A DNA stretch of 64,000 nt from Lepidodermella squamata (lineage: Eukaryota; Animalia; Gastrotricha). The position numbers and the translations under genes were made by a program. The notes beneath the pieces were generated by a model. It saw only the letters and a program-made list of their open reading frames with translations, was not told where the DNA came from and did not search any database. The stretch covers positions 1,116,001-1,180,000 of the forward strand of contig JBLDXI010000034.1 in the NCBI GenBank assembly GCA_047495785.1. Reading direction: 5' to 3'. Shown piece after piece: positions 1 through 64,000 of the stretch (within the stretch, counting starts at the first letter, position 1; the number at the start of each line of letters is the position of its first letter).

Positions 1-1050
1 GCAGACTTGACAAGTTTTGAATATATCGGAAGCTTCCACTGGGTGAATCCAGATGACTCAATACCTAAGACTGGCCCACTATTTCTCAGGGTAGAAATAT
101 CACTCGCGAGGGACTCGTTTGTTGTTGGTCACTGTTTGGTCAGTTTTTCAGCTCTATCACTCATCTTCTTCGAACTGGTGTCAATAAAAATGGAGAAGGA
201 AACTATACGGAATAGACTGACGGAGATTATCCAAGCAGTGTCATGCGGCCTAATCGCAACTTTTCCGCTATGTTACCCAGCTCAGTTCGATAATTCATAC
301 TTTGATTCTTACTGCCGGTTTCTATCCTTCTCAATTCCAACCAGTTTTGGACTATTGATCTCTTCTCTGGTCCTCAAAATTGCTTTGACTTTGGGTTATC
401 GCCAATCGAAAGTTCTAGCTAGCCTAGCCGTTTGGAATTGCATTTCAGTGGGTGTTTCGTTGGCTGGGGCGCTGAACGGGTCTATTCTTAGGTCGGAGGT
501 TAAGGAATCGCAGTTCTACAAGGAAGAGATAGACACAGTCATGAGCAATATCTTTCAATTATGCGGCATTGCATCTAATGACTCATTGTTTCTTGCCGAG
601 ATCAGCCTTTTAGCAGCTTTAGTTTTCACTGCGTGTCTGCTTGGATTTCTAGTCCTACGCCATTCTAAAAGGCTGAAATTGTCTCAACCTAAGAATCCCA
701 AATCGAAAGTCTTGCCATCGGAGTCTTTGTCTAGGTTGGACACAGCAAACCGCGATCCTCCAATCAGCCAAGAATTGGATCTTAGAAGTGCGCTGAATGT
801 ACTTGTGGTCATTTCGGTAACTGCTGTAATGATGTTCGCGAGTTCACTCCTCGTTGGCAGAACTTCATCTTCGTTATACATCATACTTTCAACAAATGCT
901 GTTGCAGTAATTTTTAGCCATATTTTTACTCAGAGGAGAGGGACGTTGAAACGGCTTTGGCTCAAAGCCATATGTTGCAGGCAAATTAGGGAAATGCGCC
1001 CGAATACCGCATCTAACCGTCCGACATCAGTCGAGCTTGGATCCTGCTAA
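1..1050 (+). CDS. Class C (GABA-B-like) GPCR, 7TM C-terminal part; 5' end lies outside the window
   Basis: Open frame from the window edge with about 7 hydrophobic segments. C..L....FGL..S.L.LK resembles class C TM3, and W.NP...PKTGP precedes TM1 as in GABA-B-type receptors. An AU-rich ATTTA run follows the stop (~1087-1099). Confidence 0.55.
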   Translation, partial: ADLTSFEYIGSFHWVNPDDSIPKTGPLFLRVEISLARDSFVVGHCLVSFSALSLIFFELVSIKMEKETIRNRLTEIIQAVSCGLIATFPLCYPAQFDNSYFDSYCRFLSFSIPTSFGLLISSLVLKIALTLGYRQSKVLASLAVWNCISVGVSLAGALNGSILRSEVKESQFYKEEIDTVMSNIFQLCGIASNDSLFLAEISLLAALVFTACLLGFLVLRHSKRLKLSQPKNPKSKVLPSESLSRLDTANRDPPISQELDLRSALNVLVVISVTAVMMFASSLLVGRTSSSLYIILSTNAVAVIFSHIFTQRRGTLKRLWLKAICCRQIREMRPNTASNRPTSVELGSC

Positions 1051-1164
1051 ACAGCTTCATTCGATGTACTGATTCAAAATTGATAAATTTATTTATTTAC
1101 TGAAAAATAATTGTAACTTGAATTTAGCGATCCTAAAATCGTTTGTCTTCGAACAACTATCGAT

Positions 1165-1337
1165 GTTCTGCTTGGGAGAAAAGGAAAGATATGGAGATTA
1201 TTGCTACAGCATTTCTTTCAAAATATCCGAAACAGTCACTGCGAAACGTGAACGTCAGTAAATGAACAGTAAAACGGCGCCATTGGCCATGTCAGGCGTC
1301 CTGATATCGCAAATCGCAGAGAACACCTCGATTTTCC
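1165..1337 (-). pseudogene. Decayed fragment of the kynureninase 3' end and 3' UTR
   Basis: ttattgctacagcatttctttcaaaatatccg...cactgcgaaacgtgaacgtc...gcagagaacacctcgattttcc aligns, with indels, to ~18541-18731 of the intact gene and includes the stop codon. Confidence 0.85.
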
Positions 1338-1768
1338 GAAGTATCAAAGCTGTCTGAGCTCTTCTGGATTTCATAGAGAGCGGAACGATTTTTGCTTATT
1401 TGATTTTAAACGTAAAGGGAATCATTAAAATGCTGCCAAATATTTTATCTTTCACAGAGGCGAAATTCTACGGCGAAAGGGCAAGAATGCACATCTCACT
1501 ACTTGCATCTATTTGTATATGTATATGACTGAGCTTCTCTTCCTTGGCAGTTTTCAACCATCGTTTTTGTTCCAATAAAAAATCGAAGCAAAACAAAGCA
1601 AATAATTGAAATTTATGATTGCGATGAACAGCAAAATTTAAGCGAACTAGCGTGTGCCCCTGAAAACTCGCCCCAATCGCACAGGAAATTAAAGTACAAC
1701 ACATAGCTGGTGAGATATCTCTCGCCAGAGTGTTTAATTTTTCGCGAGAACGATCCTTGGTTTTTGCC

Positions 1769-4700
1769 ATGAATTGCAGCTTGATTTTTGTAGTCTTTTG
1801 TGTGGTTGCATGTACAACCTGCTTGGATGTTTCAAAGCTTCAACTGCCACGCTTGGACGAACTGATCGCATTCTGGCCTATGGACGCATACTCCGGTCTT
1901 AATGGGTACACGCGAACAAACAAAGAGCTTCAACCCCTTCGATCAAACAGCACAGCTAAATTTCGCCGGAACAAATTGGGAAATACTGGCTACTACGTGA
2001 TAAAAGAAACGAGACTAGCAAGTTATTTGGCACCTGAGATTCCCAGCTCGTTCACGGTTTCCTTTCATGCTGATAGCAATATCGGCGAAAGCTTTCGGAT
2101 TGTATTTGAAGGCTTATTTGAGATTACGGATTACGTGCACACCACTGGCATTCGTCTGAGAACAGGGCCAAAAAGTTGGTATCCCATAGAACGTCAACCA
2201 ATAGGAATAGATGGTAACACCGATGGCCGAATGGTAGCTGTCACCTACGACCAGCAATCGAACACCGCTATATTCTATCGAATAAGTAATATAAAGCACA
2301 AACTTTCCAGCGAAAATTTTACAATTGGGGCGCAACTTTACACTAATCATACATCGCGAGAATTTGTTATTGGCGAAAGGGACGATATAGCGAAGGAGCG
2401 TCAAATATCTTGTGTCTCACTTTACAAAACCGCCTTGACAGAGGCTGAAGTTAAAGAATTGTTTCTCACGCCTTGCCGGAATGCTTTCAAGATATCAATG
2501 GGCGAAATCGACGGAATAGACATGACGGAGATCCCACGACGGAAGAATCTCATCGGATTTTGGCCGCTTTCTTTTGATTCGAACCTGCTCGGCTGGGACG
2601 GAGCTGGTAACGTCATCGTGCCTCGCCAGCCCAGTTCTTACAGCGCGAAGCAGGAGAAGTTTGAAGGGCCATATGCGCAAGGCAGTGTTTCGATGAACCT
2701 ACCCGACCCAAGACGTAATTTAGCTGGTGGTATGGTGGCTTACGACGGCTTGCCAAGACCACTCTCTCATTTCACACTCGCGTTCTACATGAAATCTTCG
2801 ACTTGCGGTACGGATGGGCACGGTGTTCTCACCATTCTAGGTTTCCTTACCGTTTATTGTCCTCCGCAGAGCTCTAACCCATATCCCTATCTCATGTTCG
2901 ATCATATTATTTCCGGGTTCTCGCTAACAGATTTCATGCCGGGAATATTCCCTATTGAATATAAGCACATCGGAACATGGACGTTCTTTGGCATCTCTAC
3001 GAACGCCCTTGAAGGAAACACCACGTTACACTCGCTTGCTGTCAACCACGCGCTGAAACTCACATCAGAGGGTGAGTTCATTGTTTCAAATCGATTAGAC
3101 AAAACCCATAGCATGCCCTTCTCTTTCTCGTTTTGCTCTCTTGCTACCTCTTGCTCGCGTCTGTGAACGTTTTACTAGGTTCTGATTCCGATTTTTTTGC
3201 GAAGAAGCTCACTGGAAAAAAGTAGTCACTCAGGCTTTTGCAGCGCTCACCTTATAACTCAATTCGGTTTCCAAACTCATGAAACTCAGCACGCGACATG
3301 AATTTGGATCCCTAACTTGGAGACATGAAATGCAAGGACTTTTGCGACAGGAATTCACGTTTTTTCATGAAAGCTTGTAAATCATAGGCTTGATTTTCAC
3401 GCTTTTCAAATAATTATAATTTAATTAACTCCACTTTTCCTCGGCCCTTTTCCTGACCGTCTCACCCGGAGCCTGTAATACTCACTCAGCAATATGAATT
3501 ACGAACCAAAACATGATTTACCTGTACTTGCACAAACGATTTTGCGCAGCGCAATATTGAGTGAATCTAGCAGAAGAAATGAACATGGCAACATTGATTG
3601 ATTGATTTTAGCCTCATTTTATCATTTCATCGTAACCGAAGGTCCGAACTTGAAACTCGCCAATCTTAGTAATTTCAACTCGAATCGTACGCTCGAAATA
3701 TCGCAGAAAACAGGGTCTGAAATCAGTCTTTGATGCCAGGGTGCTTTGTCTTCAATTTGCTGTATTCAATTTTCCGATTCAAATCGATCCCGCTTGAAAA
3801 ATTGAGTTTGTGCAAACAATTTTGTGCAACTGCATTTGTGCAAGTGCTTTTGTGCAAAATCGTTTGTGCAAGTACAAAATGTTAATAGACCCCCCCCCCC
3901 CCCGCCCAAAAAAAATGCGAAAAAGTGGTTTTTTTTCTGAGGATTCAAGGGTCGAACCATCACACACGTTCCGATGATCACTCAGCCATTCAATCCTCAC
4001 ATTCGCCAGAAATAGAAAACAAATCATAATTGAACTGTATAGTCTTCATGTTAATTGTAGGCCTAATAGCCCCAAAGGATCATCTTAAAACAAATGACTG
4101 TACTGTAAATTTTCCGCAGAAAGCTATTCCTACGTTAGGCAGCATCCCATCGACGGCGTATGGATAGATAAACTTTCGATGGAAATAGGCATTGGTTATG
4201 AGAAGCGCCACAATGATTTGTATCGACATAAAGACACGCAATTCGCTTGCTTTTATTTCTACAACGTCGCACTGAGCACTGACGAAGTCTTCAACTTGAG
4301 CAATGCATGTGGTCGACTTGTCTCCCAGAATACAACCTTCTCGAGAGGCAACTCCATCGCAGAGCGAATGGTCCCAGTCTTCGATACTCCGCAATACGAT
4401 CACATCGACAACATGACAGCTATTCAACAAAAATGTGGCTACTTCAACGCTTCAGTGTACGCTCCTCCAAGTTACGAAACATTATCGAATTATGAGGCTC
4501 CTCTCAAGGTGCAAGTTGGCTTTCAAGTAACGGGATTGAACGAAATAGATACAGTTAGCGAAATTATAACTGTGAAAGCTCTGATGGTTCTTTATTGGCG
4601 AGTGGAAACATGCCCTTGGCTGTCATCGTCCACCCTCCCAACCGGTAGAAACTTCGAGACCATTTACATCGACAATCTCAGCAATTTATGGCTACCGAAG

Positions 4701-5549
4701 ATTCGCTTTCTATCAGCAGCCAACTCGAACCTACAAATGAAAGACATGATCATCAATGACGATTACTTGATGATGATGTCTTCTAAGGTGCCAACTGTTA
4801 ACCGAACATTCGAATTTTATTGGTTAAAAGAAGGTCTGTTCGTAGCAAGCTGCAAGCTATCCCTACAGTTGTTTCCATTCGACACCCAAACTTGCAGCTT
4901 CGAATTTTCCCTCGAGCGAGACATTGACCTTGTTCGTGTTGATAACAAAACCCTTCTATTTGATTTCAAGCATTCACAATCCGGGGACAGCTGGACATTG
5001 GTCTCGACCAATAATTCGACAGATCAGGTTTTCTACAAGGGCTTTTACGTTTCTACATTCAAATTTACGGCGGTGCTACGAAGGAATCCAAGGTATTACA
5101 TAAAGAATTTCGCCATTCCATCATCGACCATCGCCTCCCTCAATTTGTTCTTATTCTTGATGCCACCAGATGTACCAGATCGAGCTGCTTTTTCAGTCAC
5201 GGTTCTTCTAACCATCACTGTCATGCAGAGCGCAATTTTGGCTGAGGTTCCGAAAAAGCCTTACGAAACTCTTCTCGGCAAGCTGGTTCAGGGTCTGACT
5301 TGGTTTTGCATCGCAGCGACCATCTACAGCCTGGCGATTCTATGGATTGCCGCGTCGTACTACGATCCTAATGTCCCAACAAGGCCTCAAAAGCGGTTCC
5401 TTAATGGGAGAATTAGTTTGGTTCGTGTTATTGATTTCCACTTTTTGATATGTGGCATTATAATATTCTTTCTGGTTCATATTTTTATTCTTCGCCACGA
5501 GGATTTGGATTATGACTTAGTCATAAGATCTTTTAATATTGTCGCATGA
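1769..5549 (+). CDS. 2x LamG/ConA-like domain + Cys-loop pLGIC subunit, copy 1; join(1769..3071,4120..5549), ~910 aa
   Basis: Signal peptide, then two repeats of LI(A/G)FWP...C.(S/Y).Y..AL...EV..L...C. Phase-1 intron G|GTGAGT...TTTCCGCAG|AA keeps frame. LWLPKI loop A, Cys-loop CKLSLQLFPFDTQTC (C-x13-C), LRR.P.YY pre-M1, four TM segments. Confidence 0.9.
3523..3876. mobile_element. MITE-like foldback inside the intron of pLGIC copy 1
   Basis: 26-bp inverted repeat tgtacttgcacaaacgattttgcgca / tgtgcaaaatcgtttgtgcaagtaca, with internal tttgtgcaa subrepeats. It partly explains why this intron is longer than in the paralogs. Confidence 0.6.
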
Positions 5550-6049
5550 AAGCTGTTACATCTGTAATTTTCAGTATTTCTCTTATGCTCTTTCTTTTTT
5601 CCACTGTGAACAAATAAGTTGCGAGTTGAAAAATGCTAAACAATATCCGAGGAGTTTCCTTAATCAACTTTCACTTGTCAAAGTAGCTATCCCCAATAGC
5701 TTTTTTGTAGCTATTTATAGCACACGCATAGTGTGTTATATCGCGAACGCCCTGCTCCCTGCTGTAACATGACCCTATATTTATCTTTGTTAAGCAATGA
5801 GCATTCAGCATTCAAAGTATATAATTGATTCGTAGGAGCATGTAGCGCATGGTACTGCAGAAGAGACCTCAGGCTTGCTTCCGGCTCGCGGAAGCAAGCC
5901 AGCCTCAAGTCAAATATCGGAGTACAATGACGTGTTATCTTCGACGCGTGACGTCCAGAAATCATTTAAAATAAATTTGCAAAAATCATTGCGTTTCATT
6001 CTTCCTTCGATGTTCGTTTTTGAATTCACTCATCATGTAGGTGAATAGT

Positions 6050-6790
6050 AAGTTCGCACTCGCAAATTCGTAACGGGACATTTCGTAACAAGCTAGGTAT
6101 CTTTTCGTGACACAATTTCAAATTAAAATAATTATTTTTGAATTAATTTTGTGATCTTTTCGTAACAAATTAAACCAAAAGAGTGATCGATTCGTAACGC
6201 TTTCATTTCGTCAATATGACAACATCTCAGAGGTGTTAGTAACAGGTGGAATCAAATCATAATGAATGCAGTAATTAGTCGTGGCCCTGCTCTTCGTCGC
6301 TTAACTCAGCTACTTCACCATCATCAACGACAAAAAAACAAAACTTTTTGTTTATTTCATTGTTACCTCCCTCGGCAAAGTTATTGGTTCGCTTGTCTAA
6401 GCCATGAACATTCCAGCATGCTGCGCCAATGCGAAACCAGAAAGTTTCAAAGTAAACGAAAAACTGGTTCAGCTCGCCATGTTGCGGTGTGCCTCTTCGC
6501 GTACTTTGGAAAAAGCAGGTCGAACGTCGTTAATGGGCAGCAAAGCCAGGGCCATGCACCTTCGAACCGCTTTGCGCACAAAGGAGCCAGGCTCAACGTA
6601 CTCGTTCCACAACTTGAGATTGACCACTTGTTTCAAAATCACTTGGCAAAGGTGGAATAAGCAGCCAATAGTTGTTACAAAAATAGCTCGAAGACTGTTG
6701 TGCAATGCAAGTTTGAAGTCGCAGGTCACTTGGGTAACTACCGGGCATCTACCTGGGTCTTCTCTGATTGAACACGACCAGCGTGTCACT
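6050..6790 (-). mobile_element. Mutator (MULE) transposase relic with ttcgtaac subterminal repeats
   Basis: GCLFHLCQ...VRRCMALALLP matches the MULE CxxH region. ttcgtaac recurs at ~6067-6198. Confidence 0.7.
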
Positions 6791-8639
6791 CAGCGATTCT
6801 CAAACCTTTCGAGGCTGTGCGAGGCTGAATCTAGTTGTTGTAATTGATTTTTATTGGTCAGCAAGCTCAAATAATTGAGAAAATTCGAGCGAAGTACGAA
6901 AATACGAGCGAAGCGAGGACATTCTTAGACATTTTCCACAAAAATCCGTCCATGAACCCCTGAAAATGACAATCAAACGGTTATTCCTAATTCTTAAAAC
7001 TTAGCTCACGCAATCAAAACTCCGTGTGCCACGCTTGGCACACGTGTCAGGGTTTGAGAACCACTGGTGTATCTTAAAAGCTCCCGCTCATTCTTGAACG
7101 TTTGATTACAAATCTTGCAAAGCATCTCAAGCTAAAACACCACTAATGAAGGATTAGCTACGTTATTCAGTTTCTGTATCTGTCATATCACGCGTTTACG
7201 TGTGCCGTTGATACGAATTGATCCCCATTCTTTATTTTTATTTACCCTTGTTATGAAAAGATCACCACTCTGGAATTCAGGGTATAATACCGACCGTTTT
7301 TTTTTGTTGAAAACCCACCCACCGGTATAAACCGGTTTAAACCGGTGAAAAAACCGGTTTTTTACATATGCTAAAATCACTGAAATGTCATATTCGACAT
7401 AACCAGAGCTCGCTAGCACTTGGTCCTATAGAGATTTGGACTGCACCATGTGATTCTACGTGAAAAACTACATAGTTTGACATATCACACGGCCATTTTT
7501 CTCACCTGGAAGAAAAGAAAATTCTTAATGCATTAAAGCAATAAAAAAAACTAAAAAAACGCAGTTATCTCCGGAAGTATGATGATTGGTTAAATTCTGA
7601 AAACGGATTCTGATCCGCCGTGAAAATTTACCCCCCCCCCCCACGGGTTTCTAAGGGGGGTTTCAACGACAAAGGAAGCGGTTTTGCCGGTTTTATTTTA
7701 AAAATTCAATCGCCATGAAAATTTGGTATCTTAGGTAGAATTTGCCGCTGAACATGATGGTGACATTGAATCACCCGCATCAGGTATCTATTATCGTTTA
7801 TCGATTATTGGTAACTGATCGAGTGATCGATTTTTCAAAATTTAGCTCAATCGATGTTATGTGATACAGTGTAGTCTTTCTTAAGTATTTCAGCTGTGCG
7901 GTATTGATCCTGTGGACGTAATGACTCTTAGACGACTTCTGGCTTGCTGTTATCTATGAAAATGTGAGCTTTTTTGCGTGAAAACACAAAACACCCCAAA
8001 AACCGCGGTTTTTCAGGCCCAAAATCAGCCGGTTTGCTGAAAAGACAGTGATCCATGTTCGATTCGGCCATGCGTAACCGAATGCCTGCAGTGCGGTGCA
8101 AGACGTCAACTGTTTGTCGTCTGCCGCCTCGCACCTATTACAGGTGAAAATAAGTGCTCAAAATCAACCCTCAGAAATTCTTCTTCTGGGAGGCACGTTA
8201 GATAGTCAATATAAGTCATTTAGTTTGTCATCAAGTCTTTTTCCTACACTGTACCTATGCCCTTTTCAATAAAAGAAAGGTGAAGCTGTAGGAGCATCGT
8301 CGTCCCCGCTTCAATTAGTGGTGATCGAACAGCCTTCGGATGATTCGGTTCATAAGCTTGGCCAGCTGCACCTGTCGAGCAGCTCCAATCTCGTGTGGTC
8401 AGTTTCCTTAGCCGGCAGGTCAGTTACAATGCGGTGTTTCGCAAGGGTCCCCGCTATCTCCGCTCATCTGCAGCAGCGACCTGCTCCGCTGAGCGAATGC
8501 ACCTGGGACCTCCCTGGACGCCTATGCCGCCAGCACGGGCGCTACCTTTGTCGAGGCTCAGGCGAACGCCCAGAACGAGGTCGATCGAATCGCCGCCTGG
8601 GCCTGCCTTTGGCGCCAGCATTTCAATGCCTCCAAAAGC

Positions 8640-8880
8640 GAAGTAATCGCTTTCTCTCGACGACGAATGAGAAGAAGATTCTCCAATGTTTTATTGACTT
8701 CTGCAAAGACGCGAGCTTGCCGATAAACCGGACTTCTTTAAAGGAATACATGGGCCGTACTGTTGAGATGGCGGAGATCCAAACATTCTTAAAAGGCTTA
8801 AACGCACCTCTAAAGCTGTGATCCAATATGCCCAAGGGATGGTCGAGGAGATCGAATTTCAAGCTGGAAATTAACTTAAA
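8640..8880 (+). mobile_element. Possible pogo/Tigger CENP-B-type HTH relic
   Basis: LSTTNEKKILQCFIDFCKDASLPINRTSLKEYM resembles a CENP-B HTH by eye only; it is interrupted by a stop. Confidence 0.3.
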
Positions 8881-8949
8881 CTTTGAGTGCTAACATGCAT
8901 TTCCCAAAGCTCTCTATCTGTTTTAGAGATATTCTGCTTGGAATAAATA

Positions 8950-11700
8950 ACGAGTGAAAATAAATGCGCTACTAAAACGAGTGTAAACTGTTACGAAATC
9001 AGTGAAACTGCTGAAAGCGTGTAAATTGCTTATAAATCACGCAAAGTGCGCGCATTTTGAATAATGTACCTCTAAATAGAACAACTGGCTGTTAAAACGC
9101 GGACAACGGCCAACTTTTATTAGAACGGAAAAAAAGAACGAAGAAATGTTAATTTTTCCGCTGTTTTTTAGAGGCAGTGAACGAATTGTCATTAGTAGCA
9201 GCAGTAGTAGAAGCAGTAGTAGTAGTGGAGACCGATCGCTTAACAGCCGATCGCTTAGCAGGCTTAGCAGGCCGGCCGGCCTCAGTGGAAATCGATCGAG
9301 CCACACGATCTGCCGGCTGCCGGCTGCTCTAACAAGGCTTTGACCGCCTTCTTCGACCGGCTCAATGGCCTCGAATTTAGGCGGAACCGTCACCAAGTTC
9401 TGGCGGATACTCATCCCAAGCGAGTGATGGCAAATGTGGCGCTTTTGAAAGTCCGAGCATGAGCATTTAAAATGCGAATGAAGGCAATCGCCAGTTGCAA
9501 CGAAATCTTCACATGGGCACGCGGGCGCCATGATTTTGGTGAGAAGGCAACGCTCTCGCACGAAAACTTTGAAATCGTCGAAATCCGCCCACTTCAGCGA
9601 TTTCATTTGTCGTCGGTAGGTGTTAGCTTCAGTTTTGGTGATCGCAGACGCATTTGACCATCTGAAAACATAATAAGACTGATGTTCGAACTCGACTTGC
9701 TTGATCTTCTGGTCGCTCCAGTGGACCGCATCCAGCCAAAGAGCATCAGTGACTGAGGGCGCAACGAAAAATTTCTTGCAATTAACGTCTTCGATGTCTC
9801 GGTTTCTAGACCACGCAGGCAAAACGCGCTCGACAAATAAAGCCAGCAGTTGAGCAATGGGCAGCCGCTCGCGAAGGGTAAATTGTCGCTTCAGCAACTC
9901 ATTGTAGGATTCATTTCCGTTGTTGGTAGAAGGATCGCCATCAGCAAACCCTTCGAACCAGGTATTTCGCACGGAATTATCGAGCCATTCCTCGCGGAAA
10001 TACTCGGCAAAATCCGGCGCCAACTCAGCCCATTTGTCAAGGAACAGTTGCGAAGATGCAGCGAACATAGCCGTGCTGCGGCTAAGCTGGATAATATCGA
10101 TGTCAGCGCGTAATTCCTCACGAAGTTCAGCTGGTGCCAAACAGAACCGCTTGTCGCAGTTGCGCAGCACGTGGGCCCAGCACATGACCTGTTTCACACT
10201 TCACACCAGGGAACTCTTCGTCTGCCGCATTAGCAATAGCAGTCGCCCCATCGCGCACGATAACTGAAGGGGTCGGCATTTGAGTACCTAAGTAAACAAG
10301 AGTCAAGAGAGTCAAGAGTGTGCGAACACATAAACAAACAACTCACTCATTACACGGTCATAACCGGATTTCATGGCCTTGAAAATCGCTTTGAAGTCGT
10401 CCTCGGTCTCACCGGATGTCAAGGCGAAGTGATTATCTTTATCAGATGTCCCTGCGAGCATTACAGGCAAATTCTTCCAGTTCAACTTGTGGGTAGCATC
10501 GATATGAAGAGGCCCTTGTGATGGCTGATGAGGCGCGGCGTGGAAAGAACGAGACGGAACTCCTGCTTCCGCTTGCCTTCGGTCGGTTTCACTTCGAGTT
10601 TCATCACGAATGGCTTATCTAAATCATTCTTGTCGATTTCGCTGTATTTTTCGGCAAAATCGTAAAAGTCAGATAACTGGAGTGTTCGTTTTGTTCCCAT
10701 TTTTCACTTTGCGTAATTCATACTTGATTTTCTCGTCTTTAATCGTCTTCATTCGTTCTGCGCCGAATTTGTGTGTCAGAAAATGTTTGACCTGCCCAGG
10801 TTTCGTCAAACCACCTTCCAAGTAAGCCTCCCTAATCCTTTGGATGAATTCTTCCGCCAAACCTCGGGTTTTGTTTCTTGATAAATTAAATTAAAAAAAA
10901 ACTAAAAAATATTTTGGAATTTTGTAAACTAGGTATTATAAATATTTTTAATGTTTTTAAATAATTCTAAAATATCAAATAAATTTATAAAAAATTACTT
11001 TGTGTGAGTGTGTTGGCGGTCGTTGACGTAAACTGACACGTCCATGCAATCGGCATGTAGCAGGTAATGAATTTGTGAAAAACACTGCTTATTTTCGCCT
11101 CGACGGCATTTAGAGCAGTTTTTCTATCGCTTCTCGCCGTCAGCGGTGCGATTGCTTTGACCAGTGGTCCATTTGGCGTCTGGGTTCAGCTTCGTGGCGT
11201 AAATTGATGCGTCTTCCAGTGAAGCAAAGCGACCAGCAAGGCGCCAACATTGTTCGCCGCCTCTCACACCGCCGCGCTGCGAAGCCCCCATGTCTTCATC
11301 ATCGCCTTGATCGCTCGAATCCTGGTCATTCTCCTGGTCCTCATTCGACGACGAGTCGCCTTCAGATGAGCTGAGCTGCTCATTTTCATCATCAAAAAAA
11401 TTTGTTGCCATCATAAACGTCTAGGTGAAATTCTGAGAGCGTGAAAAATAGTAATAACAGGAATTACTCGTTTTAATGGTAAAAGTACATAAAAATAGGA
11501 GCGAATTGGCGGATTAACATCAGTTTCATCAAAATACAAGCCCTCCACCATATTTAGCGTCACATTTTGCTGTTTATCAGCACACCTGACGTTTCGTGCG
11601 CACTTTGACCTATTATGTAACACTTCGCGCGAAATAATAGCAATTCGCGTGCCTGTTTTAGTAGCAGTTTTACCGTTTATAGAGTGTCAATCGCACGCAC
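8950..11700 (-). mobile_element. Degenerate intron-containing MULE transposon with SWIM finger
   Basis: Acidic N-terminus (11414), C..C...HTH zinc-ribbon segment behind a premature stop (11124), HIDATHKLNW (first catalytic D, ~10500), VRDGA (second D), MCWAHV (CxxH), STNNGNES (E), SWIM CSC...ICHH. Several frameshifts. Weak inverted similarity between ~8960-9050 and ~11590-11690. Confidence 0.85.
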
Positions 11701-11843
11701 CCATAAATAACACGCTGAGCTCACTAGTGTATTTTTTGCTAAAAATTGTGAGTGGCGTAAGTCTGATTTTTACTCGCGAGAATGAACAAGTGTGCAGAAA
11801 ATTTAAATTGCCGTGAGCGCATTGTTGATTTAGCAATTAGGAA

Positions 11844-13150
11844 TTAACAAAACGTTAAGTTATGGCGCCTCACCACAGAAATTGTGAATTTTTCCAAGTC
11901 AGTACATTTAAGATATTTCAAGAATGAAGAATACGAATTATTAACGACGGAAGATGGTAGCCGGTTCCAAGCTGGACGCACTCGCCTCACAAATGAAAAC
12001 TGAGAGCTGGCATGACTGTAGCTTTCCATCGTAACAGAATGATGCGGTAAGCGCGGATTAGTGGAAATATTAAAGAAGTCAGAGAAATTTAAGTCCACAG
12101 CACGCTGGTACATTTTATGACATAACGGAAGATCGTGTTGGTAGCGTCTTAATTCGAGTGAACACAACCCAAGCTTTTTTAGTCGTTCTTCATAGGAGGA
12201 GCCTTCGATCGATGAGTAGTAGGTACTACGATATAGCAAACGTTTTGTGAAGCGGATTTGAATCGATTCGACCTTTTCAATATCTGTTATTAGGTAAGGT
12301 GAGTAAACAGACGGGCAAAAGTCAAGACGATATAAAGTATACGTTTTATAGGCTTTGAGACGTAAGGATTTAGAGGCGAACGATTTACGAATAACACCGT
12401 TAATTCTGTGGCATTTACTTGCCGATTCGTTACAGTGCTCAGAGAAGGTGAGATTTTTATCAATAATTATTCCGAGGTCTTTCACTGAGTCCACAACATC
12501 AAGCTCGACATCTTTAATTTTGAATTTGAACATAAATTTGTTTTGCGCGAGTATAAGCACGACGCATTTTTTCGAATTCACAGACAGGCCGTTAGCGTCA
12601 AACCAGTTGATGATTTCATCCAAGTCTTTCTGCAGTTCGATGCAATCGCTTAAAGAACGGATCGCCCGGTATAGCTTCGTATCGTCGGCGAAGAATTTCG
12701 CAATCGATCTCTCTACCAACACATTTACTTCTGTCGTGAAAATCAAGAACAGCAGCGGCCCTAGAACAGAGCCCTGAGGTACTCCAGAAGTGACCGCCGA
12801 CCATGATGACACACTGTTATTCACTGCTACCCTGAAAAATCGGTCACTCAAGAAAGCCTTTATCCAGGCGTGCAGGTTTCCACAAATATTGATATCTGAG
12901 AGCTTGGATAGTAACAAAGAGATCGGCACAACATCGAAGGCTTTTGACAGGTCAAGGTATATAACAATTATATCAATGAGTTGATCTAATAGTTTCAGCC
13001 AATCAGTAATACATGACAACAACTGCGTCTCACAATTTCTTCGAGATAGAAACCCAAATTGATTTTCAGAGATCAGGTTATTTCTATATAGGTACAGTAG
13101 CACATGATTCTTCACAATGGTTTCTTGGATTTTGCAAATTATTGACAAGA
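11844..13150 (-). mobile_element. 5'-truncated CR1/L2-type LINE, reverse transcriptase and C-terminus
   Basis: QFGF, YLDLSKAFD, GVPQGSVLGPLLF, FADD, KDLGI and C-terminal RVRPAWNRLP in a 434-aa open frame. No endonuclease domain. Confidence 0.92.
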
Positions 13151-13396
13151 CTCTTTATCGGCATTGTAAACATGAACTATCCAGCCAATGGCGCGGCAGA
13201 TTTCATATTTAGGAAATATTAGTGAGTGCTCGACATGAGCAACCAATCGCGTTACAGCGAATAATGATGGACACCCACTGTTGATTCACGTGCGACGTGC
13301 GGCCGAGCCAAACGTGGCGCACTAATGCCAATTTTGTACATCCGCGCTCGTTGCCCGCATATAGCGCATATAGGATTAATTTAAAGAAAACGTGTC

Positions 13397-13478
13397 CAAT
13401 CAAAATCAAATCTAATCTAATATAATCTAAACTCCGGAGAAAATGGTCAAAGTCAAAGTCAAATCAAATCAAATCAAC
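13397..13478. repeat. Degenerate (AAATC/TAATC/AAAGTC)n microsatellite
   Basis: caatcaaaatcaaatctaatctaat...tcaaagtcaaagtcaaatcaaatcaaatcaa. Confidence 0.7.
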
Positions 13479-14182
13479 AGCACTGGGCATGAAATAAAGC
13501 CTAGGAACACACGCAGCAAGTGAAAAGCTAAAGCTTGTCATCCGTAGCATGCTTCCGCTTCTGCCACAACATGTGGCGGAAAACGACCTTTTCTATCAGA
13601 TTCATTGGTATGAACTTCATGGGTATGAGCATGAACCATAAATCATAAAAGATTAAGGAGAAAAATCATCGAAAGCCTAATTTTCTCCGACTCTTTGCGG
13701 CATATTGCGATTATTTACAGTGCGCAATTCGTGGTGCCTCAAACTAGGGCATCCGATTTTTTTCCGATTTTTCCCGGCCAAGCCCTGGGGTAGATTATAG
13801 GTAATTAAAATTGCCATGAACCCTAGTAATTGGGCAATTAGCAATTATCTGGTCCATAGTTTAGGTGCCATCTTTTCTAGAAATGCAGACAATTTAGCGG
13901 TTGAACATTTCTGAAAAAAATCGACGTTTTCACACATTTAGTCAACTGCATTTATATCAAAATCGATCAAAATTGATCAAATCAAAAAAATTGACTCTTT
14001 CCAATAGAAAGCAAACAAATGCAATTTATGATTGTGATTCGACAGTAAAACTTATCGGAACGAATGTTTGCCCCTGAAAGCTCGCTCCAATCGCACAGGA
14101 AATTAAAGTACAACACATAGCTGGTGAGATATCTCTCGCCAGAGTGTTTAATTTTTCGCGGGAACGATCCTTGGTTTTTGCT

Positions 14183-17100
14183 ATGAATTGCAGCTTGATT
14201 TTTGTAGTCTTTTGTGTAGTTGCGTGCACTACCTGCTTGGATGTTTCAAAGCTTCAGCTGCCACGCTTGGACGAACTGATCGCATTCTGGCCTATGGACG
14301 CATACTCCGGTCTTAATGGGTACACGCGAACAAACAAAGAGCTTCAACCCCTTCGATCAAACAGCACAGCTAAATTTCGCCGGAACAATGTGGGAAATAC
14401 TGGTTACTACGTGATAAAAGAAGCGAGACTAGCAAGTTATTTGGCACCTGAGATTCCCAGCTCTTTCACGGTTTCCTTTCATGCTGATAGCAATATCGGC
14501 GAAAGCTTTCGGATTGTATTCGAGGGCTTATTTGAGATCACGGACTACATGGACACCACTGACATTCGTCTGAGAACAGGGCCAAATAGTTGGAATTTGG
14601 CTGAACGGCATCGAATTGAAGATACGAATAAGATTGATGGCCGAATGGTAACTGTCGCCTACGACAAGCAGTCGAACATTGCTACTTTCTATCGAATATG
14701 TAATATAAATCACAAACTGTCAAGCGAAAATTTCACATTCAGAGCGAGAATAAACAATAATCAGACATCAGGAGAATTCGTCATTGGCGAAAGGGACGAT
14801 GATATAGCGAAGGAGCGTCAAATATCTTGTGTCTCACTTTACAAAACCGCCTTGACAGAGGCTGAAGTTAAGGAGTTGTTTCTCACGCCTTGCCGGAATG
14901 CTTTCAAGATATCAATGGGCGAAATCGACGGAATAGACATGACGGAGATCCCACGACGGAAGAATCTCATCGGATTTTGGCCGCTTTCTTTTGATTCGAA
15001 CCTGCTCGGCTGGGACGGAGCTGGTAACGTCATCGTGCCTCGCCAGCCCAGTTCTTACAGCGCGAAGCAGGAGAAGTTTGAAGGGCCATATGCGCAAGGC
15101 AGTGTTTCGATGAACCTACCCGACCCAAGACGTAATTTAGCTGGTGGTTTGGTGGCTTACGACGGCCTGCCAAGACCACTCTCTCATTTCACACTCGCGT
15201 TCTACATGAAATCTTCGACTTGCGGTACTGATGGGCACGGTGTTCTCACCATTCTAGGTTTCCTTACCGTTTATTGCCCTCCGAAGTACTCTAGCCCATA
15301 TCCTTATGTCAAATTCGATTATTTAAAAACCGGATTGTCGCTGACAGAATTCGAGTCGGGACCTTTTTCCATTAAATATGAGCACATCGGAACGTGGAGT
15401 TTCTTTGCTATTGTTAGGAACGCTTTTAAAAGACACACCACGCTACACTCGCTTGCAGTCAACCACGATCTTGAACTCACTTCAGAGGGTGGGTTCATGT
15501 TTTCAAATCAATTAGCATAAAACTCATGGGTAAAACAAACCCATGTTTATTTGCCTACGTTTGGTTTCTTAATATTCCTAACTACAAGCCCAGGTGGCAC
15601 TACAATGAAGATCAAAGACCGGCAAAGAGGTGCCGCTTGGGCTTGTAGTTCACCCATGAGATTTACAGTAGTACAGTGTGTATTACGCAGCATTTCCGTC
15701 CGATTTTTTTATCTATTTGTTGGTTTTCTGAACGTGAATTTATCAATTTCAATTTCGTGAAATCTAACATCCATTATACATTTTCTGTAGAGCTCGACAT
15801 ATTCCTTAGACAGCCTCCGATTGAAGACCAATGGATAGAAAACCTTTCGCTGGAAATAGGAATTGGCTATATGAGCGGCTACAATAATTTTCATCGTCAT
15901 CAAGACCCGCAATTTGCTTGTTTATATTTCTACGACACAGCATTGAACGCTGACGAAGTTTTCAACTTGAGCAACGCATGTGGCCGGCTTGTTTCCCAGA
16001 ATAAAACCTATTCAAATGGCAACTCCATCGCTGAGCGAATGATACCAGTCTTCGAAACCCCACGATACAATCACATTGACAACATGACAGCTATTCAGCG
16101 TAAATGTGGCTATTTTAACGCTTCAGTCTACGTTCCTCGAAGTTACGAATCTTTATCAACTTACGGTGCTCCTCTAAAGGTGAAGGTTGGCTTTCAAGTA
16201 TCTGGTTTGAATGAAATTGATACAGTTAACGAAATCATAACCGTGAAAGCGCTGATGGTTCTTTATTGGCGAGTCAATACATGCCCTTGGTTTTCGTCGC
16301 CCGCTCTTCCAACTGGCAGAAACTTTGAGACCATTCACATCGACAATCTCAGCAATTTATGGCTACCGAGGATCCGCTTTCTATCAGCAGCCAACTCAAA
16401 CCTCCAGATGCGAAACATGATAATCAATGACGATTATTTGATGATGATGTCTTCAAAGGTACCAACAATTAACCGGACATTCGAATTTTATTGGTTAAAA
16501 GAAGGCCTATTCGAGGCAACCTGCGAGCTATCCCTACAGTTGTTTCCATTCGACACTCAAACTTGCAGCTTCGAATTTTCCCTCGAGCGAGACATTGACC
16601 TTGTTCGGTTTGATGAGAAAACCCTTCTATTCGATTTCAAAAATTCTTTATCCGGGGATAGCTGGACCTTAGTCTCGACCAATAAATCGACAGATCAGGT
16701 TTTCTACAAGGGATTCTACGTATCAACATTCAAATTTACGGCGGAGCTGCGGAGAATTCCGTGGTATTTCGTAAAGAATTTCGCGATTCCATCATCGACC
16801 CTTGCCTCCCTAAATTTGGTTTTATTGTTGATGCCACCAGATGCACCTGATCGAGCTGCTTTTTCTGTCACGATTCTTCTAACCATGACTGTCATGCAGA
16901 GTGCAATTTTGAATCAAGTTCCGAAAAAGCCCTATGACACTCTTCTCGGCAAGCTGGTTCAGGGTCTGACTTGGTTTTGCATCGCAGCGACCATCTACAG
17001 CCTGCTTATTTTATGGGCTGGTGCTTCCTTTTATGATCCAAATGCTCCGAACAGGTCTCAAATGCGGTTCCTGAATGGGAGAATTGGCTTGGTTCGTGCT

Positions 17101-17220
17101 ATTGATTTCTCCTTTTTGATATGCGGTATTATAGTATTCTTCCTTGTTCATATTTTACTTCTCCATGACAAAGATGTAGACCACAATTTTGTGATACAAT
17201 CATTCAATATGATCGACTGA
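14183..17220 (+). CDS. 2x LamG/ConA-like + Cys-loop pLGIC subunit, copy 2; join(14183..15488,15791..17220), ~911 aa
   Basis: Same architecture and phase-1 intron (G|GTGGGT...TTTTCTGTAG|AG). Cys-loop CELSLQLFPFDTQTC; M2 region PPDAPDRAAFSVTILLTMTV. Confidence 0.9.
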
Positions 17221-18165
17221 AACAATATGTAATTATGTTTGTCATGTATGTTCGTCAACTTTACCAAACAAGCACCTTTTAGCTTTTCAATAAAAAATAC
17301 CTGTTACTGATGGGGCCTCATTCCTCTTTCGCATTCATTACATCGCAGGTCGAATATACTCGCAGACGAGAAATCTGGAGCAGCGCGGTCGCCCGCCGTT
17401 GAGAAAATTGCCGCATCCCTCGATGCACTACAAGAACAACCTCCCGCGCTCGAACAACAACCGTCTCCGCTCCCCCTAGTAACATTTCTATATTTGCCGT
17501 TTTTCCTGCTGAAGCTCACGAATCAAGGGGGAGTATGTGCAGTATTCTGTAAACTAGAGTATTGCGCAATACAAAGCAGCGTTGGCTGGCCGCTCTCAGA
17601 GTAGCAAGACAAACGTTGGCACGGTCGATCGCCTGCCCGAAGTGCTGTTTTAGCAGATGCCTTCGCCGATAAAGCCACCTAAATACCTCATTTTGTTGCT
17701 CCATGCTATGGCTATTCCGTAAATAGCGAGGTCAATAACGGTACCGTTGGCGGCGTCGTTTTATGGCTAATCAGCAGCGTTTGGGATGTCTGGAAGCTGA
17801 ATTTCAAGCGTCACGTGTCGTCTAAAAGAGATCCAGTCGAGCTTCTGCAATGACACGCTTAACTTTTCTGCAGCAGTGATAGAAATACTGTTTCACCGGG
17901 GTCCGGGGTTGTCCCAGCAACGTCTGGCACGCAGCCTTTCCTTAATAGCAATTCCAATTTTTCCAGGCCTCGAGTTAAGTAGAAGTGCAGACTGAAATGC
18001 ATTGTGAAAGCAAGTTGAGCCTCCAGTTCAAGGCTTCAGTTCTATCGAAATCGGCAAGTCGCAAGTAATAGGATCCGAGATCAGACAGAGCATCGACGCT
18101 TCGAGCAAGTTTGCAAAGTCCGTCTAGGAAATGATCAAGCGACTCTTGGATTCCAAAAGCCGCGT

Positions 18166-18380
18166 AGGTGTGTAACCCAGACGGGCAATAGCACTTTCGG
18201 CTTATTCGAACAACTCCGAACAATTTGATTTTACCCCTTTGTTCGCCTGTCATTGAGCATTTTCCAGCCGAAAAACTCCGAACACATCCTGAAGGGTCAA
18301 ACACTGCGGCGGTCGAATCGAATTTTTCGGAGTTGTTCGAATGAACCGAATGTGCTATTGCCGGTCTGGGGGCGACACCT
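18166..18380. mobile_element. MITE-like foldback with ~50-60-bp inverted repeats
   Basis: cccagacgggcaatagcactttcggcttattcgaacaactccgaa (18176 onward) versus ttcggagttgttcgaatgaaccgaatgtgctattgccggtctggg (ending 18370). No clear TSD. Confidence 0.75.
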
Positions 18381-18595
18381 GTTTAGCATTTGACAACTCA
18401 ACTGGAATTTCGACACCATCAATGATTTTTTTATGATTTATTATTGTAACACTGAAAATCCCCTTTTCAATTATTAAGTTATATGAATTTGGAAGCATTC
18501 GGAGGATTGCTGACGTATTTTATATATATATACTCATTGCAGTTCTTGGGGAAAGTAGGAGGGAAAGTAGGAGGAAATATATCTTATTGTTATTG

Positions 18596-19972
18596 CTATA
18601 GCATTTCTTTCAAAATGTCCGCAAAAATCACTGCGAAACGGTGAACGTCGATAAATGAACAGTAAAGCGGTGCCATTGAAACCCTGACGATGTCAGGAGA
18701 CCTTATATCGCAGAGAACACCTCGATTTTCCAGAGCATCACCCAAGCCAGCAACACCTGGTGGGGTTGGAATTCGAATCGACAGCTGGTTTCCTCGTCTT
18801 GCCGGGTCTCGAGGGGTCACAATTGCCAACTCATGCAATTTATTTCGAATTTCCGAGAATAAGTCAGATTTCTCGACAAGCCACTCGAGGTAGCCAGTCA
18901 GCAAAATCGATTTGTTGCGTAAACGATCAAACCCAGCTTCGTTGAACATTTCAAGACTAGCGGCTAAGGTCTTGATAAGAATAGCGTTTTGATGGCCAGT
19001 TTTCCAACCTTTCGCGCCAATATCGCAGTCGAAATTGTTGGTCATAGCGAAACGAGTGTCCGGTTTATGAGCCATCCAGCCTAAGAGATGCAGCCGCTTG
19101 AAGTGGCGCTCATTGACATAACAGAACCCGACTGCACCTGGACCGCCATTCAAGTACTTGTAGCCAACACCACAGGCGAAATCGACATTCCATTTGCTGA
19201 GCTGGAGCGGAACACTTCCAGCTGCATGGGATAAGTCGAACCCTACAAATGCTCCAATATCATGGCCAGCCTTTACGATAGCTTCCAAGTCGAAAAATTG
19301 GCCAGTTCTGAACGGAACAGCCGACATAAAAATCACAGCAATTTTCTCGCTCTCCTCATTAATCCTGCTCAAAATATCCTCAGTCCTTAGAATGTACTCA
19401 TTAGGACGAGGGTTCAGGAGGATCAGACCATCTTTCGCGTTGAAACCATGAAGCTCGATCTGGCTCTCCATAGCATATTGGTCAGTAGGGAACCCTGCCC
19501 CTTCAATCATCATTTTGTACCTACTGTCTGTCGGCCTGTAGAATGAGGATAGCAGTAGATGGATATTCGTTGTTTGATTGTTCATCGCGATGACTTCATC
19601 CGGTCGGCTGCCGAGAAGAGGAGCGAGCAATTCACTTGGTTCGTCATCACATGTTAACCAGCTGCGTTCCCCTTTGAAGTAAGCTGTTGCACCGCAATCT
19701 GACCACTTCTTGTATTCTTCGTCAGTAACTTTGACAGTTCTCTTTGACGCAAGGCCCAAAGACGCTGCGCTAAGATAGATGAATGAATCGTTCGAGTCGA
19801 CGTTGTCTCCTAATTTGCCTTGTAAAGACGCTACGGCTGAGCGTTTAGGGAAGTTGAATTCACCGCGAAATTGCGATAATTCGTCTTTAGAATCCAGATA
19901 AATCGCAGTTGATTCATCGCTCGATAACTCGACGCCGCTTTCAAGCATCATTTCTTTAAAAAGATTCGACAT
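18596..19972 (-). CDS. KYNU: Kynureninase-family PLP enzyme, intronless, 458 aa
   Basis: SLGL, EVIAMN..T.N.HLL..SFY.P, FPTD.YA, FDLSHAAG..PL.L..W.VDFA, YKYLNGGPG (PLP Lys), RGNQLS, R...APLY. Confidence 0.93.
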   Translation of the reverse strand: MSNLFKEMMLESGVELSSDESTAIYLDSKDELSQFRGEFNFPKRSAVASLQGKLGDNVDSNDSFIYLSAASLGLASKRTVKVTDEEYKKWSDCGATAYFKGERSWLTCDDEPSELLAPLLGSRPDEVIAMNNQTTNIHLLLSSFYRPTDSRYKMMIEGAGFPTDQYAMESQIELHGFNAKDGLILLNPRPNEYILRTEDILSRINEESEKIAVIFMSAVPFRTGQFFDLEAIVKAGHDIGAFVGFDLSHAAGSVPLQLSKWNVDFACGVGYKYLNGGPGAVGFCYVNERHFKRLHLLGWMAHKPDTRFAMTNNFDCDIGAKGWKTGHQNAILIKTLAASLEMFNEAGFDRLRNKSILLTGYLEWLVEKSDLFSEIRNKLHELAIVTPRDPARRGNQLSIRIPTPPGVAGLGDALENRGVLCDIRSPDIVRVSMAPLYCSFIDVHRFAVIFADILKEML

Positions 19973-20816
19973 TCCAGTCTAGTGGTTTGAAGGTTACTGA
20001 TGAATGAGTTAGAAATATTAAAAATTACACGTATGAGAGATTACAGTCAGCATGAATAAATTGGTGTGATTACTGAAGCATTAACAGTTTATAATGGCTT
20101 CCACGTTAATGTGTAGTGTTCCTGTATTACGAAGCGTGCAAAATTACTTTTAAACTCATGCGTAAATTAATATCACGAGGATTTGTAAACAGAGCGAGCA
20201 CTTTTTCAAGCTTCGCTCAAAGATCTGTTGAAGCAGTAAATGACTAATGAAAATGGAAAAAATGGAACAGCTGTGAACTTCGAGAAACCCGTGTCTCAAA
20301 TCTCAAAAGGACAGTGAACAAAGTAGGCTCCTCGGGGGTATTGTTGAACCTTAGGCGTTTCTGATATCCTTATCCAGCCCGTACTTTGCGCGCTGCAAAA
20401 TGAGTAAATTTTTTCGAATTTGCTTTCAACAAACAAGAAAATCTCATTAAGAGTTTTTGAAGCAATGCCAATCAGTTTGTTCAGCAGGCAAAGTTAGCTC
20501 GTTGTTCTTATTCGAAGAAGTTCTACTATAAAATGTTTTATACACATATCGGGAATTTACCGAGGTGCGGAATTAACAACACTGAGCTCATCTTCCGTGG
20601 AAACTGAAATAATCAATTTTATCCCAATATTAAAATCGGTGATTGTAAACATGAAGCAAATAATTGCAATTTAGGAGTTTGATTCTACGGCAAAATTTGC
20701 TCCTGAGATTCAACGGGGATCGCCCAGGAAATTAAACCACAACACTACAGCACATAGTTGGGGAGATATCTCTCGTCCGCATTTTATTCAAATCAAAAAT
20801 ATTTCTGCTTTCAGCG

Positions 20817-23669
20817 ATGAGATGCAACATAAACTTGATAGTCTTATGTGTAGTCGCACGTACTAGCAGCTTGGATGTTTCAAAGCTTCAACTGCCACGC
20901 TTGGACAAACTGATCGCATTCTGGCCCATGGACGCATACTCCGGTCTATCAGGGTTCACGAAAACAAATACAGAGCTTCAACCGCTACGATCAAACAGCA
21001 CAGCTAAATTTCGTCGGGAAACTGCGGCGAATACTGGTTACTACGTGGCGAGAGGAACAATAATTGCGAGTTATTCGATGTCAGAAATTCCAAGTTCGTT
21101 CACAGTTTCCGTTCATGCTGATGGCACATTTGGCTCGATTGCATTCGATGGACTATTCAAGATAACGGACTACGTGTACAACAATGGCATTGAATTGAGA
21201 ACAGGGCCAAATAGCTGGTATCCCGTGGATCGGTTTCCCGTATCAGACAAGAATATCATCATGGATACCCGAATGGTAGCTGTCACTTACAACAAGCAGT
21301 CGAACACCGTTGTTTTCTATCGAATAAGCAATAAAGATCACAAACTGTCAATCGAAAATGTCACAACTGGGGCTGAAATCTACACGAATGACACGTCGCG
21401 AGAATTTGTGATTGGAGAAAGGAACGAAGGAACGAAGGAGAATCAAGTATCCTGCGTTTCATTTTACAAAGCTGCCCTAACAGAGGTTGAAGTGAAGGCG
21501 TTGTTTCTCACGCCATGCCGGAACGCTTTTAAGCTGAAGATGGGCAGAATCGATGCGATAGGCATGGCTGAGATCCCACGCCGGGAGAACCTCATCGGAT
21601 TTTGGCCACTTTCCATTGATTCGAAACTACTCGGCTGGGACGGAGCTGGTAACGTCATCGCGCCTCGCCAGCCTAGCGCTTACATCGCGAATGCGATGAA
21701 ATTTGAAGGGCCGTATGCACAGGGGAGTGTTTCGTTGAACGTACCCGACCCCAAGCGTAACAGAGCTTGTGGTTTGGTGGCTTACGACGGCCTGCCGAGA
21801 CCGCGATCTCATTTCACACTTGCGTTCTACATGAAACCACCTTGGTTTTCTAACCGTTTTCTGTCCTATCGGAAGTTCCGAACCAACTGTAAAGTTCGAT
21901 CATATTACTTCGGGATTATCGCTGACAGATTTTGTTGGATCGCCATTTTCTGTTGAGTATAAGCACGTCGGAGCATGGACTTTCTTTGCGATTGCTTCTA
22001 ACACTGTTGATAAAATCTCTACGCTACACTCACTTGCGGTCAACTACGCATTGGACCTTACATCACACGGTGCGTTCTTTTTTCAATCTTTTCGACCCTC
22101 AAATTCGAATGGGCAAAGAGCTAGAGGGGAAATAAAAGGGCTAAAGAGGTGGAAAGTGGAAAAATGGAAAGGATGTCCCTTTTTATTTCCTCGGTTTTCA
22201 TCTATGTACATGATTTCACACTTTCCCCCAGAAGTTTACGCATCCGTCAAGGAGCGTCCAATCGATGGCGAATGGATAGACAAGCTTTCGATGGAAATAG
22301 GCATTGGCTATGCGATGGACCGCAATGATTGGTATCGACATAAAGACACGCAATTTGCTTGTTTTTATTTCTACAACGTTGCGTTGAGCACAAAAGAAAT
22401 ATTCAACCTAAGCAACGCATGTGGCCGGCTTGTTTCCCAGAATACAACATATTCAAGTGGCAACTCAATCGCTGAGCGAATGATACCAGTCTTTGAGATC
22501 CCGCAATACGATCACATCGACAACATGACAGCCATTCAACAAAAATGTGGCTACTTCAACGCTTCAGTCTACGCTCCCCGAAGTTTTGAAACTTCATCAA
22601 ACCAATACGTTCCTCTCAAGGTGCAAGTAGGCTTTCAAGTTACGGGGCTGAACGATATAGACACAGTTAACGAAATCATCACTGTTAAAGCGCTAATGGT
22701 CCTGTATTGGCGAGTAAACACGTGCCCTTGGGTTTCTTCACCCGCACTTCCAACTGGTATAAGCTTTGAGACCATTTACATCGACAATCTCAGTAATTTA
22801 TGGCTGCCTAAAATCCGATTTCTATCCGCAGCCAACTCAAACCTTCAGATGCGCAACATGGCTATCAATGACGATTATTTGATGATGATGTCATCAAAGG
22901 TTCCAACTAAATAATCGAACATTCGACTTTTACTGGCAGAAGGAAGGCTTATTTGAGGCAAGCTGCGAGCTATCCCTACAGTTGTTTCCATTTGACATCC
23001 AAAATTGTAGTTTCGAATTTCGAATTTTCCCTTGAGCGCGACGTCCACCTTGTGTTTGCGGATAATAAGTCCTTATTATTCGATTTCAAGCATTCATTAT
23101 CCGGGAACAGCTGGACCTTAGTCTCGACCAACAATTCGACTGATCAAGTTTTCTACAAAGGCTTCTACGTTTCAACTTTCAAATTTACAGCAGTGCTACG
23201 GAGGAATCCGTGGTATTACGTAAAGAATTTCACAATTCCATCATCGACCCTCGCCTCGCTGAATTTGTTCTTATTGATGATGCCGCCAGATTTACCAGAT
23301 CGTGCAGCTTTTTCTGTCACGGTTCTTCTAACCATGACCGTCATGCAAAATGCAATTTTGAATGAAGTTCCGAAAAAACCTTATGATACTCTTCTCAGCA
23401 AGCTAGTTCAAGGTCTGACTTGGTTTTGCATCGCCGCGACTATTTACAGCCTGGTGATGTTGTGGATTGCTGCATCTTACTATGATCCAAACGCCTCAAT
23501 CAGACGTCAGAGAAAGTTCTTAAATGGGAGGATTGGTTTGATTCGTGTTATCGATTTCTACGTCTTCATATGTGGCGTTCTGATATTCTTGCTTGTCCAT
23601 ATTTTCCTTCTACGACACAGTGATTTAGACTATGATTATGTGTTAAAATCATTCAATATTATCGCTTAG
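20817..23669 (+). pseudogene. 2x LamG/ConA-like + Cys-loop pLGIC, copy 3, frameshifted (exons ~20817..22069 and 22232..23669)
   Basis: Colinear with the paralogs but has a frameshifting deletion of ~13 codons at ~21838, a +1 insertion creating TAA at ~22909-22914, and a 7-bp duplication (ttcgaat) at ~23012-23025. Confidence 0.85.
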
Positions 23670-24305
23670 TTGCTTTCACCGTTTTTACAGTCGCATGGGT
23701 CATCGACAGAAAGCTGACCTCTCTTTATGCTTAGTTTCGCTAATTCTGTCTCATTTTCATTCCAGTTCAAATAAAGTGGGGCGTTTAAGTGAAGAGTAAT
23801 TGAACAGAGACTCCATAAAATAGCAAATAATGATAAGGGTTCCGGAACTAGTAGAAGAAACTGATAAGAAATATGTGGCATCACGATGAGGAAGACAGCG
23901 CGTAGTAGTGGCCGTCCTTACGCGAGAGACAATAAAGGAGAATATTGGATGCCTTCCTGCTGATTTGCCTTCATCCGGTGCTGCCAGGTAGCTGGACGAG
24001 CGAGGACTATGCAGCTGATGCTTCGCTGAAAAATTTCATTCAGAAGTAAATGCAGGTGTGTGACAATATATCAATGTTGTAGCCGAGATCCGTCAGAGCC
24101 AGATATTCATCGATTCTATGTGCAAATAAATCGAATTCACAAGCAACATTTCATACTATACCTTTGCCGAACAACGTTTTGCCCCTGAACCACTAACACG
24201 CACGATTCAACATGGCATCACCGGAAATTAAACTGAAACATAGAGATGGTGAGATATCTGCTCTCGTCAGTGCTTTGTTTTCCCTTCAGGTTCTTGGTAG
24301 CAGTC

Positions 24306-27199
24306 ATGAATTGCGTCCTCATTTTCATGGTCTTTTATGTAGTCTCATCTACGAGCTGTTGGGACGTTTCGGATCTTCAATTGCCTCGCTTAGACAAACT
24401 GATCGCATTCTGGCCCATGGACGCATATTCCGGTCTTATTGGGTTCACAAGATCTAACAAAGAGCTTCATCCGCTGCCAACAAACAGCACAGCCACATTT
24501 CGCCGGAACAATGTTGCAAATACTGGTTACTACGTAACCAAAGACAAAAGAATCGCGAGTTATTTAGTACCGGTAATAACGAGTTCGTTCACGATATCTG
24601 TGCACTTTGATTACACGTTTGGCTCAGTTGTATTTGATGGCTTATTTAAGATGGTATTCGATGGCATTCATTTAAGAACAGGGCCAGATAGTTGGTATTT
24701 CGCCAAACAGGGCCCCTTGGCAGAGAAAAATGTAATGGATGGCCTAATGATGGCTGTCACCTACGACAATCCGTCTAACACGGCTTTTATCTATCGAATA
24801 AGTAACATAAACCACAAACTCTCAAGTAAAAATGTTACAATTCAAGATAAACTATACACTAATGGCACTTCGCGGGAACTACGGATTGGAGAAAGGCAAG
24901 AAAGAGTAGTTCAAGAGTATCAAGTATCCTGCGTTTCATTTTACAAAGTCGCCCTAACAGAGGCTGAGGTGAAAGCCTTGTTTCTCACGCCGTGCCGGAA
25001 CTCAGTCAAAGCTACGATAGGCGAAATCGATGGGATAGACATGACAGAGATCCCACGCCGGGAAAATCTCATCGGATTTTGGCCGCTTTCCTTTGATTCA
25101 AATCTACTCGGCTGGGACGGGGCTGGCAACGTCATCGTGCCTCGCCAACCCAGCTCATACAACACAAGGCGGATAAAATTTGAAGGACCCTATGCTCAAG
25201 GTAGCATTGCGCTGAACATAACGGTAAGGACAGTTAATCTAGCTGGTGGTTTGGTGGCTTACGACGACCTACCACGACCGCGATCTGGTTTCACGCTCGC
25301 ATTCTACATGAAATCTTCGGCATGCGGTTCGGAAGGGCACGGTGTTGCTACTATTCTCGGTTTCCTCAGTGTTTACTGTAATTCGAAACGTCCTCATATC
25401 ATGTTTGCTTCGATAAATAATAGAAAATCACTGACAGATTTTTATGCTGACAAATATCTGCACTATATTAATTATGAGCACATCGGAGATTGGACTTTTT
25501 TCGCCATCACTTCTGATGACCTTGAAACGAACTGCATGATACATTCACTTGCGGTCAACCACGCGCTCGAAATTACATCAGAGAAGAGTGAGTTTATTTA
25601 ATCGAAAATATACTCAACAATAACCTATACTTCAAAGAAGGAGGGAGGAATATCAGCTTGTTAGCTAATATTTGCTAACAAGCTTGTCGTCCGTCTAAAT
25701 CTAATTATCCATTTGCTCTATTTCAGACCAATTAAGCTTCCTCTTTTAGTAAGCATTATTATTTTTCGGTAGTTACTTGCATAATCTTCGGCGAGAAGTC
25801 AATTAATGCCAGTTTGACTGACCAACTTTCGATGGAAATAGGCATCGGTTACGAGAACGGTGAAACGGCGATGAAAAGTGAAGCCATGCAATTGGCTTGT
25901 TTCTACTTCTACAATGCTGCCCTGAGCCCTCAAGAAGTTTTCAACTTGAGCAACGCGTGTGGCCGAGTTGTCTCACAGCGCTTAATCTTCACGAGTGGCA
26001 ACTCTATCGCAGAGCAGATGGTACCAATCTTTGGAACCCCGCAATTCGACTACATCGACAACATGACAGCGATTCAGAGAAGATGTGGGCATTTCAACGC
26101 TTCAGTCTACGCACCTCGAAATTTCGAAAACTTGTCAAATTACGATGCTCCTCTCAAGGTACAAGTTGGCTTTCAAGTAACGGGATTGAATGAAATAGAC
26201 ACAGTTAACGAAATAATAACTGTAAAAGCTCTGATGGTTCTATATTGGCGAGTAAACACGTGCCCGTGGCTTTCCTCGCCCGCTCTCCCAACCGGTAGAA
26301 ACTTCGAGACCGTCTACGTCGACAATTCAAATAATCTTTGGCTACCAAAGATCCGCTTTCTATCCGCAGCAAACTCGAACCTACAAATGCGAAACATGAT
26401 CATAAATGACGATTACTTGATGATGATGTCTTCGAAGGTGCCTACAGTTAACCGAACATTCGACTTTTATTGGCGAAAAGAAGGCTTATTCGAGGCAAGC
26501 TGCGAGCTATCCCTACAGTTGTTTCCATTCGACACCCAAAACTGTAGTTTCGAATTTTCCCTTGAGCGCGACATCGACATTGTGCGAGTTGATGAGAAAT
26601 CTCTCCTTTTCGACTTTAAGCGTCCTCATTCTGGAGGCAGCTGGGCCACAATTTTCACAGAGAATTCTACCGGTCAAGTTTTCTATAGAGGCTTCTTCGT
26701 TTCAACATTCAAATTCACGGTCGTATTACGAAGGAATCCTTGGTATTACGTAAAGAATTTCGCTATTCCATCATCTACCCTCGCATCGCTGAATTTGTTC
26801 TTATTCATGATGCCGCCAGATGCACCAGACCGTGCTGCATTTTCCGTTACCGTCCTTCTAACCATGGCAGTTATGCAGAGCGCGATTTTGAACGAAGTTC
26901 CGAAAAAGCCTTATGACACTCTTCTCGGCAAGCTGGTTCACGGTCTGACTTGGTTTTGCATAGCAGCAACTATTTACAGCCTCGGAATTTTATGGATTGC
27001 TGCATCCTACCACGATCCGAATGCCTCAACCAGGCCTCAGAAGCGATTTCTTAATGCGAGAATCGGTATGGTTCGTCTTATCGACTTCTTCTTTCTTTTA
27101 TGCGCTATTCTGGTATTCTTTCTTGTTCATATTTTTCTTGTCCGTCATAAGGATATAGACCACGATTTTGTGATAAGATCATTCAATATTGCCGCCTGA
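24306..27199 (+). CDS. 2x LamG/ConA-like + Cys-loop pLGIC subunit, copy 4; join(24306..25587,25773..27199), ~902 aa
   Basis: Phase-1 intron A|GTGAGT...GGTAG|TT at the homologous position. Cys-loop CELSLQLFPFDTQNC and four TMs. Confidence 0.88.
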
Positions 27200-27396
27200 A
27201 ACCTGGAATTGTTTACGATCTTGCGAATCCAAAGACATCATCCACATGGTTAACATTTTGGAATGAATTAATTGGAGCTGAGTTTAATCTGTTGCTCTGC
27301 TGGGCTTAATCTCTAAAAGCCTCTCTTACAATATTCAATGTATTTTGAATAAAGTTTGATGTAGCAAAAATGTCTTGTTATAGATGAAGCCACTTT

Positions 27397-29007
27397 CTAA
27401 TTCTCATTCATTAATTCGAGATCGAGATTCAATAAATAATAATTGATTTTAGGATTGTTACTTCGTCCTATTATCTCGCCATTTCTTCCTTCGAATCGCG
27501 TTCCCAAATGCTTCCAGTCGTATTCAAAATCTTGAAGCTTGAAATTGGCACTTCGCGCGGAACCACATGGTTTTAGAAGTAACTGGGCATGGGATCTGAA
27601 CCATTTGTTGACAGCCCACTTCTCCCCGGAAAGAACAGGACAAGCTGCATGCATTGTTCTGACATCTGACGAACCATTTTTACGCAAATTATACCAAAAC
27701 AATGCTCCTCTAGCTTCGGGTGGAACTGATAGGTTGAGTTTTGTTAAAATTGTGTTCCCACCTGCAGATGGGCTGGAGAGGTAGATCAATCTGTAAAAAA
27801 CACAGGAAAATTCAAATAATTAGTAGAAAAATCGGCTGAAATTACAGAGTTGCGATTCGGTCGCCTCTTTCTTCATCGTAATGATTATCAGCAAAGTAGT
27901 CCCAATGAGGCAGATAGTGACCACCAGCTGTGTAGTGAGCGACTTGGTACCTCTCAGAGTCAGGATTATGAGCAGCTAGGCCGAGAATAGCCTCAACTCT
28001 ATCGGTAAAACTTTCGACTCTGTCAGACTCTAGCCAAGCAATTTTCGACATCCTCACATGATTCATTTTCTACTTGTGGAAATCATATAGTAAAATCCCA
28101 AAAAATCAGACAATTGCCTCACCTCATTGGGATTTGTAAAAAGAACTGAATCTTTAAATTGGTCCTGCACTTGATCTTTGAATGATCGAACATCATTCTC
28201 AGTCAGCAAGTCATGGAAGAAAACGATAAGAGGATCGAAATTCAAAACTTCCTCCTTAACAGGCGCCAAGACTAGCAGAGGATGCCGATTCCGATCATTG
28301 TAACGACAGAAGAATCGTGGGTCTTGCGAAAGCCTTTGCGCAGCTCTTCTCGCGTTTTCTAAAAATGAATTGAAATGATTTAACGGAATTGATTTTGATA
28401 CCTTACTTTTCCAGCAAAGCCTATAGCTTCGGATTGTGGCAAGCTTCTTTCGGCCTTCCAAATTCCGTTTCTTCGAATCACTGGCGAGATCTTCGACGAC
28501 CTCTGCCATGATTTCATCAGTGTAGTCCCGATCAGCCCTGTCATAAGCCGTCGCCCATTGCGATCGCTTCGACCCGCCAAGATTCCGCCAGGCTAAAACT
28601 TCCTCGCAAATATCAAGCGCGACTGAGTAGTTCTTCATCTGAAAGGCGGCCTCTTGCTGTTGAAATAGTATGTCTGTCACATCGTCAATCTCTAGGCAGT
28701 GTTTGTATTCGAGGGAATCGACTTGCTCGTAAAATTTGATGGTCAAGCTGAAAATTCGGAAAGCTGCGTCGTAGTCTTGTTTTTCGAGAAGTGCCAAGCC
28801 TTCGTCGTACATTTCTTGCTCTGTGAAACCGGTCGCATTGATTGGGCAGCCTTTTTCGTTGAAAATTCTCTTCTGTTGCCCGAAAATGTTTTCGTAGAAG
28901 CCTCTTCCGATTCCAGCTCCATTTCGGTCGGAAATCAGGCGTAAAACTGAACCGCAAACGAAGGCGAAGAACACCTTCTTCGCCCATTCAACTGCTGGTG
29001 ATGACAT
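27397..29007 (-). CDS. P4HA: Prolyl 4-hydroxylase alpha-like, 4 exons (~29007..28407, 28358..28123, 28069..27846, 27790..27397)
   Basis: TPR-like segment, CRY...HP.L.LAPVKEE, RMSK.AWL, GGHYLPHWD (HxD), GDRIAT.LIYLS...GG.T, RTMHAACPVLSGEKWAVNKW (distal His and 2-oxoglutarate Lys). Confidence 0.9.
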
Positions 29008-29261
29008 AAAACGAAATCTCTGAATGCAGTGGGTAAATCTATTCACAGTGGTCTGTTGAGGTCAATAGAATCGATGGTGCATTGAACTTAAGACGCTTCA
29101 TAAATAAATCATTGAAATCTCTTTCCCGCGCGAGCGAGAGAGTAAAGAAAAACAACCAGGAGATATAAAATTCACGGCCTTGAGTAAACAATCCAACAGT
29201 ACTGAAAAATTATTAATTCATTTATTAAGATTTGTTTTCGGATGACCATTTTTCCAATATG

Positions 29262-30303
29262 TTACATATCATTTGGCGTGAAGTCGATTTCAGGTCTTAG
29301 TCCGCAGGGTTTGTTTAGCGTTTGGCCCTCAACTCGGTATCGCTTGCTCACAGCCCATTTTTCGCCCCTCAACACTGGACAGGATGTATATTGCACTCGC
29401 CTATCGGTGGTTGTATTGCGGTGGTTGTTGTACCAAAAAACGGCTCCGCGAGCTTCAGGCGTCACGATTATGCCCAGTTTTGTGAAAACTGTATGGCCAC
29501 CATTTGGAACATTGGAGAGATAAATAACTCTAAATTGAAAAATATGAAAAAATCAATAGTCAAAATTTAAAATGGAAACTATTTTTTGTATGAATTTTTA
29601 TAAATTTATGAATATCTCAAATCTCAACTAAGTATTTAAATTGAAATGTTAGCAACACTCATTTAGCAACCACAATTTCATAGATTTCCGATTTTTAAGG
29701 ATTGAAAAGCTTACATTGTTGCAAGTCGTTCGTTTAATTCGGTTGATTTCGAATTGTTCACAATCCCCGTTATGTGACCACCAGGTGAGTAATAGGCCAG
29801 CTGGTACTTGTCAGCATTCGGTTCGAATCCATTCATTCCAGTGATAGCTTCAAGCCGTGAGGTCAACTGAGGGAACAAGACCGAATCCATCCAACCAATT
29901 TTATTGTTCCTCCGAGCAACCTATAAGAAAACATAAAAATTATAGGAAAATCACGACTTTTCATCAAAATTACCTCTGAGCTTTGATTTGGCGCTGGATT
30001 AAGACGTTCCCTGCCGAGAGCTTTCAGCACGGCTACATCCAATTTCGAAACTAGATCATGAAAGAATATGACGACAGGGTCGTAGCTCAAAATCTCCTCT
30101 TTGAGCGGTGAGATAAGGAATAGAGGATTCCTATTTCGATTGTTAAACCGGCAAATAGCTTTCGGACTCCTGGCCAGCCGTTGCATAGACTCCAACGCTG
30201 ATTCTTCGCTGCATTCAAATACGTCTATAGTTGCCTCAAGAAAGCTTAAGAAAGTGCTAGAAATTACTAGCAAGTAATGCCAGTCTACAAATTTAACTCT
30301 CAT
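29262..30303 (-). CDS. P4HA-like paralog lacking the Fe(II) ligands; join(30303..29974,29920..29715,29529..29262), ~267 aa
   Basis: Spliced frame is open, and the intron positions match the neighbour's last two introns. HWD becomes IVN and RTMHAAC becomes RVQYTSC. Signal-peptide-like N-terminus, no TPR. Confidence 0.8.
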
Positions 30304-30820
30304 TTTCGCAACAGATGTGTAATTTGGAAGTCCAAGACAGTAGTTGTCGTAGTTATAGAAGCGGTATATTACATATCCTGTGATATACTGGTAAATAAAC
30401 GCACAAGAAAGTGCGTGGGCAAATTATCAAATGAAAAAGGGTATAATGTTGGGTATTAAAGACTTAGAAAACAGCCGTTTATCTTTACACACGGTCGAGT
30501 TGCGTGTGAGTACCGCGGATATTGTGTTTAGTACTTCAGCTGCCGGTTGGCAAGTGCGTGTGGGATTAGCAGGTGATACAACATACTAACGGGCACCTAC
30601 GCATTACTCATGTGCAAAAAGAATACGATTTCCCTGAAACGCAAAGGGCGCAAAAATTTAAATTTCGAAATCGGGAAAATTATCTACAAATAAAAATATC
30701 CGGACAAAGTAGACTTTGCACTTAGGACAAAGCAAAGCCAGATAAAGAAAGCGGCACTTTTCTGGTCCAAAGATAAAACAACCCTGCAACAGAAAATTAG
30801 AACAATTCGCAACTCGTGTA

Positions 30821-32503
30821 ATGATGTCTTCTCCCCTTAAAAATTTTGAAGTGGACGCGCCAAAAGATTCCGAGCAACTGGCGTTTTTCAAAAATGTGGT
30901 TTGGCTTGTGGGACTGATATTAACCTTGATCATCGGAGCGGTCAACCTTCTGGCAGGAATATTCGGTCTGAAACTTATTGCCGTAATACTAATGCTCTTA
31001 CTTTGGACGTTTCATTCCAGCGATCTACTTGTTTTCGACTGACTTTGAGCCGATTAAGATGTTTTCAATGACGTACTTCCTATCGAACAAATTAACTTAC
31101 CATTTGTTAGCCGGTATAATGCTGACTATCTCCTGCTTGGGCGTTGTAGCTTTTTCGTTTGTTCCGATTGTTACATTACCACGTTTTCGTGGATCAAAGG
31201 CTAGGGCTATCGTTGGAACTGCATACTACACGTTGACGATTTTTCTTGCAACGCAATACTTCGTATATGGGTTGATGGGCCTGCTAATGGGCGGCACTTT
31301 ACCCCTCGAACATACCCTAAATGAAGAAGCGTCCGGGCAATACGGTTCAAATGGTTCATACCCCCTGTTGTTAGCGTACGGAAATGAAAACTACGGTTGC
31401 TGCGGGGTTTACGACCTCCCAAATGGCTGCGATCAGGATTACCCAGGGGCGGGAAATGGTTCTTGCAAAATTGGCAGTTTAGCGTGTTCAAAAGGCTGCT
31501 TGAGAGCAATTTACTCGAATGATGTTGAAAAGTTCCAGCTTCCGGTTCGCGTCTCGCTTTTCGTCCTTACTGCAACTTCGGTTGGCATAGTCGGATGGGG
31601 CTATTACTCTTACAAGGATGCAAAGCTGCTGAAATTAGCAACCGCCTTTCTCGGTGTGGTGAGTCAGCAAACTTACAGAAAAATAATCGTATTTTACTCG
31701 TATTTCTCGTTTCTGTCCGAAGCTTTCTGGATTTGTCAATACATGCGTTGGTTCCGCCTTAATATGCGGTGGTTTCGGCATATTCGCACAATATGCACCA
31801 GTTTTCGTTGATGTCAACCTATCGAAACTGAACGTTATTGGCTTAGTGCTGATATTATTCGGCATATTCACCATGTCTTACAATTTCGCCAGTCTTACTC
31901 AATTTTACTACGAAGAAAATGACGCTACTACGAGGAAAATTAAAATCGTCCGATACGCAGTAAGAATTTCATTCTAATAAGTATTCCCTTACTCACATTC
32001 CTTGAAGAGACTCGGACTAGCCAGCGTTGGCGTTCTGCCAATGCTCTCAGGCGCGATCTATGTATCCTCCAATCTAAATAAATCAACCCTGGAGGCTGCT
32101 TTGAATTCCGAGCTTGATCATTATCTACCGTTTGGCAGTTTGCTGCGAACTGCCAATCGTCGCTACGGATGCTGTGGTATCATCGGCAGTCAAGATGGGA
32201 TATGCACCCGCGACTTCCCAGGGGTGAATTGTACCTTGGGCAGTGCTAACTGCTCCACCGGCTGCTTGGATGATATGTGGTCGGGTCAGTTTTCGCATTA
32301 CCAGGGCCTTTTGATCGGCACTTGCATGGGGCTGTTCTTCTCTTTGGTATTTGAATCTACGTGGATTTACATGTGATTGCTTATCACAGTTTTTGTTTCA
32401 GTTTTGGATGATTGTCTTCATTCTGGTGTGCCCAATAGTGAAGCGGAAGTGTTGCAATAAGAAAAAGCCATATGAAACTTTGAAAGACGACGGGCAAAGC
32501 TAA
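30821..32503 (+). CDS. Double tetraspanin A (8 TM); join(30821..30965,31021..31658,31723..31959,32008..32346,32402..32503), ~486 aa
   Basis: Continuous spliced frame with 3 TM + CCG loop (6 Cys) + TM, twice. The tail KRKCC...YETL has juxtamembrane Cys and a YxxPhi motif. Confidence 0.85.
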
Positions 32504-32842
32504 ATTCCGATATTGTTCGAGCCAAAAAATATTCTATGGACATTAAGTCTGTGATTGCTCAACCCTGATGATCCCTATTGCTTTGTTTCGTTTTTTTCGC
32601 TATCAAAATAAATTCAATCAATTGTTTTACATTGTTAGCCATAAAACGCTAAGAACACTGTAATAGTTGCTTTTTGAGAGAACGAGGTTATTCATTATAA
32701 ACGGTATTATTCAGATACATTGAGGTGATTAATGAGGTGATTACACTAGATAAGACAAAAGTTCTCCACGGTTGCGACTTTTTTAGATAAGACAGCTACT
32801 TGCTATAGGAAACATTCATTCATAGCATAAATAGCTTCGAAA

Positions 32843-34490
32843 ATGTCATCACTTGAACGATTTGACGTAGACGTTCCCGCTGATTCTACTAAAATGTCGA
32901 ACCTCAAAAACGTAATTTGGCTCATCGGATTGGTATTTTCAATTATTTTTGGCCTGACCAATCTATTAACCGGAATATTCGGTCTGTAACTTCGTGAAAA
33001 CATGATTCGATGTATAAATTCAGCTTTCAGCTTTGTACTTGCATGGCAACGATTTCCAATCGATTAAGCAGTTTTCGATCACCTATTTTGAATCGAATGA
33101 GCTTACCTTTCGATTGTTCAATGGCATCATGCTGACTATCTCGATTTTCGCTGTCCTTACTTCTTGCCTATTACCAATCATGACTTTGTCCCACTTTCGA
33201 GATACAAAAATAAGATTTTACGGTGGAATCGTTTTCTACATGATGATGATTTTCCTCGCGTCGCAATATTTCGTCTTTGGCCTGACTGGTGTAATTATGG
33301 GAGGCACCTTACCTCTCGAGCATACCCTAAATGAAGAAGCTTCGGGCCAGTATGGTAATAACGGCAATTATTCTCTCTTGTTAGCATACGGTAACGAGAA
33401 ATTCGATTGCTGTGGGGTATACGACCTAGCTAAAGGCTGTGATCAGGATTATCCAGGGGTGGGCAATGAGTCCTGCAAAACAGGCAGTATGGCCTGCTCG
33501 AAAGGCTGTTTGAAGGCTATCTACTCCAATGTGGTAGTTCACTTCCAGAGCCCAGTCTATATGACCCTCTTCTTACTTGTCGGGAGTTCGATTGCAATCA
33601 TAGTCTGGGCGAGTTATTTCTATAAAGACGTGAAGCTGCTAAAATATGGCGGCTCCTTTCTCGGGGTGGTAAGTTACAACATTTTGACAGAATCTTAACT
33701 GAACATATTGTTCGCAGTTTTCGGGTATTGTAAACACTGCGGTTGGAACTGCCTTAATCGTAGGGGAATTCGGTATTTTCGCCCAATACGCTCCTGTCTA
33801 TGTCGAGGTCAATTTGTCGAAATTGAATACTATTGGAATTTCCCTGATTTTATTCGGAATTCTAAGCATACCATACAACCTCGCTACAGCTGCAATGTTT
33901 TACTACACTGGCGATGAGAGGAAACAAAAATTAATCCGATATCTGGTTTGATAATCACATTTTCCAACTTTTCTAATGAAAAATTCTTTTCAAAGAGAAT
34001 TGGTCTCGCTTTAGTAGGGTCTCTGCCAGTTTTCGTCGGTGCGATGTACATTTTCGTTGACGTGAGTGAATTGTCCCTGAATGACGCCCTAACAGCTGAG
34101 CTTGATCGCCCGATGCCTCTTGGAAGCTTGCTGCGAACCGCAAATCGACGTTTCGGATGTTGTGGCATCTACACCCGGGAGGATGGGATATGCACACGGG
34201 ACTATCCTGGAGTAAACTGCACATCAGGCAGCGCGAATTGCTTCACAGGTTGCCTGGACGACATGTGGTCACACCAGTTTTCGAATTACCAGGGTATTGT
34301 AATCGGAACTTTCATGGGCCTCTTCTCTTCTTTGGTAAATTTTCGAGTAGAATCTTGGACAGATTAAATTTTCTTTTTTTCTCAGTTTTTCATGGTCTTC
34401 TTTATCATCGGTATTCCGATTATCAAGAAGCGATGCTGCACTAAGAAGCCGCCATACGGGTCCTTGAATGACGACGAACAGAATGAATAA
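32843..34490 (+). CDS. Double tetraspanin B; join(32843..32981,33031..33668,33718..33945,33996..34334,34386..34490), ~482 aa
   Basis: Same exon structure as A. Loops FDCCGVYD...KGC and FGCCGIY...TGC; tail KKRCC...YGSL. Confidence 0.85.
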
Positions 34491-34763
34491 AAATATGTTG
34501 AAGATTATGATGAAATAAACTGGAACGCGTGTTTGACAGCCATTATCTCAGATATAGACGATTTTCGACTATGAAACTCGATTGGGTTTTTCTCCCTTCG
34601 TTTATCTGTAGCAAGTTTTTTTGTGACGTACTCAACGAGGTCCCTTATAAGCAGATAAGGTCTGCCAATTCGGAAATGCAGATAAGATACGCCTCTGCTG
34701 CTATCTCTCCGCAAATGTTAAGGCCAACAGGACCCATAGCTTCTTGAGGTATTTGTTCAAGCC

Positions 34764-36455
34764 ATGGAAGCCGTTAACGAGTCAAAATGTTTGAACTGGT
34801 GGAATTCGTTCAAGTCCTACTGCGGAGCCTCTTCAAACATAATGCTAGGGGTTAGTTGCTTCTAACATCATCAATCGATTTTCTCATTTTTTTCTGTTAG
34901 CTCTTCTCTATGGGATACCTCGGATTCTGTAAGTTCCATTTCAACTATGGAGTATTAGGAATTTTTAAGGATTTTTTCTTTTTAGCTGGTTTTCTAGTCG
35001 CGAACGATTACCAGCTTATCTATGATTTTTCGTTCACATTTTACGAGAGCAATTACTTGATTATCGATTTGGTCGTTACCTTTTCCTTGGTCCTCGCAAT
35101 CCTCGGCGTAATTTCAGCCTTGATTTTTCCGTTTTTTATGTTCCACGAGATGCATTCGCTACTATCTATCATCCATTACTCAATCATGCTGTTTTTGACC
35201 CTTGAATACTGGAGTTTGGCGATTGTAGCGATCTTCAAGCCTCAATTACTGCCACTAGAGCACACTTTGAACAAAGAAGCTGCCGGAATTTACGGCTTCT
35301 GGCCATCGCAATTGCTGAGAGTCGCAAACATGGAGTACGGCTGTTGCGGGGTCTACGATTTACCCCAGGGATGTGATCAACGCTACCCTGGCGAGAATCT
35401 AACTTCCTGCTTAGCTGGAAGCTTACTTTGCCAGAAAGGATGCTTAACAATCATTGACGAGAAAATGTTTGGCGGCTATCATCTCCTGGTCTATGTAATT
35501 CTATGGCTTCTGGCAATAACTTCAGTGAGTTCTTCCATTTTTCAACCACTGAAAGATGTTAAATTCGAATGTTTCAGGTTTTTGCTATAATATGGCGACC
35601 AAATGCGGATAAAATTTCGTTCATGTATGGCTGCGCCGGTGTTACTGTGGTATTTATTTCAAAATTCCTATCCCTTTGGAGTCTACATAATGTTGCCATA
35701 GATGTTCGGAATATTCTACGTCTGCTTGGGTGGAGGAATGATAGATACAAAATTCGGGATAATCAGAGAGTATGTGCCAACGTTTGTGGACGAGAATCGA
35801 TTGAGACTTCAAGGAATAGCCGCGGCCTTACTTCTTTACGGACTTTTCAATATCATTTACGGACTAGCATCAGCCGCAAAAATTTACTACGAAGGCGATA
35901 CTGCTAAGGAAAGGCTGGCTAATCGATTGGTTGGTTTGATTTATTCTTCTTTCGCATTTATTACTTCCAAAATTTTAAGATGCTCGTTTTTCTCGTAATA
36001 ATTCTCATAGTTGCCTGGTCTGCTGTGATACTATACAGCGTTGATCTGGGTAAATCTTCGTTAGAAGACACACTGAAACGGGAAGTCACCCAGAATACAA
36101 CAGATGGACTACTGGTTTATGCGAACAAAAGGTTCCAATGCTGTGGAATTCATAGTGAGACGAACGGGACTTGCCCACAAACTTATGAGGGCTTCAACTG
36201 CACGGTAGGCACCCAGTCTTGTAGCTACGGATGCTTGGACGTACTCTGGAAGGACCGATTCTACCCGTTTCAGTCAATGTGTGGGGCCTGGTTACTTGTT
36301 AACGCCCTTGGAGTAGTAAGTTGAATTTGTCATAATTATTTCGTATTACTTAAATTCATTCTACCCCACAGACTCTCATTATGATAGCAGTGTTTATTGT
36401 TCCCATGGTTTGCAATAGATTCAAAAAACAAGAAAGTTACATTCCTATTTCTTGA
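34764..36455 (+). CDS. Double tetraspanin C (7 exons)
   Basis: YGCCGVYDLPQGC...QKGC and FQCCGIH...YGC loops joined in frame through GT-AG introns; tail YIPI. Confidence 0.8.
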
Positions 36456-36913
36456 TAAGGTAAAAAGGCTTTCGTCGTCAATAAAACATAGTTTTGTGAG
36501 TCTTTGAAACTTGAATTCCGGATTGTATTGCATGCTGAGTGCACCGGGCGCTGATTTTACGCACAGAAGAAGTGGCCTACGCCTGCGTGGTGTCTCCTAT
36601 ATCAGGTTGCTTCGATGCATTTCGAGTTGTCTACAAAGAATAATCTGAAACGTCTGAAATTATCGATGCTACAATTAAAACGCCCAAACAGCAAACAGTT
36701 TTGCATAAAAGAATGCACGACGTCGCACGTTGGAGAATGGGCGTTTCCTCTTACCTCTGCAAAGTCCGATGATCGCTGCCCTCATGCTTCAACAGAGTGC
36801 TTTGAAGTTCCTAGCACTCTTAAAGCCATCTGTTCACGAAGAAAAATAGATCAAAAACATTCCTATCTGTAAATAAAAGGCAGCCAGACAGTTCAACATC
36901 TATCATATTAATC

Positions 36914-38185
36914 ATGAATAAATCGCAGCCCAAGTTGCCAATAGCTCAGATAATAAACAGTGGTTGGCTGCTAGCCAACTTTTCAGAGCAAGGCTACGGC
37001 CACGCTAAGGAGTATTACATCGGCTATAGCCACGATTTGACATCAACAAGTATGGCAGACCGATTAGGATTCCCAATTGCGTCAGGCCTATTGACTCTAG
37101 CCCTGATTCCAACCTGCATCTTCAATTTGATTACGTTATACCGACGTGGAGTGAAGCGCGATTTCCTAATGCTGGCCATCTTTCTTCACATACGGAGTAT
37201 TCTATTTGCGGTTGTCACAACCTTGCTGTTTTCGGGCTCTGCGAGAACAGGAAGCTGGGACTGGCCTGAATGGACCTGCGGGACATTATTCGTCTTAGCT
37301 TGGATAACAGGTATGTATGGCACTAACATCGAATCTCTGATATCATACGAACGTCGAATGTGTTTGTCTTCGAAATCAATCAACTACCGAGCGAATAGAG
37401 CTAAAATTCTTGGAATAGCTCTAGCCCAGCTCCTGTTATGTACTTTTATGAGTCTCGCCTTTCTGATATGGCCATTTAATACAATGCAGGTCAAGAAGGT
37501 GCTAGTTATAGGCTACAACAATAATCAACCAGTAGCTCTATGCTCCAGCTGGGATTTCAATTTCATCAACGATTTCGACACATCATTCCTCATGATACTA
37601 TACTACGGTTCAAACTACAGCATCGCCATTCCATTCCTTGGTTACAATTACTGGATAGCGTTCAAAAGCATAGCTAACCTTCGAACTGGCCGTACCGGCA
37701 GAAGTAAAAACAGGACAGGCACAGGAAGATCCAATCATACGAACAATTCGAACAATTCGAACATTACGAACAAAACAGCGAAAAGTGTTCGAACGCAAGA
37801 CTCGCAACGCCGTGAAATTTATCTGATGAAGTTGTCGGTACTTATGTTCGTCGTTTTTATCATCACCTTTTTGCCAGCTTTCTGGTCCACGTAAGCTAAT
37901 TCCCCTATTTGCCATCTACTCCTAGGTAATCCTAATTTTTCTGCCATTTGTAGATTGGCCGTGGCAACTTGGAGTTTCGGTTCTTACCACATCGAAGTTG
38001 CTTGGATTCGCAAGTTCTCACTATGCGTTGTGATATCCGGATCTCTTATATCAGCGATCCTCCAATCTATATCGCCCGTACATCTCGAGATATGGTTCGA
38101 CAAATTTGGCAAATGGTGGAATTGGCTGCGAAGCAATAACAGGCGCGTGCACATCGTAGTCACGGATCAGCCCGGTTTGAGCTGA
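36914..38185 (+). CDS. Orphan class A-like GPCR 1; join(36914..37890,37954..38185), ~402 aa
   Basis: 7 TM, W.W.EW.C ECL1 motif, ISYERR at the DRY position, ECL2 Cys, F....LP in TM6, phase-2 intron. Confidence 0.8.
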
Positions 38186-39011
38186 TTTGTCAACTTGTTT
38201 GGAATTTGATGAGATTGCGCACAAAAAGAAGCTTTGTGAATCGGCACTGATGACAAATGGTCTGTCCTATAATCTAAAATTTAATCTTTGCTTTCTATAT
38301 AATTTTCTTTTCAATAATTTCAATTGATGTGAATCGAACGAGACTCTGCCCGTAACGATCGTTTCGAATAAATTCAATTGGGCTTTATGATATGTTATCA
38401 AGATTCCATGAAGTACAGAAAGAAGCTGCAAAGCCTTGAGGATGGAAACTTGCATGTTTTTATAATTCTCAGACAAGCGAGCAACGTTTTCCCGGAGAAA
38501 ACACAGCCAGGCGTCAACGAAAGCAGCCTGTGCTATAAGACGAATCTTCAAGCTCAGACAGCCTTTTCCATGGGTCAAATTCTCGTTTCCACTTTTCATT
38601 TATACTCGACAAAGTTGAATTGAGCACGCGCACCCGCCACCCGTTGCTTTTTAGAACGTCGAATTTTGAAATCATGGCTGTTCAGGTACATTCCCAGATG
38701 TCTGATATCAAACAAGCGTGTTGATGTGTCGGATATGGCTCAAATTCTACTCTTAGGCAAAAAAGTCTAAGTTGTCGCGGAAAAAGTTGCGAATCACTTC
38801 CTTAGAATGCATTCCGGAAATTCATCTTATCATCAGGCAGAAGCTCGTTGTCGAGCGTGCAATCGGCAATCACGTGGACCCAGTTCTGACGGCTGTCATC
38901 AAGCGGCTGGACACGGAGTTCAGGGAAGCCAAGCAGTAGTACGAGTTTAGGCGGGAGTTCCGGTCAACCTTAGACAAGTCGAGGCCCTCTCTGCCCAACT
39001 GTGCTACCGGG

Positions 39012-42000
39012 AGGCCTGGGTCCGTCTGCGCAACCGGCACCAGCTGCCTCGATCGAATGGTCCGATAAAGCTGCCTGATGGTTCGGTTCTTCTCCTCTCG
39101 ACTGTCCTTGCCGACGAGCTGCTCAGCCCCTTTGTGGCTCCGATGCACCCCTACTGGTCAATTACCACTTTCGGCTCCGTTGCGTTTGCCACTGCCGCTA
39201 AGACCCAGCTTCGATGTCTTGAAGACCCAGCTTCGATGTCTTGATGTGCTTCAAAACAATTGTCTCAGAGCTATTCTGCATGTCCGCCTGGACGACCGCG
39301 TCCGTGTTTCCACTCTGGAGCTTCGCTGTCGCTTGCACTCGGAGGCTTCATGACCATGGTTAAAAATTATTCCCTCAATTACATTGTTCAATCTGTTTCC
39401 TTCGAATTTTTATTAAGTTTGAAGGGACGAAATTATCGACAGCGTAAGGTTTATCGGTTACAGGTTACAGGGAATCGTTAAGGTGAAGAGGAACGCTAGT
39501 GTGAAAAGGTGAGAAGACAGAAATCGACTTGAATCACGGCGGAATAGGAGACCACGGAAAATGAATTATAGGCGGACGTAACATAAACAGAAGGAAGAAA
39601 CGGAAAGAACAGAGGGTAAAAGGAAGATTGTAGCGGAGAGGAGAAGGAGCATAGGGATATTAGGTCACGAAGACAGGGAGCGGGCCCGACGACAGGCGGC
39701 TATGGAGGACGAATACTGGCGACTTCACTGTCGTTGAGGGATGTAAGCGGACGCCTTCGATTTGCTCGCGAAGTGGCAGCACATGTCTCCAGGAATTCTC
39801 GGCTTAGCGGACTTGAAGGCTGGGCAGGCGACAGCGCCGCTCGAGATCGGTGATGCGAACGCGGTCAGCTAGGCGAACGTTGAGCATAGCACGCATGCAC
39901 TTGTTCTGGAGGACGTCGAGGCGGCGCAATTGCTGTTTTGCTGCTGACGAAAAGACGACAAATGGTGTATGAACAATGGTTGCTAAGGGCGGGCAACAAG
40001 TAAAGTTAGCGCACCGCTCATGCATTTTTTACTTTGCAACTTTTCACACATTCTCGCGTGTGCCATCGACGTGAGACAGTTGGATAGTGGACAGTTGGAT
40101 GATTTTTTGTACGTACACCACTATCCTCCTTGACGACACACCTAACAACGGAATACAGCCTGCATAGGCCTGGGTCCGTCTGCGCAACCGGCACCAGCTG
40201 CCTCGATCGAATGGTCCGATAAAGCTGCCTGATGGTTCGGTTCTTCTCCTCTCGACTGTCCTTGCCGACGAGCTGCTCAGCCCCTTTGTGGCTCCGATGC
40301 ACCCCTACTGGTCAATTACCACTTTCGGCTCCGTTGCGTTTGCCACTGCCGCTAAGACCCAGCTTCGATGTCTTGAAGACCCAGCTTCGATGTCTTGATG
40401 TGCTTCAAAACAATTGTCTCAGAGCTATTCTGCATGTCCGCCTGGACGACCGCGTCCGTGTTTCCACTCTGGAGCTTCGCTGTCGCTTGCACTCGGAGGC
40501 TTCATGACCATGGTTAAAAATTATTCCCTCAATTACATTGTTCAATCTGTTTCCTTCGAATTTTTATTAAGTTTGAAGGGACGAAATTATCGACAGCGTA
40601 AGGTTTATCGGTTACAGGTTACAGGGAATCGTTAAGGTGAAGAGGAACGCTAGTGTGAAAAGGTGAGAAGACAGAAATCGACTTGAATCACGGCGGAATA
40701 GGAGACCACGGAAAATGAATTATAGGCGGACGTAACATAAACAGAAGGAAGAAACGGAAAGAACAGAGGGTAAAAGGAAGATTGTAGCGGAGAGGAGAAG
40801 GAGCATAGGGATATTAGGTCACGAAGACAGGGAGCGGGCCCGACGACAGGCGGCTATGGAGGACGAATACTGGCGACTTCACTGTCGTTGAGGGATGTAA
40901 GCGGACGCCTTCGATTTGCTCGCGAAGTGGCAGCACATGTCTCCAGGAATTCTCGGCTTAGCGGACTTGAAGGCTGGGCAGGCGACAGCGCCGCTCGAGA
41001 TCGGTGATGCGAACGCGGTCAGCTAGGCGAACGTTGAGCATAGCACGCATGCACTTGTTCTGGAGGACGTCGAGGCGGCGCAATTGCTGTTTTGCTGCTG
41101 ACGAAAAGACGACAAATGGTGTATGAACAATGGTTGCTAAGGGCGGGCAACAAGTAAAGTTAGCGCACCGCTCATGCATTTTTTACTTTGCAACTTTTCA
41201 CACATTCTCGCGTGTGCCATCGACGTGAGACAGTTGGATAGTGGACAGTTGGATGATTTTTTGTACGTACACCACTATCCTCCTTGACGACACACCTAAC
41301 AACGGAATACAGCCTGCATAGGCCTGGGTCCGTCTGCGCAACCGGCACCAGCTGCCTCGATCGAATGGTCCGATAAAGCTGCCTGATGGTTCGGTTCTTC
41401 TCCTCTCGACTGTCCTTGCCGACGAGCTGCTCAGCCCCTTTGTGGCTCCGATGCACCCCTACTGGTCAATTACCACTTTCGGCTCCGTTGCGTTTGCCAC
41501 TGCCGCTAAGACCCAGCTTCGATGTCTTGAAGACCCAGCTTCGATGTCTTGATGTGCTTCAAAACAATTGTCTCAGAGCTATTCTGCATGTCCGCCTGGA
41601 CGACCGCGTCCGTGTTTCCACTCTGGAGCTTCGCTGTCGCTTGCACTCGGAGGCTTCATGACCATGGTTAAAAATTATTCCCTCAATTACATTGTTCAAT
41701 CTGTTTCCTTCGAATTTTTATTAAGTTTGAAGGGACGAAATTATCGACAGCGTAAGGTTTATCGGTTACAGGTTACAGGGAATCGTTAAGGTGAAGAGGA
41801 ACGCTAGTGTGAAAAGGTGAGAAGACAGAAATCGACTTGAATCACGGCGGAATAGGAGACCACGGAAAATGAATTATAGGCGGACGTAACATAAACAGAA
41901 GGAAGAAACGGAAAGAACAGAGGGTAAAAGGAAGATTGTAGCGGAGAGGAGAAGGAGCATAGGGATATTAGGTCACGAAGACAGGGAGCGGGCCCGACGA

Positions 42001-43627
42001 CAGGCGGCTATGGAGGACGAATACTGGCGACTTCACTGTCGTTGAGGGATGTAAGCGGACGCCTTCGATTTGCTCGCGAAGTGGCAGCACATGTCTCCAG
42101 GAATTCTCGGCTTAGCGGACTTGAAGGCTGGGCAGGCGACAGCGCCGCTCGAGATCGGTGATGCGAACGCGGTCAGCTAGGCGAACGTTGAGCATAGCAC
42201 GCATGCACTTGTTCTGGAGGACGTCGAGGCGGCGCAATTGCTGTTTTGCTGCTGACGAAAAGACGACAAATGGTGTATGAACAATGGTTGCTAAGGGCGG
42301 GCAACAAGTAAAGTTAGCGCACCGCTCATGCATTTTTTACTTTGCAACTTTTCACACATTCTCGCGTGTGCCATCGACGTGAGACAGTTGGATAGTGGAC
42401 AGTTGGATGATTTTTTGTACGTACACCACTATCCTCCTTGACGACACACCTAACAACGGAATACAGCCTGCATAGGCCTGGGTCCGTCTGCGCAACCGGC
42501 ACCAGCTGCCTCGATCGAATGGTCCGATAAAGCTGCCTGATGGTTCGGTTCTTCTCCTCTCGACTGTCCTTGCCGACGAGCTGCTCAGCCCCTTTGTGGC
42601 TCCGATGCACCCCTACTGGTCAATTACCACTTTCGGCTCCGTTGCGTTTGCCACTGCCGCTAAGACCCAGCTTCGATGTCTTGAAGACCCAGCTTCGATG
42701 TCTTGATGTGCTTCAAAACAATTGTCTCAGAGCTATTCTGCATGTCCGCCTGGACGACCGCGTCCGTGTTTCCACTCTGGAGCTTCGCTGTCGCTTGCAC
42801 TCGGAGGCTTCATGACCATGGTTAAAAATTATTCCCTCAATTACATTGTTCAATCTGTTTCCTTCGAATTTTTATTAAGTTTGAAGGGACGAAATTATCG
42901 ACAGCGTAAGGTTTATCGGTTACAGGTTACAGGGAATCGTTAAGGTGAAGAGGAACGCTAGTGTGAAAAGGTGAGAAGACAGAAATCGACTTGAATCACG
43001 GCGGAATAGGAGACCACGGAAAATGAATTATAGGCGGACGTAACATAAACAGAAGGAAGAAACGGAAAGAACAGAGGGTAAAAGGAAGATTGTAGCGGAG
43101 AGGAGAAGGAGCATAGGGATATTAGGTCACGAAGACAGGGAGCGGGCCCGACGACAGGCGGCTATGGAGGACGAATACTGGCGACTTCACTGTCGTTGAG
43201 GGATGTAAGCGGACGCCTTCGATTTGCTCGCGAAGTGGCAGCACATGTCTCCAGGAATTCTCGGCTTAGCGGACTTGAAGGCTGGGCAGGCGACAGCGCC
43301 GCTCGAGATCGGTGATGCGAACGCGGTCAGCTAGGCGAACGTTGAGCATAGCACGCATGCACTTGTTCTGGAGGACGTCGAGGCGGCGCAATTGCTGTTT
43401 TGCTGCTGACGAAAAGACGACAAATGGTGTATGAACAATGGTTGCTAAGGGCGGGCAACAAGTAAAGTTAGCGCACCGCTCATGCATTTTTTACTTTGCA
43501 ACTTTTCACACATTCTCGCGTGTGCCATCGACGTGAGACAGTTGGATAGTGGACAGTTGGATGATTTTTTGTACGTACACCACTATCCTCCTTGACGACA
43601 CACCTAACAACGGAATACAGCCTGCAT
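39012..43627. repeat. Tandem array of four 1154-bp units
   Basis: Unit starts aggcctgggtccgtc at 39012, 40166, 41320 and 42474. The ORF track repeats at exact 1154 offsets and no differences were spotted by eye. Confidence 0.97.
39228..39935. mobile_element. Two convergent RTE-like LINE C-terminal fragments, repeated in each array unit
   Basis: Plus strand QLRCLDVLQNNCLRAILHVRLDDRV (~39228-39340) and minus strand QLRRLDVLQNKCMRAMLNVRLADRV (~39805-39935) resemble the post-RT CLR.IL...D.V motif. Confidence 0.65.
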
Positions 43628-43929
43628 CGGTTTTAACTGTGACTACACAGCTATCCTTCTTTAGGTAACCCACCATCCTCCTTGACGACCGACAGACCGA
43701 CAGACGGACCGGCCGAACACGACCTACGACAACGGAGTTCCCCGTCATATCATGCGCGGCCTGACATCTTCTTACACATTGAATTAAGGATTGACAAGAA
43801 CCTGCTCAACATCTTGCTCTTACTTCTGTTAACAGCTATCGTCTGCTATCGACCGTGCTGAGGCGGACGTATGCCTGTCACTAATACAATTCATTGTGTT
43901 CACTTTGATGAACCTGCGCGACTGGCAGA

Positions 43930-44745
43930 CCGTCAAAACAGCGTAGTCACGAAACAGCGAAAGCGACGAAAAAGCGAAATTACCACTTGCGACGGAGCAG
44001 AGTGCGACGGAACAGCGATTAGGGCTAAACGCGACGTAACAGCGTTAAAAAGTATTATTTATACGTGGAACGCGACAAAACAGCGAAAACTAAACAGCGA
44101 CTAAACAGCTGAGGGCATACGGTCGCGATTCGCAGATTTTTTTTCAGAGCCAGGATGTGCTTCACCTCCTGAGGGTAGCTCCGCTTGAACGTTGAAACAG
44201 ACGCGATTCGCATAAATCTTGTTCGCGCTTGAAAAAGTCGATGATTTCGTAAGGCGAAGGATGAGGCTTGTCACAGAAGTCTTGGAATGCTTTATGCCAA
44301 ACCTCGGCTTCATTGTCCGTTAGAGCAAGGCACAAACAAGCGCGGAGATAACAAGTCCAGGTTGGGTAACAAATCGAAGCCGGGGCCAGGCGGACTGGGT
44401 AACAAATCCCGTATGAATGACTCATCGACCACGCTGGGTGACGTGGACAGCGCCAGGGGCGATTGCGGTTGTAAATACCTCGCATCTTTGGCATTATTAG
44501 CCTCGCTAGCAACGGCTTATTCCCTTCGGGCGACCACGACCGGGCATTTGTTAACAATTTAACAAGTTAACAATTAAAAATGTATTTAGAAGCAATGAGT
44601 TACTGGGCAGCCACCTTAAATTTCAGCTCAATATGACGAGGAGCGCCACCTGTTGTCTTCTTTTATTATATTCTAATAAATATTAAAACACGTGCCGCTG
44701 TTTTCGGTGATCGCGCTGTTTCGTCGCGTTCGCGCGCATTCAATG
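43930..44745 (-). mobile_element. Internally deleted MULE relic
   Basis: TDNEAEVWHKAF....HPSPYEIIDFFKREQ is the MULE catalytic-E region (~44200-44330). It is flanked by aacagcg repeats on the left and their inverse cgctgtt on the right. Confidence 0.65.
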
Positions 44746-45160
44746 TTACATATGGAATATTTCGAATATCTTGCTTGCTGTCAACAACGAGACCGTCGGT
44801 GGCCGACGCCTGTTCGCAGCAAATAATCGTGAAAGTGAAGCTGATTAAAGCACCGGGCCAAATCCAGAACTCAGGGAAATATAACGTAGCTCTCATCGCC
44901 CTTTTGAGGAATTGGACTATTCGATGTTGGCTGCAATATTTTCAAATACTCGGACTGACTCCCTACTCCCTCTTGGCACAGTATCAAATTGAAAATGGGT
45001 AACTAAGGTATTGAATTTGGATTTTTTCCAAATTGAAAACCATGACCTCACACTCATTTTCGGATCAAACAAAAAATATTGCCGTGTCGGTCATAGTCCC
45101 ATTGATCGTTTCGCCAGTTTCCGTAAATTTCTGATGTAAAATGATAGACAAACACCTAAC

Positions 45161-45423
45161 TGGTCGAATTCGGCCTATTAGCCCCGAATTGTTATGAGCG
45201 GATGCAGCAGTTTTTAGCTTCGCAAGGAAAAGCTGAAACGGCTGACTTTCGAAAACTGACTTAATATGTCTGTTTTCGGTCCAATTTAGTTGGTGGAAGA
45301 CCTTGGGGCATTCAGAGAGTTAGCTGGTACGAAAGAATTCCAAGTTGAAACCCATCACGACATTTATTGGAGGGCTTAAAAGTTCATGCTGAAATCAGCC
45401 GATATGTAGGCCGAATTCGACCA
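45161..45423. repeat. 17-bp perfect inverted repeat (MITE-like)
   Basis: tggtcgaattcggccta ... taggccgaattcgacca. Confidence 0.55.
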
Positions 45424-45682
45424 CTTTTCGCACAGCTTTAAAAGTGATAGATGCGAACAAATGGGTTTCATCGTGATCAGGACCCCCAAGAACCCCTAAA
45501 CTTGTTTTCAAATACTTTTTATACCCCAGGTAAATAATTTGGCGTTGAAAGTGTTAAACATCCACCAATACACAAACTCAGAAACCCCTCTTTGATCTTT
45601 TTTCGTAGAGGAATTATTCGTCACATCGCTTAACTATTTCCGAAATGATCCAAATTTCAATGCTGCTGTCATAAAATATTTA

Positions 45683-45690
45683 CTCTCTCG

Positions 45691-45723
<33 letters not shown>

Positions 45724-45733
45724 TCTCTCTCTC
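45683..45733. repeat. (CT)n microsatellite
   Basis: About 25 CT units with two interruptions. Confidence 0.95.
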
Positions 45734-46040
45734 AAGGTTTATTTGCCACAAAAGCGGGAGCTACGGTTGAAAAGTTACACAAGAATCAATTATACAACAA
45801 ATTGACTCGTTCATTATTTATTAGTCTATTCAAAAGTTATTCCCTTGATCTAGAATTGATTGTTTTCACCACCAATAACGCGAGCTAGGCCTGTTACATA
45901 CCCGGCAAGTCAATACCCTAACCCCTATCATAAAATTCATATGAACAATGGTTGCTAAGGGCGGGCTACAAGTAAAGTTAGCGCACCGCACCTGCATTTT
46001 TTACTTTGCAACTTTTCACATTGCATGAGGCGAAAACAAC

Positions 46041-49000
46041 ATGAGTGAATTTTTCCTTTCAATCATCGTGATGGTCTGTGTCTATCCTATATTAACTTCG
46101 CAGCGTGAGTGATGCTTTTGAGCTAAAAAAATTAGCTGAAGAGAACAATTTAGAATGCTCACCGCCGTGTTCCGAAAGAGGCGGCTATTGCACTGCTTCT
46201 AACACGTGCCAATGCCTGGCTCGATTCACAGGAGCAACTTGCTCTCAGAGTAAAATTTGCAGCTTTTCACTATCAGTTTCGCGAAGGTTATTTTTTTACA
46301 AGCTATTGGATCGCAAGTCGACCCGGATAGCTACGTCCAAGATTATTCCTACGCCGCAGATGGAAATTACGGTATAAGATAATCTGTTGATAGCGTCTTC
46401 CCTTAACAAACCGATTTCAGCCACGAACTGGGTATTCAGGAGCAACCAGAATTTTCAGGTGTTGGGCTCGAAAAATGAAATAAACCTTCTGCAAGGCTCG
46501 TTGAGCTACACTAGCTTCTTCAACAAAAACGTAACTCACGGCAGCGAGAATACATATTCAAATTTAAAAATCAATGTATACAGGCTTTCAGTTTAAGTGA
46601 TTTTTCAATCAATCTAACTATGCAAATCGACACATCAGGCAATTGTCTTGATGCCTATCAATTCGGAATCGTGTCAAATTCGAGCCTTTCACATTCAACG
46701 CCGACTCAAGGAAATTCAGCGGATTGATGATCCGCGTTTGGTATTATTGGAAAAAATTCGAAATTATCTCTTCGCAAACAGCGACGAACTATCTTGACCT
46801 GATTACTAACAATGCAACAACGTCTGTTCCGCTGAATGAGAACAACCTGAAAGGCAGGCATCAACTAGGTCTTGTCATCCGAAACGGCAATAAGCTTTCG
46901 CTTGATTTTTGCACAATCACGTCTTGCACTGCGATTTTCTCTGATTTGACGATTGCAAGCCAATTGCCGACAGTTGGCGCCAATTTACAGCCAGCTGTAT
47001 TTTTCCTATCTGCAATAAATAACGGCTGCACATATCCAGCTAGACTTGTCGATCTACGCGTCTATCCACAGAGTAAGTCGCTTCAGTGTACGAATCATAG
47101 ATTCTCTTAGTTGAAATATTCTCTTAAAGAAAGTAATTTTATAAAATTTCGCTCGTTTCGATCGCCATTTTCAGTCCTTATCAAGTAGCTACCCGAACAA
47201 CAAAAAATCATTTCTTTTACGAGTATCCTAGAGTCGCGTGTCTTATTTTCGGGTTTTGCGGATATTTTTTTCTTCCCGCCAATGATTCATCTATGTTTTT
47301 GTGGAGTTCCTTTCGTTATTGCTGGAGGTTTGAGGACAAAATGCTAGAAACGTCGAAACAATTATAGGCGCGTGCCGATGTTTTCTCGACGCACACAGAC
47401 ATAAAAAATATCACTTAGAAATCTCGATCGTAAAACGACGTTTCTCGCAGTTTCTCGCAGTTTCTCGCATTGGAGTTTTTTCGACTCTTCTCGACCCGGT
47501 CACTTTTTATACGCATTTGCGGGTTTTTCAGACGTTAATTTGAAATTATCGTAAAAATATCGAGCATTTTTAACTGCCTATACAGGATTTCCAGACGTTT
47601 TTTGTAAATATATGCTTTTGGGGTTTGATGGCCATTTACTTGAAGTTGTCGCCAAAAATAATCAAAGTTCGAATTATTCATAGATCCATAAAGACAATAA
47701 TTGTTATGCGATGGCTGGTGGTGTAGTCGATGTGAGGCTTGACTGTGCAGTCGATGTCAGGGGTTCAACCCCCACACTGGTCGCACATTTTTAATTAGTG
47801 TTTTAATTAATAACTCTCCATATAGAGGGGGGTCTTTGCCACGAATCGTCTGGGGGGTCCCAATACCTAACCTGTTTCAATAGCGATTCCGAGTCTCTGC
47901 GCTCTACGTGTCCGTACCATCGTAATTGATTTCTAGCGACCTTTGTTGATAATTTTTGCGTATTACATTTTTCCTAATTGTTTCATTTCGGACCCTATCA
48001 GCCAGCCTAATTCCAGTAATGTTCCTGAGCCATTGCATCTGGCAAACATCTAGCTTTCTTTCTAGGCTATTCTAGCTATTCTAGGCATTTCATTTCAGCC
48101 TCGATTTTTAAGCTCGTATTGCTTTTTTTCATAGCTCCGAATGATTTTTCTATCCGATTTCTAATATCAGCATTGCAACTACCGTCGGATGTTAGCGTGC
48201 TACCTAAATATGTGTAATTTTCTACTCGTTCGATATTTTGATCATAAATTTTGAAATGTTCGCATCCGCCATCCGGTGCTTCGTTTACTACCATGAACTT
48301 TGTTTTAGTTACGTTAATTTTCAGTCCTAATTCTGTGCGTTTCGCTTTGCCCGAAGAATGAGATTCCCACGGCGTTTTACTAATTTGACGTCCGCTTTTT
48401 TGAAAAACTGATCCCGTGGCTGACAATTTTTGGTCCTGAAAAAAAATCGGAGAAGAAACAAATCAAAGGTCCTACTACGTACACTGAATCGCTTCATAAT
48501 TTTAAACTTCACACTTTCCGCATTTTTCACAGCTTGTTACCCCAGCTGTATGAGAGGTACATGTCTCAGCAACTACACCTGCGCTTGTTCACCCGGATGG
48601 ACTGGTGCGATTTGTGATCGGCGTTTGTTTCAAAAATATTCTTGATAAACAAATGAATTAAATTCTCCTCACCAGCCGGTCCTTTCTGCAATCCGCCGTG
48701 CTCGAAAGGCAAATGTGTTGCGACTAACACTTGCGAATGTAGGCAAGGATGGACTGGTTCTAGTTGTGACCGACGTGATTACATTTAATTTACTCGTTAT
48801 TTCTTGACTCACGACTTATTATTTTGGCAGAGCTTTGCGGCTCAGCCGTTTGCTCGAGCAATGCTTATTGCGGCGCACCGGGAGAGTGCCGCTGTTTCAA
48901 CAAATGGAAAACTGGCGCCACTTGTGGGGAAAGTAAAGTGGTATTTTAATGCCCCAACTCTTGTTAATGCTTTTCGGCTAGACTTGTGCGACTGCAAGAA

Positions 49001-49085
49001 CGCGAAGCGCTGCTATGCTATGCTGTGCGACTGTGCCGATGGTTCACAGCGGCGTGACTGCAACGACCCCAACGCCATCTACTAA
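46041..49085 (+). CDS. Secreted EGF + lectin-like beta-sandwich + 4x EGF protein; apparent 1-bp frameshift at ~46680
   Basis: Signal peptide MSEFFLSIIVMVCVYP. EGF exons CSPPC...CQC..FTGATC, CYPSC...WTGAIC, CNPPC...WTGSSC, CGSAVC...TGATC and CDC...DC, separated by phase-1 introns. The beta-rich central exon changes frame between FGIVSN and EPFTFN. Confidence 0.75.
47713..47785 (+). mobile_element. tRNA-derived SINE head or tRNA pseudogene (intronic)
   Basis: A-box-like TGGTGTAGTCG and B-box GGTTCAACCCC at tRNA spacing, but the cloverleaf pairs poorly. Confidence 0.55.
48076..48350 (-). mobile_element. RTE-type LINE RT fragment in intron
   Basis: GLKINVTKTKFMV...IERVENYTYLGS...DIRNRI. Confidence 0.8.
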
Positions 49086-50794
49086 ACGACCGAAACATCT
49101 GCAAGATGTAAAAAAATCGAAGGTTTTGATGATATAGTAGGGCGATGAGTAATTCAACTTGTTGTAGCTGAAATTGTGTTTTTTGATGCTTTGAAAGTTC
49201 AGTTTTACTCAGTTCATACAGCTTCTGTAACCTGTAAACTGTTATCGCTGAATGAGCAATTTCTATAATAAATAATAATGTGACTTGTTCAACAGACGCC
49301 GGGACGTGGGACGAATACTGTATGGACTCGACACTAACCACTTTTCTGCTGGACAGGAAAAAATCCATAATTTTGATGTGAAAAAATCGAATGCAAAAAT
49401 GCAATTTTTTACTCCTAAAAAGCACCATTTTTACGCATCCGCCCATTAAAAAGCCAAAAGCAGGTAAAGTTTCACGATTGGACCGTATAGGCAAGCCATT
49501 ATGATAGATGTGAACTTAATTCTTAGGAATATCGACAGCTCCAATCACGATCTTTGCAACAGTACAAAATTCACAATTTTCGGACTGAGCCATGATTTTA
49601 TCTTGAATTTAATGACAAAATCCATTGTTGTGTCTGTCGCTCGCTGTTACGCAACGGCCGTCCAGCCTTATTGTTCGGGCGCCTGTCGCGTCGCTGCGTC
49701 CGTGAACGCTCTACCGTTTTGTCGCGCAACACTGATGCGACACCGGCGATACGCGCGACACCGCCGAGTCCGCGAACAAGTGCGTGACACCGGATTTGTC
49801 GCGAATAATACGAAAAACGTTTCGCGCCGCTCAGTTGTCGCGTGCGACAAATCGCGAGTCCGTGAACCTACTTTACTGTTCCATCGATAGCGCAAACGGG
49901 GCTTTGAGGTCAGAAAAACTAGATTTGGCCACAAGATGAACCTCAGTAAAGAAGCCGCTGATCGTAAACAAGTACCCCAGCCTTTTTTTACTGATGTTCA
50001 AATCGTCTAATTAATTTTTCCTCAGGGTGCGATCTTGGATCCCGGAGCTGTCAGGGATGGACATTTTGTTCTTGTTTTTGCTAAAATGACTAGTCATTTC
50101 AACTAAAAAGCGCGCGAAGCGAGAACATTTTAAAGATTTTCCACTTAAACACGCTCCAAAGCCTCTCAAAATTAACGAAACAGTGGGATAAATTCTCATG
50201 TTTGTCTGGTCCGGCCGAGCTGTGGGGATGATCCCCCCATTCCCCTGAAAGTCGCACACTGGATTTACTCGCAAATGGGAAAAGCTGATAATCGATGGCA
50301 AAGCTGATAGGCATAAAGTAATACAGCTGGCAGCACGATACACACATCGAAAAGCTCAGACAAATTATAGTTCTTACTGCGAATATACGACTATGATGAA
50401 GAGAAAACGCGCCCCCGCCAGTTTATCAATTGAATTTTCGATATCGTGGCTTCAAAGTTACATCCGTCTGTTTTCGAACGTCTTTCACTATCAAACTTTT
50501 TTAGAATCGATTCATCATCTTCAGTTGCAATTTCAATTTCTTTTTGTAGGCATATGTGTACCAATTAACAATGCTTTATTCACTGCCGGGAAGAGATGAA
50601 TTCACTTCCTATGCTATGTTAGCAAGATCACGACAAAAGATAAAAGCTCAGGCATCGAAAGTCTTTTTCTGCAACGTGATCATAAATATATGCTATTCTC
50701 GAGTTTGCGTAGTGCTTGCAGCCGGAAAAGTTGCGCTCCGAGCGACATTGACAGGTGATATTCGCTTGAAAGAATCCCACGTCGCGATAAAGGA

Positions 50795-52026
50795 ATGAAT
50801 AGATCTCAGCCTAAGTTTCCAGTCGTACAGATAGTCAACAGCGGTTGGTTATTAGCCAATTTTTCAGAGCAAGGTTATGGCCACGCTAAGGAATTTTACA
50901 GCGGCTACGCTCATGATCTATCATCTACAAGCATGGCAGATCGATTGGGGTTCCCAATTGCTTCTGGCCTATTGACTCTCGCCCTGATACCTACCTGCAT
51001 CTTCAATTTGATCACCCTGGTCCGACGTGGGGTGAAACGCGATTTCCTAATGCTAGCAATCTTCCTCCACATTCGAAGCATCCTGTTTGCGATAGTCATT
51101 ACTTTGCTATTCACCGCCCCTGTTGCGACTGGAGGCTGGGATTGGCCTGAATGGACATGTGGCACTATCTTCGTCGCAGCATGGATCACTGGAATCTACG
51201 GAACTAACATCGAATCTCTCATATCATACGAACGAAGGATGTGCCTGACTTCGAAATCGATCAATTATCGAACAAATACCATCAAGATTTTGGCTATAGC
51301 TCTGGCGCAGCTCGTTTCATGCACTTTGATGAGTCTCGCTTTCCTGATATGGCCTTTCAATACAATGAGAGTTAGGAAACTGATAGTCGAGGGCTTTAAC
51401 AACAATCAACCGATAGCTCTCTGTTCGTGTTGGGATTTTAACTTTATCAACGATTTCGATACCTCATTCCTAATGATTCTCTACTACGCTTTGAACTACA
51501 GCTTCGCTATTCCATTCCTTGGCTACAACTATTGGATAGCTTTCAAGAGTATATCTAACCTTCGAACTGGGCGCAGTAGAAGCAAGACTAACGTGAATAC
51601 TGTGGCATCGACAATGCGATCAACTTTTACATCTAACCACACGGTGAGAAGTGTTAGAATTCTAGATTGGCAACGCCGCGAAATCTACCTGATGAAGTTG
51701 TCAGTTCTAATGTTTGTCGTTTTCATCATCACATTTCTGCCAGCTTTCTGGTCGACGTAAGTACTTTGCTAACTTCTGAAGCCAGCTCTTAAAGTTCTGC
51801 TACTATTTTTAGATTCGCGCTGGCGACTTGGAGACTTGGCTCTTATCACATCGAAGTAGCTTGGGTTCGAAAATTTTCCCTCTGTGTTGTGATATCCGGT
51901 TCTCTTATATCGGCGATCCTACAGTCAATATCACCAGCGCATCTCGAGATATGGTTTGACAAGCTAGGAAAATGGTGGGGTCGGTTACGCAGGAAAAACC
52001 GGCGCGTTAACTTCTCAATTAGCTAA
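50795..52026 (+). CDS. Orphan class A-like GPCR 2; join(50795..51756,51813..52026)
   Basis: Close paralog of GPCR 1 with the same intron; differs mainly in ICL3, the extracellular loops and the C-tail. Confidence 0.8.
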
Positions 52027-52428
52027 CACCATGGCCTGAACTAAATCTCCCTACCTTCACATTGAAAAAAGGATTCTATTGATTCGCCATTGATGGCAGC
52101 AGAAGTTGTCTATCCATCGAATATCGATAAAACACTTTTCAGATATATCGTTTATATAACCTCGTAGAGCGAAGAGCATCACTTGTAAAAAATTCAAAAA
52201 AATGAATAAAACATATTTGCAATTGACAGCTGAAATAACTGACGATAAACATTGTCTCCATGCATAAGGAATTTTTCTGCAATAATTTGGAGAATATCGG
52301 GGGCTGGGGCATAAATACCTGGCGGGATATTTCGAAGGAATTCGGCGCACAAAAATGTGTTTATTTGACCAAGCAAGAACTCAGAGAATTGCTCAGCAAT
52401 CATTTCATGTATTTTCAATTTCGTTTCG

Positions 52429-55400
52429 ATGAAACTTTATTTTAGTGTGTATATAGCAGCAGGTTAGCTTTTCTCAAGTCAAATTACTGAGTTTACTGTT
52501 TATTTTATACAGGACTTGTATTCACAGCCTTGAGCGGAATAGATGCAACTTTGAGTATGATTGTTGATGAGTTCAAAGGATTGAATTATTTGTCTTCGAT
52601 TACAGCTATTCCCGTTGATGTCAACTATGGTATCAACCTTGAGGCTCAATACGACTTCAACAGCCGCGGCAATGTTGGTGCCACTGGAAATACATCCTCA
52701 ACATCTACAGGTTAGAATGAATTTACCCTTTTCCATCCTTCATCTTTCATCTTGATTCAAATTCAACAGAAAAGGACGACTATCCAGTTCCGCAGGGTAG
52801 CTGGAAGGTGCCCGACCGTTATGAAGCTGAATTCCGACCGCATTGGTCTTTCGATGAATTCAGTTCGATCAGTAAGCTTCAACTCCCTTTTTTTAGCCTA
52901 ATCATTTCAATCTTTTGAAGAGTGTCGATGGAGTTTCTACGGACGTTCATCGACCACATCAATTCCGAAAGATCAGATCGTCCTCGAACCAAAAGGCAGC
53001 GACCCCAAGTTCCCATCAGCATTCAGTCACAGTGTAAGTGGTGGCATATCGGGAATACCCTTTGAAACTATTTTTCAAACTAACAGCTCTTGGTTCCGGG
53101 TAAAGATTGGCGTCTCGAGCTTACGTACGAATTCTATGGAGGCCAGTACTGTGCAAAGCGACCATCCGGTGGTTTCGGGGTGTTTATGGTCGAGAATTCA
53201 ACGGCTTCAAACCCTGGCGACCAGTTTTCGACCATCAACAGAGATAGCTGCACCACCTTTCCCGGATTTGCCGCATGGGTGGACGACGCCTATATAACAC
53301 CATACTTCGCTCAAACCAAAGCCGGGTTCTGCCAGGGCGATAAGGAGTTAAACGGGTACAGTGTGAAGCTTCCTTCGAAACGAGGACCAACAAAGCTAAC
53401 GATTCAAAGCATTGGAAATGAGATTGTCGTAAGTTTTTAGGCTCAATTTTCCAATAAGATTCCTCACGAGTTTTTTTTCAAGATTTCGACTGAAGAAGCG
53501 AAAAATCCGACTAAGGCATTTATCAACACATTGCCATTCAATATCGCGGGCCTGGGCAACATTCGGAACAAGGTTATTGGTATTGCTGCAGATATTGATT
53601 CGTGTTACAAATCGGTCGTGATCTCGAGCTTCAACTTCTTCCATCTTAAGCCATGTACGTTTCATACTAAACGATCGGTGCGATGACTACAATTAGGGTT
53701 AGGGTTTGGCTTTTCGAATGATAAGGTTCCCGGTTTGGGTTTATTGTAGAAATTATGACCCGTTCTATCTCATTTACAAAAAGATCCATGCGATCCTGAA
53801 AATCCAGAAGAGCCAGTCACACCTGCGCCTGGTGAGCCGTCCTTGACAACTTTGAGGGACTCCACCACGGAATTCCCAGTGGGCACCTTGCCTCCGACTC
53901 CAGATGGCAACCCTATCACTCCGGAACCATCAACAACAACACAAACTCCCGAGGTAATAACAAATCCAGGCGATCATTCAGCGGTGACTGACGATCAAGG
54001 CCACACATTCACCGAGCCGACTACAACACCGGCTATCGTTCCTACTGTTCCTGGTTTTCCTGTTACCAACCCTGATGGCTCGCTCGTGACTAATGACCAG
54101 GGAACAACAATCACGCAACCGCCTTCGGCTGTGACTTACCCGAACGGACAACCGGTTACTGATCCTTCAGGGCAGCCTATCACCCTGCCACCTCCAGTTG
54201 TGGTTACCAATCCAGGTGATCATTCGGCCGTAACAGATGATAAGGGCCACACATTCACCTTGACTCCATCCACGCCTCCCTTGACAACCCCAGGTAAGGA
54301 AAAACACTGTAATTTGACTTGGGAATAACGATAAATTTTGATTCAGGAATCCCAGTTACTAACCCTATCGATCACTCGCCGGTAACTAATGACGCTGGTA
54401 CAACAATAACGCAGCCTCCTTCGACCGTAACAATACCAGGCGGCAGTCCGGTTACAAATCCGAACGGATTTCCTGTTACCATCCCGCCAGCTGATGTCGT
54501 CACAAATCCAGGCGATCACTCTGCTGTTACCGATGATCAGGGCCATACGTTTACAATGCCACCCGTTACTCCGGTCATTACAACCCCGGGCGTACCAGTT
54601 ACCAACCCTGGTAACCACCAGCCGGTCACGAATGACGTAGGCTCTACAATTACGCAGCCTGCTTCGACGGTAACAGGGCCTGACGGACATGTCGTGACTC
54701 AGCCTTCAGGCCAGCCGGTTACCATCCCACCGCCTCAGGTTGTAACAAATCCTGGCGATCACTCGGCTGTTACTGATGACAAAGGACATACGTTCACCTT
54801 ACCACCTGTCACTCCGTTGCCAACAAATCCTACCGGTGTCCCTATTACTAACCCTGGTAACCATCAGCCGGTAACGGATGATACTGGTTCGACAGTCACC
54901 CAAACTTTATCGACCGTTACCCAACCGAATGGAAACGTGGTTACTAACCCTTGGGGCGAACCAGTGACTATCCCGCCACCTGCTGTAGTCACTAACCCTG
55001 GCGATCATTCAGCCGTGACTGACGACAAGGGTCACACGTTTACTATGCCACCTGTAACACCTGCGCCAACGCAACCACCGGGAGCTCCAGTCACCAACCC
55101 AGGAAACCATAACCCGGTAACTGATGATACTGGTTCGACTATAACCCAGCCGATGTCTACTGTGACGCTGCCGGGTGGAAGTGTAGTTACCCAACCTTGG
55201 GGTGATCCAGTAACGGTAACCCCGCCCCTGGTTGTAACAAACCCGGGTGACCACAATGCGGTAACTGATGACAAGGGCCACACATTCACCGAACTTCCTC
55301 ACACAACTGGCGGGACAACTGTTCCAGGTAATCACAAGAATCTTGCGTATAAACCATTTAGCTGTTGAGTTTTTCGAGGCATCCCGGTTACTAACCCAGG

Positions 55401-58045
55401 TAGCGGTTCAGTTGTGACTAACGACGCTGGTACAACTATCACCCAACCCCCGTCGACTGTTACCCAACCCGATGGTAGCCCTGTTACCAATCCTTCTGGA
55501 GTTCCTATCACAATTCCACCGCCTGATGTAGTCACCAACCCTCATGATCACTCAGTCGTGACGGATGACGCGAAACATACCTTCACAATGCCACCTGTAA
55601 CACCAGCTACCACTCCAGTTCCAGGTGTACCGGTAACGAACCCAGGTAATGGCCAGCCGGTTACGGACGATAGAGGATCGACTGTAACTCAGCCGCTTTC
55701 TACAATCACTTGGCCGAATGGTAATGTGGTGACAGATCCATCGGGTAATCCTGTAACCCTACCACCGCCAGTGGTGGTTACAAACCCTGGAAATCACCAA
55801 CCGGTTACCGATGACAAAGGCCATACATTCACTATGGCACCGTCAACGCCTTTACCAACTACTGAACCTGGTAAGGATTCGGTCCTTCTATCTGTCGATT
55901 TCTAAGTCTTGTTAAAAAGGTGTTCCGGTTACTAATCCTGGTAACCACCAACCCGTTACCGATGACAGAGGTTCAACAGTAACTCAGCCGTTATCGACAG
56001 TAACAGGCCCGAATGGTAACCCCGTCACAGACCCATCGGGAGTTCCAGTGACGATCCCACCGGGTAGCGTGATCACTAACCCGATAGACCATAAACCAGT
56101 CACGGATGATCAGGGTCACACTTTCACTGAAGCTCCGTCAACGCCACTCACTACCACGCCTGGTAGATCATTTTTCAACTGAATCTACCTTAATAATTTT
56201 TCGATTTTTAGGCGCTCCTGTTAACCCTGGAAACCACGCGCCTGTCACAAATGATGCTGGGTCCACCATAACGCAACCAGCTTCGACGATAACAGTACCC
56301 GGTGGAGGCGTCGTGACACTTCCATGGGGCCAGCCCTCGACAATCCCGCCGCCTGACGTAGTTACTAACCCTGGTGATCACAAGCCGGTTACAGATGATA
56401 AGGGGCACACGTTCACCTACGCTCCCTCGAGTTCAACTCTTCCACCTGTCCCTGTTACTAATCCTGGCGATCATTCGTTGGTAACTGATGACTCTGGAAA
56501 AACTGTTACGCAACCGTTGTCTACAATCACAAATCCTAACGGTGGTGCAGTGACTGCACCCTGGGGAGGACCTGTAACCCTACCACCAGGTCAAGTTGTA
56601 ACCAATCCTGGCGATCACTCAGCTGTAACCGACGATAAGGGCCACACTTTCACCTATGCTCCGACTCTTCCTACGACTACAGTCCCTGGAGTGACAGTGA
56701 CCAACCCGAATGACCACTCGCCCGTGACGAATGATGCTGGTACGATCATCACCCAGCCTATAACGACGGTTACAGGACCAAATGGGCAGGTGATAACGGT
56801 TACGACACCTCCACCTGTTGTTGTCACAAACCCGGCGGATCACTCAGCTGTAACTGATGATAAGGGCCATACCTTCACTGTAGCAACAACAACACCTTAC
56901 CCAGGTAATTTAAATTCTGAAATTCTGAAATTCTGAAATTCTGAAATTCATTCTGAAATTATTTTCTAAAATTCTGAACTATCAAAATGCTTGAAGATGC
57001 TACACCGGGAATAACGGTAACAAACCCTGGAAATGGAAAGCCAATAACTGATGACTCTGGATCGACAATCACTCAGCCAATTTCGACAGTAACCCAGCCT
57101 AATGGGGATGTTGTGACAAACCCATTAGGAAGTCCGATTACTCTTCCACCGCCCGTCGTGGTAACTAACCCTGGTGATCACTCGGCTGTGACGGACGATC
57201 GAGGACACACCTTCCCCGCCACGCCATCGCTCCCCATTTCGACTACGCTGATTCAAGGTATTTTATTGATTTTATTAGAGATCGGCTGAATTAATTGGGG
57301 ATTAGGCGTTCCTGTCACAAATCCAGGAGACCATTCAGTAGTCACCAATGACGCCGGAACGACCATCACTCAGCCAATTTCAACCGTGACAGCACCTAAT
57401 GGCCAGCCTGTAACAGACCCATCCGGGAACCCAGTCACCCTACCGCCTCCCGTTGTCATAACAAACCCGGGCGATCACTCAGCGGTTACTGATGACAAGG
57501 GCCACACTTTCACCCAATCACCGGCGACCACTATACCAACTGTGACAGGGATCACAGTGACTCAAACTGATGGGGTACCAGGGGTAACCCAGCCACCTGG
57601 TGGTCTAATTACGGTTCCGGGTCAAGGTGGGAATTTCACATCAACCACAAGAGGAATTTCTACTACACTCAAATACAGCACCACTAAAAAGCCGCGTAAG
57701 AAATTTTAAGATGGAATATTTTCCAAATCTACTTTTCCTTTCACCTGAAGGCCATCAAACTACGCCTGCGAATGGTAAAATCTTTGTAAATTTTGGTAAT
57801 ATTTGATAGATGTTTCCTCAACAGATAAGGAGTGCGTTCTTAGCAAGAATTCATGGAACGATCACAATCGTTGTCAATGCCGTTGCATGCATATCGTTAG
57901 AAGGTGCAGTGATTCTCGTACTGAGAGCATTTTCATTGACAATGCCGTCCTGTCGCCCGAGTTCAACAAGCCAAGCGTTGACAGAGATTGCCCGGCTACG
58001 TCAGAGAACCACCTGTTCGAGACATGCAAATGCTGGTGTCCTTAA
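52429..58045 (+). CDS. Large secreted multi-exon protein: L-type (legume) lectin-like domain + ~14 Thr/Pro/His/Asp repeats + Cys-rich CxCxC C-terminus
   Basis: Signal peptide MKLYFSVYIAAG|LVFTALS. DWRLELTYEFYGG...GGFGVFMV...FPGFAAWVDD resembles the L-lectin pattern. ~80-aa repeat ending VTNPGDHSAVTDDKGHTFT; C-terminal CQCRC...CKCWCP; AATAAA at ~58222. Confidence 0.8.
56910..56980. repeat. (TTCTGAAA)n intronic minisatellite
   Basis: aaattctgaaattctgaaattctgaaattctgaaatt... Confidence 0.85.
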
Positions 58046-58417
58046 TCAAAAAGCAATAGATAGGGATACTGCTGCTCTAAGCAGATGCTTTGGCTTCGCT
58101 TATAATATACTGACTTATAACTATGCTATCGTAAGGTGCTTCAGCTATGTATTAAGATGGCTTCAGTGGTGCAAGAGCCTCGAGTATAGTTAGCAAAGCT
58201 TCATTGCTGCGAATATTCTCCTAATAAAACAAAGTTTTGTCTGGAATCATTCGAAGAGTTTAAAATATTCTGACATAGTAAGGTTTAGTGATTTTCCCGA
58301 GTTTTCCAGCCAATCGCGAAAATTGTGTTGGCTTGGAATGAGATAGATTCAGAGTTCAGGCAGGCGATATAAAAAATAAAATAAAAAATAAAAATAAAAA
58401 ATAAATAAAATAAAAAA

Positions 58418-58490
58418 TGGAGGATACGGGCGTCGATCCCGTTACCTCTCGCATGCTAAGCGAGCGCTCTACCATTTGAGCTAATCCCCC
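58418..58490 (-). tRNA. trnA-AGC: tRNA-Ala (anticodon AGC)
   Basis: GGGGGATTAGCTCAAATGGTAGAGCGCTCGCTTAGCATGCGAGAGGTAACGGGATCGACGCCCGTATCCTCCA. Acceptor stem has G3:U70; an oligo-T Pol III terminator follows immediately. Confidence 0.97.
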
Positions 58491-58849
58491 TGTCATGATT
58501 CACTAGTTTTTATACCACCAGTGAATGGTGTGCAAATGACACGCGCTACCCGTTAAAGTGTGAAGTACACAATGTCCATGCATAACGTGAAGTCTTCCCG
58601 CTAGCTCGGCCATAGTATATTGAGTACTGCTATTGCGACGGTTTTTTGCTAGGCCGTCAATCCTAAGTTTCCGTTTACAGCTGAGTTCTTAATAATAGTC
58701 GATCGATTACGTAGAAACGTCTTAGATACAAATATCTGAACAACAGTTCGAACTAGCCGTGTAAATTTCTGAGCTGTATGGTGACGATTTGCTAAGCGGT
58801 CTAATGCAAAAAATGTTTTTTTTCAATCAAGATTCGTTAGAGAAAACCT

Positions 58850-59430
58850 TTTATTGGTATACTGTGTTATATACAAACTATAACATTGCCTTTGAGACAC
58901 AGGATTATAAATTATTAAGTTTATAATTTGATGAGGTTAATTGATGAATTAATTGCTTGATTGATTGATTAGTTAGCGTCTTTGAGTAGGTTGGCTATTT
59001 GAGTAAAGATGATTATTCAGGATCCTAATGCTATCCTTAAGGATTTGATGGGCCATATCAACAGCTGTACTGCTGCTGATTCCGTAATCTTGAAGTAATT
59101 GGATCGCTTCTTTGGTTAGCGAGCCCCGTGTGCCGATATAAAGGCCGTGTACTTCTATCGAGTCCAAATCAAAGGCTTCGCAGATGAACTTGCTACACGG
59201 CTCGTAGATCGAACGCTTCTCAATGTCGACATCTCCGAATTGACCTTCTGATGATTCAAATCTAATTGTGGGGTCGATGATTGCTCCATGTCTGCTTCCT
59301 CTTCGAAATGCCAATATATCAAAACGCCGAGAGGATCCGTTTTCGGCTATACAGTGTCCCTCTTCAGTGACGTTGTATCCTTGGCGTCGTAGTTCCAAAG
59401 CAATCTTCTGGCGGATTTTGTTGTGCCTCG
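58850..59430 (-). mobile_element. 3' end of an R2/NeSL/Utopia-type non-LTR retrotransposon (restriction-like endonuclease)
   Basis: RHNKIR...EE.HC....S.RRFDI.....AIIDPTIRFE...EK..IY is the RLE pattern. Stop at 58973, AT-rich tail, truncated at the RHN motif. Confidence 0.8.
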
Positions 59431-59553
59431 ATCACTTGAGCTAAGACAATTTTTTTCATTAATAAAACATCAGTTATTACAGGTTATTGAATAATTAAAC
59501 ATGATCAGCGTGCGAGATTGGTTATCAATATGAAAATTTGCGTGCGTGTGAAG

Positions 59554-60994
59554 ATGACCCTGTCCGGGAAATTCATCCTTTTCTTGGCCTCGATAATCTG
59601 GAGCTTTTACGGCGTTTTGACCGTAGAGACTCAACGGAATCAAAGTATCGCGCAAAGTTTGCTGTCGGAATGTGATCTATTGGCTGATTCCTTCGGAAGT
59701 TTCTTGGAAGAAGAATCAAATGCAAGCATCCCAGTTCAAGCTGAATTCGCCATGGACCGATTACTAACTGTTGATGACAATTATGAATTCGTTGAATTCC
59801 TCGCCTCGTTTTCACTCACTTTCGAATTGGAATGTATACAAACAGCGGCTGCTAAGCTAGGATATCGTTTGTCGAAGAGGGCGTTTCTTACTGTGACTAA
59901 CACTAAAGACTACTGGCAGCCACCTCTATATCATCTGAACAGCCGGAATGACTACGGCATCAAAAATATTAGAGCAAGGATCATTATACTTCAACCGGAT
60001 CAAGGCAGGTGGAAAATTCACCTCTAAATAATACTCTGCTAGCATTGTTTCTTCTCCCAGGCATCGTTAAATTCATTTTCAGTGGATTATTCAGGCCAAC
60101 TGTTCGCTTCGTGTATACTGCGTAAGAATCTTCAATATAAATGATAGCGAAAGATGATGGGTTTTTTTCAAGGTTCCCCTTCGACAAACAGGTAAAATTC
60201 CGAAGAGAAACGGTAAAATAATATTTTTCTTTCCTATGCAGTCTTGGTCCTGGATTATGGGGTGACTTACTGAGGGATCTTATTTACTTGAATTAACATT
60301 TGAAAAATTTAGGCTCCAGCTTAATCCTGGGTCTATCAACATCCTTAATACAACAGTATCGATCGTAAACGGTGAAAAAGCATTCATCGAAGAAAATTTA
60401 GGTTGGGAGCCTGTGCTGTCGAAGACAATATCAGCCTCGGCGATAAAAGGTGCTTCCGATCCTAATTCAGCTTTCCATGAAATGCAAGTGACCTTCGCCA
60501 TGAAGCGGCTGTCATTCTACTACGTCAGGAACATCATTTTTGTCTGCGTTATACTAACATTCGCTATAACTGTTACTTTCATGATCCCACCGGATGCCAT
60601 CAAACGTAATCTGTAAGTCATTTCTATTTTTCGGCTTGACATAAGGATTTTTCCTGATAGGTTCGCGATCATAATACTACTGGCTATTTACTTGATGGAG
60701 CTGCAGATAAATTCGCTGATTCCAAAAACGCCAGCCCGAGTCAATATCAAAGATATTTGCATCACGGAATTGTGGTCTTGTTTCTTTGTCTTCGGCTACT
60801 CGACTGCAATGTCGACCCTAATTGCTTCAAACAAGGAGTACGCAGAGCGACGAGCTTGTTTCTTCAAACAGCGAATTTCGATTCGATACTGCCGCATTGC
60901 TGATATCATTGCGTGTGCGCTGTTTTTCGCGATCATGATCCAACTGCGACTAATTCTTCTCGTCACCGTAGTCGTCGATTACTTCAAGGACTGA
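59554..60994 (+). CDS. Cys-less (Pro-loop) pLGIC subunit; join(59554..60004,60061..60121,60173..60191,60242..60261,60313..60612,60661..60994), ~394 aa
   Basis: Signal peptide, YWQPPLY loop A, loop VRFVYTAFPFDKQSW, MKR.S.YY pre-M1, IPPD M1-M2 linker, IPKT M2-M3, four TMs. Exon lengths sum to 1185 nt in frame if intron 1 uses a GC donor. Confidence 0.8.
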
Positions 60995-61099
60995 TATATC
61001 ACTCATTCTTTCGAAAAATTATTCATCCTTTTATTTTGTTCCACCTTAATACTTGAATTAAAATCGATAATTATTTTATGTTAAAATTTCGAATACAGG

Positions 61100-62856
61100 C
61101 TAAAATGTGGTCGAAGTAACTGCTGGGTTCGTTCCGCCGTATGATTGATTAATACCACTCAGCCCAACAATTTTCACATCCCGGAATTTCAAAATAGCGA
61201 CAACTATAATTATGATAGCCATCAAAGTCTGCAAAAGGCAAAATGCATTCGATTTTATATACGGAAATATCGAACTCACCACAACTGATGCGTTGAAAGC
61301 TAGAAATACGATAAACATGTTGCTGAAGCCGTTGAAGCGTTTCGGCCACAGTTCGTCCAGACAGCCGATTTCGCAGTTTTGGGATCCAGCTAAACAGTCG
61401 AGCCCCGGATAGGTAACAGGGCATGTCCCGTTTTCAGCTGGTCGGATTCCACAGCAATTATATTGGCGATTCGCGTATCGAAGCAAGCCATTGTTGATGT
61501 TGTTATCGATTTCGTACTCGAGGGTGTCTTCAAGGGATTGTTTGCCCATAGCTGCGAGGTAGTAGATTAGGGCTGCCCATGAAGCAGCGAAGTTTGCCGT
61601 CAAAAAGAAGAAAAGCTGAAATAATCGGTATATAAAAATGAAATATATTCTCTATGATTTAATCAGAATTTGCATTTTTACCAATATTCTGGTTAGCTTC
61701 TTCTTGGGAGACTCGTCGACAATGCTTTGATCAATAATGAGAGCGGCTGTATAAGGTATGCGGACAATGCCACTGACGACAAGCAGCACAGTGATAACGA
61801 CAAGCCGCTCGCGGTTCGTTTCGATGTAAGTCGGAATAAATTGCTTCACGATGAAAAAATCATTGTCCAACATAAGCGCAGCTATTATCATCACCATAAG
61901 CCCAAAAAGCTGTCGATAGAAAGTAAAGATGATCATTAATAACGAGATCGATGTCAACTCACAAGTAGAACTAATGGGATAGATGGTACTACCCATTTTC
62001 GAGATTCGTGATGAGACCAGATTCGCCAAAAATACGCTACAGGCTATTCAAATGGGTCAAATATCGGACTCTCATTGATAACTGGAACTTACAAATGAAA
62101 TTGCTAGAATCCAAATCACTACGACAAAGCTTGAATGAAACCCAGCGAACTTATCCTCATAGATAGGACTCAGGCACCCTTTTTGGCATTGCAGCCCCCC
62201 AGCTGGGCATGAAGTAGAATTGAGGCCAGGGTAAGCTTGGTCACATTTCGGTAAATCGTAAACCCCGCAGCATCCGAATTTTTCGTTACCATACTCCAGT
62301 AGAAGAGGTTCTGTAGTGTTAGGATACAGCCCGGCTGCTTCCTGTAACAAGGTTCGTTCCAGCTCAACCTTGCCGGGTTTGATAACCACTAGGAACGCCA
62401 AGGTCCAAACCTCCACGGCTACAAAGCAGTGAAACGTGTAGAAAATCAGCGACATTGCCGTAGGCGCTTTTTTCGTGAAAATTCCGAAGGGTAACGCTAC
62501 GAGGGCGGGTATTTGAAGCGCGGCTATTGTTGTTCCGAAAGCAACCATCGCGTATATGATGTAGTAGTTTGTTGTTGTGAATGTTTCCGAAAAGGCATCA
62601 CGCAGTAGTTGGAAATCAGTGGCGAGGAGCGAAAAGCCTTAAGATACATCGCAAAAATCTTCAGTTTTAATGCATTTGCTAAAACACTCACCGAAAAATG
62701 TAATTGCAGTGAGGGAAAGCTGAGGGTATAGATTTGGCTTATTACGGTCAAGTTTCAAGGGAAATTACATACCCCCACGAAGAATGCCACAGTCATGCCG
62801 AAATAGAATATAATCCATTTCACGCCAAACTTTCCGGGATTAACCAAGTGGGACAT
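61100..62856 (-). CDS. Double tetraspanin D (multi-exon, closest to C)
   Basis: FGCCGVYDLPKC...QKGC and YNCCGIR...IGC loops and eight hydrophobic segments. The first exons (84 and 28 nt) parallel those of gene C. Confidence 0.8.
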
Positions 62857-63542
62857 TTCAGTTGATCAACCTTGGCTCATCGACTAGCTGCGATATTAAG
62901 GAGGTGCAAGTTATTTTTTTCTTTCAACCGGACTCTAATCTTATTTCTTGCTATCTGTGCGTGCTCGGGTTTATCTAGCGATAACGGCCGTGGTCATTTC
63001 GATTAACCACTACCCACGAAAAACTGAATGACCGTGCCAATTTACTTCGCCCACTGATAACGGTGATAACTCACGGTGATGCGCGAACCCTATCGCTATC
63101 CGTTATAGGTTATAGCGACCGACTCATCTAAGCGGCTTCTTTTGCTCTATTTTTCAGTTCTTTTTATCAAATTTGTATAATTTCCACAAAAATGTGGGCA
63201 AAATCTGATTTGTAATTCACCGGCACATATGACGTCAATTGGTGAGGTAAATCGGCGAAAAATAACATGCAAATCGGTAAACAACAATAAGTGAAACGTG
63301 TGTAATCTGGCGAAAATAGTCTGTAAATTCATGAAAAAGCGAATAAATAGCCGCACAACCGCGCTACCGGTCATATGTCTCGCGCGATAACGCGCAGTGA
63401 GGTGAGCTGATGGTCAGTGCGCGCAATGACCAGCGGTCATACCTTATCTTACGCGATTGCGATAAGCCCGCGAAAATACAAATAGCCAGTCATCAGTCGA
63501 TGAACGTTTCACCTTCATGAGCTAACTACTGATATTTCACTG

Positions 63543-64000
63543 ATGGATAAACATTTGATGACTTCACTGCTTCTCCTGCTCTTCTTGCCTGGTAAGCTTC
63601 TCAATTTGAATTTAATTAATGAAAATATTAGTAATTAATTATTTTAATTATGAATATTCAAAATTGTTATTTATAAATTTCAATATATTAATACGAGTCA
63701 CGGCATTCAAACAGCAAAAACGACAACACAACATAAACACAATGCATACTTTACATGGTAATTTTTGCTGTTTTGTCGCGTTTGCTGTTTTGGGTAATTG
63801 CTGTTATGGCTGTCTGCCTATTACGACCAAATATGATTGATCTTTGTTGTTTTATTAGTTTGCCTTGGCTCGCCGTCCTGCATTGATTCGGAAATCATCA
63901 ATATATCAGATGCAGTTGTTATTTCCGAGGACAATCTAACGTCTAATCATTCAACATTTTGTTGGAAATTGCAAGCTGATCCCAGTTCAATAATTCTGTG
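63543..64000 (+). CDS. 5' part of a secreted protein, probably beginning with a CUB domain; exons 63543..63591 and 63859..window end
   Basis: Signal peptide MTSLLLLLFLP|VCLG over a phase-1 intron, then C....I.....VISE......FCWKLQADPSSIIL (CUB-like C.W.I.A pattern). Confidence 0.55.

Follow-up and report, generated by a model that had tools for sequence, protein, structure and literature searches.

Fused double tetraspanins: a four-gene family of predicted eight-pass proteins in the gastrotrich Lepidodermella squamata

Classical tetraspanins, of which CD81, CD9 and CD53 are familiar representatives, have one four-pass unit per polypeptide, which combines four transmembrane (TM) helices and cytoplasmic ends with two outer loops, a short one first and then a large one that bears a CCG motif and paired cysteines. 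Their helices carry conserved polar residues (Asn in TM1, Glu/Gln in TM3) and are usually better conserved among paralogs than the outer loops. The mode of contact between these proteins within the membrane is still debated because their pairs are weak and detergent-sensitive. A tetraspanin pair that acts as one unit is known from photoreceptor discs, where PRPH2 and ROM1 are separate chains joined via their outer loops; here the loop is much larger, an extra cysteine serves intermolecular disulfides and the C-terminal tail is long. Covalently doubled versions of oligomeric membrane proteins do exist in unrelated families, such as two-pore-domain K+ channels and two-pore channels, in which the joining of otherwise non-covalent subunits fixes stoichiometry and leaves the halves free to diverge; it is this evolutionary logic alone that we compare with the proteins described below.

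No characterised natural case was found in the literature on double, tandem, fused or eight-TM tetraspanins. The closest report is a one-line mention of an uncharacterised, stramenopile-specific eight-TM tetraspanin-like protein (bioRxiv 10.1101/2024.02.19.579948). The original prediction for the locus studied here, which knew of no characterised equivalent, thus stands in so far as none characterised came to light, and is softened by this mention, which shows that the idea of a doubled or extended tetraspanin had already been noted. The stramenopile protein belongs to algae and their relatives, not to animals, and can be compared by its description, a single line that does not state whether it contains a pair of full units with two CCG loops; an independent origin of the two kinds of eight-TM protein is very likely.

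In a 64,000-nt window of the L. squamata genome (the whole stretch of DNA analysed here), four genes, named A to D, make up a family of fused double tetraspanins, each encoding two four-pass units in one chain, as transcripts confirm for A, B and C. Each hand-built model is a single open reading frame with GT..AG introns exclusively, and each protein shows eight hydrophobic segments in a 4+4 arrangement. Gene A (486 aa; 30821..32503, plus strand) has exons 30821-30965, 31021-31658, 31723-31959, 32008-32346 and 32402-32503, its intron 1 lying outside read cover and being positioned by homology with B. Gene B (482 aa; 32843..34490, plus strand) has exons 32843-32981, 33031-33668, 33718-33945, 33996-34334 and 34386-34490. 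Gene C (457 aa; 34764..36455, plus strand) has exons 34764-34850, 34901-34928 (a 28-nt microexon), 34986-35524, 35578-35649, 35702-35929, 35980-36315 and 36372-36455. Gene D (476 aa; 61100..62856, minus strand), modelled from genomic sequence, shares the exon plan of C, with exons 62856-62773, 62719-62692 (again a 28-nt microexon), 62637-62093, 62043-61963, 61909-61682, 61615-61280 and 61228-61100. The boundaries given in the original prediction (A start at 30821, C stop at 36455, D at 61100-62856 on the minus strand) agree with these models to the base.

The architecture hinges on the junction between the halves. Exon 2 of gene A (31021..31658) is stop-free and encodes, in one stretch, TM2, TM3, the first CCG loop (CCG at 31392-31400) and TM4, after which a predicted cytoplasmic turn (YKDAKLLK, 31611-31634) leads into the first part of TM5; exon 4 (32008..32346) holds TM7, then the second CCG loop (with its CCG at 32170-32178) and the first part of TM8. 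Exon 2 of gene B (33031-33668) likewise runs from TM2 through TM4 and its own turn (YKDVKLLK, 33621-33644) into TM5 with no stop codon, just as had been proposed for the linkers of both genes. In C and D, TM4 ends and TM5 begins within a single small exon: 72 nt in C (exon 4, 35578..35649, with the turn RPNADKIS) and 81 nt in D (62043-61963). Neither a stop nor a usable start codon lies between the halves, and none of the four genes has an ATG before TM6 from which the C half could begin. In A, the first Met of the C half is found only in TM6, so this half could not be translated alone as a four-pass protein.

Transcriptome contigs of one public run, in which the junction is covered for A, B and C, confirm each intron that they cover, with 11 predicted joints in all, and in each of these three genes single contigs cross from one half into the other. 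For A, introns 2, 3 and 4 appear as GT..AG joints, a 757-nt contig covering 31385-31657 / 31722-31959 / 32008-32253. For B, all four introns are confirmed, one contig linking exon 2 to exon 3 and thereby TM4 and the turn to TM5. For C, introns 3-6 are confirmed, with a 431-nt contig covering exons 3-4-5-6, the bridging exon 4 being joined on both sides (35523/35577 and 35648/35701) and the microexon visible as a loose end at 34986. Transcripts that split between the halves would have contradicted a single chain; in A, B and C, contigs bridge that point instead.

A fused gene need not yield a fused protein, and it is conceivable, though improbable, that the chain is cut post-translationally, or a minor transcript used, to deliver four-pass tetraspanins at 1:1; no finding speaks for this directly. 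The TM4-TM5 turn, predicted to be 5-8 residues long, cytoplasmic and flanked by membrane helices, would be a poor protease substrate; none of its seven positions is invariant between A/B and C/D, contrary to what a conserved cleavage site would show; and no alternative joints splitting the halves were seen among the transcript contigs for A, B and C.

Fusion is also what sets these genes apart from their nearest relatives. A profile search of 1.84 billion representatives returned six hits, each either a fragment or a protein with a single four-pass unit. The nearest relatives (P0001-P0006, from loci L004, L007 and L008) are eukaryotic genes in ENA metagenomes that share the same loop type (CCG...C.QDYP...C..GS..C..GC), but all of them are unfused four-TM genes with start and stop codons of their own; in L007, two such genes stand head to tail on one strand. 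A neighbourhood apparently shared with L004 (tetraspanin, Cys-loop channel, class-V aminotransferase) was dropped, the aminotransferases being non-orthologous (30 % identity over 90 aa). No homolog of the stop-free stretch of A exon 2 (272 aa; candidates of 150-476 aa) was found in the protein collection, and since even C and D were not retrieved, the proteins of this genome are evidently absent from it. Scans of JGI metagenomes with the N-half and C-half profiles gave no match, and an ortholog with the double architecture was not found in other species, in databases poor in spliced animal genes. That relatives elsewhere are single four-pass genes, sometimes in tandem (L007, L004), is what one would expect if two adjacent genes, possibly cistrons of a spliced-leader operon, had been wrongly merged during annotation. 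This is highly improbable given that TM4 and the start of TM5 share one stop-free exon in A and B and one small exon in C and D, that the C half lacks an ATG upstream of TM6, that three genes have individual contigs spanning the junction and that the layout is kept in four paralogs with saturated synonymous sites.

Both halves are homologous to undoubted tetraspanins, as supported by a chain of profile comparisons that leads via P0003 to CD81 and CD9. The N-half and C-half profiles match each other in hhalign at 99.3 % probability (E 2.7e-20); the C-half profile matches P0003 at 99.2 % (E 2.5e-19), and the N-half profile matches P0003 (E 1.2e-8) and, more strongly, the tetraspanin fragments P0001 and P0002 (1e-13 and 2e-12), both of which exceed the Pfam threshold. 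P0003 is itself a single tetraspanin that scores 152 bits with PF00335 and matches CD81 at E 2.6e-28. In a Pfam scan of exon pieces, both halves hit PF00335 as the sole relevant family but below its gathering threshold, with scores of 16-24 bits (E 3e-5 to 8e-3) and, for the best piece, 24.2 bits against the required 32.1. Against the PDB, profiles of the four paralogs alone give marginal matches, and a 15-sequence profile has tetraspanins in its top 14 rows. In an alignment with Sm-TSP-2, the CCG, SC and GC cysteine landmarks coincide, and all 30 nearest named clusters by language-model features carry PF00335.

Predicted structures, modelled from exon pieces that exclude TM1 and TM5-TM6, are compatible with this assignment. 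The AlphaFold model of gene A exon 2 (N half; pLDDT 78) breaks the helix at the YKDAK turn and has stalk helices continuous with TM3 and TM4; that of the C half has a pLDDT of 87. The N-half model shows moderate fold matches to the open form of CD81 (Z 9.9, with an alignment of 165 residues that begins directly after TM1 and extends through TM4) and to PRPH2 (PDB 7zw1; Z 8.2, 193 of 212 residues, the longest alignment), which are the only structural matches to cover the whole model, although generic helix bundles reach Z scores similar to that of CD81 in a wide structural search; CD9 and CD53 follow at Z 6.3 and 6.0. In the PDB, Foldseek found no significant match for either model, the only rows for the C half being CD53 and CD81 (E 1 and 7), and for the C-half hairpin the wide search returned only generic helix hairpins. 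That the units come from another four-pass family with a cysteine-rich loop, which would make 'double tetraspanin' a misnomer, could draw on these non-significant Foldseek results, on an ESM Atlas shape search in which nothing related appeared and on the sub-threshold PF00335 scores of exon pieces, but is barely credible in view of the significant profile chain that reaches CD81 and CD9 through a PF00335 protein of 152 bits, the landmarks shared with Sm-TSP-2, a PDB profile search headed by tetraspanins only and whole-model matches confined to CD81 and PRPH2.

Each half of A-D is collinear with P0003 and follows the tetraspanin plan: of its two outer loops the first is short and the second large, and its four TM helices leave both ends on the predicted cytoplasmic side. 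As in the CD81/CD9/CD53 type, sequons fall in the outer loops and basic residues inside, the density of K+R being 0.14-0.24 in the predicted inner parts vs 0.05-0.07 in the outer ones. The loop signature described in the original prediction (LE..L..E, CCG, (Y/F)PG, C..G...C..GCL) occurs twice in each of the four proteins, and the N half is marked by LPLEHTL..EA.G.Y and CCGVYDLP.GCDQ.YPG. All eight large loops contain exactly six cysteines, the CCG pair plus four further invariant ones, where two further conserved cysteines would already mark a tetraspanin. Unlike in the CD81 type, these loops are compact (about 82 aa) with a spacing of their own (CC-x8/9-C-x8/11-C-x6-C-x3-C). They also differ from PRPH2 and ROM1, which have a very large loop, an unpaired seventh cysteine and a long tail: the loops of A-D are short, their cysteine number is even, their C tails are 14-26 aa long and the units are linked by a peptide bond on the predicted cytoplasmic side.

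In the predicted topology, the cytoplasm would hold the N terminus and C tail, the turn and the small inner loop of each unit, and two large loops, each with N-glycosylation sequons and presumably three disulfides, would lie side by side outside. The polar TM residues of tetraspanins appear to be partly kept: in the N half, TM1 of A and B has an Asn before W..G, and TM3 has Gln in A and B and Glu in C and D; in the second unit, TM5 has an Asn in A and B, and TM7 has no such polar residue. The anticipated YxxPhi motifs are present in the tails of A (YETL), B (YGSL) and C (YIPI); D has YGGT at the aligned position, so that the Tyr is conserved in four of four tails and the full motif in three only. 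This motif suggests adaptor-mediated endocytic or lysosomal sorting, and the tails of A and B may be palmitoylated at a juxtamembrane CC.

How old is the fusion? A phylogeny of N vs C halves, which had been put forward as a check, resolves them into separate groups (support 99/99 and 89/91, respectively) with parallel internal branching, A and B being joined at 100 in both. For the A/B pair, pN is 0.22-0.23 vs a pS of 0.75 in both halves. Parallel branching of N and C halves and saturation at synonymous sites make this an old fusion with constraint on either half, which bears out the idea of an old family with two subtypes, A/B and C/D. Constraint is distributed in an unusual way: invariant positions amount to 33/82 and 24/82 in the outer loops and to 0-6 in each TM segment, so that, unlike in tetraspanins of the CD81 type, outer loops are the most conserved parts and TM helices the least. 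Chance is excluded because four paralogs retain both halves, the A/B pair keeps pN well below pS and contigs carry the predicted joints. The notion of one chain with two tetraspanin units is therefore upheld by closed open reading frames, bridging contigs (A, B and C), half-to-half homology and the tree, and we put at roughly 85 % the probability that A-D are real paralogous genes, each encoding an eight-pass protein of two complete, diverged tetraspanin units in tandem. A likely origin, earlier than the split between A/B and C/D, is the fusion of two adjacent single tetraspanin genes, or of one tandem duplicate, through loss of a stop, a start and the spacer.

What might such proteins do? The short turn would put TM4 beside TM5, giving a pre-assembled tetraspanin hetero-pair of fixed stoichiometry that may scaffold membrane microdomains or shape the membrane, as loose tetraspanin pairs do. 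Conservation is highest in the two outer heads, and so these probably make up a composite surface that engages either a conserved partner or the other head. Tentatively, and at somewhat less than even odds, we propose that A-D are lineage-specific, obligate eight-pass hetero-pairs, in which the link and the co-conserved heads preserve the interface by which tetraspanins pair physiologically and create a composite binding site absent from every single tetraspanin.

The reach of this domain-architecture novelty, which comes from a barely studied animal, is moderate. In double tetraspanins, nature supplies in permanently linked form the pairs into which ordinary four-pass tetraspanins assemble only loosely. 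A turn of 5-8 residues would dictate both which helices are neighbours (TM4 and the next TM1) and a 1:1 stoichiometry, and a double tetraspanin should for that reason be a stable object for structure determination, while the conservation of the heads across four old paralogs points to a shared partner outside the cell. If the hetero-pair reading is true, these proteins would be the first natural 'tandem dimer' of the tetraspanin superfamily in animals.

The four double tetraspanin genes (A, B and C in tandem on the + strand, D on the − strand) each encode, with a probability that we put at about 85 %, one chain of eight TM helices and two tetraspanin units that is made from a single message, is old and is constrained. 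Hand-built models, obtained by translation in all frames and manual splice-site placement, have one open frame each, short introns (~50 nt) with GT..AG ends throughout and outer coordinates identical to those of the original prediction. Gene A (30821-30965, 31021-31658, 31723-31959, 32008-32346, 32402-32503) and gene B (32843-32981, 33031-33668, 33718-33945, 33996-34334, 34386-34490) have five exons and specify 486 and 482 aa, respectively. Gene C (34764-34850, 34901-34928, 34986-35524, 35578-35649, 35702-35929, 35980-36315, 36372-36455) and gene D (62856-62773, 62719-62692, 62637-62093, 62043-61963, 61909-61682, 61615-61280, 61228-61100) have seven, for 457 and 476 aa; no fifth copy was found within the 64-kb window. 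In A and B, exon 2 starts just after TM1 and encodes TM2, TM3, the first cysteine loop, TM4, the turn between the halves (YKDAKLLK at 31611-31634, YKDVKLLK at 33621-33644, both +) and the first TM5 residues, free of stops as had been claimed. In C and D a bridging exon of 72 or 81 nt, respectively, encodes the last part of TM4, a short turn and the first part of TM5. The first Met past the turn of A falls within TM6 and so comes too late to start a separate four-pass protein from the C half.

Hydropathy gives eight segments in each protein, and, for segments defined on a four-way alignment, the N terminus, inner loops, turn and tail have a K+R density of 0.14-0.24, versus 0.05-0.07 for the outer loops, where all N-x-S/T sequons of A (6/6) and B (4/4) are predicted to lie. 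All eight large loops have 80-82 residues and exactly six cysteines. A membrane-adjacent CC marks the tails of A and B, and all four proteins have an aligned tail Tyr (in A to C as YETL, YGSL and YIPI, in D as YGGT). Conservation peaks in the outer loops, where the four proteins share 33/82 and 24/82 invariant positions, compared with 0-6 in the TM helices and none in the turn. That the fused chain is a precursor, later cut, is unlikely, because the turn is short, unconserved and flanked by membrane.

Transcripts bear directly on whether neighbouring genes, or cistrons of an operon, were mis-joined into doubles. A public run from 2015 holds half of the region's sampled words and is a transcriptome, since introns are absent from its contigs, one of which has a cDNA-amplification adapter at its end; a 2024 run holds the genomic form. 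The 2015 contigs come from B, C and A beyond its first 470 nt. Their joints, GT..AG throughout (for some after a one-base shift), lie at 31658/31723, 31959/32008 and 32346/32402 in A, at 32981/33031, 33668/33718, 33945/33996 and 34334/34386 in B, and at 35649/35702, 35929/35980 and 36315/36372 in C. The joint of C at 35524/35578 reads one base off, which a synonymous A/G difference at position 35524 would explain, and the 28-nt microexon of C is seen as a loose end at 34986. A 757-nt contig of A (31385-31657, 31722-31959, 32008-32253) begins in the first cysteine loop, takes in TM4, the turn and TM5-TM7, and reaches the second cysteine loop; the halves are likewise bridged between exons 2 and 3 of B and across exons 3-4-5-6 of C, and none of the joints listed from this run splits an N half from a C half. 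One message thus spans both halves in A, B and C, as predicted. An adapter-marked contig end at 32648, 36 nt past AATAAA (32607-32612), fits a separate 3′ end for gene A. Two 'opposite strands' joints in exon 4 of A (32091-32233, depth 2.4) are probably assembly or cDNA chimeras. A, B and C are separated by short gaps (340 and 274 bp) and have an AG acceptor-like site 2-25 nt 5′ of the ATG (30800-30820, 32815-32842, 34745-34763); they might receive a spliced leader or constitute an operon.

The history of the halves points the same way. Identity is 31-61 % among N halves and 27-63 % among C halves, compared with 19-25 % between N and C halves; whole proteins share 62 % (A and B), 39 % (C and D) or 29-33 % (A or B with C or D). 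In a maximum-likelihood tree that also includes outside relatives, N halves group together (99/99), as do C halves (89/91), and A+B has a support of 100 in both groups. The fusion therefore predates the gene duplications, which bears out the great age originally ascribed to it. C and D share the 28-nt microexon and the bridging exon, and all four genes share the introns that lie within TM8 and the TM6-TM7 loop. Synonymous sites are saturated (pS 0.75-0.85), the A/B pair has a pN of 0.23 (N half) and 0.22 (C half), and purifying selection on the two halves is, by these measures, long-standing and equal. Mis-joining is contradicted by the single stop-free frame, the contigs crossing between halves in A, B and C, the tree, the exon plans and this equal constraint.

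That the units belong to a four-pass family other than tetraspanins is contradicted by profile matches of both halves. In exon pieces, PF00335 is the sole relevant Pfam family in either half, at 16-24 bits (E 3e-5 to 8e-3), all below its 32.1-bit threshold. An N-half profile of four exons found only six matches among 1.84 billion representative proteins, all from ENA or Logan assemblies of eukaryotes, on contigs with ordinary single tetraspanin genes that have their own start and stop. P0001 (E 1.2e-13) and P0002 (E 2.4e-12) exceed the Pfam tetraspanin threshold, and P0003 (E 1.2e-8) is a complete tetraspanin of 239 aa (PF00335 at 152 bits, CD81 at 2.6e-28, CD9 at 4.4e-27). In profile-profile comparisons, the N half matches the C half (probability 99.3 %, E 2.7e-20), and the C half matches P0003 over its TM3, large loop and TM4 start (99.2 %, E 2.5e-19). 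With a 15-sequence profile of the region, tetraspanins fill the top 14 PDB rows (best CD53 at 0.016, CD81 at 0.033 and Sm-TSP-2 at 0.039), and language-model features place PF00335 in 30/30 nearest named clusters.

The AlphaFold model of the N half (gene A exon 2, pLDDT 78) has a stalk helix extending TM3 and a 38-residue helix leading from the loop into TM4, both as in tetraspanins, and its helix breaks exactly at YKDAK. Foldseek returned no significant match for this model; in a second-look alignment the top row was the open form of CD81 (7jic_B; Z 9.9, rmsd 3.6, 165 residues), residues 1-197 being collinear with CD81 29-226 over a stretch that begins just past TM1 and lasts until TM4 ends. 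A wide structural search gave PRPH2 (7zw1_A; Z 8.2, 16 % identity) as by far the longest alignment (193/212 residues), generic bundles reaching Z ~10 over ~90. The C-half model (gene C exon 6, pLDDT 87) drew two Foldseek rows only, CD53 and CD81, both weak, and its hairpin shape made the wide search uninformative. We conclude that both halves are members of the tetraspanin superfamily with a divergent loop type, on the basis of the sequence profiles, with which fold evidence agrees without deciding.

One metagenome locus of a eukaryote from ENA (L007) has two single tetraspanin genes of the same loop type head to tail (574-1362 and 1806-2491, 440 nt between), the first ending in a His-rich tail. 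Such a tandem is a plausible picture of the pre-fusion state, the kind of arrangement from which a fusion could start. No double tetraspanin was found outside the Lepidodermella squamata genome in the searched collections, which are poor in properly spliced animal proteins, so that this absence means little. The claim that no characterised equivalent is known stands in that full-text literature yielded no characterised natural case, and is softened by a stramenopile-specific eight-TM tetraspanin-like protein, mentioned without further description in the text of a preprint (bioRxiv 10.1101/2024.02.19.579948).

Upstream of the tetraspanin genes lies a loose tandem array of long, apparently intron-poor ORFs for Cys-loop ligand-gated ion channels (Neur_chan_LBD + Neur_chan_memb; 4179-5549, 15676-17220, 25814-27199 and, as two ORFs, 22051-23669, all +); Pfam matched nothing in ORFs of similar size at 1730-3166, 14144-15520 and 24246-25601. 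An ORF with a reverse-transcriptase domain (11844-13148, −; RVT_1, E 9e-26) marks a retroelement within this array, and a single 458-aa ORF (18596-19972, −) with class-V aminotransferase and kynureninase C-terminal domains is likely an intronless kynureninase gene. Between C and D, a G+C-rich tandem repeat (~38900-43300; period 1154 bp, ~four copies, identical stop-free stretches at 39069, 40223, 41377 and 42531) matched nothing in Pfam or Rfam. A long gene at ~53760-57700 (+; local G+C 0.5, strongly negative GC skew), in which a Thr/Pro-rich unit (PVTNPG..VTNDAGTTITQPPSTVT.P.G.PVTNP..) recurs many times, looks like one for a mucin-type secreted or surface protein, and a tRNA-Ala (AGC) lies at 58418-58490 (−), 2.6 kb from D.

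As for function, the cytoplasmic turn of 5-8 residues would hold TM4 beside TM5, and the two four-helix units would therefore stand next to each other, oriented alike and with adjacent heads. Given their strong conservation, these heads may bind the same external partner or touch each other; palmitoylation may occur at the juxtamembrane cysteines, and the tail Tyr motif may serve in adaptor-dependent sorting. Any particular cellular role is much less probable than the structural reading. The double tetraspanin would be a built-in hetero-pair, which, by analogy with known tetraspanins, may organise partner proteins or shape the membrane.
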